DNA of 63,334 nucleotides from Candidatus Kaiserbacteria bacterium (GCA_963813065.1 CAWEXP010000002.1:1-63334), one strand, 5' to 3'; counted from the first letter of the stretch, positions 1-63,334 are shown. Numbers and translations: made by a program. The notes: generated by a model not told the origin, from the sequence alone.

Positions 1-88
1 GCGGAAGGGGCGGGATTCGAACCCGCGGTTAAGTTTCCCTAACACATGCTTTCCAAGCATGCGCATTCGACCACTCTGCCACCCTTCC
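1..88 (-). tRNA. tRNA-Ser(GGA)
   Basis: Reverse complement folds as a cloverleaf: acceptor GGAAGGG/CCCTTCC, anticodon arm CATGC-TTGGAAA-GCATG, long variable arm, T-loop TTCGAAT, G73. Confidence 0.95.
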
Positions 89-89
89 A

Positions 90-738
90 TTGCTTGTCGA
101 CCGAACCAATACGCTCAGTCGAGGTACATATCTGTAGATATTTAGCGACGGCATCTTCCTTATAGAGGTAGATATCCCGTCCCTTGGTACTAATATGAGG
201 CATAATGCCAAATTCTTCAAATATCGCCGCGACTTGCCGAAGCAGTTGAGGAGAATGGCTAGTGAAGAGAGCCCAATATTTTTATACGGCTTACCGGCCA
301 CTTGGTGTTTGTGCACATAGAGACAACCGTCGGTATCTATGAGACCACGAACGCACGCTTTACGGAAAGATCGATTGGCCATAATCCATTGCGGTATCTT
401 GAGACCCTGCAGAAGTTTATTACCACGGCGAAGCCCATTGGAAACAAAAAAGTCTACAACAGCAGTACTGGTCAGTACGATGACGAGAGCTTGTTTATCT
501 TTTCGCTTATGCACCGTTGGCAGTACGGCAAACAACTCGACACAGAGATTGATAATGTGATTTTTATACTCCTTATCAGCGATGGCATTGATGGTTATGG
601 TTCTTGCCACGGATTACCAATCCCGCCATCACCCATCATGATGCCAAAAAATTCTGCGAGCCGCTCGGAGCGCGCCGGAAGCGTTACTTTTTTTCGATGG
701 CTCTTCTTAGGATACTTTAGGAGTGCAAACTCCGACAT
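90..738 (-). pseudogene. Double-motif LAGLIDADG homing endonuclease, frameshifted (about 600 and 265)
   Basis: Motif 1 LAEFFGIMMGDG (frame from ATG 738) and motif 2 CVRGLIDTDG (ORF 29..610). A third frame continues FTSHSPQLLRQV... toward the tRNA-Ser 5' end. The frameshifts may be sequencing errors; the 3' end is uncertain. Confidence 0.8.
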
Positions 739-776
739 CCTAACTATTTTAACCTAGAATTACGAACCGAGATTTG

Positions 777-1693
777 TTACGCCTTCTGTCCCAAGAGTGC
801 CGCGATGCGCGCGGGAATAGGCGGATGCGTCGAGAAAGTCGCTCGATCCAGCCCGAAGTGCCGCCCGTCTTGCCGAAGGGGTCGCCGATGAAGAGGTGTG
901 CGGTCGCGAGGTTGGCATTTTTCATAGGGACATCGTAAGTCCCTATTTTTTGCAGTGCGGAGGCGAGACCCTCGGGGTACCGCGTGAGGAGCGCGCCCGA
1001 GGCGTCGGCGAGATATTCGCGACGGCGACTGATGGCGAGCTCGATGAGTTTCGCCGCGATGGGCGCGAGGACGATGCCGACCAACGCGAGAATCATCAGG
1101 AGTGCGCCGCCGTTATCGCGGTTACTGCTCCGCCCGCCCTGGCCGGGCAGGCCAATGCCCCAGAAGGACATCCGCAAGAAAATATTCGCCGCGAGAGCGA
1201 CGAAGCCCGCAAGCACCACCGCGACCGTCATCAGGAGCATATCGCGATTCTTGATGTGCGAGAGCTCGTGCGCGATGACGCCCTCGAGCTCGGGCCGCGT
1301 CATCATCGCGAGGAGGCCGGTAGTCGCGCAGACGACCGCATGCTGTTCGTCGCGTCCCGTGGCGAAGGCGTTGGGCGCTGGGTCGTCAATTACATATAAT
1401 TTCGGCGTCGGAAGGCCTGCAGTGATTGAAAGATTCTCGGCGACGGTATAGAAGTCGAAGAATTCTTCGCGCGTCGCGGGCCGCGCTTTGTTGAGCGAGA
1501 GGACGAGCTTGTCGCTCTGCCAGTAGGCGTAGAAGTTCGTTGCAAAGGCGATGACGACCGCGATGATGAGGATTGCGGGGTCCTGGTAGTACCAGGAAAT
1601 GCCGTACCCAATCGCAATGACGACGACCAAGAACCCGAGCACCAAAGCCCAGGTCCGGCGGATATTGCTCGAACGTTCTGCGTAGAGATTCAT
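777..1693 (-). CDS. htpX: HtpX-like M48 zinc metalloprotease (C-terminal frameshift near 838)
   Basis: PNAFATG, AHELSH (HExxH), SRRREYLAD. The conserved FSTHPP tail and TAA at 777-779 are in another frame. Lies downstream of lemA. Confidence 0.9.
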
Positions 1694-1717
1694 TTACTTG
1701 TAGCGAACGGAGTCGAG

Positions 1718-2278
1718 CTAGAACGAAACCTTCACCGGTTCGGCGGCGGCAGAATCGGCGGCCGCGAGCTCGAAGAGGTCCATCGGCTTGAAACCGAAGG
1801 TGCCCGCGATGAGATTGCTCGGGAAGGATTGGGTGGAGGTGTTGAGCGCCATCACGGTGGTGTTGTAGAAACGGCGCGCCGACTGGATCTTGTCCTCGGT
1901 GTCGCCGAGTTCTTTCTGGAGCTGGAGGAAATTCTGATTCGCCTTCAGGTCCGGATACGCTTCAGACACAGCGAAGAGCGTCTTCAGAGCTCCCGTGAGC
2001 TGATTCTCGGCTTGTGCCTTGTCGGCGGGGGCGGTTGCACCCATCGCGGCGGAGCGCGCCTTGGTCACATTTTCAAACGCGGTCGATTCGTGCGCGGCAT
2101 AACCCTTAACCGTCGCGACGAGGTTCGGGATGAGGTCATAGCGGCGCTTGAGCTGGACCGCGATGTCGGCCCAGGCCTCCTTCGCGCGGTTGGTCAGCGT
2201 CACGAGGCCATTGAAAGCGAAAATAACCCAGAGAATGATAACCGCAACGACGGCGAGAACGATATAGGTGGTAGTCAT
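1718..2278 (-). CDS. lemA: LemA family protein
   Basis: N-terminal TM helix; QLKRRYDLIPNLV, EAYPDLKANQNF, ARRFYN. Confidence 0.95.
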   Translation of the reverse strand: MTTTYIVLAVVAVIILWVIFAFNGLVTLTNRAKEAWADIAVQLKRRYDLIPNLVATVKGYAAHESTAFENVTKARSAAMGATAPADKAQAENQLTGALKTLFAVSEAYPDLKANQNFLQLQKELGDTEDKIQSARRFYNTTVMALNTSTQSFPSNLIAGTFGFKPMDLFELAAADSAAAEPVKVSF

Positions 2279-2318
2279 GAGCGGATTATACCACGCAAAC
2301 AGAACGCAAGGGCGCTAT

Positions 2319-2347
2319 TTGACAATAAATAGGCCCTATGCTAGGGT
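2319..2347 (+). promoter_or_regulatory. Sigma70-type promoter for the beta-barrel-like gene
   Basis: TTGACA-17 nt-TAGGGT with an extended -10 TG, upstream of GAGGGAG RBS and ATG 2412. Confidence 0.55.
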
Positions 2348-2411
2348 ACTCTCGAAGAGTCCACCGCGAGGAATGGCCCCGCGCACTACTTCAAAAGAGG
2401 GAGTTGTTCTT

Positions 2412-3092
2412 ATGAAAAGACAATTATTGGGTTTGTTTGCGGGTGTTTCCGCATTTGCTTTGATCGCCAGCGCCGCATTGGCCGCGCCAAACGGATTCTA
2501 TGCCGGCGGCACGGCGGGCGTCTATTACGGCCACCAGGCCAGCGGCGGCACGGGCTATGCGTATGGCACGCCCGAGACCGGTTACTTCTTCGGTCCGAGC
2601 GCGAGCTACTACCAGCCCCTGAGTATCGGAGGCGTCAGCCTCATCGGCGTCGGCAAGGTCAATCTGCTTTTCGGCAATTTTGGCGCGACAGCAACGCAAA
2701 ACTTCGGATCCGAAACGGACACCAACCGCCACTCGATCGACTCGGCGGCCAGCGTTCAGCTCGGTCTGGCCAAGGAAGTCGCAGTGATCGGATTGAAATT
2801 CACTCCGGAAGTCGACGGCGGCATGAGCTTCGCTCACGTCAACGACACTTGGCGCGAAGTCTTCTCGGGCGGATCGAGCCATGGCGCAAGCAGTTCCTAC
2901 TGCTCGGGCCTTAACTGGTCGGCCGGCGCTTCGGCGGAAGTGCTCAACGGCGTTTTCGCCGGGGTACACTACGAGAGCACAACCTGCCAGTCCAGTCACT
3001 ATGTTGCGATGGGCACGAACGTCACGCCCTATTCCTATCATGGAGCGGACACGTTCAACGGCGTCAACTTCGACATCAAGATCAAAGTCTGA
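2412..3092 (+). CDS. Secreted protein resembling an 8-stranded outer-membrane beta-barrel (Omp25/OmpA-TM-like)
   Basis: Signal peptide ending ASAALA, then about eight Gly/aromatic alternating strands (FYAGGTAGVYY, GYFFGPSASYY, FTPEVDGGMSF, GLNWSAGASAEV, VFAGVHYE, NGVNFDIKIKV). Has its own promoter, RBS and terminator. Confidence 0.55.
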   Translation: MKRQLLGLFAGVSAFALIASAALAAPNGFYAGGTAGVYYGHQASGGTGYAYGTPETGYFFGPSASYYQPLSIGGVSLIGVGKVNLLFGNFGATATQNFGSETDTNRHSIDSAASVQLGLAKEVAVIGLKFTPEVDGGMSFAHVNDTWREVFSGGSSHGASSSYCSGLNWSAGASAEVLNGVFAGVHYESTTCQSSHYVAMGTNVTPYSYHGADTFNGVNFDIKIKV

Positions 3093-3110
3093 TCTACCCA
3101 ATCTCAACCT

Positions 3111-3139
3111 GGCCCCGCTTCACTGCGGGGTCTTTTTTT
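3111..3139 (+). terminator. Intrinsic terminator
   Basis: GGCCCCGC-TTCACT-GCGGGGTC followed by a T-tract. Confidence 0.75.
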
Positions 3140-3154
3140 ATATATACTGCCCGT

Positions 3155-5350
3155 ATGCATCCGAGCGACCTGATCGAAAAATACTTTCCACGATTGAAGA
3201 CCGATCAGAAGCGTGCGCTCCACAAGCTCGGCATCCGCACCCTCCGCGACCTGCTCTATCACTTTCCTTCCCGTTATGAAAATTCTGGACCGACCGGCAC
3301 GATTGCGGGCATTGCAGGGGGTGCAGAAGTAACTTTGTATGGCACCATCCGCAAGCCCGACATACGCAAGACCTGGAAGAGTCGCCGACCCATCGCCGAG
3401 GCTTGGCTCGAGGACGCCTCGGGGCGAATGAAACTCATGTGGTTCTCTCAACCCTATATCGCGAAGACGCTCCACGACGGCATGGTGGTGCGCGTCTCGG
3501 GGAAAGTAAGCGGTGAAGGCGCGAAAGCGTATCTCGCGAATCCGGAAATAGAGAGAACGGAACTGCGACCAGACGAGGTGCATGAAAATCTTTTCAATTC
3601 CAAAGTTAGGACATCGGATGTCCTAACTTCGAATGAGGGACATCCGATGTCCGGCTTGCATCCGATTTATCCGGAGAGTCGCGGCGTCTCCTCGCTCTGG
3701 ATGCAACATGCGGTGAAAAAATTGTTTGAGTCGGGCCTGCACGAGCAAATCGCCGAGCCGATTCCGCGTGAAGTGCTCGAGCGCTACCACCTGCCCTCAC
3801 TCGCGACCGCACTCGTCTGGATGCATGCACCGCTGAAGCAGAGCGACGCGACGGCGGCGCGCAAGCGATTCGCCTTCGAAGAAGTGTTCGCGCTCCAGGT
3901 CGCCTTGCAGAAGCGCCGCCGAGACCTGCAAGCCGAGCGCGCACTACCCGTGACTACCGACCGTGCGGCGCTCGCGGACTTCGTGCGTTCATTCCCCTTC
4001 CCGCCCACCGCAGCGCAGACGCGCGCCATCGACGCCATCACTACCGACTTCGAGAAGCCGCACCCAATGTTGCGACTCCTCGAAGGCGATGTGGGCTCGG
4101 GGAAAACTGCCGTCGCCGCGGCCACCGCGTATCTCGTCGCGACTTCGCGACCGCCGAACCGGATTGCCGGCACGCTCCAAGTCGCGTATCTGGTCCCGAC
4201 CGAAATTTTGGCGAAACAACATTTCTCGACCTTCGTCTCCTACTTCAAGAATCACCCCATCCCCATCGGACTCATCACGGGCAATGAGTGCCGCGTCTTC
4301 CCCTCACGCGTGCGGTACGAAGAATCGGCAAAACTCTCGAAAGCAACCTTCCGCAAGCGCGTCGCCGACGGACTCATCCCGATTGTCATCGGCACGCATG
4401 CGCTCGTCGAGAAGTCGCTCCACTTCAAACATCTCGCGTACGCGATTATCGACGAACAACATCGCTTCGGTACCGTCCATAGGCAGAAATTGGTGCGCAA
4501 GGATAATGTCGCGCCGCACCTGCTCTCGATGACGGCAACGCCCATTCCGCGCACGCTCGCGCTCACTATCTACGGCGACTTGGACTTATCGCTCCTCGAC
4601 GAGATGCCGCCGGGGCGCAAAATGGTTATCACCGAAATCGCGGGGCCAGAAAAACGTGAGGGCGCGTACACGCGCGTGCGCGAAGAGTTGGCGAAAGGTC
4701 ACCAAGCGTACGTGATCTGCCCACGCATCGACGAACCGGACCCGAAAAAAGAATTCGCTCTGCAGGCCAAGTCGGTCATCGCCGAGGCCGAGCGACTACA
4801 GTCAAAAGTGTTTCCGCGGGCGTCGGTCGGCATATTGCACAGCAAGATGACGCCCGTGGAAAAAGAGGAATCGATGAAAAGTTTTGAAAAGGGCGAGACG
4901 AACATCCTCGTCGCGACCTCAGTGGTCGAGGTGGGTGTCAACGTCCCGAACGCGACCGTCATCTTGATAGAAGGTGCCGAGCGATTTGGCCTTGCCCAGC
5001 TCCACCAGCTCCGCGGTCGCGTTATCCGCTCGACCTTCCAATCCTATTGCTTTGCACTGACCGAATCGAAGAATGAAACGACGCGCAATCGTATGAAAGC
5101 TTTCACGACCGCGAAAAACGGTTTCGAGCTCGCCGAGTACGATCTCGCGCTCCGCGGTGCCGGCGAGCTCGCGGGCGGCAAGCAATGGGGCGTCTCGGAC
5201 GTGGCGATGGAAGCGTTGAAAAATATCAAACTCGTTGAGGCCGCGCGCGCCGAAGCAAGCGCGATTATACAAAGTGATCCGACCTTGCGCGACCACCCCG
5301 TGCTCTCGGCGCGTGCCGCGGGTGCCGAAGCCGACGTGCATCCGGAATAA
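3155..5350 (+). CDS. recG: ATP-dependent DNA helicase RecG
   Basis: OB/wedge domain, RLLEGDVGSGKT, IIDEQHRFG, LSMTATPIPRTL, RFGLAQLHQLRGRV, DLALRGAGE. Confidence 0.97.
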   Translation: MHPSDLIEKYFPRLKTDQKRALHKLGIRTLRDLLYHFPSRYENSGPTGTIAGIAGGAEVTLYGTIRKPDIRKTWKSRRPIAEAWLEDASGRMKLMWFSQPYIAKTLHDGMVVRVSGKVSGEGAKAYLANPEIERTELRPDEVHENLFNSKVRTSDVLTSNEGHPMSGLHPIYPESRGVSSLWMQHAVKKLFESGLHEQIAEPIPREVLERYHLPSLATALVWMHAPLKQSDATAARKRFAFEEVFALQVALQKRRRDLQAERALPVTTDRAALADFVRSFPFPPTAAQTRAIDAITTDFEKPHPMLRLLEGDVGSGKTAVAAATAYLVATSRPPNRIAGTLQVAYLVPTEILAKQHFSTFVSYFKNHPIPIGLITGNECRVFPSRVRYEESAKLSKATFRKRVADGLIPIVIGTHALVEKSLHFKHLAYAIIDEQHRFGTVHRQKLVRKDNVAPHLLSMTATPIPRTLALTIYGDLDLSLLDEMPPGRKMVITEIAGPEKREGAYTRVREELAKGHQAYVICPRIDEPDPKKEFALQAKSVIAEAERLQSKVFPRASVGILHSKMTPVEKEESMKSFEKGETNILVATSVVEVGVNVPNATVILIEGAERFGLAQLHQLRGRVIRSTFQSYCFALTESKNETTRNRMKAFTTAKNGFELAEYDLALRGAGELAGGKQWGVSDVAMEALKNIKLVEAARAEASAIIQSDPTLRDHPVLSARAAGAEADVHPE

Positions 5351-5386
5351 AAGAAAATCCCGCGCCGTAGGGGCGCGGGGGGGTAC

Positions 5387-5725
5387 TCATTCACCTAATT
5401 CATCCAATTCGTCGGCTTCTTCCCAGGCACAGGGATTGCCCGCATTGTCGAAAATAATCCAGACAATATTTACCAATCGACACGGCAAGGAGCCCTCGCC
5501 ACATACGGTTACCAGCACGCGCAAATGCATGAGATACGCAGGCTCACCTGCGCCTGTCTGGGGATGTCGACGCCGACCAAGCCGGATCGGCTTGCCGACG
5601 AAGCTCTCCTTGCACCCGCGCTCGAAAACGACGAGCTCATCCGCGGCTTGCCACGCAACCATCTGTGGCAAAATCGGGCCACTGATCATGCCCTCGTGTC
5701 GCCTCCGTGGCGTTTCTTGAGCCAT
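5387..5725 (-). CDS. Hypothetical protein (112 aa)
   Basis: ORF with GAGGAG RBS filling the gap between the recG terminator and tRNA-Ile; no recognised motif. Confidence 0.5.
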   Translation of the reverse strand: MAQETPRRRHEGMISGPILPQMVAWQAADELVVFERGCKESFVGKPIRLGRRRHPQTGAGEPAYLMHLRVLVTVCGEGSLPCRLVNIVWIIFDNAGNPCAWEEADELDELGE

Positions 5726-5776
5726 CGGCTACTCCTCTTTTTCTATCCTGCGGAATCCTAGCACACCTTCTTCTAG

Positions 5777-5849
5777 TCCGCCCCCTTGGACTCGAACCAA
5801 GAACCGCCGAGGTATAAGCTCGGTGCTCTAACCATTGAGCTAGGGGCGG
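5777..5849 (-). tRNA. tRNA-Ile(TAT)
   Basis: Acceptor CCGCCCC/GGGGCGG, A73, C4-G69, anticodon arm CCGAG-CTTATAC-CTCGG, T-loop TTCGAGT. Confidence 0.92.
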
Positions 5850-5876
5850 AACGTTACTACTCTACACCTTTTTTTC

Positions 5877-7772
5877 TTACACTTTCAAATCGTCATCTTT
5901 CTTTTTGGGCGTGATGCCGTTCGCGATGAGCAGGTTCTCGAAATCATCGCGTTCGAGTGTCTCTTTTTCTATCAGAGCCTGCGCCACCGCTTCGAGTGCG
6001 CCGCGATGCGCGTCGAGCACCTCTGCCGCGCGCGTCTTCGCCGTGTCGATAATTTTTGAAACTTCCGCATCAATCTTGGCCGCCACGGCGTCTGAGTATG
6101 GCTCCATCCCGAGCGAACGCTCGCCGAAGGCGATTGGCCCGAGCGTGGTGCTCATTCCGTAGCTCGCCACCATATCGCGCGCGAGCGCGGTGATGACCGC
6201 GAGATCGTTGCTGGGCCCGGTGGTGACGTCGCCAAATATGGTCTCCTCCGCAACGTAGCCACCGAGCGTCGCCGCGATATCATCGAGGAATTGTTTGCGC
6301 GACTGCATCTTTTTATCTTCAAACGGCAACTTCAGCGTGTACCCCGCCGCGCGCCCGCGACTGATGATAGAAATCTTGTGCACCGGGTCGGCATATTCGA
6401 GCACCGAGGAGACGATCGCGTGCCCCGCTTCGTGATACGCGGTCAGCTCTTTCTCTTTCTTGGTGAGCAAATGTGATTTCCGTTCCGGACCCAACATGAC
6501 TTTTTCAATAGAACGAATCAAATCGAATTGTGCGACTTCTTTCCGATTCTCGCGCGCGGCGAGAATCGCGGCCTCGTTCATCAGCGAGTAGAGCTCCGCG
6601 CCAGAGAAACCGGGCGTGCGCTCGGCGACGACTGCGAGATTCACATCGGGGCCAAAGGGCTTCTTGCGCGCATGAATTTTCAAAATATCTTCGCGGTCCT
6701 TGCGGTCGGGCAGATCAATGGTTACGCGTCGGTCGAAGCGACCAGGGCGCAGGAGCGCCGGATCGAGCACGTCAGGGCGATTCGTTGCCGCCATCACCAC
6801 CACCTTCTCATGCGGCTCGAAGCCGTCCATCTCGACGAGAATCTGGTTGAGCGTCTGCTCGCGCTCGTCGTTGCCACCTCCGCCACCTGCGCCGCCGACG
6901 CCACCACGCGTGCGTCCAACCGCGTCAATCTCGTCGACGAAAATAATCGCGGGCGCCGCTTTCTTCGCGAGCTGGAAGAGGTCGCGCACCCGAGAGGCGC
7001 CCACGCCGACAAACATTTCCACAAATTCTGAACCGCTAATCGAGAAAAACGGCACGCCCGCCTCGCCCGCCACCGCGCGCGCGAGGAGCGTCTTGCCCGT
7101 GCCCGGCGCGCCCATGAGGATAATGCCTTTCGGGATGCGCGCGCCAATGTCCAAGAACTTTTTTGGATTCTTCAAGAAGTCGACAATTTCTAGCAGCTCT
7201 TCCTTCGCCTCGCGCGCGCCGGCAACATCGTTGAAGGTGACGCGCTGACTCGAATCCGCCGGATCAATCACGCGCGCTTTGGACTGGCCGAAGGTGAACG
7301 CCTGCATGCCCGCACCCTTGACCTGTCGCGAGAGGAACCAGAACAGGAGCGCGATAAACACGAGCGAGAGGATAATCGGCGAGAGCTCGAGAAACCAGAA
7401 TTGGAACGCCGACTCGCCCTGCACGGTAATCGCAACTTTCGTCAGCGCGGCGGGCGCCACACCATAGGTCGCCAGCGTCTCGGGCAATCCGGCGGCCGGG
7501 TCCTTATGCGACGTTTTCTCCGAACCGTCGGCGTAGTGCAGGTCGAGATTGTCACCACTTACCGTGATGCTCGAGACTTTGCCTGCGCTGACATCGCTCG
7601 CCACCTGCGAGAGCGGAATCGAGGCAGGCGCCGTGCCGATATTCGCGACGAGCGAGTATGCGCTCATCAAGAATAGGAAAATCAGCACCGTGACGGCGAG
7701 ATTGGAAACGAAGGAGGTGCCGCCCCACGCGGACTTCTTTTTCTTTTTGCTCGTATCCTGTTTTTTTGCCAT
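5877..7772 (-). CDS. ftsH: ATP-dependent zinc metalloprotease FtsH
   Basis: Two TM helices, [46 protein letters not shown]. Confidence 0.98.
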
Positions 7773-7794
7773 TTTCTCGATTATACTCGCTTGT

Positions 7795-8631
7795 ATGGCG
7801 AAAGAGAAGACGGCAATCGTGGTCTCGGGCGGCGGGATGAAATGCGCGTACAGCGGGGGCGCTTTGGTCGCACTCGCTGATAAACTCGGATTCACATCCC
7901 CCGACATCGCGGTCGCCGCGTCGGGCGGGGTCAGTAACCTTTTTTACTATCTCACCGCCCAATACGGCGATATACGCAAAGCGTGGAGTCGCTACCTTCC
8001 TTCACGTAATCTGGTCCGCTACTTCCCTTTACCGGAAATACGCGTCGATTATCTCGTCGACGAAATAATCCGCAAACAAATCCCGCTCGATACCGCGACG
8101 TTAGCAAACATCTCGACTCGGTACTGCATTCCGGTCACCGATATTGAAACAGGTCGGACGATATTCATCACGAACGAACAGTGGATTGATCCGCTCGAAC
8201 TCATCCGCGCGGCGGCGGCAATCCCACTCGTCTACGGGAGAAAAATTTGGCTCGGCGGAAAAAAATTTGTTGATGGCGATCTCACGAGCGATCCGCAAGA
8301 CCTCGTGCACAAGGCGGCACAGTTGGGCGCGACACGCATTTTACTTATTACCAACGAAAGCACGTTGTCCTCGATAACTCGCCGCGCAATGAATGCGTAT
8401 TCCTACATGAAGAACGAATCGTTCCGCACGAGTATTCAGCGCGAAGCCCAGCGACGCCATGGCACCATCCATGCGCCAAAAGGTACCGAGCTGGTTACGA
8501 TTGCGCCGACCTATCCGTTGGCCGTCTCGGTTATCTCCCGCGATCCGCGCCTCTTGATGGAAACCTTCGCCATGGGCGAGGACGACCTCATCGCCAAACG
8601 CGACGAAATTAGCCAACTTTTTTCTTTATGA
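7795..8631 (+). CDS. Patatin-like phospholipase
   Basis: VVSGGGMK glycine loop, AASGG nucleophile elbow, FVDGD; stop overlaps the smpB start. Confidence 0.8.
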   Translation: MAKEKTAIVVSGGGMKCAYSGGALVALADKLGFTSPDIAVAASGGVSNLFYYLTAQYGDIRKAWSRYLPSRNLVRYFPLPEIRVDYLVDEIIRKQIPLDTATLANISTRYCIPVTDIETGRTIFITNEQWIDPLELIRAAAAIPLVYGRKIWLGGKKFVDGDLTSDPQDLVHKAAQLGATRILLITNESTLSSITRRAMNAYSYMKNESFRTSIQREAQRRHGTIHAPKGTELVTIAPTYPLAVSVISRDPRLLMETFAMGEDDLIAKRDEISQLFSL

Positions 8632-9077
8632 ACCTCATCGAATACAAAAAGGCTCTGCTCAAATATGCACCACTCGAGAGTTTCCAAGCGGGGCTCGAGC
8701 TCACGGGCGGCGAGGTGAAATCGCTTCGCAACAAGCAAGGCTCGCTCGATGGCGCGCGCGTGGTGGTGCGCGGCGGCGAGGCGTTCCTCGTGGGGATGAC
8801 GATTCCCGCCTACCAGGTCGCCAATACGCGCAAAGACTACGACCCTGAGCGCGCCCGGCGGCTCCTGTTGAAGAAAAGCGAGATCATCCAGCTCGCTGAC
8901 GCCGAGTCCAAGAAGGGCTTGACAATAATCCCACTGGAGGTATACTCTCCTTCGGGTAATAGTAGGTATATAAAGGTGCGTATCGCCATAGTTCGTGGCA
9001 AGAATAAGGCAGATAAGCGCGAAGATTTGAAGCGCAAAGATGCCGACCGCGAACGGGAGCGATTGTTGAAACAGTAA
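8628..9077 (+). CDS. smpB: SsrA-binding protein SmpB
   Basis: AGLELTGGEVKSLR, RARRLLLKKSEI, basic tail DKREDLKRKD; tmRNA lies 0.5 kb downstream. Confidence 0.95.
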   Translation: MNLIEYKKALLKYAPLESFQAGLELTGGEVKSLRNKQGSLDGARVVVRGGEAFLVGMTIPAYQVANTRKDYDPERARRLLLKKSEIIQLADAESKKGLTIIPLEVYSPSGNSRYIKVRIAIVRGKNKADKREDLKRKDADRERERLLKQ

Positions 9078-9097
9078 CCACCACACAGGAGTACCGC

Positions 9098-9274
9098 ATG
9101 CGCGCGAATCGATTCGGACGGCCCTGGACGCCAGCAGTTGTCTCCAAAAAAGAACAGGTACGAGGAGCGGCGAAATCTGCCCTTCGTACCGAAACGGACG
9201 ACGACACGTATGACGACGAGGAGTCCCCGCTCCCATCGGAAGATGAACCGCAGGAGCTCAATTTCGAAGAATAG
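9098..9274 (+). CDS. Small 58-aa protein with basic N-half and acidic C-tail
   Basis: CAGGAG RBS then MRANRFGRPWTPAVVSKKEQVRGAAKSALRTETDDDTYDDEESPLPSEDEPQELNFEE*; below the ORF-track cutoff. Confidence 0.55.
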   Translation: MRANRFGRPWTPAVVSKKEQVRGAAKSALRTETDDDTYDDEESPLPSEDEPQELNFEE

Positions 9275-9330
9275 TATACTGGGGCAGGCTACGGCCTGCC
9301 CTTTTGTTCCCACGATCACTCACCTAAAGC

Positions 9331-9484
9331 ATGGCTTACACCATATACATACTTTACAGCCGCAGGGATTGTAAATTATATGTAGGATGTACGAGCAATA
9401 TCGAAGATCGAATACAGCGTCATCAAGAGTCTTTGGGGAGCGCGAGAAAAGAAAAAGATATTGCAAACGTATCTAAAGAGGTAA
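9331..9484 (+). pseudogene. GIY-YIG nuclease with internal deletion
   Basis: N-terminus YTIYILYSRRDCKLYVGCTSNIEDRIQRH is joined out of frame to the family C-terminus KSLWGAREKKKILQTYLKR*; the central part is missing. Confidence 0.7.
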
Positions 9485-9560
9485 GATATGAGTCTGGGCT
9501 AAAACATTTTTGTTGCAAAAATGTTCGCCCGAACATGTCTTGTTGCAAGACATGTTTTAG

Positions 9561-9963
9561 GGGGGTGACCGGCTTTGACGGTCTGTACGTTGAAATCGCG
9601 CGACGCAGTGCATGCTCGACTGCCACTCTAATCCTCTCGAGCACCAAACTTGCCAAGAACACCTTTGCAAGCGTGATGTCGCCGTACTTCGGTGCGGCTG
9701 ACTTCGCGTTCGTCTACGCGTAACCCTTACGGGTCTTCGCCTAGCGACGTCTTCCCTCTCCCGGCGCTCACAGCGCGAGGGCGGGCGGAATTATCTGTGA
9801 GATCGGCGACGAGCTTTCCGCCTCGTTTGCCTAAATAAGGAATCGGATAGGAATGGTTTCGTCGATGTTCCTCGCATCCTATCTTAAAACTAACGTCGAC
9901 TATGCGTCGTAGAAGCGCTTCAACTACCAGATTCGGACGTGGGTCCAATTCCCACCATCTCCA
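9561..9963 (+). ncRNA. ssrA: tmRNA
   Basis: 5' GGGGGTGACCGGCTTTGAC; 3' T-arm GTGGG-TCCAATT-CCCAC and CATCTCC-A with G3.U70; internal tag ORF 9652..9723. Confidence 0.93.
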
Positions 9964-9979
9964 CAACAGTAAACACCTG

Positions 9980-10005
9980 AGGCCCAAACATTGATTTGGG
10001 CCTTT
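9980..10005 (+). terminator. Terminator-like hairpin after ssrA
   Basis: AGGCCCAAA-loop-TTTGGGCCT followed by TT. Confidence 0.6.
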
Positions 10006-10076
10006 CGTGTATGGACTTGAGCGGGTTCTAATATTTCTCGTGTGGACGCAGAGGTCTCTGGAATAATTCCAAAATG

Positions 10077-10961
10077 TTATGAGCCCTCATGAGGCCACTG
10101 GCCGCGCGCGACCATGTTGACTGAAGTAATGTGTGCCTTTGAGACAAGCGTGGAAACTATCGCCTCCCCAACTGCAGATGGTGGCATGAAGAACAAGCCC
10201 GTTTGTGAGTAATCATAGCCATAACTTTTCCCAATCATCAGAACGGTCTCTTGCACTGTTTTTGAGTCATACATGCCCGTATCGCAACCACCTGGACGGA
10301 TGTCAGTAATGAAAATCCGTTCCTTATCCAATTCAATCATCGCGGCGTTCGCGAAACGGCTGATAGCCCCTTTCGCGGCCATGTGCATGCTGCCAGAAAT
10401 TATCGAGCGGACGGCACTCATGGAGGAAATAATGCAAATGCGAGTTTCCTTCTGCTTTCGAAAACGCGGTAGGAGTAGCTTAAGGAACGTAATTGTGTTT
10501 TTAAGTACAGACAATTCTGCCTCTACTAATTCCTCGGACAGATCGTCAATTTTGAGATATGGATTGTCGTCCTTCAACTGCACTGTTCCCGCGCCAAGCC
10601 CGACCGACTGCACCCAATACAGTGGAATGTTATTAGGGATAGATTCTGCCAATTCTTTCAGAGCCATGATGTCACTCAAATCAACAGCCGAACATTCGAC
10701 TTTCGCGGTTGGTACAGCCTGCTCTATCCACTTTTTCACGATGTCTAGCTTGCTTTGAGTTCGAGCAACCAGCCGGACAACGGCACCCGCTCTCGCACAC
10801 TCCAAAGCAGTGGCCGCTCCTATGTTTGCCTTGTATTCTTTACCCTCAAAAGTTATGGCCGTATGTGACGGCTCTCCGGTCGTAATGTCCCTAAACACAA
10901 ACTCCACAGGCTTAATGCCCACTCCGGTTATGAGAACCCTTTTGCCAGCAAGGTTTTCCAT
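10077..10961 (-). CDS. Short-chain dehydrogenase/reductase (atypical insertion in the Rossmann loop)
   Basis: RVLITG...NIGAATA, VRLVAR, IISSMSA, HMAAKGAI (YxxxK-like), IRPGGCDT. Confidence 0.75.
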   Translation of the reverse strand: MENLAGKRVLITGVGIKPVEFVFRDITTGEPSHTAITFEGKEYKANIGAATALECARAGAVVRLVARTQSKLDIVKKWIEQAVPTAKVECSAVDLSDIMALKELAESIPNNIPLYWVQSVGLGAGTVQLKDDNPYLKIDDLSEELVEAELSVLKNTITFLKLLLPRFRKQKETRICIISSMSAVRSIISGSMHMAAKGAISRFANAAMIELDKERIFITDIRPGGCDTGMYDSKTVQETVLMIGKSYGYDYSQTGLFFMPPSAVGEAIVSTLVSKAHITSVNMVARGQWPHEGS

Positions 10962-11088
10962 ACAGGCAATACTATACCCCTTTAGACTCCCCGTTAAACA
11001 TTAAGAACAAATGATGTAGTATATGAGCCATATTTGGAGCCTTGTGGAAAACTCCCTATAAATCGAAATTATGATATATTGGTTGTAA

Positions 11089-11164
11089 GCAAACCCCCAC
11101 TGTCGCCGAAACCCGTACCACGCGTACGACCCGTCCGTAAGGACTAGGCGCCAGGGGGTTTTGC
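11089..11164 (-). ncRNA. Candidate structured RNA overlapping the DUF3800 3' end
   Basis: Closing stem GCAAAACCCCC/GGGGGTTTGC encloses hairpins GTCC-TTAC-GGAC and CGTAC-GCGTG-GTACG plus a CGCC/GGCG pairing. Strand inferred from the gene. Confidence 0.6.
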
Positions 11165-11902
11165 CTTATCTGACAACTTGAATTCCCAGATATTAAACTT
11201 TTCGCTGCCATAGGAAGTTCTTGATCCGAGATTCGTGATATTAAGACTGGTCTCTAAATGTTCTATTGTCGCTTTTTTAGCATATGCCGAAAGACTGTAG
11301 TTTCCCTGCGCTTCAAACGCATGCCGAACCGCACCGGCCATAATATCCGTTAGTTGCAGAGGAAGAGACGCTTTGGAATCTAGCGACTGAATATCCCGTA
11401 CAGGATTAAATGAACGCAAATCCGTGACCAACGCGGAAGTGTTATTGATTATACGTTTCAATTCCGAAAGGCTTGAATTTTGGCGAATACCTGAAGATAC
11501 ATTGTCATGATAAATGACGTACTTGTCCTTCACGCCAAAAAGTTCTCTGTCTTTCTTGATACTCTTACAAAGCAACTGATACACAAATTTATAATAGCCA
11601 GTCTCCGTATCTCCCCCACTGAATTTCGCATGGTCGATCTTGGTGACATCTAGAACAACACAGCGGAAACGGGCACCTACCGTTTTTAAGAAAACATCGA
11701 GAAACGATAAGTACCCTGCGAGCTTAGTCTTTGAAAGCTTCTTCCATTTCAATTCACGCCTATTGGGAAAATGTGCATCGAGAATCGGTTGGAGTGCGGC
11801 CTCTAGTTTTAATAGGGCCTCATCATTGATCCATAGGCTGCCAATCACCAGATAGTGGCTATCTCCGTGAATACCACTTTCATCGACAAAAACGCGTTGC
11901 AT
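11144..11902 (-). CDS. DUF3800 domain protein (RNase H-like fold, predicted nuclease)
   Basis: N-terminal VFVDESG, RELKW, YHD, C-terminal DSKASLPLQLTDIMAG. Confidence 0.85.
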   Translation of the reverse strand: MQRVFVDESGIHGDSHYLVIGSLWINDEALLKLEAALQPILDAHFPNRRELKWKKLSKTKLAGYLSFLDVFLKTVGARFRCVVLDVTKIDHAKFSGGDTETGYYKFVYQLLCKSIKKDRELFGVKDKYVIYHDNVSSGIRQNSSLSELKRIINNTSALVTDLRSFNPVRDIQSLDSKASLPLQLTDIMAGAVRHAFEAQGNYSLSAYAKKATIEHLETSLNITNLGSRTSYGSEKFNIWEFKLSDKAKPPGA

Positions 11903-12064
11903 CCAAGCTATTCTACTTCATTTACGCGCAGGTTCTAATCTTTTCCTCCAGAAGCGCCTCTAGAGGCCGCACGAGCCACTCGGAGAAATCGAAATAAGCC
12001 AAGGGTGATACTCCTCCATACACCAGAGAATTTCTAATGTTTAATAACGATTTCCACCCACTGT

Positions 12065-12088
12065 AAAAACCGCCCTCGGGCGGTTTTT
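12065..12088. terminator. Bidirectional intrinsic terminator
   Basis: AAAAA-CCGCCC-TC-GGGCGG-TTTTT after the cfa stop. Confidence 0.7.
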
Positions 12089-12090
12089 AC

Positions 12091-13218
12091 TTACCGCACA
12101 CTCACGTAGCCGCCCGGGACGCCTTTTTTCGAAAAGACAATTTGCCAATCGCTGATGAAACGCGCGCGGAACATGCCGGCGCAGATGAGGAGGTAGAACT
12201 TCCACATGCGATAAAACTTCTCGCCATACTTCTCTCGGAGCTCGGGCCACGCCGTATTAAAATTATCGAACCAGGCCATCAGGGTCGCGTCGTAGTCGGC
12301 GCCGAAGTTGTGTACCTCTTCGACAATGAAAAGCCCTTCAACCGCTTTCGTGATTTGCGCGAGCGAAGGGAGCATGCCGTTGGGGAAAATATATTTCTCG
12401 AGCCATGGATCGCCCGTGATGACAGAGGTGTGGTTCCCAATGGTCTGGAGGAGGAAGAGTCCATCGTCCTTGAGGCAGTGCGCCGCGACGTCGAAGTATT
12501 CGCGGAAATTCTTGTACCCTACCGCCTCAAACATTTCTATCGAAACAATGTGGTCGAACTTCTCGTTGAGTGTTCGATAATCTTGCAATCGCAATTCTAT
12601 GGGCAGACCTTTGCACCGTTCTCGCGCGAGCTCAAGTTGCTCTTTAGAAACGGTGATGCCGACCACCGTGGCACCATACTTCGTCGCCGCATATTCGGCG
12701 AAGCCGCCCCAGCCACAACCGATGTCGAGCACACGATCGCCCTTCTTCAATCCTAACTTGCGGCAGATGAGATCGAGCTTGGCCTCTTGCGCTTCGTCGA
12801 GCGTCGTAACCCGCCCCTGCGGAGTATCCCAGTAGGCGCAGGTGTAGATCATGCGTGTATCGAGCATCTTCTCGTAGAGTTCGTTGCCGAGATCGTAATG
12901 CGCCTCGGCAACGTGATGTGCGCGGGCGCGCGACTGCATGTTGAAGAGCCACGCCTTCGCGATCTCGATCAGTTCTGGGAGCGAGAACCGAATAACAGTG
13001 AAGAGATCGGCACAGAGCGCGCGATCGATGAGTTGGTCGAGTGCGGGCGTGTCCCACCACCCTTCCATGTAGGCCTCGCCGAGACCCAGAGAGCCCTGGG
13101 AGAGCACGCGGCCATAGACGCGCTCATCATGCACCTGGATATCCCACGGGCGCTCTCCGCCGATCTGTATATCGGCCTTGGCGAGTAATTTCTCTACGAC
13201 GCTACGAGCGGACGCCAT
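12091..13218 (-). CDS. cfa: Cyclopropane-fatty-acyl-phospholipid synthase
   Basis: LGLGEAYMEGWWD, HYDLGNELY, VLDIGCGWGG, VSIEMFEAVG, KYIFPNG. Confidence 0.95.
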   Translation of the reverse strand: MASARSVVEKLLAKADIQIGGERPWDIQVHDERVYGRVLSQGSLGLGEAYMEGWWDTPALDQLIDRALCADLFTVIRFSLPELIEIAKAWLFNMQSRARAHHVAEAHYDLGNELYEKMLDTRMIYTCAYWDTPQGRVTTLDEAQEAKLDLICRKLGLKKGDRVLDIGCGWGGFAEYAATKYGATVVGITVSKEQLELARERCKGLPIELRLQDYRTLNEKFDHIVSIEMFEAVGYKNFREYFDVAAHCLKDDGLFLLQTIGNHTSVITGDPWLEKYIFPNGMLPSLAQITKAVEGLFIVEEVHNFGADYDATLMAWFDNFNTAWPELREKYGEKFYRMWKFYLLICAGMFRARFISDWQIVFSKKGVPGGYVSVR

Positions 13219-13255
13219 GAGTGAAATAGTAGCGAGGTGATTGTAAAAAGCAAGA

Positions 13256-15058
13256 CTACCCGCGGCGCGCTTTGGCACGTTCGTTCTCGTTCAAATATTG
13301 TTTGCGCAGGCGCACGTTGTGCGGCGTGATTTCGAGATATTCGTCGTCGGCCATAATTTCCAAGCCACGCTCAATCGAGAGGTCAAAGGTCGGCACGAGT
13401 ACGATGGCCTCGTCGGTGCCGCTCGAACGCACGTTCGACTGATTCTTGCCCTTGGTCGGATTCACCATCATCTCCTCGCCCTTGCTTGTATTGCCGATCA
13501 CCATGCCCTCGTAGACCTCAGTCGCGGGCTTGATGTAGAGCTGGCCGCGATCTTGAAGGGTCCACAAGGAATAGCCGAGCGACTTGCCCGACGCCATCGA
13601 AATCATAGAGCCGACTTGGCGTTTCTTGATCTCGCCTGCATACGGCTTGAATCCGACGAAGCGCGACGAGAGGATACCCTCGCCCTTGGTGTCGATAATA
13701 AATTGGTTCTTGTAGCCGAGGAGTCCGCGCGTCGGGCCGAGGAGGGTGAGGCGCACACCACCGCTCTCGGGGCGTAAATCTTGGAGCACGAATGCGCGCT
13801 GGCCCAGCTTCTCGATGATGGCACCTTGGAACTCGGCGGGCGTGTCGATGATCGCCTCTTCAAACGGCTCGAGCTTCTCGCCATTCTCTTCACGGAAAAT
13901 AACGTGCGGCTGGGAGACTTGCATCTCGTAACCCTCGCGGCGCATATTCTCGAGCAAGACCGCGACGTGGAGCTCGCCACGACCCGAGACCTTGAAGGAG
14001 TCGGCGCGCTCGAAGTCGACCTTCAGCCCGACGTTCACCTCGAGCTCCTTCTCGAGTCGCTCGCGGAGCTGGCGATTGGTCACATACTTCCCCTCTCGCC
14101 CAGCGAAGGGCGAATTGTTGACGAGGAAATTAAGCGTGATGGTCGGCTCGTCGACGGCGATAGCGGGAAGCGGTGTCGCATCGGCGTTGGTGGTGATGGT
14201 TTCGCCGATGTAGATGTCGGGCAATCCAGCGATGAGCGCGATGTCGCCCGCCCCCGCTTCGCTCGCTTCGATGCGATCGAGTCCTTTGAACGTAAATACT
14301 TTCGTGGTGCGACCAGTGGCGGTCGAACCGTCAACCTTTTTAAGAAATACCGTTTGGTTCGGCTTCACGGTGCCTTCATAAATACGCACCACGCCCATGC
14401 GGCCCATGAAATTGTCGTAGGCGAGATTGAAAGGTTGCATCATCAGCGCAACACCATCGGTCGCTTTCGACGCGGAAGGCACATGCGCAAGAATCGTATC
14501 CAAAAGTGGCATCAGATCGCGCGAGGAGCCGCCCTTGCTCGGCATATCGGCGAGCGCCGTCGCGGCGACGCCGTCGCGACCGATCGCGTAGACAACCGGA
14601 AAGTCTGACTGCTCATCGGTGGCGCCGAGCTCGAGGAAGAGTTCGAGCACTTGCTCCTCCGCGCGCGCCGGATCGGCCGCGGGCTTGTCTATTTTATTGA
14701 TAACGACAATCGGCTTGAGCCCGAGCTCGAGCGACTTCTTGAGCACGAAGCGCGTCTGCGGCATCGGCCCCTCCTGGGCGTCGACGACGAGCAAAACCGA
14801 GTCAATCGAGCGAAGCACGCGCTCGACCTCAGAGCCGAAGTCCGCGTGGCCCGGCGTGTCGACGATGTTGATCTTCGTTCCCTTATATTCCACTGCGGCG
14901 TTCTTGGCATAGATGGTGATACCACGCTCGCGCTCGAGATCGTTGGAGTCCATCGAGACACCCTCGACCGCCGCACCGGTCTGGCGCAGTAAGGCATCGG
15001 TCAAGGTCGTCTTGCCGTGGTCGACGTGCGCGATGATGGCGATGTTGCGGATTTCCAT
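13256..15058 (-). CDS. typA: Translational GTPase TypA/BipA
   Basis: [50 protein letters not shown]. Confidence 0.97.
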
Positions 15059-15168
15059 GAAATAAAAAAGCCCGTCGGGCTGATGCGATTGAATATAGCA
15101 CGAAATGAAGGCAGTGCAAAGCGCCGCGATGATGCTAAGCTGGGTGACGGATGAAAAGGAATCCAGCA

Positions 15169-15738
15169 ATGAGACCGAGAATCGCCGTGTTGGTATCGGG
15201 AAGCGGGACGCTCCTCGAGGCGATGGTGCGCGACCATTTGCCGATAGACCTTGTTATCGCCGACCGCCACTGTCGCGGATTGGATGAAGTCGCGGTGCAG
15301 GCGAATCTGAATGCGCTCCTCATCGAGCGTACCGACTACACTCCCCAATTCGATCGCGATGCGTTTACAGAGCTGTTTCTCCGCGCATTCCACGACAACG
15401 ATATCGATATCGTCGTGATGGCCGGATTCATGACGGTATTTGCGGCGCTGATGTTCGGTATCCACGGATATCGTAATCGCATACTAAACACGCATCCATC
15501 GCTCTTGCCAAAATATAAGGGCGCGCACGCCGTCCGCGACGCCTTCGAGGATGGTGCGACGGTGACAGGCTGTACCGTCCACCTCGCGACTCCTGAGCTC
15601 GACGCAGGCAGAATCCTCGCGCAACGCGAAGTGCCCATTCTCCCGGGCGACACCGTTGAGACTTTGCACGAGCGCATCAAGAAAGAAGAGCGCGTGCTCT
15701 ATCCAAAGACCATCCGCGAATTCGCACGCACCCTATAA
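15169..15738 (+). CDS. purN: Phosphoribosylglycinamide formyltransferase
   Basis: IAVLVSGSGT, AGFM, NTHPSLLPKYKG, TGCTVH, LDAG. Confidence 0.93.
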   Translation: MRPRIAVLVSGSGTLLEAMVRDHLPIDLVIADRHCRGLDEVAVQANLNALLIERTDYTPQFDRDAFTELFLRAFHDNDIDIVVMAGFMTVFAALMFGIHGYRNRILNTHPSLLPKYKGAHAVRDAFEDGATVTGCTVHLATPELDAGRILAQREVPILPGDTVETLHERIKKEERVLYPKTIREFARTL

Positions 15739-15765
15739 CCGTACCGCCGCCCTCGGGCGGCTTTT

Positions 15766-16638
15766 TTATTGGAGGAAGGTAAAGCTCTGCGCAACCTGAT
15801 CGAGTGTGGCGGTGAGTGGCGCTTCGTCGAAGCGAGTCACGGCACCCGGCGGATAATTCTCGAAGACTGAGTAGTGAATCGTGTATTCAATCGCCCAGCA
15901 CTGATTATCGCGGATAGTGCGGTAGCTCTCGGTGTCGTAGCGATTCCCTGCTCCAGCATCGCCATAGGAAACTTTCTGATACGCGACGCCATTAATCGTG
16001 ACCGGCGTCGAGGAACTGACGGGGCCGCCCGCAGGATACGAGAGGCACGTCGCAACGGCAGAAGGATCTGCGCTTGTGCCGACGGTGAACTTCGCATCGC
16101 CGAAGTTGGTGCCGGGCACGTACGACTTCGGGATGTCGATCTCGGCGAGAAGCATGCCGGTGGTCGTCGCCTGCTCGGACCAGCTCTGGGTGTAGCCGTC
16201 GGTATTACCGAAAAGCGAGAATGCGCTCGGGAAACTGAAAGAGAATGTTTGGGACTGATCAGTAAATGTCTGCAGACCGTTCGCCGCGCTCATCCTGCCT
16301 GCGACACAATTTGCAAAAGTGGTCGCAGTATTCTCGGTGATAAATGCGGTGTCGCCTTCGTTCCAGAAAACGATGTCACTCGCCGTAGTCGAGGCCTCGT
16401 AGCGCGCGCCCGAACCAGAGATTGTTTGCGGGAGAGAAAGCGAGCGACCGTCAGAAAGCGCGAGCGCAACCGAGCCAGTGGAGAATGTTGCGCCGATAGT
16501 TTTTCCTTGTGCGCAATAGAACGTCGCGAGCGTCGGCGCGCCCGGCGCATGACCTCGATCGGTCTGCCAAAGGAACAGGGCGCCGAGTGCCAGCACGAGC
16601 ACGACGGGAACGATGAGGAGAAGGGCATGTTGTTTCAT
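15766..16638 (-). CDS. Membrane-anchored protein with MliC/PliC lysozyme-inhibitor-like domain
   Basis: N-terminal TM helix; FYCAQGKTI, LPQTISGSGARY, FWNEGDTAF..C. Confidence 0.75.
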   Translation of the reverse strand: MKQHALLLIVPVVLVLALGALFLWQTDRGHAPGAPTLATFYCAQGKTIGATFSTGSVALALSDGRSLSLPQTISGSGARYEASTTASDIVFWNEGDTAFITENTATTFANCVAGRMSAANGLQTFTDQSQTFSFSFPSAFSLFGNTDGYTQSWSEQATTTGMLLAEIDIPKSYVPGTNFGDAKFTVGTSADPSAVATCLSYPAGGPVSSSTPVTINGVAYQKVSYGDAGAGNRYDTESYRTIRDNQCWAIEYTIHYSVFENYPPGAVTRFDEAPLTATLDQVAQSFTFLQ

Positions 16639-16690
16639 ACGTGCCATTCTACCATTGTGTACAGAAAAGCGGCGCCCGTGCGCCGCTCGA

Positions 16691-17173
16691 TTATTTTATG
16701 ATGATGGTTGTGTGATCGAGACCGTTGATACGCACGAGATAGTAGAACGTCTCGGCGTTCGCCGTCTCGAGCCGGACACAGCCGTGACTCGCGCGCGTGC
16801 CGAGGAGCGGCACTTCGCTCACGGGGATGCCGTGCACCGCACGATTGCCATCGAAGAAGACGGCGAAATACATCGGCGCATGGTGGTATTTGTGCGAATA
16901 GTGCACAAGCTCGGGCGGAGACGTGGGGTGGAAGACCCCAGCTCGCGTACTATTCAACGAGCGGCCCGTCGAGACGTCCCACACTTCGGTGAGCACGCCA
17001 TCGATCGATACCGTTATCTTCTGTGTCGCGCGATCAACAACAGCGACGATCTGGGCCGGTCGTGTCATCGACGCGAGCCAATCGCGGTCGAGCGTCGCCT
17101 CGTCGGCCGCCTGCACCGCACTGCTCATCAGAAGTGTCGTGGCAACCGCAAAAAATAAAGAGCGTATACGCAT
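16691..17173 (-). CDS. L,D-transpeptidase (YkuD family)
   Basis: Signal peptide; VSTG, AVHG...ASHGCVRL catalytic motif. Confidence 0.9.
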   Translation of the reverse strand: MRIRSLFFAVATTLLMSSAVQAADEATLDRDWLASMTRPAQIVAVVDRATQKITVSIDGVLTEVWDVSTGRSLNSTRAGVFHPTSPPELVHYSHKYHHAPMYFAVFFDGNRAVHGIPVSEVPLLGTRASHGCVRLETANAETFYYLVRINGLDHTTIIIK

Positions 17174-17262
17174 CAGAAGCTCCCTGGGGCGTTTTCTGCA
17201 CTCAAGCCTAGCATGGACGCGACGTGTCAAAAGCGATACCCTGCGCACAGAAGGAGTTCGCC

Positions 17263-17493
17263 ATGCCGACGAAGAAACAGTATCGCGTGATAAATGAATC
17301 GGGGAAAACAGTGCTCACCAGCGTGCCGGGCGAATTCGCCGGATGGAACGGTGGCCGACCCGGCCGTCTGATTTACGGTCGTCTCGACTGCAAGAGCGGT
17401 ATGCGGATGAAGAAAGAAAATCGCGTCTTCTTCAAGAATCGCCAAGCGGCACTCAACGCCGGCTACCGCGCGTGCAAAAACTGCAAACCTTAA
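17263..17493 (+). CDS. Stand-alone Ada metal-binding-like domain protein
   Basis: AAGGAG RBS; IYGRLDCKS...RVFF...ALNAGYRACKNCKP. The first Cys of the Ada CxxxC is replaced by Gly. Confidence 0.8.
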   Translation: MPTKKQYRVINESGKTVLTSVPGEFAGWNGGRPGRLIYGRLDCKSGMRMKKENRVFFKNRQAALNAGYRACKNCKP

Positions 17494-17547
17494 TTGAGCA
17501 ACACCTGGTGTTGAACAAAAAGCCCCGACCGAGTCGGGGCTGATTTT

Positions 17548-17961
17548 TTAATTAAGCAATAGTCCGCACAGAAGTGCCCCGCCCCAGGAGAGACCTGAGA
17601 CGGCGCCGGAGATGAGGAGTGGGAGGCGTTCGCGAGTAAAAAGCGACGCCCACGAGCGCGTCGCGGCAACCTCGGTAAATTTCCCGATCAAGAATCCGTT
17701 CACGATGAGTGCGAGAACGAAAACCATTTTCACGATGAAGTCAGTCTGCGCGAGGTAGTAACTCGGCTCGCGGGAGAAGAGGAGCGCGCCGGAGAGGATG
17801 ATGCAGACGAGTCCGAGACTGACGAGGTTGTGGAGTTTCTTCAATTTCTCGTGCGGAATCGTTTCTTTCTTCCCCCGTATCCAGAGGAACCCTTGCTCGT
17901 CGGAGTAGAGCACGACGGCGCCGGTCGCGAGAACGAAGAGCACATGGAGCCCCGTCAGCAT
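17548..17961 (-). CDS. Hypothetical membrane protein
   Basis: About four hydrophobic segments. Confidence 0.6.
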   Translation of the reverse strand: MLTGLHVLFVLATGAVVLYSDEQGFLWIRGKKETIPHEKLKKLHNLVSLGLVCIILSGALLFSREPSYYLAQTDFIVKMVFVLALIVNGFLIGKFTEVAATRSWASLFTRERLPLLISGAVSGLSWGGALLCGLLLN

Positions 17962-17984
17962 GATTTCAGTATATACTAGTCCGC

Positions 17985-18719
17985 ATGCCTACAACGGTTG
18001 GCGACCTCGCTATCGCGCTCGTCATACCGGCGCACAACGAAGAAAAGAGCATCGGCGAATGTCTCTCCGCTGTGCACCAGCACGCGCCTGGGCGCTTCAA
18101 AGAGATTGTCGTCATCGACAACGCCTCGACCGACCAGACCGCCGAGGCGGCACTGCGCTGGCCCGGCGTGCGCGTTGTCCGCGAAGAGCGGAAAGGCACC
18201 GGCTTCGCCCGCGATCGCGGCTGGCGCGAGACGAGTACGCCGCTCGTCGCCTACCTCGACGCCGACACGCGCCTGCGCGCCGGCTGGGTCGAGCGCGTGC
18301 TCGAACATTTTACAAATGATCCGCAGACGGTCTGCGTCTCGGGCCCGTACTGGTACTACGATCTCTCGCCCACTGCACGCACCCTGCTCTGGGGCGGGAG
18401 CGCGTTCGGGCTCCCTTTGCACTGGCTCCTCGGGAGCATGGTGATCGGCGGCAATTTCGCGATACGTCGCGACACGCTCGAGAAAATGGGCGGCATGGAC
18501 ACCTCGATCGTCTTCCATGGCGACGACACCGACATCGGTCGGCGCGCGCATGCGCTCGGCCGCGTGCGATTCAGCTTCGCGCTCACGCTCGACTCCTCGG
18601 GTCGCCGGTACAAAAAATTCGGCACGCTCCGCACGCACAATTTATATATAAAAAATCAAATCGCGAGCGCCTTCGGCCTACGATCCTGGTTCACCAAAGG
18701 GTATAACGAGGTGCGCTAG
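17985..18719 (+). CDS. Glycosyltransferase family 2
   Basis: VIPAHNEE, VIDNASTD, ARDRG, YLDAD, GGNFAIRR, GDDTD. Confidence 0.92.
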   Translation: MPTTVGDLAIALVIPAHNEEKSIGECLSAVHQHAPGRFKEIVVIDNASTDQTAEAALRWPGVRVVREERKGTGFARDRGWRETSTPLVAYLDADTRLRAGWVERVLEHFTNDPQTVCVSGPYWYYDLSPTARTLLWGGSAFGLPLHWLLGSMVIGGNFAIRRDTLEKMGGMDTSIVFHGDDTDIGRRAHALGRVRFSFALTLDSSGRRYKKFGTLRTHNLYIKNQIASAFGLRSWFTKGYNEVR

Positions 18720-19307
18720 CTACCACTCGCGCGCCGCGAGCTTTTTAAGCGCATACCGCGTCGCGAAGGCCACGCAGATGAAGCCCGCGATGACGAAGGC
18801 CCACCGCACCGAGAGTGGCACGAAGTCCGAGATATTGCCGAAATAGAATCCGATGGCGATTGGGATTAGCGCCCAGACGAGCTCGCCCGCGAGATTGATA
18901 CCGAGGTAGCGCCAGAAGGGCACACGCGTCATCCCCGCCACCGCGAGCACGCCAATCGCCACGCCGAAGCCCATCGTGAGTTTCGAAATAATGAGAATGC
19001 GTTCGTGCCATTCGAGGAAGCGCACTTCGAGCCGGTCGACGATATCCTGGGTCACGCCGAAGTGGTAGCCATACCGCATGAGGAAGGGTCGCGCGCCGAT
19101 GCGGCCGATCCAGTACCAGCCAATATCGCCGACGATGTCCGCGCTAACCACCGTCAAGTAGACGGGAAAGAATTCGAGCTGATTGATATGGACAAGGTAT
19201 CCCGCCGCCACCATGACGAGCGGACTCCCGAAGAGCGTACCCACGAAGAGTAAGGCATAACGCGAGACGCCGACGAGGCCGATGATGCTAGCGAGGAGCC
19301 CGTGCAT
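18720..19307 (-). CDS. DedA/VTT family membrane protein
   Basis: DIVGDIGWYWIGR, ISKLTMGFG, AGMTRVPFWRY. Confidence 0.85.
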   Translation of the reverse strand: MHGLLASIIGLVGVSRYALLFVGTLFGSPLVMVAAGYLVHINQLEFFPVYLTVVSADIVGDIGWYWIGRIGARPFLMRYGYHFGVTQDIVDRLEVRFLEWHERILIISKLTMGFGVAIGVLAVAGMTRVPFWRYLGINLAGELVWALIPIAIGFYFGNISDFVPLSVRWAFVIAGFICVAFATRYALKKLAAREW

Positions 19308-19344
19308 GAATTAAGAGATTGTAACACCAAAAGAAAAGCCGCCC

Positions 19345-19788
19345 CTAGTGGGGCGGTGCAAGCAATTTGTCTCGATATTTGCCGAAGAAGATCGGCCACT
19401 GCGAATGCATGGGGCTCGGCAATAGGTCGAGCTTGAACCAGCAGAGGGTAACCGCCTTGTGCGGTTCACCATTCCGCACCTGCGCGCGATCGAGCCGGAC
19501 CTTGAAGTCGAGCGCAATCCAGTGCGTCGGCACGCCGTCGAGCACACGATGCACATCGCGGTACCCGAGCGCTTCGAGCGCGAGCACGTCGGCGCAGTAT
19601 TCTTCCTTAATCTCTTTACGTACCGTGTCTTCGACCGTGTCGCCGAATTCGAGGCCACCGCCGCCGGGGTCCCAGGTGCCGTGCTCGTCGCGGCACTCGC
19701 GACTCCGTTTCGAGAAGAGATAGTTCCCTGCGCCGTCGTGACAGGCGAAGACGACTGACACGCCGGGATACTCTATACCTTTCCGCAT
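19345..19788 (-). CDS. Nudix hydrolase
   Basis: Nudix box GGGLEFGDTVEDTVRKEIKEEY. Confidence 0.9.
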   Translation of the reverse strand: MRKGIEYPGVSVVFACHDGAGNYLFSKRSRECRDEHGTWDPGGGGLEFGDTVEDTVRKEIKEEYCADVLALEALGYRDVHRVLDGVPTHWIALDFKVRLDRAQVRNGEPHKAVTLCWFKLDLLPSPMHSQWPIFFGKYRDKLLAPPH

Positions 19789-19857
19789 ATGCTACTCCTG
19801 TGTGCTACCTGGCCCGAGTATACCGCGAGGAAAAGGCGATGCGCTACCATCGAAAAT

Positions 19858-20433
19858 ATGTTGTCATTTGTCCAAGTATTTTTCGCCATCTTCGGCGTCA
19901 TGGATCCGGTCGGGAATGTTCCCTTCTTCCTCGCCTTCTCGAGCTCAGCAAATGCACGCGAGAAGCGCGCCTTCGCGCGCTCGGCGATTCTCTATGCCGG
20001 CGGCATCCTCGTCATCTTCATGTTCCTCGGCAACGCGATTCTCAACGTGTTCCAGATCTCGATGGTGAGCTTCCGCATCGCGGGCGGCATCGCGCTTATC
20101 CTCATCGGCTTAGAGATGCTCCTCGGCATCAATTTCAATTCGAACAAAGAGAGTGCCGAGCCAGAGGGCACGTTGAACATCATGCCACTCGCCACGCCGC
20201 TCATCGCCGGGCCGGGCACGATCAGCATCGTGATTATCCTCGCAAAAGAGTACGGCTACGCGCTCTGCCTCGCGGGCATCGTGAGCGACTTACTCCTCAG
20301 CTATGTCCTCTTCCGCCTCGCGCCGTATATCGTGAAGGTTATCGGGAAGAAGGAGATGGCCGTCTTCGCGAACATGATGGGCCTCATCCTCGTCGCTATC
20401 GGCGTCGAGCTTATCCGCCAAGCGTTCCTCTAG
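19858..20433 (+). CDS. MarC family membrane protein
   Basis: VMDPVGNVPFF, FRIAGGI, PLATPLIAGPGTI. Confidence 0.92.
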   Translation: MLSFVQVFFAIFGVMDPVGNVPFFLAFSSSANAREKRAFARSAILYAGGILVIFMFLGNAILNVFQISMVSFRIAGGIALILIGLEMLLGINFNSNKESAEPEGTLNIMPLATPLIAGPGTISIVIILAKEYGYALCLAGIVSDLLLSYVLFRLAPYIVKVIGKKEMAVFANMMGLILVAIGVELIRQAFL

Positions 20434-20443
20434 CGAGAGATTA

Positions 20444-20920
20444 TTACGGCCGGGCGAAGACGAAACTGCCGACGCCGTTGCCGGTCGCATCGCCCGCCTT
20501 CGTGTCCTTGACCCAGAAGTAGAGCGGCATGCCCTTGTAGGTCACCTGCACGAGGCCATTCGCGAGCGGGATCGTGCTCACCACTCCCGAGAGCCCCTTG
20601 GGCCCTTTAATCACTGTCCCCGCGCTCACCGCGTAGGCAGGCCAATTGACCAGGCACGCACCGCTACAGGTCCTCACTCCCGACGTATCGGTGCTGTCGG
20701 TATAGAGGGTCATACCATTTGACGCAACCAAGAGCGTACCGAAGGTGCCCGCGGAATGCACGGTGAGTATCGCGAGTGCGGGCGTCTCGGTCGTCACTGT
20801 GGTGGTCGTGGTCGAGGTTGCCGTCGGCGCTTGCGCGGTCTGACTCATCGAGAACCAGAACCATCCGCCCAAGAGGACGACGATCACCACGACAATCCAG
20901 ATGATGCTTGAGCTTTTCAT
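20444..20920 (-). CDS. Secreted-repeat (Lipoprotein_15-like) protein
   Basis: TM anchor; GMTLY...CSGACLVNWP; QVTYKGMPLYFWVKD..GD..GNG. Confidence 0.8.
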   Translation of the reverse strand: MKSSSIIWIVVVIVVLLGGWFWFSMSQTAQAPTATSTTTTTVTTETPALAILTVHSAGTFGTLLVASNGMTLYTDSTDTSGVRTCSGACLVNWPAYAVSAGTVIKGPKGLSGVVSTIPLANGLVQVTYKGMPLYFWVKDTKAGDATGNGVGSFVFARP

Positions 20921-21025
20921 AATGAGGGAATGAGTTTATAAACTTCTACACCCCTAGTATACCAAGCCTAAAAGTGCGCAAGTCAGACCCCGCCGCCCAC
21001 CACATGTGTCTTTATTGTATCATCG

Positions 21026-21271
21026 TCAGACTTGCCCAAGAGCAAGCCCCAACTTCCGCCCCCGAGGCCAGGATTTGATGAGGGATTCGCGCTTCGAGGC
21101 CGAGGAACGGTCGGGGTGCGACTCGGTGTAGCGGATTCGGCGAGCGCCGTGGGCACGAGTGTAGTGCCCGCCCGCTCCCTGCTGGTGCTCGGCGAAGCGG
21201 CGCGCGACGTCGGTCGTGATGCCCGTGTAGAGCGAGCCGTCGGCGCATTCGAGGAGGTAGACGAAATACAC
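21026..21271 (-). CDS. GIY-YIG nuclease (UPF0213/YhbQ-like)
   Basis: YFVYLLECADGSLYTGIT, RRFAEH, ASKRE. Confidence 0.9.
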   Translation of the reverse strand: MYFVYLLECADGSLYTGITTDVARRFAEHQQGAGGHYTRAHGARRIRYTESHPDRSSASKRESLIKSWPRGRKLGLALGQV

Positions 21272-21281
21272 AGGTCTCGTA

Positions 21282-21653
21282 CTAGAGCGGGGCCTGCTTC
21301 TGATATTGCTCCTTCGTTAAAATCTCTCCCTTGTCTATCGCGGCCAGGACTTCTGGTGTCGGGGTAGTGTTTTTCGCGAAGATGGTGAGCGTTTTTTGTT
21401 TACGGAGCTCCTCCTCCAGGCTCTCGACTTTTTTCCCGAGTCGATTCTTGGAGAAATAATCGCCGACCATGGTCGGCAACAGGATACACAGCGTCACCAG
21501 CACACCCGTCAAAATAGCCATGAGTAACACGACAGCGAGCGTACCGGTAAACTGCCAGTGCATGAACACCACCGTCACGATCGTGGTATTTTCAAATGCA
21601 AGATAGACGGCAGTACCGCCGAGTGCGAGACCGAGAAGCAGGAATATAATCAT
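21282..21653 (-). CDS. LapA-like small membrane protein
   Basis: Two TM helices, FAFENT-like AFENTTIVTVVF motif and a coiled-coil tail. The ORF is open to 21806, so the start is uncertain. Confidence 0.6.
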   Translation of the reverse strand: MIIFLLLGLALGGTAVYLAFENTTIVTVVFMHWQFTGTLAVVLLMAILTGVLVTLCILLPTMVGDYFSKNRLGKKVESLEEELRKQKTLTIFAKNTTPTPEVLAAIDKGEILTKEQYQKQAPL

Positions 21654-21877
21654 TCCCTCTACAAGTAAGAAAATCCATAGGCTGAAGGGAACGGGAAAGA
21701 ATATTATTCCTCCTGCTTGTAGTAAAAGTAAGCCCAAGAAAAACAAAGGAATTATCCACCACATTTGTGAATAAATTGTATTTATTTTAACTAGCTTCAC
21801 GTCCATGAGTTAATTATGACACAAGAATGATGGTTTGGGGACTGGTACGGCGTGGTATAAGAGCTCTTACCTGTCAT

Positions 21878-22321
21878 CTAAGCAGGGAGAGTCTCTGCCA
21901 TTTCTATGAATTCTTTGAGAATCTTCTCTCGTGTTTCAATCTTTTCTATTAGTTCGCCCTTCCACTTAAGTTCTGAGAGTTTGTAATGTGCAATCGGATT
22001 ACGGAGACTATTTAGTTGTTCGAGAAATGAGAAAAGTCTTTTATAACGGTTGTAGTCTAATTCTTGGAGTTCAATATTTCTCTTTAGCACTTTCATTTTC
22101 GAGCCGAAGTTCATTTCGTAAAACATGAACTCGAAGATCGTCTTACCATTCTTAAAGCCCCCTCTCTCCGCGATTCTTCCTAACGCTTCGGCTGAGGGCA
22201 TAGCGATTAGGCTTTCAGCAAGACACGTCAGCCAATAGATGAAAGTGGCGGCATCAACTTGCTCATCACTAAGCTTCAGTCTTGTTTTTACGGATTCTAT
22301 AATTTCACTGTTGGGATTCAT
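21878..22321 (-). CDS. Hypothetical protein with HEPN-like RxxxxH motif
   Basis: LNSLRNPIAH near the C-terminus of a helical, AT-rich ORF; its ATG overlaps the upstream TGA. Confidence 0.55.
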   Translation of the reverse strand: MNPNSEIIESVKTRLKLSDEQVDAATFIYWLTCLAESLIAMPSAEALGRIAERGGFKNGKTIFEFMFYEMNFGSKMKVLKRNIELQELDYNRYKRLFSFLEQLNSLRNPIAHYKLSELKWKGELIEKIETREKILKEFIEMAETLPA

Positions 22322-22929
22322 ATATTCCACCAAGAGACTTTTGGAGTGGATTCACGAAGGAATGGGCGAGCAAAATCCTCCATCTTTTTAAGAGCAGCTT
22401 TCAGCTTCCTATCAAATTCACTATCGTCGCCTTCGACGTAGTAGATAATTTTATGATTATACGTAAGTCCTCTATCAGGATTAACCATGTTCCCCAAATT
22501 TACGAACAACTCGCCGATACAGAAATTTAAGTCTCTCTCCAATCCCACAACCTTCTCGCCCCACCATATTTCAGCTTGAATAATTGCATCGTCGAATTCT
22601 TGACGGGCTTTATTAACCGCTCTCCAGCGAATCGAGTAGACAGCTAGAGTCTCGGCTCCTCGTGGATCTTCTTTCATCTTTGACTCCAGGTCTTTCCCGT
22701 AGAATTCTTCCGAGGCGGATTTAAATTCTTCTAATCCTATTGCAGGATTCCTCACGGTTTTGTTTATCGCATTCCGAAGTTTCAAGACGGCAGCGAGATA
22801 TTGCCAAGCGATATCGTGGTCTGTGTTGCCATGCAATTGCTTCTTCCAGGCACTCAATCCCACCCAGGCTGCAATAGCAGCAGCGATGGCTGCTAGAGCA
22901 GTTATTACTTCAGCAATTTGCCCGATCAT
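22318..22929 (-). CDS. Hypothetical protein with N-terminal TM helix
   Basis: 203-aa AT-rich ORF beginning with a hydrophobic helix followed by AWKKQL. Confidence 0.65.
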   Translation of the reverse strand: MIGQIAEVITALAAIAAAIAAWVGLSAWKKQLHGNTDHDIAWQYLAAVLKLRNAINKTVRNPAIGLEEFKSASEEFYGKDLESKMKEDPRGAETLAVYSIRWRAVNKARQEFDDAIIQAEIWWGEKVVGLERDLNFCIGELFVNLGNMVNPDRGLTYNHKIIYYVEGDDSEFDRKLKAALKKMEDFARPFLRESTPKVSWWNI

Positions 22930-22945
22930 CCTTCAATTCTACTAG

Positions 22946-23132
22946 AGTTCGTCATTGTGGAAAGCCCACGATGTCGCTGTGGGCGGTCATCTGCTCGCCC
23001 GCCAATACGGAGCTTCGTGCCGAGTCCCCGGGGCATGAAGTGGCGGGGCCGCATGCGCATACCAGAGTACCGGATTTAGTCCGGTGTCTAGACCTGTGGG
23101 ACGGTGTAGGTTCGCCAGCTGATTCCAGCTAT
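22946..23132. ncRNA. Unassigned GC-rich structured intergenic element
   Basis: Nested stems CCCGCCA/TGGCGGG with CTTCGTGCC/GGCATGAAG, plus hairpins CATTGTGG/CCACGATG, CCGGA/TCCGG and AGCTG/CAGCT. It sits between AT-rich genes. Confidence 0.45.
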
Positions 23133-23486
23133 TTAACTAACGTGGACTCGTATCCGCCGCTCGCGTATCCTCGATGCCTCCGCTAAGGCTTCCGATATCG
23201 GCTTCAGGTGCGACCGTATCATCTCATTGGGGATGTGCATCGTGTCATAGCCGTCTTTATGAGAGTAATAGCCTCGAGCTAGGTCGGCGACTATCTGGTC
23301 TGGGTTTGTAAGGTGTTGGATTCCGTCAACTTCTACATTTAACTTCGCCCTGGGCAGAGCGAGATCTATTGTCTTATGCCCATCGTCCAGCTCCTGGTAT
23401 ACCCGAACACCCAATTTCTCAAGTGCGTCCTTCAAGAGTGAGGCTTCCTTGGTCGGGACATTAGTCTTTCCTATTACTTCCAGCAT
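23133..23486 (-). CDS. DUF559/Vsr-like PD-(D/E)xK endonuclease
   Basis: IDLALPRAKLNVEVDGIQH, HIPNEMI. Confidence 0.75.
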   Translation of the reverse strand: MLEVIGKTNVPTKEASLLKDALEKLGVRVYQELDDGHKTIDLALPRAKLNVEVDGIQHLTNPDQIVADLARGYYSHKDGYDTMHIPNEMIRSHLKPISEALAEASRIRERRIRVHVS

Positions 23487-23515
23487 GTCTTTATTGTACC
23501 AAGACAAAAGTCTTG

Positions 23516-23531
23516 GCTGCCAGACTTGGAT
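23516..23531 (-). repeat. 16-bp direct repeat of the tRNA-Gln 3' end (att-like)
   Basis: GCTGCCAGACTTGGAT (+ strand) is identical at 23516-23531 and 24890-24905. Confidence 0.85.
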
Positions 23532-23674
23532 CGGCGGGGTGCCGCCTCCTTCACCTCTCGACTCGCCATTGAATTTGTTGTACCCGCCGCCTGCTGGCGC
23601 AGGGCACTGCACTCATCTCGGCTCGCTGACTCACCTCATTCGTTTGCTGGCCGTCTGGTACGACGTGGGAACCT

Positions 23675-24226
23675 TTATGAGCGGTCAGCGAATTGACTCC
23701 AGAGCGCCTTAATATCCCGATTACTCTCCCAAAAGGCGAGCATTTCCGTTCGGAGCTCTTTATGTTGCGGATACCCTGCGTCCACAACATTTGAACCAAG
23801 TAAATCTGGACATTCAATATTGAGCAGAACCGTTAAGGACTCTTTGAGCTCGTTGTATTTTTCTTTTCCAAGCCTCTCCTCCTCGCCAGGGCCGATGCCA
23901 TACCAGGTATAGAAGTGCCAGAGCTCATGCATAGCAGTCAAGTTCGATGGCTTGTTAGGAAATGAGATATAGAAATAATTACCCTCAATGTTGTAGGGGC
24001 ATCGGTTATTTACCGTGAGGAATCCCGACACATCATGAGGGAGCGTGGTGCCGAAGATTGCTTCAGTCCTTTTCTGATATTCATCGGATATTGAGTTCCA
24101 ATCTTCCTGATACTTTTTGACACACGCGGCTGTATCAATATTTTGAGTCATTACGTAGGCCTCTATAAATTCATTCGTGGCTTCGGTTGTCGGATTCTCT
24201 CCCTTCGAAGCAACAAGTTCGCTCAT
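23675..24226 (-). CDS. Hypothetical protein with HExxH zinc-peptidase-like motif
   Basis: AMHELWH with a downstream conserved-looking E (LKESLT). Confidence 0.55.
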   Translation of the reverse strand: MSELVASKGENPTTEATNEFIEAYVMTQNIDTAACVKKYQEDWNSISDEYQKRTEAIFGTTLPHDVSGFLTVNNRCPYNIEGNYFYISFPNKPSNLTAMHELWHFYTWYGIGPGEEERLGKEKYNELKESLTVLLNIECPDLLGSNVVDAGYPQHKELRTEMLAFWESNRDIKALWSQFADRS

Positions 24227-24340
24227 ACACTTTTGTTGCTTTTGAGGAGTTATTCGAACTCTTACCCTTCGTCAAAAGACATTCGACATCTTTCTCTCGA
24301 TCATATGTGTAGCGGACTTGCATGGTCATAAATTCTTAAC

Positions 24341-24868
24341 TTAACTAATGGGTGCAATTTCTACTCCGCTATTGCGGTAGCTTATATACTCCTCCTTAAC
24401 AACTCTTGAATCGGGTTTCTCGGCGTAGAATATCTTATACCCAAAAGAGGAGGGTACGTCCCAGATCGCGTGAGAGAAAAGAGCTCCCCACATCCATTTC
24501 GATAAAATACTCTTGTCGTTTTGGACTATACCTCCATGGGTAGTGGCACCATCGTTACCCTCGTAAAAAATAAGGTCGCCAGCCGAAGGCTTCTCGGTAA
24601 GAGTGAGAATCTTCCGGCTAAGCAGATAACGAATAAATTCCTTTTGTATGGGGTTCTGTCCCCCCAGAAATTCCGAGTCATTCTCTAAGCCGAGTGCGTA
24701 TACAAAACAATTGTAGTTCCCAACGCCCGAGGGCGGCGCGGAAATGATATGTAATTCAGTCGGGAGCTGTGAACGAATATGCTTCTCAAATTCTTCAGGT
24801 ACCCACCATTTACTGCCGCTATCGGCTTCAATGATTTCTGTTAACTTTTCTCGTTCTCCTTTATCCAT
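24341..24868 (-). CDS. Hypothetical protein, possibly papain-like fold
   Basis: YNCFVYALG...THGG...SKW, a Cys/His arrangement. Confidence 0.45.
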   Translation of the reverse strand: MDKGEREKLTEIIEADSGSKWWVPEEFEKHIRSQLPTELHIISAPPSGVGNYNCFVYALGLENDSEFLGGQNPIQKEFIRYLLSRKILTLTEKPSAGDLIFYEGNDGATTHGGIVQNDKSILSKWMWGALFSHAIWDVPSSFGYKIFYAEKPDSRVVKEEYISYRNSGVEIAPIS

Positions 24869-24890
24869 ATCACAAGACTAACATCATTAG

Positions 24891-24961
24891 CTGCCAGACT
24901 TGGATTCGAACCAAGATAAACGGATTCAGAGTCCGTTGTCCTACCATTAGACGATCTGGCA
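24891..24961 (-). tRNA. tRNA-Gln(CTG)
   Basis: Acceptor TGCCAGA/TCTGGCA, G73, anticodon arm ACGGA-CTCTGAA-TCCGT, T-loop TTCGAAT. Confidence 0.95.
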
Positions 24962-25000
24962 ATGCGCGGGATGCGCGGGTGCACTATACTATAAAAAGCC

Positions 25001-25753
25001 ATGATTCGCAGTGTCTCTCATCAGCCGAGCAAAGCCTGGCACAAGGCGCATCGCGCGCGAGCGCGGCGGAGCTGGGCGATTGTTATTGCGCTTATCGTCG
25101 CCACCACCGTCGCCTTCTTCGTCTACGGCCGCTTCGCGCAGGTGGGCTGGGGGGCGCTCGGCTTCGCGCTCGTGCGCACCCTCTATCGCATCCTCGCCTC
25201 CTACGGCCTCGCGCTCGTGATCGGCACGTCGATTGCCCTCTTGGTCGGCTGGGGCCCCTTGATCGATTTCTTCTTCCCGGTCTTCGACGTCTTGCAGAAC
25301 ATCCCCTCCTTTGCGCTCATCCCAATTTTTATTTATTTCCTCGGCCGGGGCGACGTGATGATTATCCTCTTCGCGGTGAGCTCGATTATCTGGCCGATCC
25401 TCTTCGCAATCTTGACGGCGATTAAGAGCGCGCGCACCGACCTCAACGACGCGGCAACGGTCTTCGGCGCCACGGGCTGGCGGCGCATCGAGCACTACCT
25501 CGCGCCCCTCTCCGAGCCGGCGATCGTGACGGGCTCGATCGTGGGTATCGCGATTGGCTGGGAGAGCGTCATCGGCGCGGAGATTATAACTAACGCAGGG
25601 GGCTTCGGCGCCTTTATCAAGACCGCCGGGACCTCGGGTATCAGCCCGACGACCATTGCGGGTACGCTCGCGATCCTCGTGGTGGTCTTCGTCGTGAATC
25701 GACTCGTCTGGGCACCTCTGCTGACCCAGAGTACGAAACGCTATGCAGAATAA
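25001..25753 (+). CDS. ABC transporter permease (nitrate/sulfonate/taurine type)
   Basis: QNIPSFALIP, EAA-loop ATVFGA, WESVIGAE. Confidence 0.85.
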   Translation: MIRSVSHQPSKAWHKAHRARARRSWAIVIALIVATTVAFFVYGRFAQVGWGALGFALVRTLYRILASYGLALVIGTSIALLVGWGPLIDFFFPVFDVLQNIPSFALIPIFIYFLGRGDVMIILFAVSSIIWPILFAILTAIKSARTDLNDAATVFGATGWRRIEHYLAPLSEPAIVTGSIVGIAIGWESVIGAEIITNAGGFGAFIKTAGTSGISPTTIAGTLAILVVVFVVNRLVWAPLLTQSTKRYAE

Positions 25754-26483
25754 CCGCGACATCGCGCTCGCTCTCTCGCGCGTCTCCGCGCGCTATGCCG
25801 ACCAGCATGATGAGCTAGCGCTGGAAAATATTTCGTTCGTCGTACCCGCGGGTGCCTTTGTCTCGATTGCGGGCCCCTCGGGCGCTGGCAAGTCGACACT
25901 CCTGCGGGTTATCCTCGGGCTCCTGCCCGCGGCGAGCGGCGTGATCACGCGCAACTACCAACGCGCAGGGATGGTCTTCCAGAATTACGCGCTCTTCCCC
26001 TGGCTCTCGGCGCTCGACAACGCCGCCTTCGGTCTGAAAATGTCGGGTGTTTCGACGCATGAGCGCGAACGCATCGCGCGCGAGACGCTCAAGGACCTCG
26101 GTCTCGCGAGCTTCGAGCGCCACTACCCGGGCGAGCTCTCGGGCGGCCAGCGCCAGCGCGTTGGGCTCGCGCGCGCCCTCGCGATTAATCCCGACCTCCT
26201 GATTCTCGACGAACCTTTTTCTAATCTCGACACCATCACCTCGGAATCGTTGAAGACCGACCTCCTGCGCATCTGGCAGAAACAGCGGATGAGCATCCTG
26301 ATGGTGAATCACCTCCTGCCCGACGCGGTCGAGCTCTCTGACTCGGTCATCGTGATGAAAGCGAATCCGGGCTCGACTGAGCGTGCGCTCACCATCGACC
26401 TGCCCCGCCCGCGCGATACTCGCGACGGGAAATTTTATCGCTACGTCGACCAACTCACCGAGGCCGTCCGGGCAGTGTCCTAA
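25743..26483 (+). CDS. ABC transporter ATP-binding protein (TauB/NrtD type)
   Basis: GPSGAGKS, FQNYALFPW, LSGGQRQR, ILDEPF. Confidence 0.92.
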   Translation: MQNNRDIALALSRVSARYADQHDELALENISFVVPAGAFVSIAGPSGAGKSTLLRVILGLLPAASGVITRNYQRAGMVFQNYALFPWLSALDNAAFGLKMSGVSTHERERIARETLKDLGLASFERHYPGELSGGQRQRVGLARALAINPDLLILDEPFSNLDTITSESLKTDLLRIWQKQRMSILMVNHLLPDAVELSDSVIVMKANPGSTERALTIDLPRPRDTRDGKFYRYVDQLTEAVRAVS

Positions 26484-26574
26484 CCCAGAACTAGGACACG
26501 CCGTGTCCTACATTTATTTGCAATTTTTAAAATTGGTGCTAGATTAGTTCCAGGAAAGCACGAGGAGAAAAACG

Positions 26575-27273
26575 ATGACGCCTGCAGAACGTGCAGAGTA
26601 TGAGCCGCGTTTCAGATCGCATTGGCTGAGATTCCTACGACGATTCGCCATTGTCGACGATTCTCTGCCGACCGTGTATGGCTTCCTCATGGATCTTTAC
26701 GGCGCAGAGTCTCGGCATTATCACACCATGAAGCATATCGTGCGGATGCTCGATGAACTCGAGGCACTGCGACACACGGTGCCGGAATCTTTGCCCGGAC
26801 TGTTCAACGATCCAATCGAAGATGCGGCCATCGAATTCGGCGTCTGGTTCCATGATGCCGTCTACGACACAATGGAACATGATAACGAAGAACGGAGCGC
26901 TCAGTACGCGAAGAAAGAAGCTCGACGACTCGGACTCTCTCGACCCGTTGCGCAACTGACGAAGCACTACATTCGCACAACCGACCATCGACGCCTTGCC
27001 GAAGATCGTGGCGCAGAGATCCTCTGCGATCTCGACCTGATGTCGCTCGCGGGGTCGCGGGACGAATTCCGCGAGAATACGCGCCTCATCCAGCTCGAAT
27101 ACGCGCACGTGCCGAACGACAAATTCAAGGCGGGACGTCGGGCATTCTTCGAAGCGATGCTCGACCGGAATAAGCGCCCGAGTATCTACCAAACTGCTTA
27201 TTTCTTCGATCGGTTTGAAGAAAAAGCACGCGCGAATCTCCGCCACGCAGTCAGATGCGATCTCGCACCCTAG
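26575..27273 (+). CDS. HD-superfamily metal-dependent phosphohydrolase
   Basis: RHYHTMKH, WFHDAVYD, NEERSA, CDLDL. Confidence 0.85.
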   Translation: MTPAERAEYEPRFRSHWLRFLRRFAIVDDSLPTVYGFLMDLYGAESRHYHTMKHIVRMLDELEALRHTVPESLPGLFNDPIEDAAIEFGVWFHDAVYDTMEHDNEERSAQYAKKEARRLGLSRPVAQLTKHYIRTTDHRRLAEDRGAEILCDLDLMSLAGSRDEFRENTRLIQLEYAHVPNDKFKAGRRAFFEAMLDRNKRPSIYQTAYFFDRFEEKARANLRHAVRCDLAP

Positions 27274-27298
27274 TTCCACGGCCCCTCGGGGCCGTTTT

Positions 27299-28042
27299 TT
27301 ATATTTCTATTTTCGAGAAGAGATACGAACCGAGGACGAGGAAGAGGGCGCTGACACCAACTAGCACCGAGAGATCGAGGGTGAGCGAGAAAGTCGAGGT
27401 CCCGAGGAGGAAGTGGCGCAGAGCATCGACGCCGTACGAGAGCGGGTCGCACTTCGCGATAAGCAGGAGCGCAGACGGCACATTATTGAGCGGGAAGAGC
27501 GCGCCCGAGAGGAAGAAGAGCGGCATCACGAGGAAGTTCATGATGAGCTGGAAGCCCTGCATGTCGCGCAGGGTCGAGGCGGCCGCGATGCCGAGCGCGC
27601 TGAAGAGGAGCGCGATGAGAAGCATCACGAAAAGTGCGGGGATGATGCCGAACCACACGGGGCGGAAGCCGGCGACAATCGCGATGACGAGCACCAAGGC
27701 ACCCTGGAGACTCGCGACCGTGGCGCCGCCGAGTGTGCGGCCGAACATAATCGAGAGGCGCGAGACCGGTGCGACCATCGTCTCCTTCAAGAATCCAAAC
27801 TGGCGATCCCAGATGACCTGCATGCCATTGAAAATGGCGGAGAAAATAATCGACATGCCGATGATGCCCGGCGCGATGAATTCGAGATAATTCCCCTGCC
27901 CCGCCTTGGCGAACACGGGTCCGAGGCCGTAGCCGAGTGCGACGAGGAAGAGGACAGGCTGGCCCAAGGAGCCCACGATACGACTCTTCGAGCGGATGAA
28001 CCGCTTGATCTCGCGAAGCCACATGATGTAGACCGCATCCAT
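27299..28042 (-). CDS. ABC-2 type permease (DrrB-like)
   Basis: WDRQFGFLKE..VAP, FLSGALFP, PLSYGVD. Confidence 0.9.
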   Translation of the reverse strand: MDAVYIMWLREIKRFIRSKSRIVGSLGQPVLFLVALGYGLGPVFAKAGQGNYLEFIAPGIIGMSIIFSAIFNGMQVIWDRQFGFLKETMVAPVSRLSIMFGRTLGGATVASLQGALVLVIAIVAGFRPVWFGIIPALFVMLLIALLFSALGIAAASTLRDMQGFQLIMNFLVMPLFFLSGALFPLNNVPSALLLIAKCDPLSYGVDALRHFLLGTSTFSLTLDLSVLVGVSALFLVLGSYLFSKIEI

Positions 28043-28047
28043 AGTAG

Positions 28048-28869
28048 TTATCGGCCTGCCCGGCCAGGGCGATTCCCGCCGCCCCAGGCGCCACGCATCT
28101 GGCGCATATGGTCGGACGAACTGGCCGCTTCGTCGCGAATGGCCGAGCCGGTCAATTTCAAAAACGCTTCTTCGAGAGTCTCAGTGCCGGTCTGCTTCTT
28201 CAGGTCCTCGCCACTGCCCTCGGCGACGATTTTCCCATGATCGATAATCGCGATTCTCTGCGCGACGCGATCCGCCTCGTCGAGGTAGTGCGTGGTGAAG
28301 AAAACCGTTATGCCCTCTTCTTTATTTAATTTCTCGAGATAGCTCCAGAGATGATTGCGCGTCTGCGGGTCGAGGCCCAGCGTCGGCTCGTCGAGGAAAA
28401 TAATTTTTGGGTGATGCAAGAGGCCGCGGGCAATCTCTAAGCGGCGCTTCATCCCACCCGAGAACTCACGCACATAATTGTCGCGTCGATCCGTGAGCTC
28501 GACGAAGGCGAGCAATTCCTCGATGCGCTGGCGCCGCAGAACGCGTGGTACCGAGTAGAGCACGCCGTGGAACTCGAGATTCTCCCAGGCGGTGAGGTCG
28601 TCGTCGAGCGACGGGTCTTGGAAGACGATGCCGAAGGAGTGCCGCACTTGATCCGGCTGAGTCGTGGGATTAAATCCATTCACACTGATAGCTCCGCTCG
28701 TGGGCGAGAGGAGGGTCGTGAGCATTTTGATGGTCGTCGACTTGCCCGCGCCATTGGGGCCGAGGAATGCGAAAATGCCGCCCGCAAGGACGGAAAAAGA
28801 AATATCTTTCACGGCCTCGAAACCGTCAAATCTCTTCGAGAGATTTTTCACCTCAATGATATTCGACAT
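28048..28869 (-). CDS. ABC transporter ATP-binding protein (DrrA-like)
   Basis: GPNGAGKS, FSGGMKRRLEIAR, FLDEPTLGLDP. Confidence 0.92.
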   Translation of the reverse strand: MSNIIEVKNLSKRFDGFEAVKDISFSVLAGGIFAFLGPNGAGKSTTIKMLTTLLSPTSGAISVNGFNPTTQPDQVRHSFGIVFQDPSLDDDLTAWENLEFHGVLYSVPRVLRRQRIEELLAFVELTDRRDNYVREFSGGMKRRLEIARGLLHHPKIIFLDEPTLGLDPQTRNHLWSYLEKLNKEEGITVFFTTHYLDEADRVAQRIAIIDHGKIVAEGSGEDLKKQTGTETLEEAFLKLTGSAIRDEAASSSDHMRQMRGAWGGGNRPGRAGR

Positions 28870-28897
28870 TAGTAGCCTGAGTATAGCATACGGCTAC

Positions 28898-29941
28898 TTA
28901 TCGATACGCAACGAGCGAGTGTGGGTTATTTTCAACGATTGAGGCAGAGGTTATGCGGACGAATCGGGCACGCGCGCGGAGCTCGGCAAGGGTGCGAGCG
29001 CCGACGTAGCCCATCGCGACCTGCACACCCGAGGCGAGCTCGGCGACTACCTCCTTCAAGGGGCCGCGATACGGCACGAATCCTTCAACCCCCTCGGGCA
29101 CTGCCTTGCGCCCTTTGGTCAGGTACCGCTCGCGCCCCGAGTTACTCTCGATCACTGCGCGCGAGCCCATGCCGCGATATTCTTTCACGCGCACGCCGTC
29201 GCGTATCGCGACACGCCCGGGCGCTTCGAGCGTGCCCGCGAAGAGGTTGCCGCTCATAATCGCCGTGGCACCGGCGGCCAGAGCCTTCGCAATATCGCCC
29301 GAGTTCTTCATCCCGCCGTCGGCGATGACCGGCACGCCGTATTTTTGCGCCACGCCCACGACTTCGAGAATCGCCGAGAATTGCGGCATGCCCACACCGC
29401 TCACGATGCGGGTGGTGCAAATCGAACCCGGGCCGATGCCGACCTTCACCGCGCTGGCGAAGCGACACGCCGCACGCGCCGCCTCGGCGGTCGCGATGTT
29501 GCCGACGATGAGCGGCAGGCCGACCGCGCGCTTGATGCGCTCAGCACTCGCGAGCACCTTCAAATTATGGCCGTGCGCACAGTCGATAGAAATAAGGTCC
29601 ACGCCAGCCGCGGCGAGCGCGCGAGCGCGTTCGAGATCAAAGGGGCCGCAGGCCGCGGCGACGCGCACACCCGCCTTCTTCACCGCGCGGACCATCGCAC
29701 ACTGTTCCTCGACCGTGCAGTTGCGGTGGAGAACGCCAAGGCCGCCGAGTTTCCCGAGCGCAATTGCCAATCGCGCGCCCGTGACGCGGTCCATCGCCGC
29801 AGAGAGAAAGGGCACCGCAAGAGAAAAGCCGCCCGGAAAGGCGGCCGCGAGCGAGGCGTCACGCGGCTCGATGCTCGAGCGGCCGGGGCGGATGAGCACA
29901 TCGTCAAAGGTGAACGCGTCGGAGAGAATTGGTCGTGCCAT
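28898..29941 (-). CDS. guaB: IMP dehydrogenase lacking the CBS subdomain
   Basis: [23 protein letters not shown] (catalytic Cys), ADGG, YRGMGS, PEGVEG. Confidence 0.9.
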
Positions 29942-30048
29942 AGATAACTATGGCGTATCTATCGCCCTACGCAAGGGCGCACTGGGGATAGCTTGCATTC
30001 TAGAATGACCTGTGGTACAGTATATCCAGAAACGAAGAGGTGCGTACT

Positions 30049-30483
30049 ATGAGTACCAAACACGAAAAAACCGTTCTTTTAATCGAACCTTCGGCCTTGT
30101 CGCGTATAGATATTATCCGGCTCGCCGTTTCTGATTTCCTCGGACTCCGAGTAATCATGGATTCGGACTGGATGATCAATGACGCGTCGGAAATGGCAGA
30201 GCTGGCCGTTCTTCTCCATCCAGGCTCGCGCGAGATATTCGCGAAGGTGCGAAACGAGACGGCGAAACGACTCTGGAAAAGGCCGTTCGGCGTTCTACTC
30301 CTCGAGGGCGAGGGCGCCGTTGCGAAATTGTCAGAGTTCGTGGGTGCATCGCTTATCCCAATTCCGGGCAATGCGAATACGCTCCGCGAGGCATACGGCC
30401 CGAATGCCGTCCACTGCCCCACTGACGCAACGGGCGCTGAGAAGTACATCAAATACTTCTTCCCTCTGCCTTCGAAAAAATAA
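30049..30483 (+). CDS. Hypothetical protein
   Basis: GAGG RBS and a downstream terminator; no recognised motif. Confidence 0.55.
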   Translation: MSTKHEKTVLLIEPSALSRIDIIRLAVSDFLGLRVIMDSDWMINDASEMAELAVLLHPGSREIFAKVRNETAKRLWKRPFGVLLLEGEGAVAKLSEFVGASLIPIPGNANTLREAYGPNAVHCPTDATGAEKYIKYFFPLPSKK

Positions 30484-30517
30484 AAACCGCCGCGGACGAA
30501 AGTCCGCGGCTTTTATT

Positions 30518-30823
30518 TTATAGATGCAGGTGCGGGAGAAATTCTTTCTCCCCTTTCTTAGTGAGCTTGAAGTAGGTCAGTTCCGTCTGTCCGCCGTCGG
30601 TGACGTCGCTGATGGCGAAGAATCCTTGGTCGATCGCCCACGCAGTGGCGGCGGCCAGGAATGTGCGCTGGGTGGGATTGCTGTCGAGCACAATCGACGC
30701 GTCCTTATCGTTCCCGCGGAAAAACCGATCGAATGATTCACGGAATTCTTGCTCTTCGTAATCGGCAACGTGTCCACGGCCGTAGATGACGATGGCAGTA
30801 TCTTCAAACTTCTTCTGGCTCAT
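30518..30823 (-). CDS. Hypothetical protein
   Basis: GAGGAG RBS; C-terminal YFKLTKKG resembles a winged-helix wing. Confidence 0.55.
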   Translation of the reverse strand: MSQKKFEDTAIVIYGRGHVADYEEQEFRESFDRFFRGNDKDASIVLDSNPTQRTFLAAATAWAIDQGFFAISDVTDGGQTELTYFKLTKKGEKEFLPHLHL

Positions 30824-30876
30824 GCTCTCTCCTCACAAGGTACCTCCAGGCACTGTACGCTCCGGCCACAGCAAAA

Positions 30877-32533
30877 TCAATGTTTCTTCTTTTGTGCGAT
30901 GGCGGCCTTGAGGAACTCGGTAAAGAGGGGGTGCGGCGCCAAGGGGCGCGCCTGGAGCTCGGGGTGGAATTGCGTCCCAAGCATGAAGGGGTGCGCCGTG
31001 CGTGGGAGCTCGGCGATTTCCATCAGGACAGAATCGGGTGAGGTGCCGGAGAAGACGAGACCAGCCTCTTCGAGCTTAGGAATGTATGCTGGATTAATCT
31101 CGTAGCGATGGCGATGACGCTCTTCAACTAATTCTTTTTTGTATGCACTGCGCGCAATCGTCCCTTTTTTCAAATAACAGGGGTACGCGCCGAGACGCAT
31201 CGTGCCGCCGTACTTATTGTCGGCGATATGTTTCTTCTGCTCAAGCATCACATCCACCACGGGATTCGTCGTATTTTTATTTATTTCGGTGGTGTGTGCG
31301 TCTTTCAATTTCAACACATTGCGTGCGTACTCGATAACCATGAGTTGCATGCCGTAGCAGAGGCCGAAGTACGGGATCTTGTGCTCGCGCGCAAATTGGA
31401 TTGCCTTCAACTTCCCCTCGATACCACTCTCGCCGAAGCCACCGGGCACGAGGATGCCCGCGAATTTCCCCAGCATCGCGACTTTGGCTTTGTTAGTTTC
31501 AAAGTGTTTTGAATTGATCCACGTAATCTTGGCGCGGCGGCCAAGTGCAGCGGCAGAAAACTTAATCGCCTCGATGACCGAGAGGTACGCGTCGGAGAGT
31601 ACGAAGTCGCCCGTATCAAAATATTTCCCGACGATGGCGATTTCGACCTCGAGTGCTTTGGTATCGGTCGCCGCTTTGACAAATTTCCCCCACGCCGCGA
31701 GCGAACGCCTTGTGTGTCTGTGGCAGGTGGAGCGCATCGAGGAGATTCTCGGCGAGCTTGTCCTTCTCATAATTCAGCGGCGCCTCGTAGATACTCTTGA
31801 TATCCGGCGCGGAGATAACGCGATCCTTGCGCACGTTGCACCAGATTGCGAGTTTCTCTTTACGCTTCTCATCCACGGGCTCCTTGCTTCGTGCGACGAT
31901 GAAGTCCGGCTGGACGCCATAGCTGTTGAGATCGCGGACTGCCGTCTGGGTCGGCTTCGTCTTCATCTCGCCGAGGGTGCCCGGCGTCGGCAAGTACGAG
32001 ACCATCACGAAGAGCACGTCCTCGGGCCTCTGCATCTTCATCACCCGCCCCGCTTCGATGAAGAGCGCATTCTGAAAGTCGCCGACTGTCCCGCCAATCT
32101 CGATGACCGAGATGCGACTGCCGGCGACCTGCGCGGCTTTCTCGATCCGCGTTAGGATTTCATCGCGAATATGCGGAATAGCTTCGACGCATCGACCTTT
32201 GTACTCGAGTGCACGTTCACGTGCGATAACCGCCTGATAGACCATGCCGCTCGTCATGTAGTCGTCTGGCGTCAGGTCGCGCCCGAGGAAGCGTTCGTAG
32301 TTGCCCATGTCCTGATCTGTTTCCAATCCAGACCGAAGCACAAAAACTTCGCCGTGCTCGGTCGGATTCATTGTCCCCGCATCAACATTGAGGTAGGGAT
32401 CAATCTTCACGAGGTTCACCGGATAGCCTTTTTGTTGCAGTAAGAGGCCCATAGAACTGGCAACGACGCCCTTGCCGACGCCGCTCATCACCCCGCCCAC
32501 GACGAATATATATTTGTGTCCGTCCTTCGGCAT
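30877..32533 (-). CDS. pyrG: CTP synthase (one frameshift near 31730)
   Basis: GGVMSGVGKG, DPYLNVDAGTM, KTKPTQ; GATase GLCYGMQ, RHRHRYE, QFHPE, split over two ORFs. Confidence 0.95.
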
Positions 32534-32534
32534 A

Positions 32535-33460
32535 TTAAACCTTGAGATAGCGCCGGATGGCGAGGATGCTCGCGATAGCGCCGAGCGCGATGCCGGAGAG
32601 CAGGATGATCAGCGCGATCAGGAAGAAGTGCGAAGCATAGTAGCTCCCCAGATTGAAACCACCGAGCCAGTCCACCGTGCGCAGGCCGACGTACCAGGAG
32701 GCCGGCCAAAGCAGGATCAGCACGATGAGCGCCGCACTGACACCGGTAATCGTCCCGGCGACGATAAAGGGTCCTTGGATATAGAGATTGCTGGCACCAA
32801 CGAGCCGCATGACTGCAATCTCGTCGCGCGAGGTGTAGATGGCGAGGCGAATGGTGGCGAAGGCAATCAAGATTGAGGCGAGCGCGAAGAGGAGCACCAC
32901 CGCGAAACCGACCGCGCGCGTGGCGCTCAGCGCCGCCGAGATGCGGTCGATGACATCTTTGTTCTGCTGATAATTGATGCGATCGACAATCGACGCGCCT
33001 CCCGAGGAGAGTGCGGGCGAGGCCTGGAGGAAATTCACGATACTCTCGTACTCGGACGGATCCTTTGCGCGGACCTCGAGCGAGGCGTCGAGTGGATTAC
33101 CGCCGAGCTCGTCGAGCGCCTGGAGGGTGAGCTGATCGGTCGCGTGACGGGCGCGGAAGGCGATGAGCGCGTCGTCGGCCGAGGTGTAGCTCACTTGCTC
33201 GACCTCGGGCAGAGCTTCAAGCTTATCTTTGACCGCGAGAATATCGGTCTCGCTCGCGGTCGTCACGAAATAGACCGAGACATCGACTTTGTCTCGGATG
33301 TCCCGAGTGTGAAATTGAGGAGCGCCGAGAGGAAGATGAGCGAACCGATGATCGCGAGCGTGACAGTCATAATGAGTACCGTCGCCGCCGAGACCGCACC
33401 ACCCCGCGCGAAATTCTTCGCGCCACTCGCCATCATTCGTTTTGTGGTCATCCAATCCAT
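32535..33460 (-). CDS. ftsX: Cell division permease FtsX (frameshift near 33300)
   Basis: N-terminal TM in one frame; DEIAVMRLVGAS...IQGPF in the other; follows ftsE. Confidence 0.9.
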
Positions 33461-33467
33461 AGCATCA

Positions 33468-34145
33468 TTATAGCGAATATTGCCCGCCCACATCGTCGCG
33501 CACCACTTTTCCCCGATCGATGGTGATCACGCGCCGACCAATCGCATCCACCACGCCCTTGTTATGCGTCGCGATGATGATGGTCGTGCCGAGTTGATTG
33601 ATTTTCTTCAATATCTCGACGATCTCATAGGTATTGACCGGATCGAGATTGCTCGTCGGCTCGTCGGCGACCACCAGCTCGGGCTGATTGATGATGGCGC
33701 GGCCGATGGCAATCCGCTGTTTCTCCCCGCCCGAGAGCTGATGCGGGAAATGGCTCGCCTTGTCCTCGAGATTCACGAGTTCGAGAATGTAGGGCACATC
33801 GCTCGCGATCTCGTCGTCGGTGCGGCCCGCGGCCTCCATCGCGAAGGCGATGTTCTCGTAGGCTGTCTTGTTGGGGATAAGGCGCGCATCCTGGAAGACC
33901 ATGCCAATCTTGCGGCGATAGTGGTGGAGCGCAGAGCTGGGCAAATCGTTGACGTTCACCGATTCGAAAAAGACCGAGCCGGCGCTCGGTTTCTCCTCGG
34001 CGAGGAGGAGTTTCAAAAGGGTCGTCTTGCCTGCGCCTGAGTGGCCGACAATGGAGACGAATTCTTTAGGGGCGACCGAGAGCGTCACTTCCTCGAGTGC
34101 GTTCATCTCGCCGTACTTCTTCGTCACCTTGTCGAAATAAATCAT
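33468..34145 (-). CDS. ftsE: Cell division ATP-binding protein FtsE
   Basis: GHSGAGKT, GMVFQD, LSGGEKQR, ADEPTSNLDP. Confidence 0.93.
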   Translation of the reverse strand: MIYFDKVTKKYGEMNALEEVTLSVAPKEFVSIVGHSGAGKTTLLKLLLAEEKPSAGSVFFESVNVNDLPSSALHHYRRKIGMVFQDARLIPNKTAYENIAFAMEAAGRTDDEIASDVPYILELVNLEDKASHFPHQLSGGEKQRIAIGRAIINQPELVVADEPTSNLDPVNTYEIVEILKKINQLGTTIIIATHNKGVVDAIGRRVITIDRGKVVRDDVGGQYSL

Positions 34146-34264
34146 CGTCGAATCTCATTCTACCCCGGTGCCGTGTTGCGTATCAACAATTTGACAAGCA
34201 TAACGAATCTGCTACTCTGACCGACAGAAAGCAGGGCACTAACGCTCTGGGAAAAGGAGGTGAG

Positions 34265-34591
34265 ATGCCGAAGAAGAATCTGGACTACGTGAAAATCGTG
34301 GACGTCTATCCGCCCGTTGGCGGCAAGGCGAAAAAATGCCTGATTGCGACCGGTACCGATGGCGAAAAGCTCGTCCAATATGTCCTCGGCGGCAAACTGC
34401 TTTTCATCACCAGCAACTATGAGGAGTGTGGCACTATCCCGATTTTCGGCTCCAGAGACATTTTCCGCTTACGCGACGTGGTGAACAATATTTGCGCACG
34501 AATGGAACCGAAGAAGAAATCGACGAAGCGGCGTCGCAAGACGAAGAGCACGGAAGTCCTTCCATCAGCTCGTTTCGGCCATCTCGAGTAA
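34265..34591 (+). CDS. Hypothetical basic protein (108 aa)
   Basis: AGGAGG RBS; promoter-like TTGACA-16 nt-TACTCT at 34191-34218. Confidence 0.6.
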   Translation: MPKKNLDYVKIVDVYPPVGGKAKKCLIATGTDGEKLVQYVLGGKLLFITSNYEECGTIPIFGSRDIFRLRDVVNNICARMEPKKKSTKRRRKTKSTEVLPSARFGHLE

Positions 34592-34622
34592 GCCCTGGGC
34601 GCGGCAATCGCCGCGCTTTTTA

Positions 34623-35498
34623 TTATCGAGGTTTAACCTCGATATTTTTTGCGGCGTCGATGAAATCGTCGAGGTCACCAGTGAGGACTTTTTCTGGATT
34701 GCCGGATTCGAAATTGGTGCGGTGATCTTTCACCATTTTATACGGATGCAAGACATAGGAGCGAATCTGGCTCCCCCACTCGTTCGCGGTCGTCTTCGCG
34801 ATTGAGCGACCCTCTTTGGTCGCGCGTGCCTCCTCTTCTTGCAGAGCGAAAATCTTTGCCGCCAAGAGTTCCATGGCCTTCTCTTTATTTGCTGCTTGCG
34901 AACGCTCGCTCGAAATGTGCACCGAGAGATTGGTGGGTTTATGGAGAATGCGCACCGCGGTTTCGCGTTTATTCACATTCTGCCCGCCCGCGCCTCCGGC
35001 GCGGGCGAATTGTATTTCGAGCTCATCTGGCTTGAGCACCACCTTCTCGCTCGCGGCGAGCTTGGGCAGGACTTCTACCAATGCAAAACTAGTTTGTCGT
35101 TTGTCTTGGGCATTGAAGGGCGAGATGCGCACGAGCCGATGCACGCCCGCCTCGTGCTTGAGGCGGCCATACGCGCCCCCGCCATTTACTTCGAGTAAGA
35201 CGCTCCGATATCCGCCTTTGCTGTTCTCGTTCTCGTCGAGGATGCGCGTGCCCCAGCCTTTTTTGCTCGCATAGCCGCGATACATCGCGAGGAGCATCGC
35301 GGCGAAATCTTCAGCATCGTCCCCGCCCGCGCCGGCGAGGATGGCGAGAGTCGCCGAGCCACCATCGTGCCCTTCACCACCACCCTCTTTCAATTGTTGA
35401 TATTCGCGCACCAACTCTTGCGCCTGATCCTTATCGAGCCAAAACTCGGGTGACGCCATCAGCGCCTCGAGCTCCTCAAGCCGCTTCTCATTATCCAT
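34623..35498 (-). CDS. prfB: Peptide chain release factor 2 (short form, no internal programmed frameshift)
   Basis: [11 protein letters not shown] (SPF motif), [18 protein letters not shown]. Confidence 0.93.
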
Positions 35499-35499
35499 G

Positions 35500-35572
35500 A
35501 GCCGGAGGTCGGACTTGAACCGACGCACTTTCGCTTACGATGCGAATGCTCTACCAACTGAGCTACTCCGGC
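35500..35572 (-). tRNA. tRNA-Thr(CGT)
   Basis: Acceptor GCCGGAG/CTCCGGC, anticodon arm TTCGC-ATCGTAA-GCGAA, T-loop TTCAAGT. Confidence 0.93.
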
Positions 35573-35586
35573 GTATTGAGAAAATA

Positions 35587-36057
35587 TCATTCTTTCCCCT
35601 TTTTTGCGAGTGTCCGCGCTTCCGCCGCACGCTTGCTCGGTGCACGATATACTCTGCCATTCCCCTTGTTGAGCGCGGAGAATGTCGGAGTAAGAGCATC
35701 GCAGTTCGGACATAGGAGCCGGAGATTTTTCTCCACATTATTTTTCCAATTCCCGTCTATATGATCAGCCACGAGCGGCGCAACCTGTGTTACCGAGTTC
35801 ACTTTGGACCATCCGCACAGGCAACATTTATTTCCGTACTTCTCTCGCAAGTATCGTTTGATGTGGCCACCAACAAGACCCAGACTGTTTAATCCGACTT
35901 CTTTTCCATCCTTCCATCTCTGTATATAGCTACGATATTGGAATTCTTGCTGGCACGCATTACTGCAGTATTTGTAGAATGAACGTGCAGGTTCTTTCCC
36001 GCACACGGGACACTTTGGTCGTGATTTCCTTGGGTTCACTCTTTCACTATACTGCAA
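35587..36057 (-). CDS. HNH endonuclease with Zn-finger motifs
   Basis: CPVC, YCSNAC, CCLC, DHIDGNWKNN..NLRLLCPNC. Confidence 0.9.
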   Translation of the reverse strand: MQYSERVNPRKSRPKCPVCGKEPARSFYKYCSNACQQEFQYRSYIQRWKDGKEVGLNSLGLVGGHIKRYLREKYGNKCCLCGWSKVNSVTQVAPLVADHIDGNWKNNVEKNLRLLCPNCDALTPTFSALNKGNGRVYRAPSKRAAEARTLAKKGKE

Positions 36058-36109
36058 CTGTAGACCAAATACTCAACAAAATAAAGGTCTGCTGTTGATA
36101 ACTTCTTTG

Positions 36110-36359
36110 AGCCGCCTCCCAGATTTGAACTGGGGACCTACTCCTTCGCTTACACCTCCGTTTCTTTGTATCGGGGGGCTAGACTGTATCTTTGTCCGCA
36201 AGGGACACCCTTGTCAGTCGTTCGAGCGCCAGAGGCGCTACGGTCTTGTCCGTCGCCGGATATTAACCGTTATTCGGGATTCACGATTCCCTCGCGAGAA
36301 TCGTGGGCAGGGGTTTGCGACCCACCATGGAGTTGCTCTACCAACTGAGCTAAGGCGGC
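36110..36359 (-). tRNA. tRNA-Thr(GGT) interrupted by an intron (exons 36359-36324 and 36146-36110)
   Basis: Joining the exons gives GCCGCCT/AGGCGGC, ACTCC-ATGGTAA-GGAGT and T-loop TTCAAAT. Confidence 0.9.
36147..36323 (-). ncRNA. Group I self-splicing intron (177 nt, no ORF) at tRNA position 36/37
   Basis: 5' exon ends in U and can form GGU/GCC (U.G at the splice site); P2 CACGATTCTC-GCGA-GGGAATCGTG; P7 GACTG/CAGTC; J8/7 AAGATA; P8 TGTCC/GGACA; terminal G. Confidence 0.85.
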
Positions 36360-36416
36360 TTATATGACGATGGCTTAGGTAGAACCTTGTGAGCCTACGC
36401 TATTCCAGTCCAGCTT

Positions 36417-36749
36417 TCAATACCACAGGATGCCGAACACAATCACGAGGTCGAAGAGCGTAATCAGCAAGTTGGCGACGAAGAGCTGGCGATCCTTGTG
36501 CACGAGGCCGTAGAGTGCCCAGAGAGCATTGAAGAAGGCGATGAGGAGCCAGGTGATGAGCGACACTCCTGCGGAACTGTGGGTCGAATAGATTTGGATA
36601 ATCTGCGGCAGGAGCGCGATAGGCGCGATGAAGCCAACGACATACATCAGGTAGTCGAGGAACCGTTTGAAGGCGTCGGTCGAGGGAAATGGCTCGAGCG
36701 CGGTGAAGAGGCGCCACCGCGCGTGCAAATGCTGTTGACCGAGACTCAT
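36417..36749 (-). CDS. SemiSWEET/PQ-loop family transporter
   Basis: ALLPQII..IY...SAGVS, LWALYG, three TM helices. Confidence 0.85.
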   Translation of the reverse strand: MSLGQQHLHARWRLFTALEPFPSTDAFKRFLDYLMYVVGFIAPIALLPQIIQIYSTHSSAGVSLITWLLIAFFNALWALYGLVHKDRQLFVANLLITLFDLVIVFGILWY

Positions 36750-36801
36750 GTGAGGAAGTATAGCTTGAAACTTTTTTATTCGGAAGAGCGTTCCTTGAAG
36801 T

Positions 36802-38630
<1,829 letters not shown>

Positions 38631-38632
38631 TT

Positions 38633-39220
38633 TTATATTTTATCCGTGAAAACGACGAGCCGGTTAGAATAGGTCTTTGTTGCAGGATTCCATGCACCCT
38701 CGCAGGTGATGAGATTGAGATGCGCCTTGCCATCACTCGAATAGAAGACGCTCGCGGCATCGGCATATGCATCGTAGGTCCGAATCTCGCGCACCATGAA
38801 TTGCGTCGTCCGACCGTCTGTCGATTGGACTGATACAATATCGCCTTTGCGCAGGAGCGAGAGATTATCGAAGACGGCCGGGATGCCGTCGCGCCAGCCG
38901 AAGTGCCCCGCGATGACCGCACTCCCCACTTCACCCGGCGCGGGGCTCAAGTCGAACCACGCCGCCGTGCTGGGGTCAGTCGGGACATCCATCGCCCCCT
39001 CGGGCGTCAGGCCGACGGATTCGAGGCGGGTATCGAGACCAATGACCGGAATCGAGAGGCGGAGCGGTGTGTCGAGGACGGCTCCAGGCACCGTAGTACT
39101 CGCGCGTGCTCCCTGGCCAGAGAATTGGAGCGCCAGAAATAAAATAAGCAGGGAGGAAAAGACAATGCCAATTGCACCGAGTATGAGCACTGATGCGCGG
39201 CGAGAGATAGTTGAATGCAT
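38633..39220 (-). CDS. Class F sortase
   Basis: TM anchor; LSIPVIG, PGEVGSAVIAGH, LNLITC...RLVV (His/Cys/Arg triad). Confidence 0.9.
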   Translation of the reverse strand: MHSTISRRASVLILGAIGIVFSSLLILFLALQFSGQGARASTTVPGAVLDTPLRLSIPVIGLDTRLESVGLTPEGAMDVPTDPSTAAWFDLSPAPGEVGSAVIAGHFGWRDGIPAVFDNLSLLRKGDIVSVQSTDGRTTQFMVREIRTYDAYADAASVFYSSDGKAHLNLITCEGAWNPATKTYSNRLVVFTDKI

Positions 39221-39225
39221 TAGCC

Positions 39226-41166
39226 CTATTCTACCGTACTCCGTTTCTTGAGGACGATGATAGAAACAGAGAGGACCAGCGCAAGCATTAGGACTGCAGA
39301 GACGAGATTCCAGAATGCGTTTTCTCCCGAGGGAGGAAGGCCGGTATTCGGGAGTATGGGCGTTGTGGATGTGGCAGGAGCAGAAACGAGAACGGTAGCA
39401 AAGGCGTACGCGACGGCAGTGAAGCCGTTGGCCGAACCGAGTGCGGTCGCGGTGTTGCGTGTAGAAATAGGCACGTTGGCTGAACAGCGGTAGATCCACG
39501 ATTCGCCAGGGTCGAGGAGATGGTTACTATTTATATCTCCCGAAACGAATTTGACCGGACCACATTTATCGTCGGTAACGCTGATGTTGTTCATCGCGAC
39601 GACGCCCGGGTTCGTGACGGTGTATGCATAGGTCACATTCCCGCCACCATACGGGAACGGGGTGAGCTGACTCGGCACCTTCACGACCGCGATCAGTGGT
39701 GGCGGCACGGGAGCACCGACGACGACGGTCGCAATGGCGGTGGCGACTGCGGGCTGGCGATACGCGTCGTTACTGAACGCGGTAGCGACGGCGGTGTTGG
39801 TCGTGGTGGTCGCGACTCGAGCACTACACGAGTACTGCCAGTGCTCGCCGGGATCGAGTATGCCGTCATCATTGGTATCACCCGAGATGAGCGAGAGCGG
39901 GCTACAGTGGTCGTCAACCACTCTGACTCCGGTCAATGCCTGCGTCGCGCCGAGGTCGGTAACGGTGTAGTGGTAGACCACCTGGCCTGGACCCGCCGGG
40001 AGCGCAAGCGGCGTTGGGACCTTGATGATACCGATAAGGGGCACAATCGGCGGTGGAACCGTCCCACCCGCGCCGGCCATGCTAATCGGGGGTGGTGGCG
40101 GGAGGTCGGTGTTGATAATCGTACAGGTCAAGTTCTGTCCTGCCGATAGAGCCACACTGCCCGCAGTACATGCGCCACCAAAACTCTGAGTGTAGAGCGA
40201 ATTCGCATTTTCACTAATCGTATAGGTGGCGGGAGCAAGCGTGTAAAGGGTGCCCGGGCTGACCGCTCCGGCCGCAGGACTACCGGAAACATTCGAGCCG
40301 CCCGTCTTGACCGAGATTTGGAAATCGGAAGGAACCGCAGAACCCGCGTGGGTATTAATGACTGATTTGATGACGTGAAGGGTGCCGGTCGTCGGCGCCG
40401 AACAACTCGGCACGGTGACATGGGTGTTGTTGAGCGTTACCGCCGCAGAGTGCACGAGGAGTCTGCCCGCAACGGTCGAGCCGCCGGAGTCGGTAATCGA
40501 CTGATTAGCCATGATGGTACCGACGAAGGTGGTGCCAGTGCCCAGCGTCGCCGAGCTCCCGACCTGCCAGAAGACGTTGCAGGGCTGTGCACTATTAATC
40601 AAATGTACGACGCTCCCCGAGCCGGTCACGAGACTCGACGAGGTCTGGAAAACGAACACGGCGTTCGAATCGCCCTGGCCGTCGAGCGTCACCGTGCCGA
40701 CAATGTTCGCACTCGAAGCCGCGCTGAAGGTGTAGATGCCTGGAGTAAGGGTCTGGCTACCGAGCTGGTTATCGGAGCCGGGAAGGGTTGTGGCTGGTGT
40801 CTCATTTGCCAGTATGGTGTATGCGGTGGTGAAATCGGTCGTTGCTTTGGTGAGCAGAGTCGGGTTGACGAGTGCACAGAGTGCGGGACTCGCGGAATCG
40901 GTACCGTAAATGTTGCCAGTTACTTCTGGACAGGTAATGCCATCAAAGGAGCCGCTCGCCGGACTCACGCCGACATCGCCCACGATGACTGAGACGTTCG
41001 AATCAACGACCGAGGACGCACCGAGAACCGCGAAGGTGGTGGTTGAGCCGAGGCTCGGCGCACTGACTGCGGCGAATGCGATATTTTTTGTTGCCCCCGA
41101 CAACAATACGAAGACCGCTATGGTCGCGAAGAATACACCGAGAGTGGCGAACTTCATGAACCGCAC
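39226..41166 (-). CDS. DUF3494 ice-binding-like surface protein with Ig-like repeats and LPNTG anchor
   Basis: FAVLGAS, LTPGIY, NAVFVFQ, CNVFWQVGSSATLGTG..FVGTI, GRLL. Two repeats contain DxNxDxxLDPGE; C-terminal LPNTG + TM + KKR. Confidence 0.88.
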   Translation of the reverse strand: MRFMKFATLGVFFATIAVFVLLSGATKNIAFAAVSAPSLGSTTTFAVLGASSVVDSNVSVIVGDVGVSPASGSFDGITCPEVTGNIYGTDSASPALCALVNPTLLTKATTDFTTAYTILANETPATTLPGSDNQLGSQTLTPGIYTFSAASSANIVGTVTLDGQGDSNAVFVFQTSSSLVTGSGSVVHLINSAQPCNVFWQVGSSATLGTGTTFVGTIMANQSITDSGGSTVAGRLLVHSAAVTLNNTHVTVPSCSAPTTGTLHVIKSVINTHAGSAVPSDFQISVKTGGSNVSGSPAAGAVSPGTLYTLAPATYTISENANSLYTQSFGGACTAGSVALSAGQNLTCTIINTDLPPPPPISMAGAGGTVPPPIVPLIGIIKVPTPLALPAGPGQVVYHYTVTDLGATQALTGVRVVDDHCSPLSLISGDTNDDGILDPGEHWQYSCSARVATTTTNTAVATAFSNDAYRQPAVATAIATVVVGAPVPPPLIAVVKVPSQLTPFPYGGGNVTYAYTVTNPGVVAMNNISVTDDKCGPVKFVSGDINSNHLLDPGESWIYRCSANVPISTRNTATALGSANGFTAVAYAFATVLVSAPATSTTPILPNTGLPPSGENAFWNLVSAVLMLALVLSVSIIVLKKRSTVE

Positions 41167-41257
41167 TGGCAGTGGTTCATTTTTGATAGGTAAATTGTAA
41201 CACGACTACCTATGCGAGTAGTCAAGAAGATATCCCCAAGTCCATGGACGAGTGTGT

Positions 41258-42244
41258 TTAGACCAATTGGGACGGCAGATTTCCTTGCACGAAGTCGCGG
41301 ATGATTCGGGTCTCGTGTGTGACGAAATGGTCAGGGCGCGCATTATGTAAATCATAGTGATAGTGCTCAAGCCATGTGGAGCCCACGGTGTGATGCAGAC
41401 GCGTGCGCAGACCCTCAACAAGCTCATCCTTCCCTATCGGATAGGACGATTGGTATCCGGCGAGAATAGCTCGGGCAGATGCTATGCCCGACGATTCCTG
41501 ATAGTCACTTGAGAAACTAATGTAGAGCAGAGCTCGTGCGAGCTCATAGGCTCGCGGTGCGATCTGTGCTTTTTCCCAATCGCACACACCAATAATTTCT
41601 CGCGTGCGGCCATTGATGAGCAGGTTGCCCGCGTGATAATCGCCGTGGATCAATGTATCGTTCGCGAGCGCGGTCTCGAGACGCACGTTCGGCAAGAGTT
41701 CGAGTTTGAGATTGATATATATGAGAAAATCGTCATCAATCGACTCTCGACGCGACAACGCGAGTATATGCTTTTTCTTTTCTTCAAGAATCTGGCGAAT
41801 GTCGGCTTTGGCCGTCAGCTTGAATTGCCGCTGAGTGAGTAGGTCTGGAATATCCTGACTCCCCGCACGATGAATGTCGCCTAAGAGTACTCCCATGCGT
41901 TGATAATCCTCGAGCGAGTACTGATGCGAACGATCGCTTTCGATAAAGGCGTATACCGAATACGCTTTGCCATCATAGATAACGAACGGCTCATGCGCGG
42001 ATGTTTCGAGCATGCAGATGGCGGGGATGCCGCGCTCGAACATGAGTCGTTCAACGACTGCCGTGACATTTAGTTTTTCAATAGCCTTCTCGCGAATCTG
42101 TTTGATGAAATATTTTCCAACCGTCGTGACGAGGATGTAGTTTTTATTCAACACTCCCTCGTCGCTCTCGACTATCGAGATGACGGCACCGAGATGGAAA
42201 TCACGACACAGCCTCTCCAAATGCGCAGGGTCCATGGGTGACAT
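41258..42244 (-). CDS. Aminoglycoside phosphotransferase / homoserine kinase type II-like protein
   Basis: GVLNKNY, YFIK, IHGDYHAGNLL, VCDWE. Confidence 0.85.
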   Translation of the reverse strand: MSPMDPAHLERLCRDFHLGAVISIVESDEGVLNKNYILVTTVGKYFIKQIREKAIEKLNVTAVVERLMFERGIPAICMLETSAHEPFVIYDGKAYSVYAFIESDRSHQYSLEDYQRMGVLLGDIHRAGSQDIPDLLTQRQFKLTAKADIRQILEEKKKHILALSRRESIDDDFLIYINLKLELLPNVRLETALANDTLIHGDYHAGNLLINGRTREIIGVCDWEKAQIAPRAYELARALLYISFSSDYQESSGIASARAILAGYQSSYPIGKDELVEGLRTRLHHTVGSTWLEHYHYDLHNARPDHFVTHETRIIRDFVQGNLPSQLV

Positions 42245-42255
42245 AATAGCAATAG

Positions 42256-42281
42256 AAAAGCCCCGGATTTCTCCGGGGCTA
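42256..42281 (-). terminator. Terminator after pncB
   Basis: AGCCCCGGA-loop-TCCGGGGCT with a T-tract on the minus strand. Confidence 0.65.
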
Positions 42282-42306
42282 AGCGATAGAAGCTACGCAA
42301 CTGAAC

Positions 42307-43689
42307 TTACACGATGACCTGCTGTGCAACACGGCCACTGTGACCGAAAATTCGCAGGTAACGTTCCACTTCGCCCTTGGGGCCAGTGGCCTTATTGATG
42401 TTGTTTGAGAGCTTCACCGCAGGACGACCATTCGCAGCAGATACTTTACAAACGAATGAATGACCCGTGAGAGCTTGATCCCACGTGATATCTAGGGGCT
42501 TGCCGTTCACAACCGCAAACTCATTCCCACGCGGATGACAGCCATCGAAGTCGTTCGATTCTTTGGTGCCCCAGCCATTTGAGATGCTGATGCGACCATT
42601 GAATTCCGTATCGTATTCGAGCATTGGCTCAACATCGAGTCCGTCAGACGGGATGTAGAGCTTCGTCTTCGGGTCGACGCGGTATTTGCTCAACCAACGC
42701 AAGTAACGATTCGTCTCATCAGCAACGATGCCCGAATCGCCGCGTTCGCCGCGCCACTCATGGGCGACACGCTCAGCGAGATCCTTTGGCATCCCCTCAT
42801 AGAATTGGGCGCTGCCGTAGGTGTCGGGGAGCGTGATGAGAAGAGCTCGCATTTTCGGACTTGCGTAGCACTCCTGCCATTTACGTAGTACATCGTACTG
42901 CGCCTCGCGCTTCTCCTCGTCTATATCCGCAAGTGCGGTCAAGACCATAGGAAGTTCGTGCGCGCTCGTGCCGATTGGGACGAGGTCTTGGTTGAATGCC
43001 AGCCAGGCGTTACTCGTGCCGGTGAACTGACTACCCATGACCTCCTTCGCCATTTCGACAACAAACTTCTGCCAGAGGAAACTGTGCCGTCGCCGCAAAC
43101 CGAAGTCGGCGAAACGGACCGTGCCACGTTCTTTGAGACGCTTGAACTTGCGATAGATTTTGTCCATCGCGCGTGCATAGAGAATGCGCAGTTCCGTCTC
43201 ACCTGCCTTGCCGGTTTCCGCCATACTGCGAAGCAGTTTGCGGTAGAGCAATTCGGAGAGAACGGCGAGAAAAACAATTTCCCACCACGTTACCAATTCC
43301 CACGGACCTTTTGACTCGAAACGATACTGTCTGCCGACACGCTCGAGTGTATACGGCGGGAGTTGAAGCCCGCCCAAGAACTCGAGGAAATCGCCTGACA
43401 ACATTGCTTCGCCATACACATCCATACCGCGCAGATACGAGAGGTCTGTACGGCGGAAACGAAGCGAACGCGCATGATCAAGTTCGGTACGCAATTCGTC
43501 CTCATCGACGATGTCGGCGACTGGAATATGCGTATGCCGATTGATGAAGCTGAAGGTAACGTCTACTCCCCGATAGTATCGGTAGATGAAATTACCCATC
43601 GTGAACTTGTAGAAGTCCGTGTCCATAAGAGATCGAATGATCCTGTCGGATGCATTCGGGCGTAGGACATTCCCCACGAAGTCGGTCAT
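42307..43689 (-). CDS. pncB: Nicotinate phosphoribosyltransferase
   Basis: DTDFYKFTM, ADFGLRRR, GTSN, GTSAHE, PDTYG, RGDSG, SDGLD, GWGT. Confidence 0.92.
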   Translation of the reverse strand: MTDFVGNVLRPNASDRIIRSLMDTDFYKFTMGNFIYRYYRGVDVTFSFINRHTHIPVADIVDEDELRTELDHARSLRFRRTDLSYLRGMDVYGEAMLSGDFLEFLGGLQLPPYTLERVGRQYRFESKGPWELVTWWEIVFLAVLSELLYRKLLRSMAETGKAGETELRILYARAMDKIYRKFKRLKERGTVRFADFGLRRRHSFLWQKFVVEMAKEVMGSQFTGTSNAWLAFNQDLVPIGTSAHELPMVLTALADIDEEKREAQYDVLRKWQECYASPKMRALLITLPDTYGSAQFYEGMPKDLAERVAHEWRGERGDSGIVADETNRYLRWLSKYRVDPKTKLYIPSDGLDVEPMLEYDTEFNGRISISNGWGTKESNDFDGCHPRGNEFAVVNGKPLDITWDQALTGHSFVCKVSAANGRPAVKLSNNINKATGPKGEVERYLRIFGHSGRVAQQVIV

Positions 43690-44432
43690 GAGTTCCTCCT
43701 GAAGAGTGAAGAGATGCTGAACGGTTTTTCGTAGCCGTAGAGCTTGTCACGCTTGATGATAGCGGCGACTGCGGGGGCAACGAGATGCTCCCAGGGTTGC
43801 CGCTTCGCTATTGCGTCGCGAATCGTGGTGCTCTCGCCCGAGAGATTCTCGGGGTCGAGCATTTCGTGATGCGGCGGCAATTTCTTGGGTGTGTAGCCTT
43901 CACGCGGGAGGATAAGGAAGCGCCCATGTTTCCATAGATCACTTCCCTGGTCCCAGTCCCGGATGCCATCGACATTGTCGGCGCCGATGACGTGCCAGAT
44001 TTCCGTCAGCACCGCAGGCGAGGACAGGACGATGAGATATTCCTCACGCCAGTCAGTCCTGGGATTGTTGGCCAGTTGCGCCTGCATCGAGTAGGTCGAG
44101 GTGTAGCCACAACCTGGATAATCCAGATCGTGCGTTTCCACCTTAATGTCATGCACCACGTCGCCGAGGCCCGCGAAGAGCATTTCTTTGCGCGCCGCGG
44201 CTGGAGCGACTTGTTGCTTAGCACTGTAGGGCCCGACAGGCCATATCACGATCTCGACCGGTAGCGATGGATCTTGTTGCAGAAGCGACGACTTAATCGG
44301 TTGCAGAACATCGGTGATAATTCTCCGATGATGCGGGGCGAATGGGTCGAAGCTACCAGCGAACACAAACGTTCTCTTGAAGAGCGTCGGCTTGTTAGCG
44401 TCAATCTTTTGAGCAACAGATGCGAGTTCCAT
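43686..44432 (-). CDS. nadD: NadD-like nicotinate-mononucleotide adenylyltransferase (variant signature)
   Basis: FAGSFDP followed by APHH in place of HxGH; IGADN; ESTTIR; stop overlaps the pncB start. Confidence 0.7.
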   Translation of the reverse strand: MELASVAQKIDANKPTLFKRTFVFAGSFDPFAPHHRRIITDVLQPIKSSLLQQDPSLPVEIVIWPVGPYSAKQQVAPAAARKEMLFAGLGDVVHDIKVETHDLDYPGCGYTSTYSMQAQLANNPRTDWREEYLIVLSSPAVLTEIWHVIGADNVDGIRDWDQGSDLWKHGRFLILPREGYTPKKLPPHHEMLDPENLSGESTTIRDAIAKRQPWEHLVAPAVAAIIKRDKLYGYEKPFSISSLFRRNS

Positions 44433-44592
44433 AGGAACCTCTCTTTCTAAGTTGCGTAGTGTAAAGAACGACTGTTTCCATCGAAACAGTGAGCTGGGCC
44501 GAGACTCATCGGCGCAATTCACTATTTCCGATCCACGGATCGGAAGAAGGGTGGCGAGGGCGCGAACGCCCTCGCCGATAAGAACAAAAAGA

Positions 44593-46557
44593 TCAGTTGA
44601 GTGTCGATATCTCGGCGATTGAATCCTCCATCCACTCGGGGGATTGCACCACCGGCAGTTGGAGCGCCCGTTCACGATCGAGATCAAGTCCACCCTGGTG
44701 CACCGTCTCCGGTGATTGAACCCATTTGTAGATTGAAGCAAAGAACAGGGTGAGAAACCTCTTCACCCACACCTTGAGTCGTGCCGAATCGGCGCCGATG
44801 GTGGCGAGACGTTCGTCGGGCCATGCAGAGCGTATGACTCGATAGAGATCCGCCGGCGCGAGCTTCTCTCCTACGAAATGGAGGAAGCATGCATCGAGGA
44901 CTTCATACGGCATGAGGTCGTCTTCGTCGAACTGGTCTTTTGCCAACTCGGCGGAGGCGCGTTGCGCGAGGAGCTCGGTGATTGGCCCGAGGGGATATTT
45001 CTTCCCGAAATGCGCAATCATAAGCGGCACAACCGTCTTCGGTGTATTCCCGATGAGCGAGTAGCCGCCCATGAGGTCACCGCCGATGGTGGTGTAGCCC
45101 ACGGCCTTTTCCGACATGTTGCCGGTCTGGAGCCAGAGGCCCTTGGTCGCATTCGAGAGATTCCACATCCGCATGCCGCGGATGCGCGCTTGTATATTGC
45201 CGAGTGTCGTGCGATCGCACGCGACGCCAGTAAGATGCATCAGCGCCGCAGTCTCTCGCTCGAACGCTTCTTGGATCGACTCTTCGTGGAATGCCACACC
45301 GAGTTCTTCCGCCAAGCTCCGCGCAATGTCTTTGGTGCCGCTTGAGTTGAACTCGGTCGGCATCGAGACACACGTGATGAACGAACGAATCGCCGCACTC
45401 TGCTCTGCCTCCGGCAAATAGGCGAAGCGCCGCTTGGCGTAGAGCCAGGCCTGCATGAGCGTGAGCGCAGAATCCTTGCCGCCCGAGAGGGCGATGAGGA
45501 TTCCTTTGAACACGTTCCCGCCACCAGTCTTCTCCATATATCCGCCGAGCCCCATCACTGCGGACTCGAAGAGGTCATCGAGTGCCGCATCTCGCGGGTC
45601 CGTTGCAGGAACTGCGAGCGGGTCCGGGAGAAATAAGTTCTGCGGAGCTTTTCGAACGGGCGCACGATTCTCCCCTACGGGGCCGTGCGAGATTGCGATG
45701 TACCGAGCCTGCGCATTAGGCTGGCTCGATTCGCGTAGCGTGCGCCAGGTCGTGTTCTCGTTGCGCAGACGAATCGTTTCGTCGAGATCGATATCGGCAT
45801 AGGCCACTCCCTCGCGCCAGCGCGGCGCTTCGAGAATTGGTTTACCATTCTGGTAGAAGAATCCACCGCCATCGAAGACGAGCGAGTCGTTGCCACCGAC
45901 TTGGTAAGCCGCGATCAGCACACATTCATTATCGGCCGAGCGTGTCCGGAGCATTTCGCGGCGTGTGTCGAGGACGCCCTGCCGGAATGGCGAAGCGTTG
46001 GTCACGACCTGCACGAGCGCGTTGCGCCGAGAGATGGGGCCGTTACCGACCCACGAGTCTTCGCAGACACACGTCGCCAAGGTGCCAAACGGACAATCGA
46101 AGATGAGATCACCGAAGGGGACGTGCGTGTCCCCGCATTCGACGAGCTCATACATCCCCGGCATCCCCGCTGAGAAGACACGCTTCTCATAGAAGACGCC
46201 GTAGGTCGGCAAGTGCTCCTTCGGTACGAAACCGAGGACGCGCCCGCGGCAGAGTACCGCATTGGCGTTGTATACGAGACCGTTTACCGCAACCGCCATA
46301 CCGAGGACGATAATCGCCGAGATATCTGCGGTTGCTTTCGCGAGCAGGAGCAATTGTTGCATCTGGCCCGAGACGAAGAGTCGCCACTGCAAGAGATCTT
46401 CGGCAGGATACCCGCCAATGACATTTTCTTGCGCGACAATCACGTCACATTTCGCACCAGCTAAGGTACGAATGCTCGAGAGGGTCTTCTGGGTATTGGT
46501 TGTGAATTGACCGACGGTGGTGTCCACCGAGATGACGCCCAAACGAATGGTTCGCAT
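44593..46557 (-). CDS. nadE: Glutamine-dependent NAD+ synthetase
   Basis: Nitrilase triad (QENVIGGYPAEDL, PKEHLP, VCEDSW); synthetase ALSGGKDS, NIQARIRG, TGNMSE..VGY. Confidence 0.95.
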   Translation of the reverse strand: MRTIRLGVISVDTTVGQFTTNTQKTLSSIRTLAGAKCDVIVAQENVIGGYPAEDLLQWRLFVSGQMQQLLLLAKATADISAIIVLGMAVAVNGLVYNANAVLCRGRVLGFVPKEHLPTYGVFYEKRVFSAGMPGMYELVECGDTHVPFGDLIFDCPFGTLATCVCEDSWVGNGPISRRNALVQVVTNASPFRQGVLDTRREMLRTRSADNECVLIAAYQVGGNDSLVFDGGGFFYQNGKPILEAPRWREGVAYADIDLDETIRLRNENTTWRTLRESSQPNAQARYIAISHGPVGENRAPVRKAPQNLFLPDPLAVPATDPRDAALDDLFESAVMGLGGYMEKTGGGNVFKGILIALSGGKDSALTLMQAWLYAKRRFAYLPEAEQSAAIRSFITCVSMPTEFNSSGTKDIARSLAEELGVAFHEESIQEAFERETAALMHLTGVACDRTTLGNIQARIRGMRMWNLSNATKGLWLQTGNMSEKAVGYTTIGGDLMGGYSLIGNTPKTVVPLMIAHFGKKYPLGPITELLAQRASAELAKDQFDEDDLMPYEVLDACFLHFVGEKLAPADLYRVIRSAWPDERLATIGADSARLKVWVKRFLTLFFASIYKWVQSPETVHQGGLDLDRERALQLPVVQSPEWMEDSIAEISTLN

Positions 46558-46575
46558 CGTTCTGTTCCCTTTCGT

Positions 46576-46650
46576 CAAAGAACTTTTTTCCTCAAGGAAC
46601 ACTCGACTCGTTCGAGCGCTCCAGAAAGGCGGGAATGCCGAAGCATTCCC
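46576..46650 (-). repeat. Structured intergenic leader, copy A (before nadE)
   Basis: Hairpin GGGAATGC-TTCG-GCATTCCC plus ~53 bp closely similar to 47684-47737. Confidence 0.75.
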
Positions 46651-46657
46651 GAAACAC

Positions 46658-47674
46658 TTATTTCGTTTCAGACCGATTCAAGAACAGGAGCTCGTCGGCG
46701 AGTTCGAGCATACGTTCACGTCCAATCAAGACCGACTGCCACTCCTGCGGGATGCCGCCGAGGCCGTAGCGTGCGCCGAGCAATCCGCCAGCAATCGCGC
46801 CATAGGTATCGGTATCGCCGCCGACCATGATTGCTTTGGTGAGACCATCGCGGAAATTGCCTGAGGTGAGTACCGCCCAGAGCGCGATACGCAAAGAGAG
46901 GATCACACTGCCGGTGTTGGGCCAGATTTCCTCTTCGCGCGGCTCGGAGGGTTCTATCGAGAGCACCGCCTCGAAACCCGGGCGCAGAGGGCCGTCCGGT
47001 GTCTTCTTCTCGAACTCGAGCAAGTCGCCCATCTTCCAACGCGTGGCGAACCACGCATCGACCGGTGATAAACCGGCAAGAAGATGATTGAGCATGACGG
47101 AGTACGCCATGCACGCCGCTTGCGCAGAGGGGTGCACATGCGTGATGCATGAGTGCCGTCGCGCAATGTCGACTATCTTGTCCAAGTCGCCGTAGTACCG
47201 CACGGGGACGGACGAACAGCACATCAAGCTCCCATTGCTCGGTATCACCGGCACGCGACCTTCGCGGAATACGATGAACGAATCGGCGTAGGTCGGCGCA
47301 CGAAGAGAAGCACGTAATGTCCCTCCTGAACCGTAGGCCTTCCCATTGGTCAAGAGCGAGCGACGCGGTTCGCCATTGTGGCCGTGAATGAATCCGCGTT
47401 TGCGGTGGTACATATCAACCGGGTCAAACTCGGGCGTCGACGCCAGACTCTCGGCGCCCCCGGCAGTCAATTCGGAATCATCGGTCGGTTGGCCAGCAGT
47501 GACGTACCGTTTCCATTTGAACGGCTCGAGATAATCGAAGGCGACGAGGCCACCACGGAATGCCATATTGGCCTCGATGGCGACACGGTGACGCGTCTCG
47601 TAGGGGGCGCCCAGCACATCGCCAGTGAGCGCGCCAACGAGCACGCCGCGAGCACTATTTTCAGTCAGAACCAT
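46658..47674 (-). CDS. ADP-ribosylglycohydrolase (DraG/ARH family)
   Basis: GDVLG, PTDDS, SNGSLM, ITH, GGDTDTYGAIAGGLLGA. Confidence 0.92.
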   Translation of the reverse strand: MVLTENSARGVLVGALTGDVLGAPYETRHRVAIEANMAFRGGLVAFDYLEPFKWKRYVTAGQPTDDSELTAGGAESLASTPEFDPVDMYHRKRGFIHGHNGEPRRSLLTNGKAYGSGGTLRASLRAPTYADSFIVFREGRVPVIPSNGSLMCCSSVPVRYYGDLDKIVDIARRHSCITHVHPSAQAACMAYSVMLNHLLAGLSPVDAWFATRWKMGDLLEFEKKTPDGPLRPGFEAVLSIEPSEPREEEIWPNTGSVILSLRIALWAVLTSGNFRDGLTKAIMVGGDTDTYGAIAGGLLGARYGLGGIPQEWQSVLIGRERMLELADELLFLNRSETK

Positions 47675-47683
47675 ATGTTTCTC

Positions 47684-47759
47684 CAAAGAACTGTTTTCCT
47701 TTAAGGACGTTCGACTCATTCGAGCGCCCTAGAAAAGGAGGTTTCCCTAAGGAAACCTC
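47684..47759 (-). repeat. Structured intergenic leader, copy B (before the ADP-ribosylglycohydrolase)
   Basis: Hairpin GAGGTTTCC-TTAG-GGAAACCTC plus ~54 bp closely similar to 46576-46628. Confidence 0.75.
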
Positions 47760-47787
47760 GAGTTGAAAGATCTAAGAACCCAGCGGC

Positions 47788-48600
47788 TTACGGCGTACCG
47801 AAGCCACCCATTGCAGTCTGACTGAACGCTTTGCCGCCCTGGCTCGCCCGCACCGCGGACTGCGAGAGCATGCCGAACGCTTTCCGGATGCCGGACGGCG
47901 AACTGTCGGGCGTGAGAATCCAGTCGTCCTGGATGCCCATGCTCTTGAATACCGCCGTGAAGTCGGTACCCTTGCGGATGATCCTTCCTTGGGCGTCTTT
48001 CTGGCTGTCGTCGATGCCCATACCGCTGATGATATGAGACTCGCTCATGAGCAGATCTCGCACGACCTTCTCGACGTCGGTCTCGTCGCACTTGTACGAG
48101 CCCTCGTCATGACCGTCGGTAATGATGCACGAGACGCCGCGACATGGAATACCGTTGTCGCGGAACTCTTGAGCCTTCGCCGCCACCGTCGCCAGGAACA
48201 AAACACCTTGGTCGTAGAGCGGCGTACCGCCGTTCGGATTATAATTCTGCGGCGTCATCCGCGGAGCGTCCTTGATGCGCACATACGGACAGAGGATCGT
48301 TCCGTTTAGGTAAGGGACATGGACGAGGATACTGTCTCGCTGTTTGGTCGCGAGCAGAGCATCCAGAATCCCGTTATAACCATCGCGGATATGTTGCGAA
48401 TTATTCCCGAACCTGATGGACGTAGAGTCGTCGACCAGGAGTGAGAACAACGTAACTTCACTGGACTGCACGTCTTCGGGCGAGATACCGAGTCCCGCCT
48501 GAATCTGCGCACCAAGATCTTCGACATCGACGACCGCCTGCGCTTGCGCACCGAGTGCACCGTTGGTGAAGAGACCTTGCACTGTTTGGGAGTTACCCAT
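47788..48600 (-). CDS. von Willebrand factor A (TerY-like) domain protein
   Basis: MIDAS motif DDSTS, GGTPLYD, ITDG. Confidence 0.8.
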   Translation of the reverse strand: MGNSQTVQGLFTNGALGAQAQAVVDVEDLGAQIQAGLGISPEDVQSSEVTLFSLLVDDSTSIRFGNNSQHIRDGYNGILDALLATKQRDSILVHVPYLNGTILCPYVRIKDAPRMTPQNYNPNGGTPLYDQGVLFLATVAAKAQEFRDNGIPCRGVSCIITDGHDEGSYKCDETDVEKVVRDLLMSESHIISGMGIDDSQKDAQGRIIRKGTDFTAVFKSMGIQDDWILTPDSSPSGIRKAFGMLSQSAVRASQGGKAFSQTAMGGFGTP

Positions 48601-48674
48601 GAACGTAATCCTTTCTAAGAGAAGTTGCAGGCGGCCGACCATCGGCCGCCTGCGTACACACGTGAGACACAAAC

Positions 48675-49730
48675 TTAGAGCTCAATGCCGGGCCATTCCT
48701 GGATCGGCGTCGTGCTCTTGACCACATGCATGCCGGCGTTTGCGAAGCTCGCGAGTGCCGCCTCCGCTTGTGGCGTGTAGTCGGCATAGAAACCGCCCTT
48801 GCCGTCGGGAACCGTCACCGAAGACATGCAGTCTTCCATGAGGTACACCTTCTCGGCAAGCTTCGGATCCTTCGCACTGATTTCCGCAAGCAGATCTTCG
48901 ATGGTGCTCTTGTCGCAGTGACTCGCCGCTTCTCCCTCGATGATGAGGTAGTCGGCCTCTAGAAGGTCGTTGATGAACCGCACGTTCTTCTGCGCGAGCG
49001 GCTTACCGTCCCAGCGGGTCAAGACTTCCGGCCGCAGGACCGAGTAGTTCTCGGTAAGCGGATGTCCGCCCTTGACCTCGCAGTCGGTCTGCGCCCCGCG
49101 AGCGAACGCGTGGAACATCCGTGCTTCGTGGAGGATGCCGACTAGTGCGTGACCCGCAGAGCCCAAGATGCAGTGAGGAGGCCAAACATAGAGCTTGTAT
49201 TTGCCCTCACGTTCGAGTTCACGGCAGTAGTGGAGCAGGTGTTGGCCGAGCCACAGGTAGTCGATGCCAAGCGCCGAGGCGACCAACATCGAAACTTGAA
49301 CGCGTCGCCGTTCTACATCTGCGACTGACACTTCTGTGTAGGCCGGCACCGGCGTCCCGTCGTCGTAGACCAAGAAGGCTGAGAAGAAGATCTGGTACGC
49401 GAAGTGCGTATCAAACGTAGCTTTGGTCTTGGTGATGATGCCCAGATTGCGATAGATGAACTCGGCGCTTCTGCGCGAGTCGTCAATCGCACCTTCGCCT
49501 GAACGTCCACCGACGTAGAGCGCACCACGCTTCATACAGAAGTCTTTCTGTCGATCGATGCTCAGCAGATAGACTTTCTTGCGGTCAGTCGAAGAGGCTT
49601 TGAGACCAAACCGCTTCCTCCAATCGAGAGCGGCGGCGAACAACGCTGCCTGGTTGGGATCGTAGTCCCAGTCTCCCGCATGCTTCGGATCGAAGAACGT
49701 GGGGAGTGGTAGTGCAGTCTTCGTAGTCAT
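48675..49730 (-). CDS. Nicotinamidase-like cysteine hydrolase (isochorismatase family)
   Basis: IDRQKDF, GALYV, DTH, WPPHC..GSAGH, VKG, ASHC. Confidence 0.85.
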   Translation of the reverse strand: MTTKTALPLPTFFDPKHAGDWDYDPNQAALFAAALDWRKRFGLKASSTDRKKVYLLSIDRQKDFCMKRGALYVGGRSGEGAIDDSRRSAEFIYRNLGIITKTKATFDTHFAYQIFFSAFLVYDDGTPVPAYTEVSVADVERRRVQVSMLVASALGIDYLWLGQHLLHYCRELEREGKYKLYVWPPHCILGSAGHALVGILHEARMFHAFARGAQTDCEVKGGHPLTENYSVLRPEVLTRWDGKPLAQKNVRFINDLLEADYLIIEGEAASHCDKSTIEDLLAEISAKDPKLAEKVYLMEDCMSSVTVPDGKGGFYADYTPQAEAALASFANAGMHVVKSTTPIQEWPGIEL

Positions 49731-49763
49731 GGTCTTTCCTTCCATGGTCGTGACCAGGATTGG

Positions 49764-51647
49764 TCATTTAAGAACGAGACGCCAGATATCGTGTTTACCG
49801 GCTACGTACAATCCCTTGTTGCCAAGGAATATGCGTGAGTCGGTATCCACGAACTGTGCGGTCGCGGGAAATTCTTTCACGACATTCAATTGAGTGCCGC
49901 CGAGTTCCACTCGGACGACACCATCGTCAGTCGCAGAAAGTAACAATCCGCCTGCCGCACACTTTCCTCGGATACTTCCGAGCCAACTGCCGTCTCCGGC
50001 GGTTGTCTCATGGCTCCCGAGATACACACCGTTGCCGTCGAGCACGTGGCAACGGTTTATTGTTTTGCCACCTTCACTCGTGGCGACAAAAAACCAAATT
50101 CGATCACTTCCGAAACAACACGTCGCGTCGACGAGTTGGCCGCGAATCGGCGGGAGAGTAACCGAATCATTGAGACCGGGATGGTTCGTATCGAACGCGA
50201 AGAAGACCGAAATCTCTCCTGCCCGATAGAAACCGAAGCCATGCTTCTCGCCGACCCAAAAGAGAGTCTGCGAGTTCAGCACGTCTCCCCAGCGCTCGGC
50301 ATAGTCAAAGCCGAGTTTGCCCACGCGCCACAAACCACCTCCGCGCGCGAAGAACACATTGGTACTATTCGCGTCGAAGATTGGTAAGAGCCCGCGGACA
50401 TCGGTCGAGAGTCGCTGGGTACCACCAGCATCGAACTGCACCGTCTGATCGGCACGCCCCAGGAGCGTTTTCGTACCGCTGATGCGGTAGCGAAGTTGCG
50501 CATCGAGAGCGCCCGCGATGATAGTGGCACCGCTCTCGCGCTTATACGAACCGTTGTCGTGATAGAGGTAACGAATCGTATCGCCTTCGAGAACTGCATA
50601 GAGAATCACACCGTCGGTATAGAACTCCTTGAAGGCGCTCACGCCTCCCGTGTGGATTTCCTTATGCATGGGCGGAGTGATCGTGGTGCACGAGGGACAC
50701 GAGGTCCGTGCATGCACCGCACCACATTTCGTGCAAGTGGTGAAGCGAAGATTTTCGATGAGTGCACGCGGTGGAATGCCGCGCTCATCCTTCTCGAACG
50801 TCCTTCGGAAGTGTTCCAGAAGAGTATCCGGCAATATATGATACGGCCGTGACGACTTCGGGCATTTCACTTCCGGATTGAAGATCGTGACTCGCTTGAG
50901 CGAGCGTCCGTCATACGGAATCCGCTTCTTCGGGTCCTTGGGGTTATGAACACCACCGTAGGGTCCGACCAGAAGTAGATTCTGCATGAGCATAACGTTG
51001 AACGCATACCAGTCAGAATTCGCGGTATGCGGTCTCACGAGAGTTGGCGTCTTCGCATTCGGATCGCAATTGAGCGGATCCACGAACTTCATCGTGAATG
51101 TCCGCGATAGGTACGGTCCGAACCCACCGCTATCGGCATCGATGATCCACGCCTTCCGGTCCTTTATAAGAACGTTCAGGTCGTTGAAGTCACTGATGAC
51201 GAAGTGCGATGAGTGGCGATGAGCCTCTTCGACGGTCTTGTGCAGGTCCACCAGCGTCTCGACGACGAAATCGTCGGGAATGCCGGTGTCGCGAAAGCTT
51301 TTCTCGCCATAGAGGTACAACACTTCACCCGAAACGAGTTCCATGCGATACCCGGCGATATTTCCTTTTGCGTCGAGCACCAAATCACGCGGGGATACCA
51401 CGCGAGCAGGAAGCCCGCGGGGAAAGTCGCGCAATTTCTTCTGATGTTCGGCGATGCGCTCTTTCGCCGCGGCGCGCGCCGCAATATCTTCCGGCCGAGT
51501 GCCGGCAAAATCTGCGTGCGTGGGCGGCTTGAAGATTTTGATGGCGAAACCGCCATCCTTGAAGATGTCTGCTTCGCCACCCTTCCCGACTGCGTCGTCG
51601 GGCCGTAGCCGAAGACGTTCTCCGTTTTCGAGGAAGTAATCAGGCAT
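49764..51647 (-). CDS. Ser/Thr protein kinase-like protein with Zn-ribbon and beta-rich C-terminal domain
   Basis: GKGGEADIF, AIKIF, ISDFNDLNVL, IIDADS; CTKC..CPSC. Confidence 0.85.
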   Translation of the reverse strand: MPDYFLENGERLRLRPDDAVGKGGEADIFKDGGFAIKIFKPPTHADFAGTRPEDIAARAAAKERIAEHQKKLRDFPRGLPARVVSPRDLVLDAKGNIAGYRMELVSGEVLYLYGEKSFRDTGIPDDFVVETLVDLHKTVEEAHRHSSHFVISDFNDLNVLIKDRKAWIIDADSGGFGPYLSRTFTMKFVDPLNCDPNAKTPTLVRPHTANSDWYAFNVMLMQNLLLVGPYGGVHNPKDPKKRIPYDGRSLKRVTIFNPEVKCPKSSRPYHILPDTLLEHFRRTFEKDERGIPPRALIENLRFTTCTKCGAVHARTSCPSCTTITPPMHKEIHTGGVSAFKEFYTDGVILYAVLEGDTIRYLYHDNGSYKRESGATIIAGALDAQLRYRISGTKTLLGRADQTVQFDAGGTQRLSTDVRGLLPIFDANSTNVFFARGGGLWRVGKLGFDYAERWGDVLNSQTLFWVGEKHGFGFYRAGEISVFFAFDTNHPGLNDSVTLPPIRGQLVDATCCFGSDRIWFFVATSEGGKTINRCHVLDGNGVYLGSHETTAGDGSWLGSIRGKCAAGGLLLSATDDGVVRVELGGTQLNVVKEFPATAQFVDTDSRIFLGNKGLYVAGKHDIWRLVLK

Positions 51648-52490
51648 TGGCAACTCCTTCAGTTTTCGGCGTGCGCCGAATGGCAACAAGTGTGGTGTCG
51701 TCCCTGAAGAGTCCGCGCTTGATGCGGCCCTGCTCCACCGTCTCGCAATTACTCATCGCGAGTCTGCGACGTATGCCGTCTTCGTTCCGGAAGAAAAAAT
51801 CATTTTCCCGAGAACTGACTGAGTGGACCGACCGGCTTGTGGCCGATCGGCATCGGGAGCGTCTCTGCCTGGATAAGGTCAGAAACGCCATCCGTACCAA
51901 TAAGGATTGACTGCACGTCTTTCGTATCGCGCACGAGGTTCGCGACAAACGAAGGCTTCTCGCCAGACTTGCGCGGCGCCAGGTTGTAGCCGAGATAGGG
52001 CGGCTCGTTCCCTGGGTAAGGACCCAAGGTAGTTACCGCACCATTCACCGCATACACACCATCGCCACACGAGAAAATGAGCTGTGGTGTGCGGCGTCAC
52101 TATGACGCCGATCGTCGAGAAGAAGAATTGCTCCTCCATAACGAAACCAGTATCGCCTCCGACGCTTTTCGCAATGAGTGAGATGCGGTCCAGAGGAACC
52201 TCTGTAAGCCATTCGAGGAATGCGCTAGCCGAGGTTTCTTGGATGCCGAGATTTTGAACGACCGGCACGTTGAGGAACCTCGCCGCTTCGTTTACGATGA
52301 TCCGTGCCCCGAGTGTCGCACCCACTTCGCTGTGCGAATGGCTCGAACAGCCGTCCGTTACCACAGCGACGAGGTGCGTAGGTGAGGCATGCCACCAAAG
52401 TGAGTCTTGATTGTTTTTCCAACCGGACTCGCCCGGCATGATGTGATCCATTCCCGGCACCGAGGCGCCGGCAATTTGGAATCCATCCAT
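51640..52490 (-). CDS. PP2C-like protein phosphatase (frameshifts near 52080 and 51825)
   Basis: NNQD, VTDGCS, CGDG, IGTDG and DDTT across three frames; its stop overlaps the kinase start (ATGCCTGA). Confidence 0.8.
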
Positions 52491-52614
52491 AACCTTCTCC
52501 TTTTCTAACTTTGCAATGGGTATGGGTCCTCTCAAAGAACCTCTCGACCCAAGGTCAAGATTCCCTACTTTTAACAAATGGATGACGTTTCGTCAATCTC
52601 ATGCTCTAGGCTAC

Positions 52615-52641
52615 AAAAAACCGAGGCAGTGCCTCGGTTTT
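52615..52641 (-). terminator. Intrinsic terminator after the Nudix gene
   Basis: AAAA-CCGAGGC-ACT-GCCTCGG-TTTTTT. Confidence 0.7.
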
Positions 52642-52662
52642 ACACACGTTAAGCGTCTTGTT

Positions 52663-53115
52663 TTAGAGGATGCCGCGCAGGGTGAACCAGAGCTTCCAGA
52701 CCGGCTCGATGTTCAGATCCTTCAGTTGTTCGCGCGTGAACCAGCCCCACCCCTTGGCCTCGTGCGGGTCGACGCGTACCTTCGCACGATCGACCCGGGC
52801 CTGATAGAGGTACCAATGGTGTACATCGCCATGCCGGCACGTATTCCACGGCACTTCGGCTTCCGCCAAGAGCACCACGTCGAAGATCTCGGTCCCGAGC
52901 TCTTCGCGGCCTTCGCGATGCACGGCGGTCAGCGGGTCTTCCCCTTCGTCCACATGGCCCGCCATCCCGGCGAAACCAAGGGGCGGGAACTTGCGATCGA
53001 GGAGCAGAAATTCTCCGGTCGCAGGGTCTTCGATAATCGCGCCGGCAGAGTAGTGCATCGGGCGACCGTCGCTGGCAGTCCCCATCTTTGGTTTGGGGTC
53101 GTGGGTATCCGTCAT
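52663..53115 (-). CDS. Nudix hydrolase
   Basis: AGHVDEGEDPLTAVHREGREELG; AAGGAAG RBS; TTGACA-17 nt-TAATTT upstream. Confidence 0.9.
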   Translation of the reverse strand: MTDTHDPKPKMGTASDGRPMHYSAGAIIEDPATGEFLLLDRKFPPLGFAGMAGHVDEGEDPLTAVHREGREELGTEIFDVVLLAEAEVPWNTCRHGDVHHWYLYQARVDRAKVRVDPHEAKGWGWFTREQLKDLNIEPVWKLWFTLRGIL

Positions 53116-53189
53116 GGTGCTTCCTTTCGTTTCTGGATTGAAATTACTATGCCCAATCCTCATTGTCAAAAACCGTAGCAAATCGAATG

Positions 53190-53229
53190 CGCGAGAGACG
53201 GGACTTGAACCCGCAACCTCCGCCGTGAC
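53190..53229 (-). pseudogene. Orphan 3' half of a tRNA-Asp (from anticodon GTC to discriminator)
   Basis: GTC-AC-GGCGG-AGGTT-GCGGG-TTCAAGT-CCCGT-CTCTCGC-G. Confidence 0.85.
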
Positions 53230-53258
53230 CAACGTAACTTAGGTTTTCTTAACTAATG

Positions 53259-53330
53259 CGCGGGTGACGAGTGCTGACCTCGCGACCTTCGCCGTGACAG
53301 GGCGACGCTCTACCGTTGAGCTACACCCGC
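53259..53330 (-). tRNA. tRNA-Asp(GTC) with non-canonical T-loop
   Basis: Acceptor GCGGGTG/CACCCGC, G73, anticodon arm TCGCC-CTGTCAC-GGCGA, T-arm GCGAG-GTCAGCA-CTCGT. Confidence 0.85.
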
Positions 53331-53331
53331 A

Positions 53332-54012
53332 TTAATTGTCAAGTCGTAAGACTTTCAGCGCTCGTTCTAATTTTCTACGTTTCCGCGGCAGATATAGATT
53401 CGAGGCAAAGCCAGTATGATACATCAGATGATAAAGCGCAACGCTGTCTCTATGGCTCAAGACCAACTCAAATCCTCTTGTTTTTCGCTTGATTGATCCG
53501 CCCCGGACTCCGTGAAGTGTTAGTGCGTGATGTAGGGATTCTAAAAACCCTAGCGAACCGCTCGTAAAGAGGCTCATGAGTATCCAACGTTTTCCCTTTC
53601 GATCGGCAAATTGTAATTTGTTGAAGTACGCGCATCCATCACCATCAAAGTAACCGCGCACGAAATCTCCAAGAAACTGAGCCGGAACTTTAGGAAAACG
53701 CAAGGTATTACTCTTATGTTGAGTAAAGCCCAGTCGAGCTAAATCAGCAAACCATTTTTTGCTTCCGATTTGTAAGCGGTATGCGGTCTTTCGGTTGTCG
53801 CCGCGTTCTCGCGCCGCGATGTGATGACTCGATGTTGTGGCCCGCTGTATGACTTCGAGCACTATTCGATCGGTACTGGTGAACTCAATAAAACATCCGC
53901 CACGACGGTTCTTTAACATTGAGCCGTCCGCGGCGAAGAATCCAAGTACGTACGCCATTTCGGGTGACCATTTCTTGAAGAAGTCCCGATTGAGTGTGCA
54001 ACGCTGTGACAT
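53332..54012 (-). CDS. Double-motif LAGLIDADG homing endonuclease (intact)
   Basis: MAYVLGFFAADGS and FVRGYFDGDGC; stop lies 1 nt before tRNA-Asp. Confidence 0.92.
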   Translation of the reverse strand: MSQRCTLNRDFFKKWSPEMAYVLGFFAADGSMLKNRRGGCFIEFTSTDRIVLEVIQRATTSSHHIAARERGDNRKTAYRLQIGSKKWFADLARLGFTQHKSNTLRFPKVPAQFLGDFVRGYFDGDGCAYFNKLQFADRKGKRWILMSLFTSGSLGFLESLHHALTLHGVRGGSIKRKTRGFELVLSHRDSVALYHLMYHTGFASNLYLPRKRRKLERALKVLRLDN

Positions 54013-54025
54013 AGCTCAATTCTAA

Positions 54026-54063
54026 GACAGGACTTAACTCTAACCAAACTTTACCCACAACCC
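54026..54063 (-). pseudogene. Decayed 5' half of a tRNA-Asp
   Basis: AGTTTGGTTAGAG (D-loop) and C-CT-GTC (anticodon) lie at exact tRNA spacing (positions 14-36); the stems are degenerate. Confidence 0.5.
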
Positions 54064-54071
54064 TACCTTGT

Positions 54072-54148
54072 TGGTGCCGGCACCAGGAGTTGCACCTGGG
54101 ACCTCAGCTTTATGAATGCTGTGCTCTAACTAACTGAGCTATGCCGGC
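54072..54148 (-). tRNA. tRNA-Met(CAT), elongator type
   Basis: Acceptor GCCGGCA/TGCCGGC (paired G1-C72), loop TTCATAA, encoded CCA, T-loop TGCAACT. Ile2 identity is not excluded. Confidence 0.85.
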
Positions 54149-54188
54149 GAAGTGAGGCCCTTGCACAGTAGCAGATTGTACGGGTAGT

Positions 54189-55133
54189 TCAACGGTACTC
54201 GAGCAAGTAGAACCCGGTGATGGCGAAAAAGGTAATGGTGCCCCGCGGACGTGCATAGGCCACGCGATCTCTCTTGCTATGGAAGCGTAGGTTAGAAAAT
54301 ATCTCGCCGTTGAGGAAATTCGGATTACTCCAGCCGACGATAGTCTGAGCGATGACGACGGGCCAGTACTTAAAGCCATCGAACTCGAAATGCCGTTTCG
54401 AGAGTGCGACGATCACCTCGTCCAGCCGCTTCTGCTGATGCGGCGCGAGATGGTGGCGGAAAAGCGAATGGTAGACCACATCGAAGTATGCGGGGGAGAA
54501 ACTGCTTTCAAGGTCGAAAATATCATTCGTGCACATGACGATGAGCACTTTTTGCGGAGTCTTCGCTCGTAGCTCGGCAATATCCTTTTCCGTCACCTTC
54601 CCCGTCTCGACGATTGCGACGTCTGCCCCGAGGCTCTCGAGATTTTTCCGCGCGATCTTCCGCGTAATCGGCGAATTATCGACCGCGACGATGGTCACCT
54701 TGAAAGGGTGTGCTCGGCCAATGGCCCACTGCGCAACTTGTCGGTCGACCTCCATACCGCCCGCGCCGAAATTTGCGATAACCAGATCGCGCTTCTGTAC
54801 GTCGATATAGCGAGTGATGGCGTTGACGAGAGGTGTGATAAGCCCCGGCCGCGGCTGTCGCTCCATCTCGATGAGTCGCGTATGCATCGCGATATCCCAT
54901 TCCTCGACGGGAAAATCCGTGAGCTCGAGGAGCTTTGCACCGTCGAGTTTTGGGGCGGTGGCAACAAGCCACCACACGTACTGGGGGAAGGAGCGGGTGG
55001 CGCGGAGGAATTCAATATTCGCGTCGATCGCGTATCGCTTGTCCGTATACGCAGGATCACTTTTGAACTGCTCCAGTTTCTCCAGTGCCTTCTCTATGCC
55101 TTCTCTCCGCGTCATAGTGCCAGTATAGCCCAT
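54189..55133 (-). CDS. Class I SAM-dependent methyltransferase-like protein
   Basis: IANFGAGG, VAVDNS, NDIFDL, FDVVYHSLFRHH. Confidence 0.7.
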   Translation of the reverse strand: MGYTGTMTRREGIEKALEKLEQFKSDPAYTDKRYAIDANIEFLRATRSFPQYVWWLVATAPKLDGAKLLELTDFPVEEWDIAMHTRLIEMERQPRPGLITPLVNAITRYIDVQKRDLVIANFGAGGMEVDRQVAQWAIGRAHPFKVTIVAVDNSPITRKIARKNLESLGADVAIVETGKVTEKDIAELRAKTPQKVLIVMCTNDIFDLESSFSPAYFDVVYHSLFRHHLAPHQQKRLDEVIVALSKRHFEFDGFKYWPVVIAQTIVGWSNPNFLNGEIFSNLRFHSKRDRVAYARPRGTITFFAITGFYLLEYR

Positions 55134-55135
55134 CG

Positions 55136-56749
55136 CTACTGGGGGAACTCAACGATAAAGGTCGAGCCCTTTCCCTCCCCCTCGCTCTCGGCACGGATGG
55201 TGCCCTTGTGCGCCTCGACGATTGACTTGGCGATGAAGAGGCCGTAACCAGTGGAGTGCACGTTGATTGATTGCGAATTCTTGCCGTGTCCGCCCTCGGT
55301 GAAGAGGCGCTTCTTGTCCTCGTCAGTGATACCGACACCCGTGTCCTTGACCGCAAATAGTATCTTTCCACTCTCTTTCTTCAGCGTGACGTCGATACTG
55401 CCGGTCGGCGTGTAGTTGATCGAGTTCTCGATAAGATTGCGGAATACGTGCTCGCCAATCTCCTTCTGGTCGCCCGTGAAGGTATAGGGCGCGCCGGCCG
55501 CGTCGCACGTGTACGAAAGCGCCAATTTTTTCTGGGCAGCAGAAGGCTTCTCCTTCTCGACGGCATCGGTCGCGACTGCCGCGAGGTCGAAGGGTGCCAC
55601 GAGGAAGGTGGTCGTGCCTTTCTTGAGATTCGATGCTTTGAGAATATTCATGACGCTCTCGGCGCCGGCGCGCGTCTGGGCGAGCGCCGACACGAGAAAA
55701 GGCTGGAGCGTACCGGGCACCGGGCAGAAGTCGCCTTCGAGGATGGCGGCGAAGGCGCTCTGATCTTTGGTCAGATAGCCCTTGACCTCGTGCGTGACGA
55801 ACCGCATCAGCACTTCCTGGCGTTCGTTGGTCTCGGCGAGCTCATCGGCGAGCTGTTGAATCTTCTCGCGCTGCTGGACCTCGCGCACCACGCTCCCGAT
55901 GAGCAGGTAACTGAAGACAAGCACAAGAATAAAAATAGCGACGCGGAACACGAGCTGTGTGACGCTCGTTGCCATCACAATTTCAAGCAGGGTAACACCG
56001 GAGAGTGCCGCCGAGAGGAATTCGGTAGCGATGACCTTCACCTGCAAGAGTCGATGCTTGATAATCGCGTACGCGGTCAGAATGATGTACGGGAAGGTGA
56101 AGAGTCCCGCAAGCGGGGCGAGTTCGGCATGGTTAAGCAGTGCCGGAAACACAAAGTTGAACACGATGATGAGCGTGTACGTGATCGTCGCGCCCGTGAA
56201 AATAAAAAGGTACGGAACCCGCAACTCTTTTTGCGCCAAGAATATCTTGCGCAAGAAGAGGCCGAGGCCTGCCGCGGGAAGCGCAAAGGTCGTGAGGCCG
56301 AAGAGCGCTATCGCCGGACCATTCGCCACTTCCGCCACTGCGCCCGCGGAGAAACCAACCACCGCAATGAACACCAGCGGCGTCAGCGTCGTGAGTGCGA
56401 CAATCGCGGTGAACGGGATGAGCGCATACCGATACCAGCGCGGGAATGCAATCTTCTCTTCGGGGAACACGTAGAAGAGCTGGAACGCGTAGAACGCATG
56501 CACAACCGCGAAGAATACGGCCGCACGCAGAGTCCAGATAATGGCCATGGGATCCGTGAGCCGGAACATGATGAGATTCAACATGCCCCACGCGATGACC
56601 GAGGCCGCCGCGAGAAGGAAGCTTATATTTGTGATGCTCTTACGATTGTTCAGGTACGCGACAAGCCCTAGAGTGCCGTCGCCAATAGCGACGAGACCCA
56701 TCAGAATGATGTCGAGATTCGGAATGCCGAAGAGATTATGTACGTCCAT
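55136..56749 (-). CDS. Sensor histidine kinase with N-terminal 7TM (HisKA_7TM-like) domain
   Basis: About eight TM helices; H-box VTHEVKGYL, NLIENSINYT, DTGVGI, GYGLFIA. Confidence 0.92.
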   Translation of the reverse strand: MDVHNLFGIPNLDIILMGLVAIGDGTLGLVAYLNNRKSITNISFLLAAASVIAWGMLNLIMFRLTDPMAIIWTLRAAVFFAVVHAFYAFQLFYVFPEEKIAFPRWYRYALIPFTAIVALTTLTPLVFIAVVGFSAGAVAEVANGPAIALFGLTTFALPAAGLGLFLRKIFLAQKELRVPYLFIFTGATITYTLIIVFNFVFPALLNHAELAPLAGLFTFPYIILTAYAIIKHRLLQVKVIATEFLSAALSGVTLLEIVMATSVTQLVFRVAIFILVLVFSYLLIGSVVREVQQREKIQQLADELAETNERQEVLMRFVTHEVKGYLTKDQSAFAAILEGDFCPVPGTLQPFLVSALAQTRAGAESVMNILKASNLKKGTTTFLVAPFDLAAVATDAVEKEKPSAAQKKLALSYTCDAAGAPYTFTGDQKEIGEHVFRNLIENSINYTPTGSIDVTLKKESGKILFAVKDTGVGITDEDKKRLFTEGGHGKNSQSINVHSTGYGLFIAKSIVEAHKGTIRAESEGEGKGSTFIVEFPQ

Positions 56750-57807
56750 ATTCGATAGTCGGCTGTTTCTTAGAGGAGTACGCGCTCGGCGCACTCGCGT
56801 GTCCGATGCGGAATGCCGCGACGAGACTCCCCTTCCCGGGAAGGGCCGTGCGTAAAGTGTCGCAGGCGCGCATAATTTCCTTTTCTTGGGCCGCAGTAAA
56901 AGGATGCGTTGGCTCTTCACGCACATACTGTTCGAGATAGAGCATGCCCATGAGTGGCTGGAGCGCGAGCCCGGCACGCGTTGCGCGCAGCCAGACTTGT
57001 TCGAGGATACGCCCGGCGCCGATGAGATGTTCGGGCGTTATGCTCGAAACCCAGATACCACCCACCAGCCCACAGGCGGCATAGCGCGCCCGATTCTGCG
57101 CGGCCACTACTGAGCCGAATCCGAGTCCGCCGAGAAAGCGTGCAAATCCCCACGAAGCAAAGAGCGGAAAAAGAAGTCGCGCTGGAGGATCGAGCTCGAA
57201 GGTGTTGATGTAGAGACCCGATTTCTTTTCATGCTCTTCTGCTTCTGACCAGACGATGTGCGGGAAGAGCGAATTATGGACACGGTTTGCATTGAAAATG
57301 AGGCGATCGTTTACGCTCCACGCACGCGCAATAGTATCAATCGTCGTGCGGTCGGGAGCCAGGACCAGAGTTCCCTCGTTCTGCAGATATGCGGGGAGTG
57401 TGGCAACCGCTCGCTGTTCCTCTGGCGGAAGCGGCGCAGTCGCATAGGCTTTGCGATTGGTGGCGCGGCGACTCATACTCGCGAGCAGCTCTCTCGCCTC
57501 GGCAGTATCAGCTACTGATGGCGTGAAGTCGATACGCGCAACGCCACGCGTGTGCGGCTCGGGTAGAAGCGAGACCGTGGCGGAGAATCCCTGCGCGGCA
57601 GAGGCGATGACGATATTCTCGATGAGTGCACCGAGCGCGATATAGGAGCCGCGCTGTTTGAAGTTGTAGACGGTTGAGTCGCTCTCGGGCACTGAGACAG
57701 ACGATGAGTGATTCTCCCTCGATACGGAACTTCCACGGTTGATAATTGTGTCCGGAAGGCGCTTGGATGGCGACCGCGAGTATCTCTTGGATAAGGTCAG
57801 TATTCAT
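56736..57807 (-). CDS. Nitroreductase-family (Acg-like) protein (frameshift near 57705)
   Basis: QAPSGHNYQPWKF, RRATNR, GRILEQVWLRATRAGLALQP, FRIG. Confidence 0.8.
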
Positions 57808-59223
57808 GAAGCCAGTATAACGCGTGGTTTCTTGCCCGTAATCTGCAGGAGCGAGCGCTCTGCGCCACTCTTTTCGTTGCGAGTGGGTAGCATGCCCTTG
57901 GGATATAGGCGCACCACCGGCAGGGCGGCATCGCCTATTTCTTTGTGCAGTTTCCTGAATTCGGTGTTGAGCTCAGAAAGCGCGAGGGTCAAGTCATGCG
58001 CGGCCTTCTCTGCGAGCCCATCACTGGGCTCTCTCCCCTCTTGGAGCTCGAGATCGACGATGAGTTGTTCCGAATGCACTCCAGGGCGTTGTTCCGTCGA
58101 GACCAGGTACGAACCGGTCGACATATCTTTCGAGATGCCCGCGGTAATCTGCTCTGGATAAATATTGAGTGCGTAGAGGGTGACGGCGACATCAGTCCGG
58201 CCCGTAATCGAAACGAGTGGGAGCGGGTGTGCCCGCGCGCCCGAGTCGACCGCCGTCCACGAGATCAGCGAGCGACTCGGGCGTATAGACACCTCCTCTG
58301 TCGTGAATGTTGTACCGCACGAGCGGAATCGGCATTCGCTTGGTGATGAGGAGCTCGCCGCCATGCTCTTCGACATACATAAGATCAGGAAGAAATTGAT
58401 AGAGACCGCCGAGCCGCGATGCATCAGGGAAAAGTTGTTCAGCGAGGCTCGCATTCGTTCGCGCGGCGCGGCGGAGCGCAATCGTAAACGGCGTTTCAAA
58501 TGCCATCGCCCCCGCGTCAGCAGAGCCATAGACACCGATGATGCGACTGTAGGCGGTGGGATGCCCAATGAGTCCCGCGACTTCTTCGCGCCATTCCTCA
58601 GAAAATTTATCGCCTGAGGTGAGCAGGAAGACCGACGGCGGTACCTCTGCAGGATTGTGAAAAGCTTCTCGGAGAAAATCGAGTACGAACGGCGGATAGC
58701 CGGCGATGACCACATGCTTAAAAAGTGGCGCAAGGCGCGCAAGCACCGCGAGCCCTTCAATCTTATCAATGCCCGGCGTCGCAATCGTAACGGCAAAACC
58801 GCGCTTGCGGAGCGCTCGACACGCATCAGCGGTGAAGAGTCCTGCAACCCAGAGACCCATCGAAAACGTGACGAGTACCAAGGTCGGCTCGCCGCGCTTG
58901 ATGCCATAGACATGTTCGAAGAGGTATTCGTGCAGGTCAGTGCCGCCCACGAGCGACTGCTCGTCGCGGAACCACACCGATATCTTGCCCGACGAGCCAG
59001 AACTCGCGTACGCGACTTCGCCGCGGTCACCATGCATGAGCAACTCCTCCGGCGCGTAACGCTGAGAGAAATCGTTTTTAGTGGTTATCGGCAAGTCACA
59101 GAAACTGCGCGGAGTGACGCGCCACGGTATCTTGCCCAATTTCTCCTTTACGAAAGCTCGGTAGGCGGGCGACGCGCGCAGTGCCTCATTGACGAATCGG
59201 AGAATGGACTTGGTCGGCTTCAT
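57804..59223 (-). CDS. Phenylacetate-CoA ligase (PaaK)-like adenylate-forming enzyme (frameshift near 58195)
   Basis: LPITTK, ASSGSSG (P-loop), GYPPF, TSGDKF, YGSADAG, PLVRYNIHD, GRTD. Confidence 0.85.
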
Positions 59224-60319
59224 CAGCGACTACGGAGTTTTTCCATAAATTCGTGCACGGACTCTTTTCGCTGTGCTTTTTTTTTCAGAGTCGTAGGTGA
59301 GGTCAAACAGTTGTTCGAGGGTGAACGTATAACGACCCGAAGCGAGCGGTTCTTTGGCAAGAATGGTCCGCACCGCATAGGCGATGGCGGTGCCTGCGAA
59401 CGTCGCCGACGCACCGAGCTGAGGCACCGAGGGAATCGTCGAACCAATTTCGAGAATGGAATTGCGCATCCGCTCGTCGAGGAATTCGGGACCGACAATG
59501 CGCGTCGCGAGTGCGAGCCAATCGCGGAAGGTGAGCTTCTGCAACTCGTCTGGATTCGTCTCGGGGATAAGTCCGTGGAAGAGCGGGCGTTCGGGCTCTA
59601 GATCGAAGCGCTCAACATCGAGGATAACGCCATTGCCGTTGTCAGTGGCCATGAGCACGGGAATCCCTTCTCTGCGCGCGATGAGACGCATACGAATTTT
59701 CTGATCGATGGCTTCCATTTCGTCGATGGCAACGTCAACGCGAGGATTAAGCAAGAACCGTTCTATGTTGTCGTCGCGCACACCCTGATCAAAGGTTTCT
59801 ATCTCGGCATAGGGATCGAGCTCCCAGACGTTGCGGGCGGCGACGGTGGTCTTTTCTTCGCCGACATCAAGCAGAGTCGCGCGCAGACGATTGAGATTCG
59901 TAATCGCGACGACATCGAGATCAGCAATCTTTATATGTCGCGGACCGCCCGAGAGTGTCAGGGTATGCAAGACGGCAGAACCGACCGAGAGACCAGCGAG
60001 TGCGATACTGCCGGCACGGAAGGCGCGCTGTTCGTCCTCAGTAATGACATGCTTATTGCGCGCCGTGCGGAGCTCGAAGTATTCCGCCTCGGGGAGCTGT
60101 CTCGACCACCGTGTTCGCCCAGGGATAATGAATGTAGACCGACGGAATGGTGCTCTCGACGATAAATTTTTTCTGCTCGGCGAGATATTCGGGCGTCCCC
60201 TTCTTCCCCGCAGGATGCCGGACCGAATAGAGTTCTTCGAGCGCACTCGCACGCGCATCCACCCGAGACGCGCCCGCGGGTACCTCGCTCTGGTTGGTGT
60301 AAATGAGCGGATGTTCCAT
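59223..60319 (-). CDS. ThiF/MoeB-like adenylyltransferase (Rv1355c/MoeY-like; frameshifts near 60095 and 59280)
   Basis: VHYPW-like YIHYPW, LRTARNK, AGLSVGS, ADLD...TNLNR, DEME, DVERFDLEP..PLFHG, PQLG. Confidence 0.82.
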
Positions 60320-60326
60320 GGTGGGA

Positions 60327-61900
60327 TTATTCGAGCGCGAGCGCCGCGTCGCTCTTAAGTGCGGCCACGAGCGCATTAAGCTCTCGAGTAGAGGAACGGT
60401 CTTCGATAAGTACCGGCACGATGGCCCGCACGTGCTGATACAGCATATGCGAATCATCGGAAGAAGACGATCTTCAACCTTCTTGATATCGACCGCCTGC
60501 GCGAGCGCAATGAGCTCGATGGCGAGGACAATGAAGGCGTTCTTCATAACGGTGCTCGCGATGAGTGCCGCATCGGTGCCCATCGACACGACATCCTGAT
60601 TATCGCCATTGGTAGAAATCGAGTGGAGCGAATGCGGATACGCGAGCGACTGACTGTGCGCGGTTGTCGAGGTCGCCACGAACTGCATGCCCTGGAGCGC
60701 GAGCGTGAGGCCCGGCTGATTCATATTCAAGAACGGTGGGAATTCCTGATTCACGTTCTTGTTGAGGAAAAAATTACTGCGGCGCTCTGAGAGAATGGTC
60801 GTCTTCACCATCGCCATCTTGAGATGATCAGCGGCGACCGCCATATACTCGCCATGGAAATTGCCACCGTGCAGAAACATTTTGCCTTCGAGATCGACGA
60901 TGGGATTGTCGGTCACAGAAATCAAGCTCCGTGGTGATGTCGTCTGCGGCATTCCGGACCGCATCGAACACCGGCCCGAGAATCTCCGGATGCAACGGAA
61001 CGAGTAGACCTCCTGAATGTGTTCCGGGGTGACATCGTCGCAGACGTCACATCAACACGCGACTGGAGCTCGCTCCAATCGGTCATGAGCTTGGAGGTTT
61101 TGAAAATGTTGCGCAGGAGGCGGCAACCGCCTTCTGACCAGGATGTGGCCGGACAGCATGGAGCGGCTCCGAGTAGGCATCGCTTAAGCCGTTCATGAGC
61201 TCGACCGCGAGCGCACCCGAGCGCACCGCGAGCGCGAGCAATTGTTCGGCATCGCGCACGAGCAGTGCATTGATGCCGGTCATCACTGCGGTGCCGTTAA
61301 TCAGTGCGAGACCCTCTTTCGGTTCAAGAACTCTTGGTTTGATGGAGAGCTCGGCGAGTACCTCTTCCGTTGGTCGACGTACGCCCTGATAGAAGACTTC
61401 GCCTTCGCCAATCAGTGCGAGTGCGATATGCGCGAGCTCGACCAGGTCGCCACTTCGTCCCCACCGCACCATGCTCAGGTATGATCGGGATAATGCGTCG
61501 ATTAATGAACGTGGCGAGCAGAGTCGTGAGTTCCTCCGAGACACCGGAGTTCCCCTTCAAGAAGGTGTTAGGCGACAGAGCGTCGCCGCGAGTAGGACTG
61601 CGGATAATCGGGTCTCCGGCACCAGTCGCGTGGCTCCGCACAAGATTCCGCTGGAGAGCGGCGGAATCATCCTTGCCGATAATGTGAGAGGCCATGGGCC
61701 CAAACCCAGTCGTGATGCCGTAAATCACCTTGCCGGACGCTTCAGCATCGACGAATGCTTTGCTCGCGCGCACGTTCTGGAGTGATTCTTCGGCTAGCTC
61801 GACCTGCATCGACGCATCGTTGACGAATGCATACACGTGGGCCGGGTAAGAGATGCCCGTCTAACTTCAGAGATTCTCCCCTACCGGATTCAGTGTTCAT
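60327..61900 (-). CDS. MIO-dependent aromatic amino acid ammonia-lyase (HAL/PAL/TAL family; several frameshifts)
   Basis: IYGITTGFG, NLVRSHATGAG, G-T-S-G-D-L (MIO motif across a frameshift), KEGLALINGT, YSFRC, DNPIV, GGNFHG, NQDVVSMG. Confidence 0.88.
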
Positions 61901-61966
61901 ACAATGTGTCGAAAATTACTAGTACTACCTCATTGTAGCATGCAGGATGAACTCTGAATGAAGGAC

Positions 61967-63130
61967 TTATTGTCCGCCCACCTTCGAGATTTGTGCGAGG
62001 ACTTGCGCGAGCTCTGCTTCCAGCGACTGCGCCTCGCTCTGGAGCTGGGCCAGTGTCATGGTCGAAAGTGTGCTGGCAGAAACGGTCGGTGTCGCGGTGG
62101 TATTCGTGAGCTGGTTCAGTGCCGAACGCGTCGTGGGGCCGACGACGCCGAGTTGGGACAAGCCGTGCGCCGCCTGAAACTTGATCACCGCCGCCTTGGT
62201 CGAGGGGCCGAAATAGCCGTTTGGGGTGACCGTGAGGTATCCCTGTTGGGCAAGGACCTGTTGGAGCGCTTTGACCTGCGCATCTTCTGAGCCAGGTTTC
62301 AAGTACTCGGTGAAGGTCGCCGCAGGAGCGCTTACGACGGGCGTCGGCACAATGGTTGGTGTTGGCGTCGGTGTTACAACGGGTGTCGGAGTCAGGCTGG
62401 TACTCGTCCCACCATTGATACTGATGGTGAGAACGGTGCAACCGCCGCCCGAGGAGCAAACATTGACCGAGGTCGCGCCGGTCGCGATGCCGTAGACGGT
62501 CAGGGTGCTATTGCTGATGGTCTCCTGCGCGACGGCAGTGTTGCCGCCGGTGATGAAGTAGGGCGGCGTACCGCCATTAATAGCAATGTTGGTGTTCTGC
62601 CCCGAGAGGAGCGAGAGCGAATTCTGGCCGAGGCTGATGTTGGTGCCCGTGGCGACCGTATTCACGGTCACGGTGAGCGAATTGCAGGTGCCGGTCGACG
62701 CACAGACCGAGACCGTCGAAGAACCGGAGGTGATACCGGTCAAAGTCAGCACCGCACCCGAGAGATTCGCCTGCACGACGCTCGGGTTGGAATTACTCGA
62801 GACATAGAAGGTGGTGCCAGACGGACCGTAGATATTGACCGTCGTATTCTGCCCCATTCCGACAACGGGCGCCGCGGTGCTGAAGGTGAGGGAGACCGAG
62901 CTCGCCGAGCCCGCGGTCGCGACGACGACACCGCAGGCGGCGTTATCGGTCGAACAGATGGTGATGGTCGATGAACCAATCGAGGCGCCGGTCGAAGAGG
63001 GTCAGGACCGAGCTGTTGATGCTCGCCTGGATCACGCTCGCGTTCGAATTATTCACGATCGTGAATGAGCCATTGCCACCGCTCATCGTGATTGGCAAGT
63101 TCTGCCCCGTGACCACCGAGGCCGTGGTAT
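61967..63130 (-). CDS. Surface protein with repeated Ig-like modules and a peptidoglycan-binding domain (5' end missing, frameshifted)
   Basis: LKPGSEDAQVKALQQVL..GYL...GYFGPST..AV..FQ...G.VGP.TR (PG_binding_1); Thr/Ser-rich repeats and a PT linker. Confidence 0.75.
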
Positions 63131-63334
63131 ATATAATTAAGAATCTGGAAGTTTTTGTGTGTCTGGGTTTAGGGTTTGATTGATTTATTCGATAGTTTGC
63201 TGCTGAATCCAATCAGAGAGTATGATGGTATTCATAAAGTCTTCTACTTTTGTCTTTTGGAATGTAGCCAAAATCAGCTAATTTCTTGTTTGTGGATGAT
63301 CACCACCCACCTACCTCACAAATTTGTTTTTCAT

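Follow-up and report, generated by a model that had tools for sequence, protein, structure and literature searches.

Six-gene operon in a Candidatus Kaiserbacteria contig that looks like a new version of the oxazolone pathway, with a co-conserved membrane histidine kinase

On the minus strand of a contig of Candidatus Kaiserbacteria, an ultra-small bacterium of Patescibacteria type, six tightly packed genes seem to encode a novel form of the oxazolone pathway, itself a recent discovery. We think it somewhat probable that this chromosomal operon makes an amino-acid-derived oxazolone (azlactone), or a heterocycle of the dehydro-N-acyl-amino-acid class, and that this synthesis is linked to a membrane histidine kinase of its own. 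Taken separately, the presence of an oxazolone-type biosynthetic module is fairly probable and a functional tie between the kinase and that module highly probable; that the kinase senses the product, a suggestion drawn from co-conservation, is tentative, with chances somewhat below even.

Layout of the Operon

The window, by which we mean the whole analyzed stretch of 63,334 nucleotides, carries the six co-directional genes at 61900-54189, in the order ammonia-lyase, ThiF, ligase, oxidase, kinase and methyltransferase:

60327..61900, minus strand: MIO-type aromatic amino-acid ammonia-lyase, predicted tyrosine-type (Pfam Lyase_aromatic, FlxA; nine frame changes)
59230..60319, minus strand: ThiF-like ATP-dependent cyclase matching the N-terminal half of Rv1355c/TrzS (NF005901, Pfam ThiF; one frame change near 60100)
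57804..59223, minus strand: PaaK-family adenylate-forming ligase, proposed N-acyl-amino-acid-forming step (motifs, AlphaFold2/Foldseek; one frame change near 58246)
56736..57807, minus strand: nitroreductase-fold flavin-dependent oxidase, Acg-like, matching the C-terminal half of Rv1355c/TrzS (NF005901, NF047509; one frame change near 57690)
55136..56749, minus strand: polytopic membrane histidine kinase of HisKA_7TM type, 537 aa, intact (HATPase_c, H-box, N/G1/G2 boxes)
54189..55133, minus strand: class-I SAM methyltransferase-like tailoring enzyme, 314 aa, intact, accessory (weak Methyltransf_11/Methyltransf_25, NF004851)

The first-pass annotation had described six packed genes on one strand, and both this arrangement and its six domain calls were borne out, the latter by domain searches. 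Every gap is at most 7 nt or is replaced by an overlap: the lyase TAA is followed after 7 nt by the ThiF ATG, the ligase and nitroreductase genes share an ATGA at 57804-57807, the nitroreductase and kinase genes overlap by 14 nt (56736-56749), both overlaps being as first reported, and the kinase TAG lies 2 nt before the methyltransferase ATG. One junction needs correction: of the TGATG placed earlier at 59223, the ligase ATG stands, but ThiF stops at a TAG (59232-59230), 6 nt upstream.

A Cyclase and an Oxidase from One Family

Two of the enzymes match different parts of a single protein model. The ThiF-like protein hits NCBIfam NF005901, the Rv1355c family, over model positions 39-353 of 722 (E 9.7e-89, 298.5 bits; next-best ThiF family, E 1.4e-19), and the Rv1355c-type cyclase domain is present with its N-terminal extension. 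The oxidase, encoded in the same operon with the ligase gene standing between the two, matches positions 374-713 of the same model (E 3.4e-47, 161.1 bits); it also matches the Acg family (NF047509, E 7.6e-41), and its nearest solved structure is Acg, 2YMV. Among solved structures, ThiF comes closest to TcdA, which is a dehydratase that forms oxazolones. The DxD, NxNR and ID motifs align between the two, AGLSVGS, ADLDVVAITNLNR and AIDEME of ThiF pairing with GIGGVGS, IDMDDVCVTNTNR and VIDAID of the reference, which here is TcdA and not TrzS. Judged from these alignments, the ThiF and nitroreductase proteins correspond to the two parts of a divided oxazolone synthase of the TrzS/Rv1355c family. 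As the whole-protein cut-off of NF005901, 476 bits for the fused protein, is missed by both separate halves (298.5 and 161.1), they are to be read as relatives and not as equivalogs. The first-pass annotation had spoken of ThiF/Rv1355c-like enzymes but had overlooked that the two window proteins fit opposite halves of that family. Biochemical work has shown that TrzS, TyzBC and OxzB cyclize N-acyl aromatic amino acids and introduce a double bond into them (PMC12856293, PMC10404671, bioRxiv 10.1101/2020.06.11.147165).

Ligase and Ammonia-Lyase

A Pfam search with the ligase gave zero matches, and curated PaaK models gave weak scores of 22.7 and 20.2 bits, short of their cut-offs of 700 and 646. 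The motifs SSGSSGKP, YGSADAG, RYNxHDxG, GRTDV and GKKPR are conserved in the alignment, and for the AlphaFold2 model (pLDDT 86.6), the best Foldseek matches are PaaK and BT_0428, accompanied by NatL2, AjiA1 and ClxA (E 6e-21 to 1e-14, TM 0.5-0.64; 4R1L and 2Y4O, E about 1e-20, TM 0.62-0.64); GH3 and McbA amide synthetases are further structural neighbors. The fold and the core adenylation motifs are those of PaaK, but identity to it and to NatL2, AjiA1 and ClxA is just 17-20%; with the family profile, the best sequence match to these structures is E 2.6e-12 (PaaK2, 2Y4O), the NatL2 and AjiA1 chains following at ∼1e-3. Model and alignment point to a remote member of the PaaK family.

NatL2, AjiA1 and ClxA are PaaK-family enzymes of benzoxazole biosynthesis; they adenylate an aromatic acid and couple it, with no use of CoA, to another molecule on the route to an oxazole-type ring. 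From such structural relatives, the missing step, the obligate adjacency, and the natural fusions seen in other organisms (ThiF-ligase, ligase-ThiF and amino-acid dehydrogenase-ligase-ThiF), we infer that the ligase forms an amide, giving an N-acyl amino acid, and most likely replaces the missing N-acyltransferase. Of the earlier "CoA-ligase" label, the adenylating PaaK-type fold is retained, but the similarity to PaaK is remote (22.7 against 700 bits), and paa catabolic genes were found in none of the related loci. A cinnamoyl- or coumaroyl-CoA thioester, proposed before as the end product, is likewise probably not what the operon makes, since ThiF and the nitroreductase correspond to the TrzS/Rv1355c halves.

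Three open reading frame pieces of the lyase match Pfam Lyase_aromatic over model positions 12-448 of 466, and the best NCBIfam family of the joined protein is the FlxA tyrosine ammonia-lyase, with 525.6 bits (cut-off 700) over positions 12-497 of 498. Histidine ammonia-lyase (HutH) was rejected: hutH scores 394 bits, under its cut-off of 539 and lower than FlxA, and the window and all close orthologues read NQD(V/I)VSMG, the histidase-specific Glu (NQED/QED) being absent. The orthologues carry a T-S-G triad, with GAVG-TSG-DL or G-ASG-DL in the MIO region, and the selectivity site is occupied by His; in the window lyase, the triad spans a frame change and reads TSGDL, broken after the T, once one A is dropped at about 61458. 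The residues, thus, predict tyrosine over histidine as the substrate.

Conservation across Related Loci

The first reading depended on the genes holding together as one unit, and they do: the gene set recurs in 87 related loci, mostly of Patescibacteria, and an arrangement kept at this scale is far beyond chance. ThiF accompanies the ligase in 78 of the 87 loci (90%; 39/41, or 95%, in the subset with complete flanks), the oxidase within 8 kb in 72 (83%; 37/41, 90%) and the 7TM kinase in 68 (78%; 37/41, 90%). The lyase is present in 36 loci (41%; 20/41 with full flanks) and absent from 59%, and the methyltransferase is found in 7%. The lyase is, thus, a variable first step, and both it and the methyltransferase are accessory. 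Two additional families recur in the loci, a receiver domain and a second type of nitroreductase; no recurrent acyltransferase or N-acyl amino acid synthase family was found among 84 loci. The first-pass annotation had thought such a cluster unexpected in a biosynthetically minimal organism, but it is widespread in Patescibacteria.

Some of the other loci have an alternative first enzyme, either an ELFV amino-acid dehydrogenase or an aminotransferase, all of them deaminating. With the lyase missing from 59% of the related clusters, the acyl donor is uncertain; as a deaminating enzyme often precedes the ligase, an amino acid, and not a fatty acyl-CoA, is the probable source of the acyl group. 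2-Oxo acids, from the dehydrogenases and aminotransferases, would be unusual substrates for the ligase, and this counts against our preferred reading.

Proposed Pathway

Family and residues suggest that the MIO lyase would deaminate an aromatic amino acid (tyrosine being the likeliest) to an arylacrylic acid such as p-coumarate. The PaaK-family ligase would adenylate this acid and use it to acylate an amino acid on its amino group, giving an N-acyl amino acid with neither CoA nor the N-acyltransferase on which every known oxazolone pathway relies. By homology to TrzS, TyzB and OxzB, the ThiF-like enzyme would then adenylate the carboxylate and close the oxazolone ring, and the nitroreductase-fold flavoenzyme, like TrzS and TyzC, would use O2 to desaturate the bond from C-alpha to C-beta; the methyltransferase may tailor the product. 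The polytopic kinase, to go by its co-conservation, would most likely perceive the hydrophobic product inside the membrane and pass the signal to a stand-alone receiver protein, whose gene neighbors the cluster in roughly one-third of the relatives and is absent from this contig.

The Kinase and Its Possible Role

The kinase has a clear HATPase_c domain (E 2.4e-22), the H-box His, and the N, G1 and G2 boxes, and many residues of the hydrophobic region are conserved. Its own HisKA_7TM match is weak (17.7 bits against the Pfam gathering score of 28.6), and its orthologues and homologues carry that domain (PF16927). THEVKGYL aligns with the SHQLRxP box of the orthologues; the H-box itself, HEVKGYL, deviates from their consensus HQLRxP, which counts against our reading. 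The first 290 residues are full of hydrophobic segments, seven or possibly nine, and a large extracytoplasmic domain is absent. Over the kinase stretch, an independent contig from another run matches at 100% identity. The earlier statement that the operon lacks a response regulator is right for this contig, where tblastn found no receiver domain in 63 kb; however, a stand-alone receiver gene adjoins the cluster in 32 of the 87 relatives (37%). Among the methyltransferase homologues with a source name, 70 of 70 are labeled Patescibacteria, and in seven loci (L087, L088, L089, L037, L039, L049 and L074), the homologue stands directly before the 7TM kinase, beside ThiF and the oxidase.

In 65 of 65 loci, the kinase gene is last and on the same strand, despite at least 10 gene orders upstream of it; a co-conserved kinase in this position is the pattern of synthase-receptor pairs. 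The fixed place behind the enzymes and the lack of a large extracytoplasmic domain would suit a kinase that, like CqsS and LuxN, perceives a hydrophobic ligand of the cell's own making inside the membrane. The same two features weigh against a different reading, which we consider possible if rather unlikely: the enzymes may make an effector instead of a signal (a pigment, an antioxidant, a membrane lipid-like compound or an antimicrobial), with the kinase responding to some other input, for example a signal from a host or stress affecting the envelope or redox state, and being merely co-regulated with the operon or controlling it. The known oxazolones have no known function and accumulate inside cells, and the related N-acyl tyrosines are antimicrobial (PMC12856293), both of which would suit an effector. 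Relatives outside the Patescibacteria, in Gordonia, Streptomyces, Saprospiraceae and Chloroflexia, moreover have the ligase-ThiF pair without a kinase, so the chemistry needs no kinase.

Frameshifts and Alternative Chemistries

Nine frame changes interrupt the lyase (near 61845, 61603, 61569, 61458, 61118, 61050, 60990, 60920 and 60464), and ThiF, the ligase and the nitroreductase have one each, near 60100, 58246 and 57690, respectively; the kinase and methyltransferase are free of frame changes. The first-pass annotation had held that its reading would fall if the frameshifts were real, but they are most likely assembly errors rather than gene decay: reads of near-identical populations (runs X1 and X3) restore the lyase frame at five sites (60919, 60987, 61035, about 61596 and about 61605), the short-read contigs being identical outside the frameshift sites, and the essential genes glmS (three frames) and pyrG (two frames) are likewise broken in the assembly. 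In X2, a more distant relative, base 58246 is absent and the ligase is in frame. It is, thus, unlikely that the lyase, or perhaps the operon in its entirety, is degenerating into pseudogenes in this particular organism. Decay would suit the distribution of the indels, of which the lyase has at least 10 in 1.57 kb while the 2.6 kb of kinase and methyltransferase are free of them, and their position outside homopolymers, as well as the dispensability of a gene missing from most related clusters; the density in the lyase is far higher than in the rest of the window and is not fully explained. However, an indel:substitution ratio of about 1:1 with zero in-frame stops is unlike natural decay, and the joined lyase still reaches 525 bits.

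Azole-peptide systems also pair ThiF with a nitroreductase-fold dehydrogenase, and the window ThiF could in principle be an E1-type enzyme activating the C terminus of a protein or peptide (RiPP or ubiquitin-like), the oxidase acting on the peptide and the ligase adding an aromatic acyl cap. Most characterized ThiF-like enzymes indeed have proteins, peptides or tRNA as substrates (PMC12596934), and PADLOC gives E1-E2 matches, if weak (E about 1e-6). We regard this as very unlikely, the match singling out TrzS, a family that acts on small molecules (E 9.7e-89 against 1.4e-19 or worse for other ThiF families) and no recurrent small ORF, YcaO, E2 or JAB partner being conserved across the loci. 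Most improbable is a degradation or salvage pathway for aromatic amino acids, running from Tyr through coumarate to a CoA thioester, whose substrate the kinase would sense. Phenylpropanoid and phenylacetate pathways are indeed known to begin with a lyase and an aryl-acid ligase, and JGI labels the ligase family "phenylacetate-CoA ligase," but no locus contains hydratase, thiolase or ring-opening genes, and the ligase's 22.7 bits are set against a 700-bit cut-off for the haloarchaeal PaaK model. Most clusters do without the lyase, while almost all have ThiF and the oxidase.

Comparison with Known Systems

The module that we propose has the core of OxzAB (Pseudoalteromonas rubra), TyzACB and TrzAS (Rv1356c/Rv1355c, Mycobacterium tuberculosis), namely a ThiF-like ATP-dependent cyclase and a flavin oxidase of the nitroreductase superfamily, which in Tyz are separate genes as in the window. 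Unlike those clusters, which are defined by the N-acyl amino acid synthase (acyltransferase) OxzA/TyzA/TrzA, the window operon lacks this enzyme; the window-type clusters always have a PaaK-family adenylating ligase, elsewhere sometimes fused to ThiF, include a 7TM histidine kinase in the unit, and belong to Patescibacteria instead of Proteobacteria or Actinomycetota. The clusters for stieleriacines and for thalassotalic and kyonggic acids, which are N-acyl dehydrotyrosines, combine NasY with a methyltransferase, ThiF and a nitroreductase (PMC12479983) and, thus, share the latter trio with the window; by analogy, the end product here may be a ring-opened dehydro-N-acyl amino acid and not an oxazolone. 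They differ in using an NAS acyltransferase with fatty acyl donors and in having no kinase.

A tyrosine-type MIO lyase followed by an acid-activating ligase is also known from the photoactive yellow protein (PYP) chromophore (TAL and p-coumarate ligase), and FlxA of flexirubin biosynthesis is the best-scoring curated family for the window lyase, yet below its cut-off (525 against 700 bits). The window differs from both systems in that its ligase is of the PaaK family and not of 4CL type, and PYP, a PAS domain and polyketide genes are absent.

For signaling, the models are CqsA/CqsS, LuxM/LuxN and AgrBD/AgrC, synthase-receptor pairs with polytopic membrane kinases. As in the window, synthesis genes lie directly beside a multipass kinase without a large external domain; in sequence, the window kinase is unrelated to the CqsS, LuxN and AgrC sensors. 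The output partner also differs, being a single-domain receiver in the relatives and absent on this contig. Found beside these genes in dozens of related genomes, the kinase may be the first candidate receptor for oxazolone-type molecules.

A compact operon on a chromosomal contig

Between 61900 and 54189 on the minus strand, six open reading frames follow one another with almost no spacing, an arrangement reported in the first-pass annotation and borne out by the junctions read from the sequence; its domain calls were likewise confirmed with Pfam and NCBIfam. We tentatively propose, as a possibility well short of probable, that these genes belong to a self-contained circuit of Patescibacteria in which an oxazolone or dehydro-N-acyl amino acid, made from amino acids only and without CoA or fatty acids, is detected in the membrane by the circuit's own 7TM kinase, whose signal a single-domain receiver passes on to cell-surface machinery.

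Genes of the operon and their junctions
61900-60327, minus strand: MIO-type lyase; TAA, 7 nt, then the ThiF ATG
60319-59230, minus strand: ThiF; TAG, 6 nt, then the ligase ATG at 59223
59223-57804, minus strand: ligase; ATGA overlap with the nitroreductase gene at 57804-57807
57807-56736, minus strand: nitroreductase-fold protein; 14-nt overlap with the kinase start
56749-55136, minus strand: kinase; TAG, 2 nt, then the methyltransferase ATG
55133-54189, minus strand: methyltransferase-like protein

The TGATG that the first-pass annotation quoted at 59223 does not include the ThiF stop. A promoter and terminator scan within the operon gave no signal exceeding the shuffled expectation, and the response regulator missing from the operon is missing from the whole 63-kb contig. 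The window is the complete 63,334-base contig, with tmRNA, six tRNAs, bipA, glmS, pyrG and NAD salvage genes, and the operon region is chromosomal. The full-length tmRNA gene (9561-9966, plus strand; Rfam RF00023, 79 bits) is absent from the ARAGORN output, and one tRNA is a tRNA-Ile with anticodon TAT (5776-5849, minus strand), a type rare among bacteria, most of which read AUA with a modified CAT tRNA.

Upstream, the product of the operon's neighbour (61967-62857, minus strand) is a repeat protein rich in Thr and Ser that has a PG_binding_1 domain and weakly matches a pilus N-terminal region; in relatives, this position is usually taken by dnaJ and a membrane ORF of 160-170 aa. Directly downstream (53258-54148, minus strand), tRNA-Asp (53258-53330) and tRNA-Met (54072-54148) flank a free-standing ORF (53332-54012) that resembles LAGLIDADG_3 homing endonucleases, an arrangement also found in an independent contig, L090. 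Farther away (46658-49745, minus strand), two ORFs without Pfam match (294 and 356 aa) come after an ADP-ribosylglycohydrolase gene (46658-47719) and adjoin a 641-aa ORF (49764-51689) with a protein-kinase-like N-terminus and no Pfam match; a PP2C-like phosphatase gene (51800-52577, minus strand) lies just downstream of the 641-aa ORF. The ADP-ribosylglycohydrolase region may represent a further module related to signalling or toxins.

Conservation of the cluster and its kinase

We scored 80 genome loci and the contexts of single homologues with the window proteins, 87 loci having the ligase. Of these 87, 78 have ThiF, 72 the oxidase and 68 the 7TM kinase; the lyase is found in 36, a receiver encoded on its own in 32 and the methyltransferase in 6. 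Where both flanks extend for 6 kb or more, which holds for 41 loci, the numbers were 39 for ThiF, 37 each for oxidase and kinase, 20 for the lyase and 17 for the receiver. The biosynthetic genes come in at least ten orders, and the kinase is on the same strand and last in 65 of 65 loci; the methyltransferase, where present, directly precedes it. Relatives have full-length genes, for example in loci L001 and L007 (lyase 524 aa, ThiF 369, ligase 469, oxidase 352, kinase 545). The first-pass annotation had considered such a cluster unexpected in so minimal an organism, which was wrong, since it is common in Patescibacteria. Its idea that the operon both makes and senses a signal is partly supported by the strong co-conservation of enzymes and kinase, and the chemistry it had in mind is refined to the oxazolone type. 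In relatives outside the Patescibacteria (Gordonia, Streptomyces, Saprospiraceae, Chloroflexia), ligase and ThiF occur with no kinase. In several Parcubacteria (loci L001, L002, L089 and L091), the cluster occupies the same chromosomal slot, from grpE-dnaK-dnaJ to trpS, a class-II tRNA synthetase gene (tRNA-synt_2) or scpA-scpB, with either a lyase or an aminotransferase as the first enzyme; the shared slot and differing first enzyme suggest vertical inheritance with module swapping.

The kinase combines a His box and a complete ATPase domain with a hydrophobic N-terminal stretch of about 290 residues, which is of the HisKA_7TM type and conserved at many positions. A homologue search with its N-terminal part gave 13 matches, given the word-index limits on membrane sequence, and two of the three contexts examined ended at contig ends; the single informative case, L092, showed the same cluster of oxidase, ThiF, ligase, M19 dipeptidase, kinase and receiver. 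The Peptidase_M19 gene (L092 7757-8698), seen between ligase and kinase in this one relative, belongs to the family of the renal 'dehydropeptidase', a suggestive link given that amides of dehydro-amino acids are the predicted products.

We tentatively favour sensing of the product by the kinase within the membrane, by analogy with CqsA/CqsS and LuxM/LuxN, which the kinase resembles in its invariant position and in having no large external domain. Alternatively, the product could be an effector and the kinase could sense something else, which, against this resemblance, we consider conceivable though rather doubtful. In a wilder variant of product sensing, the conjugated product would serve the kinase as a chromophore or as a covalently bound ligand. 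As for the output, type IV pilus ATPase genes come after the receiver in some lineages: in about six loci of the Yanofskybacteria type (L022 and L005 13972-17353 among them), the kinase gene precedes that of a single-domain receiver, after which come a fusion of a receiver with T2SSE, the pilus ATPase, and a T2SSF platform gene, which hints at type IV pili.

Frameshifts

The lyase is readable only with nine frame changes, and ThiF, ligase and nitroreductase need one each; a codon-model Viterbi for frameshifts, which is crude, served only to pick candidates for a subsequent Pfam check. The first-pass annotation had allowed that the frameshifts might be real, but they are most likely assembly errors rather than gene decay, as contigs from other sequencing runs restore the frame and essential genes are broken too. 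Short contigs of X1, a soil metagenome run, are identical to the window outside the frameshift sites and carry extra bases at them (one after 60987, one after 61035 and a further two near 61596-61605), and with these edits applied three lyase segments fuse into a single open frame. X3, a more distant run, lacks base 60919 and has an extra G after 60987, and the lake run X2 lacks base 58246 of the ligase. Furthermore, indel errors are present elsewhere on the contig, as two frameshifted essential genes show: in glmS (36802-38630, plus strand), GATase_6 and the two SIS domains each lie in a frame of their own, and in pyrG (30877-32533, minus strand), CTP_synth_N is in one frame and GATase in another; the PP2C-like phosphatase gene is also probably split between two frames, near 52060-52085. 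Relative to X1, indels are about as frequent as substitutions, and the lyase, once joined, is free of internal stops and scores 525 bits against a curated family, which again argues for assembly error. That the lyase is truly decaying is, on this evidence, quite improbable. The indels sit outside homopolymers, and at least 10 fall within the 1.57 kb of the lyase versus none in the 2.6 kb of kinase and methyltransferase, an excess in the lyase that counts against assembly error; the identity of an independent contig from another run to 53200-56669 (100%), the clean region of kinase and methyltransferase, would fit a partly polished assembly.

Matches to the two halves of an oxazolone synthase family

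ThiF matches the N-terminal half of NF005901, the 'Rv1355c family' (E 9.7e-89, model positions 39-353), and the nitroreductase its C-terminal half (E 3.4e-47, model positions 374-713). The closest solved structure to the oxidase is Acg and that to ThiF is TcdA, an oxazolone-forming dehydratase, with the nucleotide-binding and Asp motifs aligned; a protein or peptide E1 role for ThiF is very unlikely. A PADLOC scan gave weak generic E1 and ATPase matches and nothing more, and we rejected a defence system. In known pathways, TrzS (Rv1355c) converts N-acyl tryptophan to N-acyl tryptazolone with ATP and O2, and TyzB and TyzC (separate) or OxzB (fused) perform the same conversion on N-acyl tyrosine or phenylalanine (PMC12856293, PMC10404671, bioRxiv 10.1101/2020.06.11.147165).

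The ligase, the lyase and a proposed pathway

The ligase has no Pfam match and a trace of PaaK similarity, together with the adenylate-forming motifs SSGSSGKP, YGSADAG, RYNxHDxG, GRTDV and GKKPR. Its confident AlphaFold2 model (pLDDT 86.6) matches PaaK-family structures, including NatL2, AjiA1 and ClxA, which join aromatic acids without CoA, and more distantly the GH3 and McbA amide synthetases. Classical PaaK catabolism was rejected on profile scores and gene context, and we give hardly any credence to the operon serving aromatic-acid catabolism. Clustered at 50% identity, the family of this ligase amounts to at least 852 clusters with E <=1e-30, its named members being almost all Patescibacteria; the source-named members of the methyltransferase-like family are all labelled Patescibacteria. 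Natural fusions occur: Glu/Leu/Phe/Val dehydrogenase-ligase-ThiF (P0242, 1242 aa, one organism) and, outside the window organism, ThiF-ligase (P0153, 880 aa) and ligase-ThiF (P0227, 863 aa).

The lyase has its highest score with FlxA, the flexirubin tyrosine ammonia-lyase, and its intact orthologues have the MIO triad T-S-G (sometimes A-S-G), carry His where substrate selectivity is set and read NQD instead of the histidase NQED. These sequence features make a lyase (or mutase) of the tyrosine type more likely than a histidase, and we rejected a histidase/urocanate reading on the strength of the NQD motif and the family scores.

Known oxazolone pathways all start with an N-acyltransferase. No such gene recurs among the related loci, where the ligase is an obligate partner; the variable first gene is deaminating in every identified case, being a MIO lyase, an ELFV dehydrogenase or an aminotransferase. 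From the missing acyltransferase, the obligate ligase, the fusions and the deaminating first genes, we infer a pathway in which an amino acid would be deaminated to a carboxylic acid, which the ligase would adenylate and couple to an amino acid; ThiF would then cyclise the N-acyl amino acid, the flavoenzyme desaturate the cyclised product and the methyltransferase tailor it. The family assignments are observed, and the substrates and the amide-forming step are predicted; the simplest product for the window would be an oxazolone derived from an N-(p-coumaroyl)-aromatic amino acid, or its ring-opened dehydro form.

Significance and comparison with known systems

The discoverers of the oxazolones regard their physiological role as a major unresolved question and have suggested signalling (PMC12856293; bioRxiv 10.1101/2020.06.11.147165). 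A kinase beside the biosynthetic genes in 78% of the related loci, and in 90% where the flanks are complete, provides a concrete candidate receptor and makes that question testable. If the proposed circuit is real, oxazolones would have their first receptor, and these episymbiotic bacteria their first endogenous system of small-molecule signals. The cluster suggests that Patescibacteria communicate by small molecules, and how these bacteria recognise their hosts is, to our knowledge, largely unknown; the proposed CoA-independent, amino-acid-only route suits organisms without lipid and cofactor synthesis, and the proposal offers a function for a family of unannotated 'phenylacetate-CoA ligase-like' proteins that numbers at least 850 sequence clusters. 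We found no paper tying oxazolone genes to Patescibacteria/CPR, a PaaK-family ligase or a histidine kinase; ThiF, nitroreductase and kinase were looked for and not found in a CPR quorum-sensing survey (PMC7567580), and no prior description of the cluster was found in the Southlakia genetics paper (PMC10633639).

We do not count the operon as a member of the oxazolone clusters, as one of their defining features, the NAS acyltransferase, is missing and its ThiF and nitroreductase score under the equivalog cut-off of the Rv1355c family. In its predicted working, however, the operon is like the known oxazolone and N-acyl-dehydro-amino-acid clusters.
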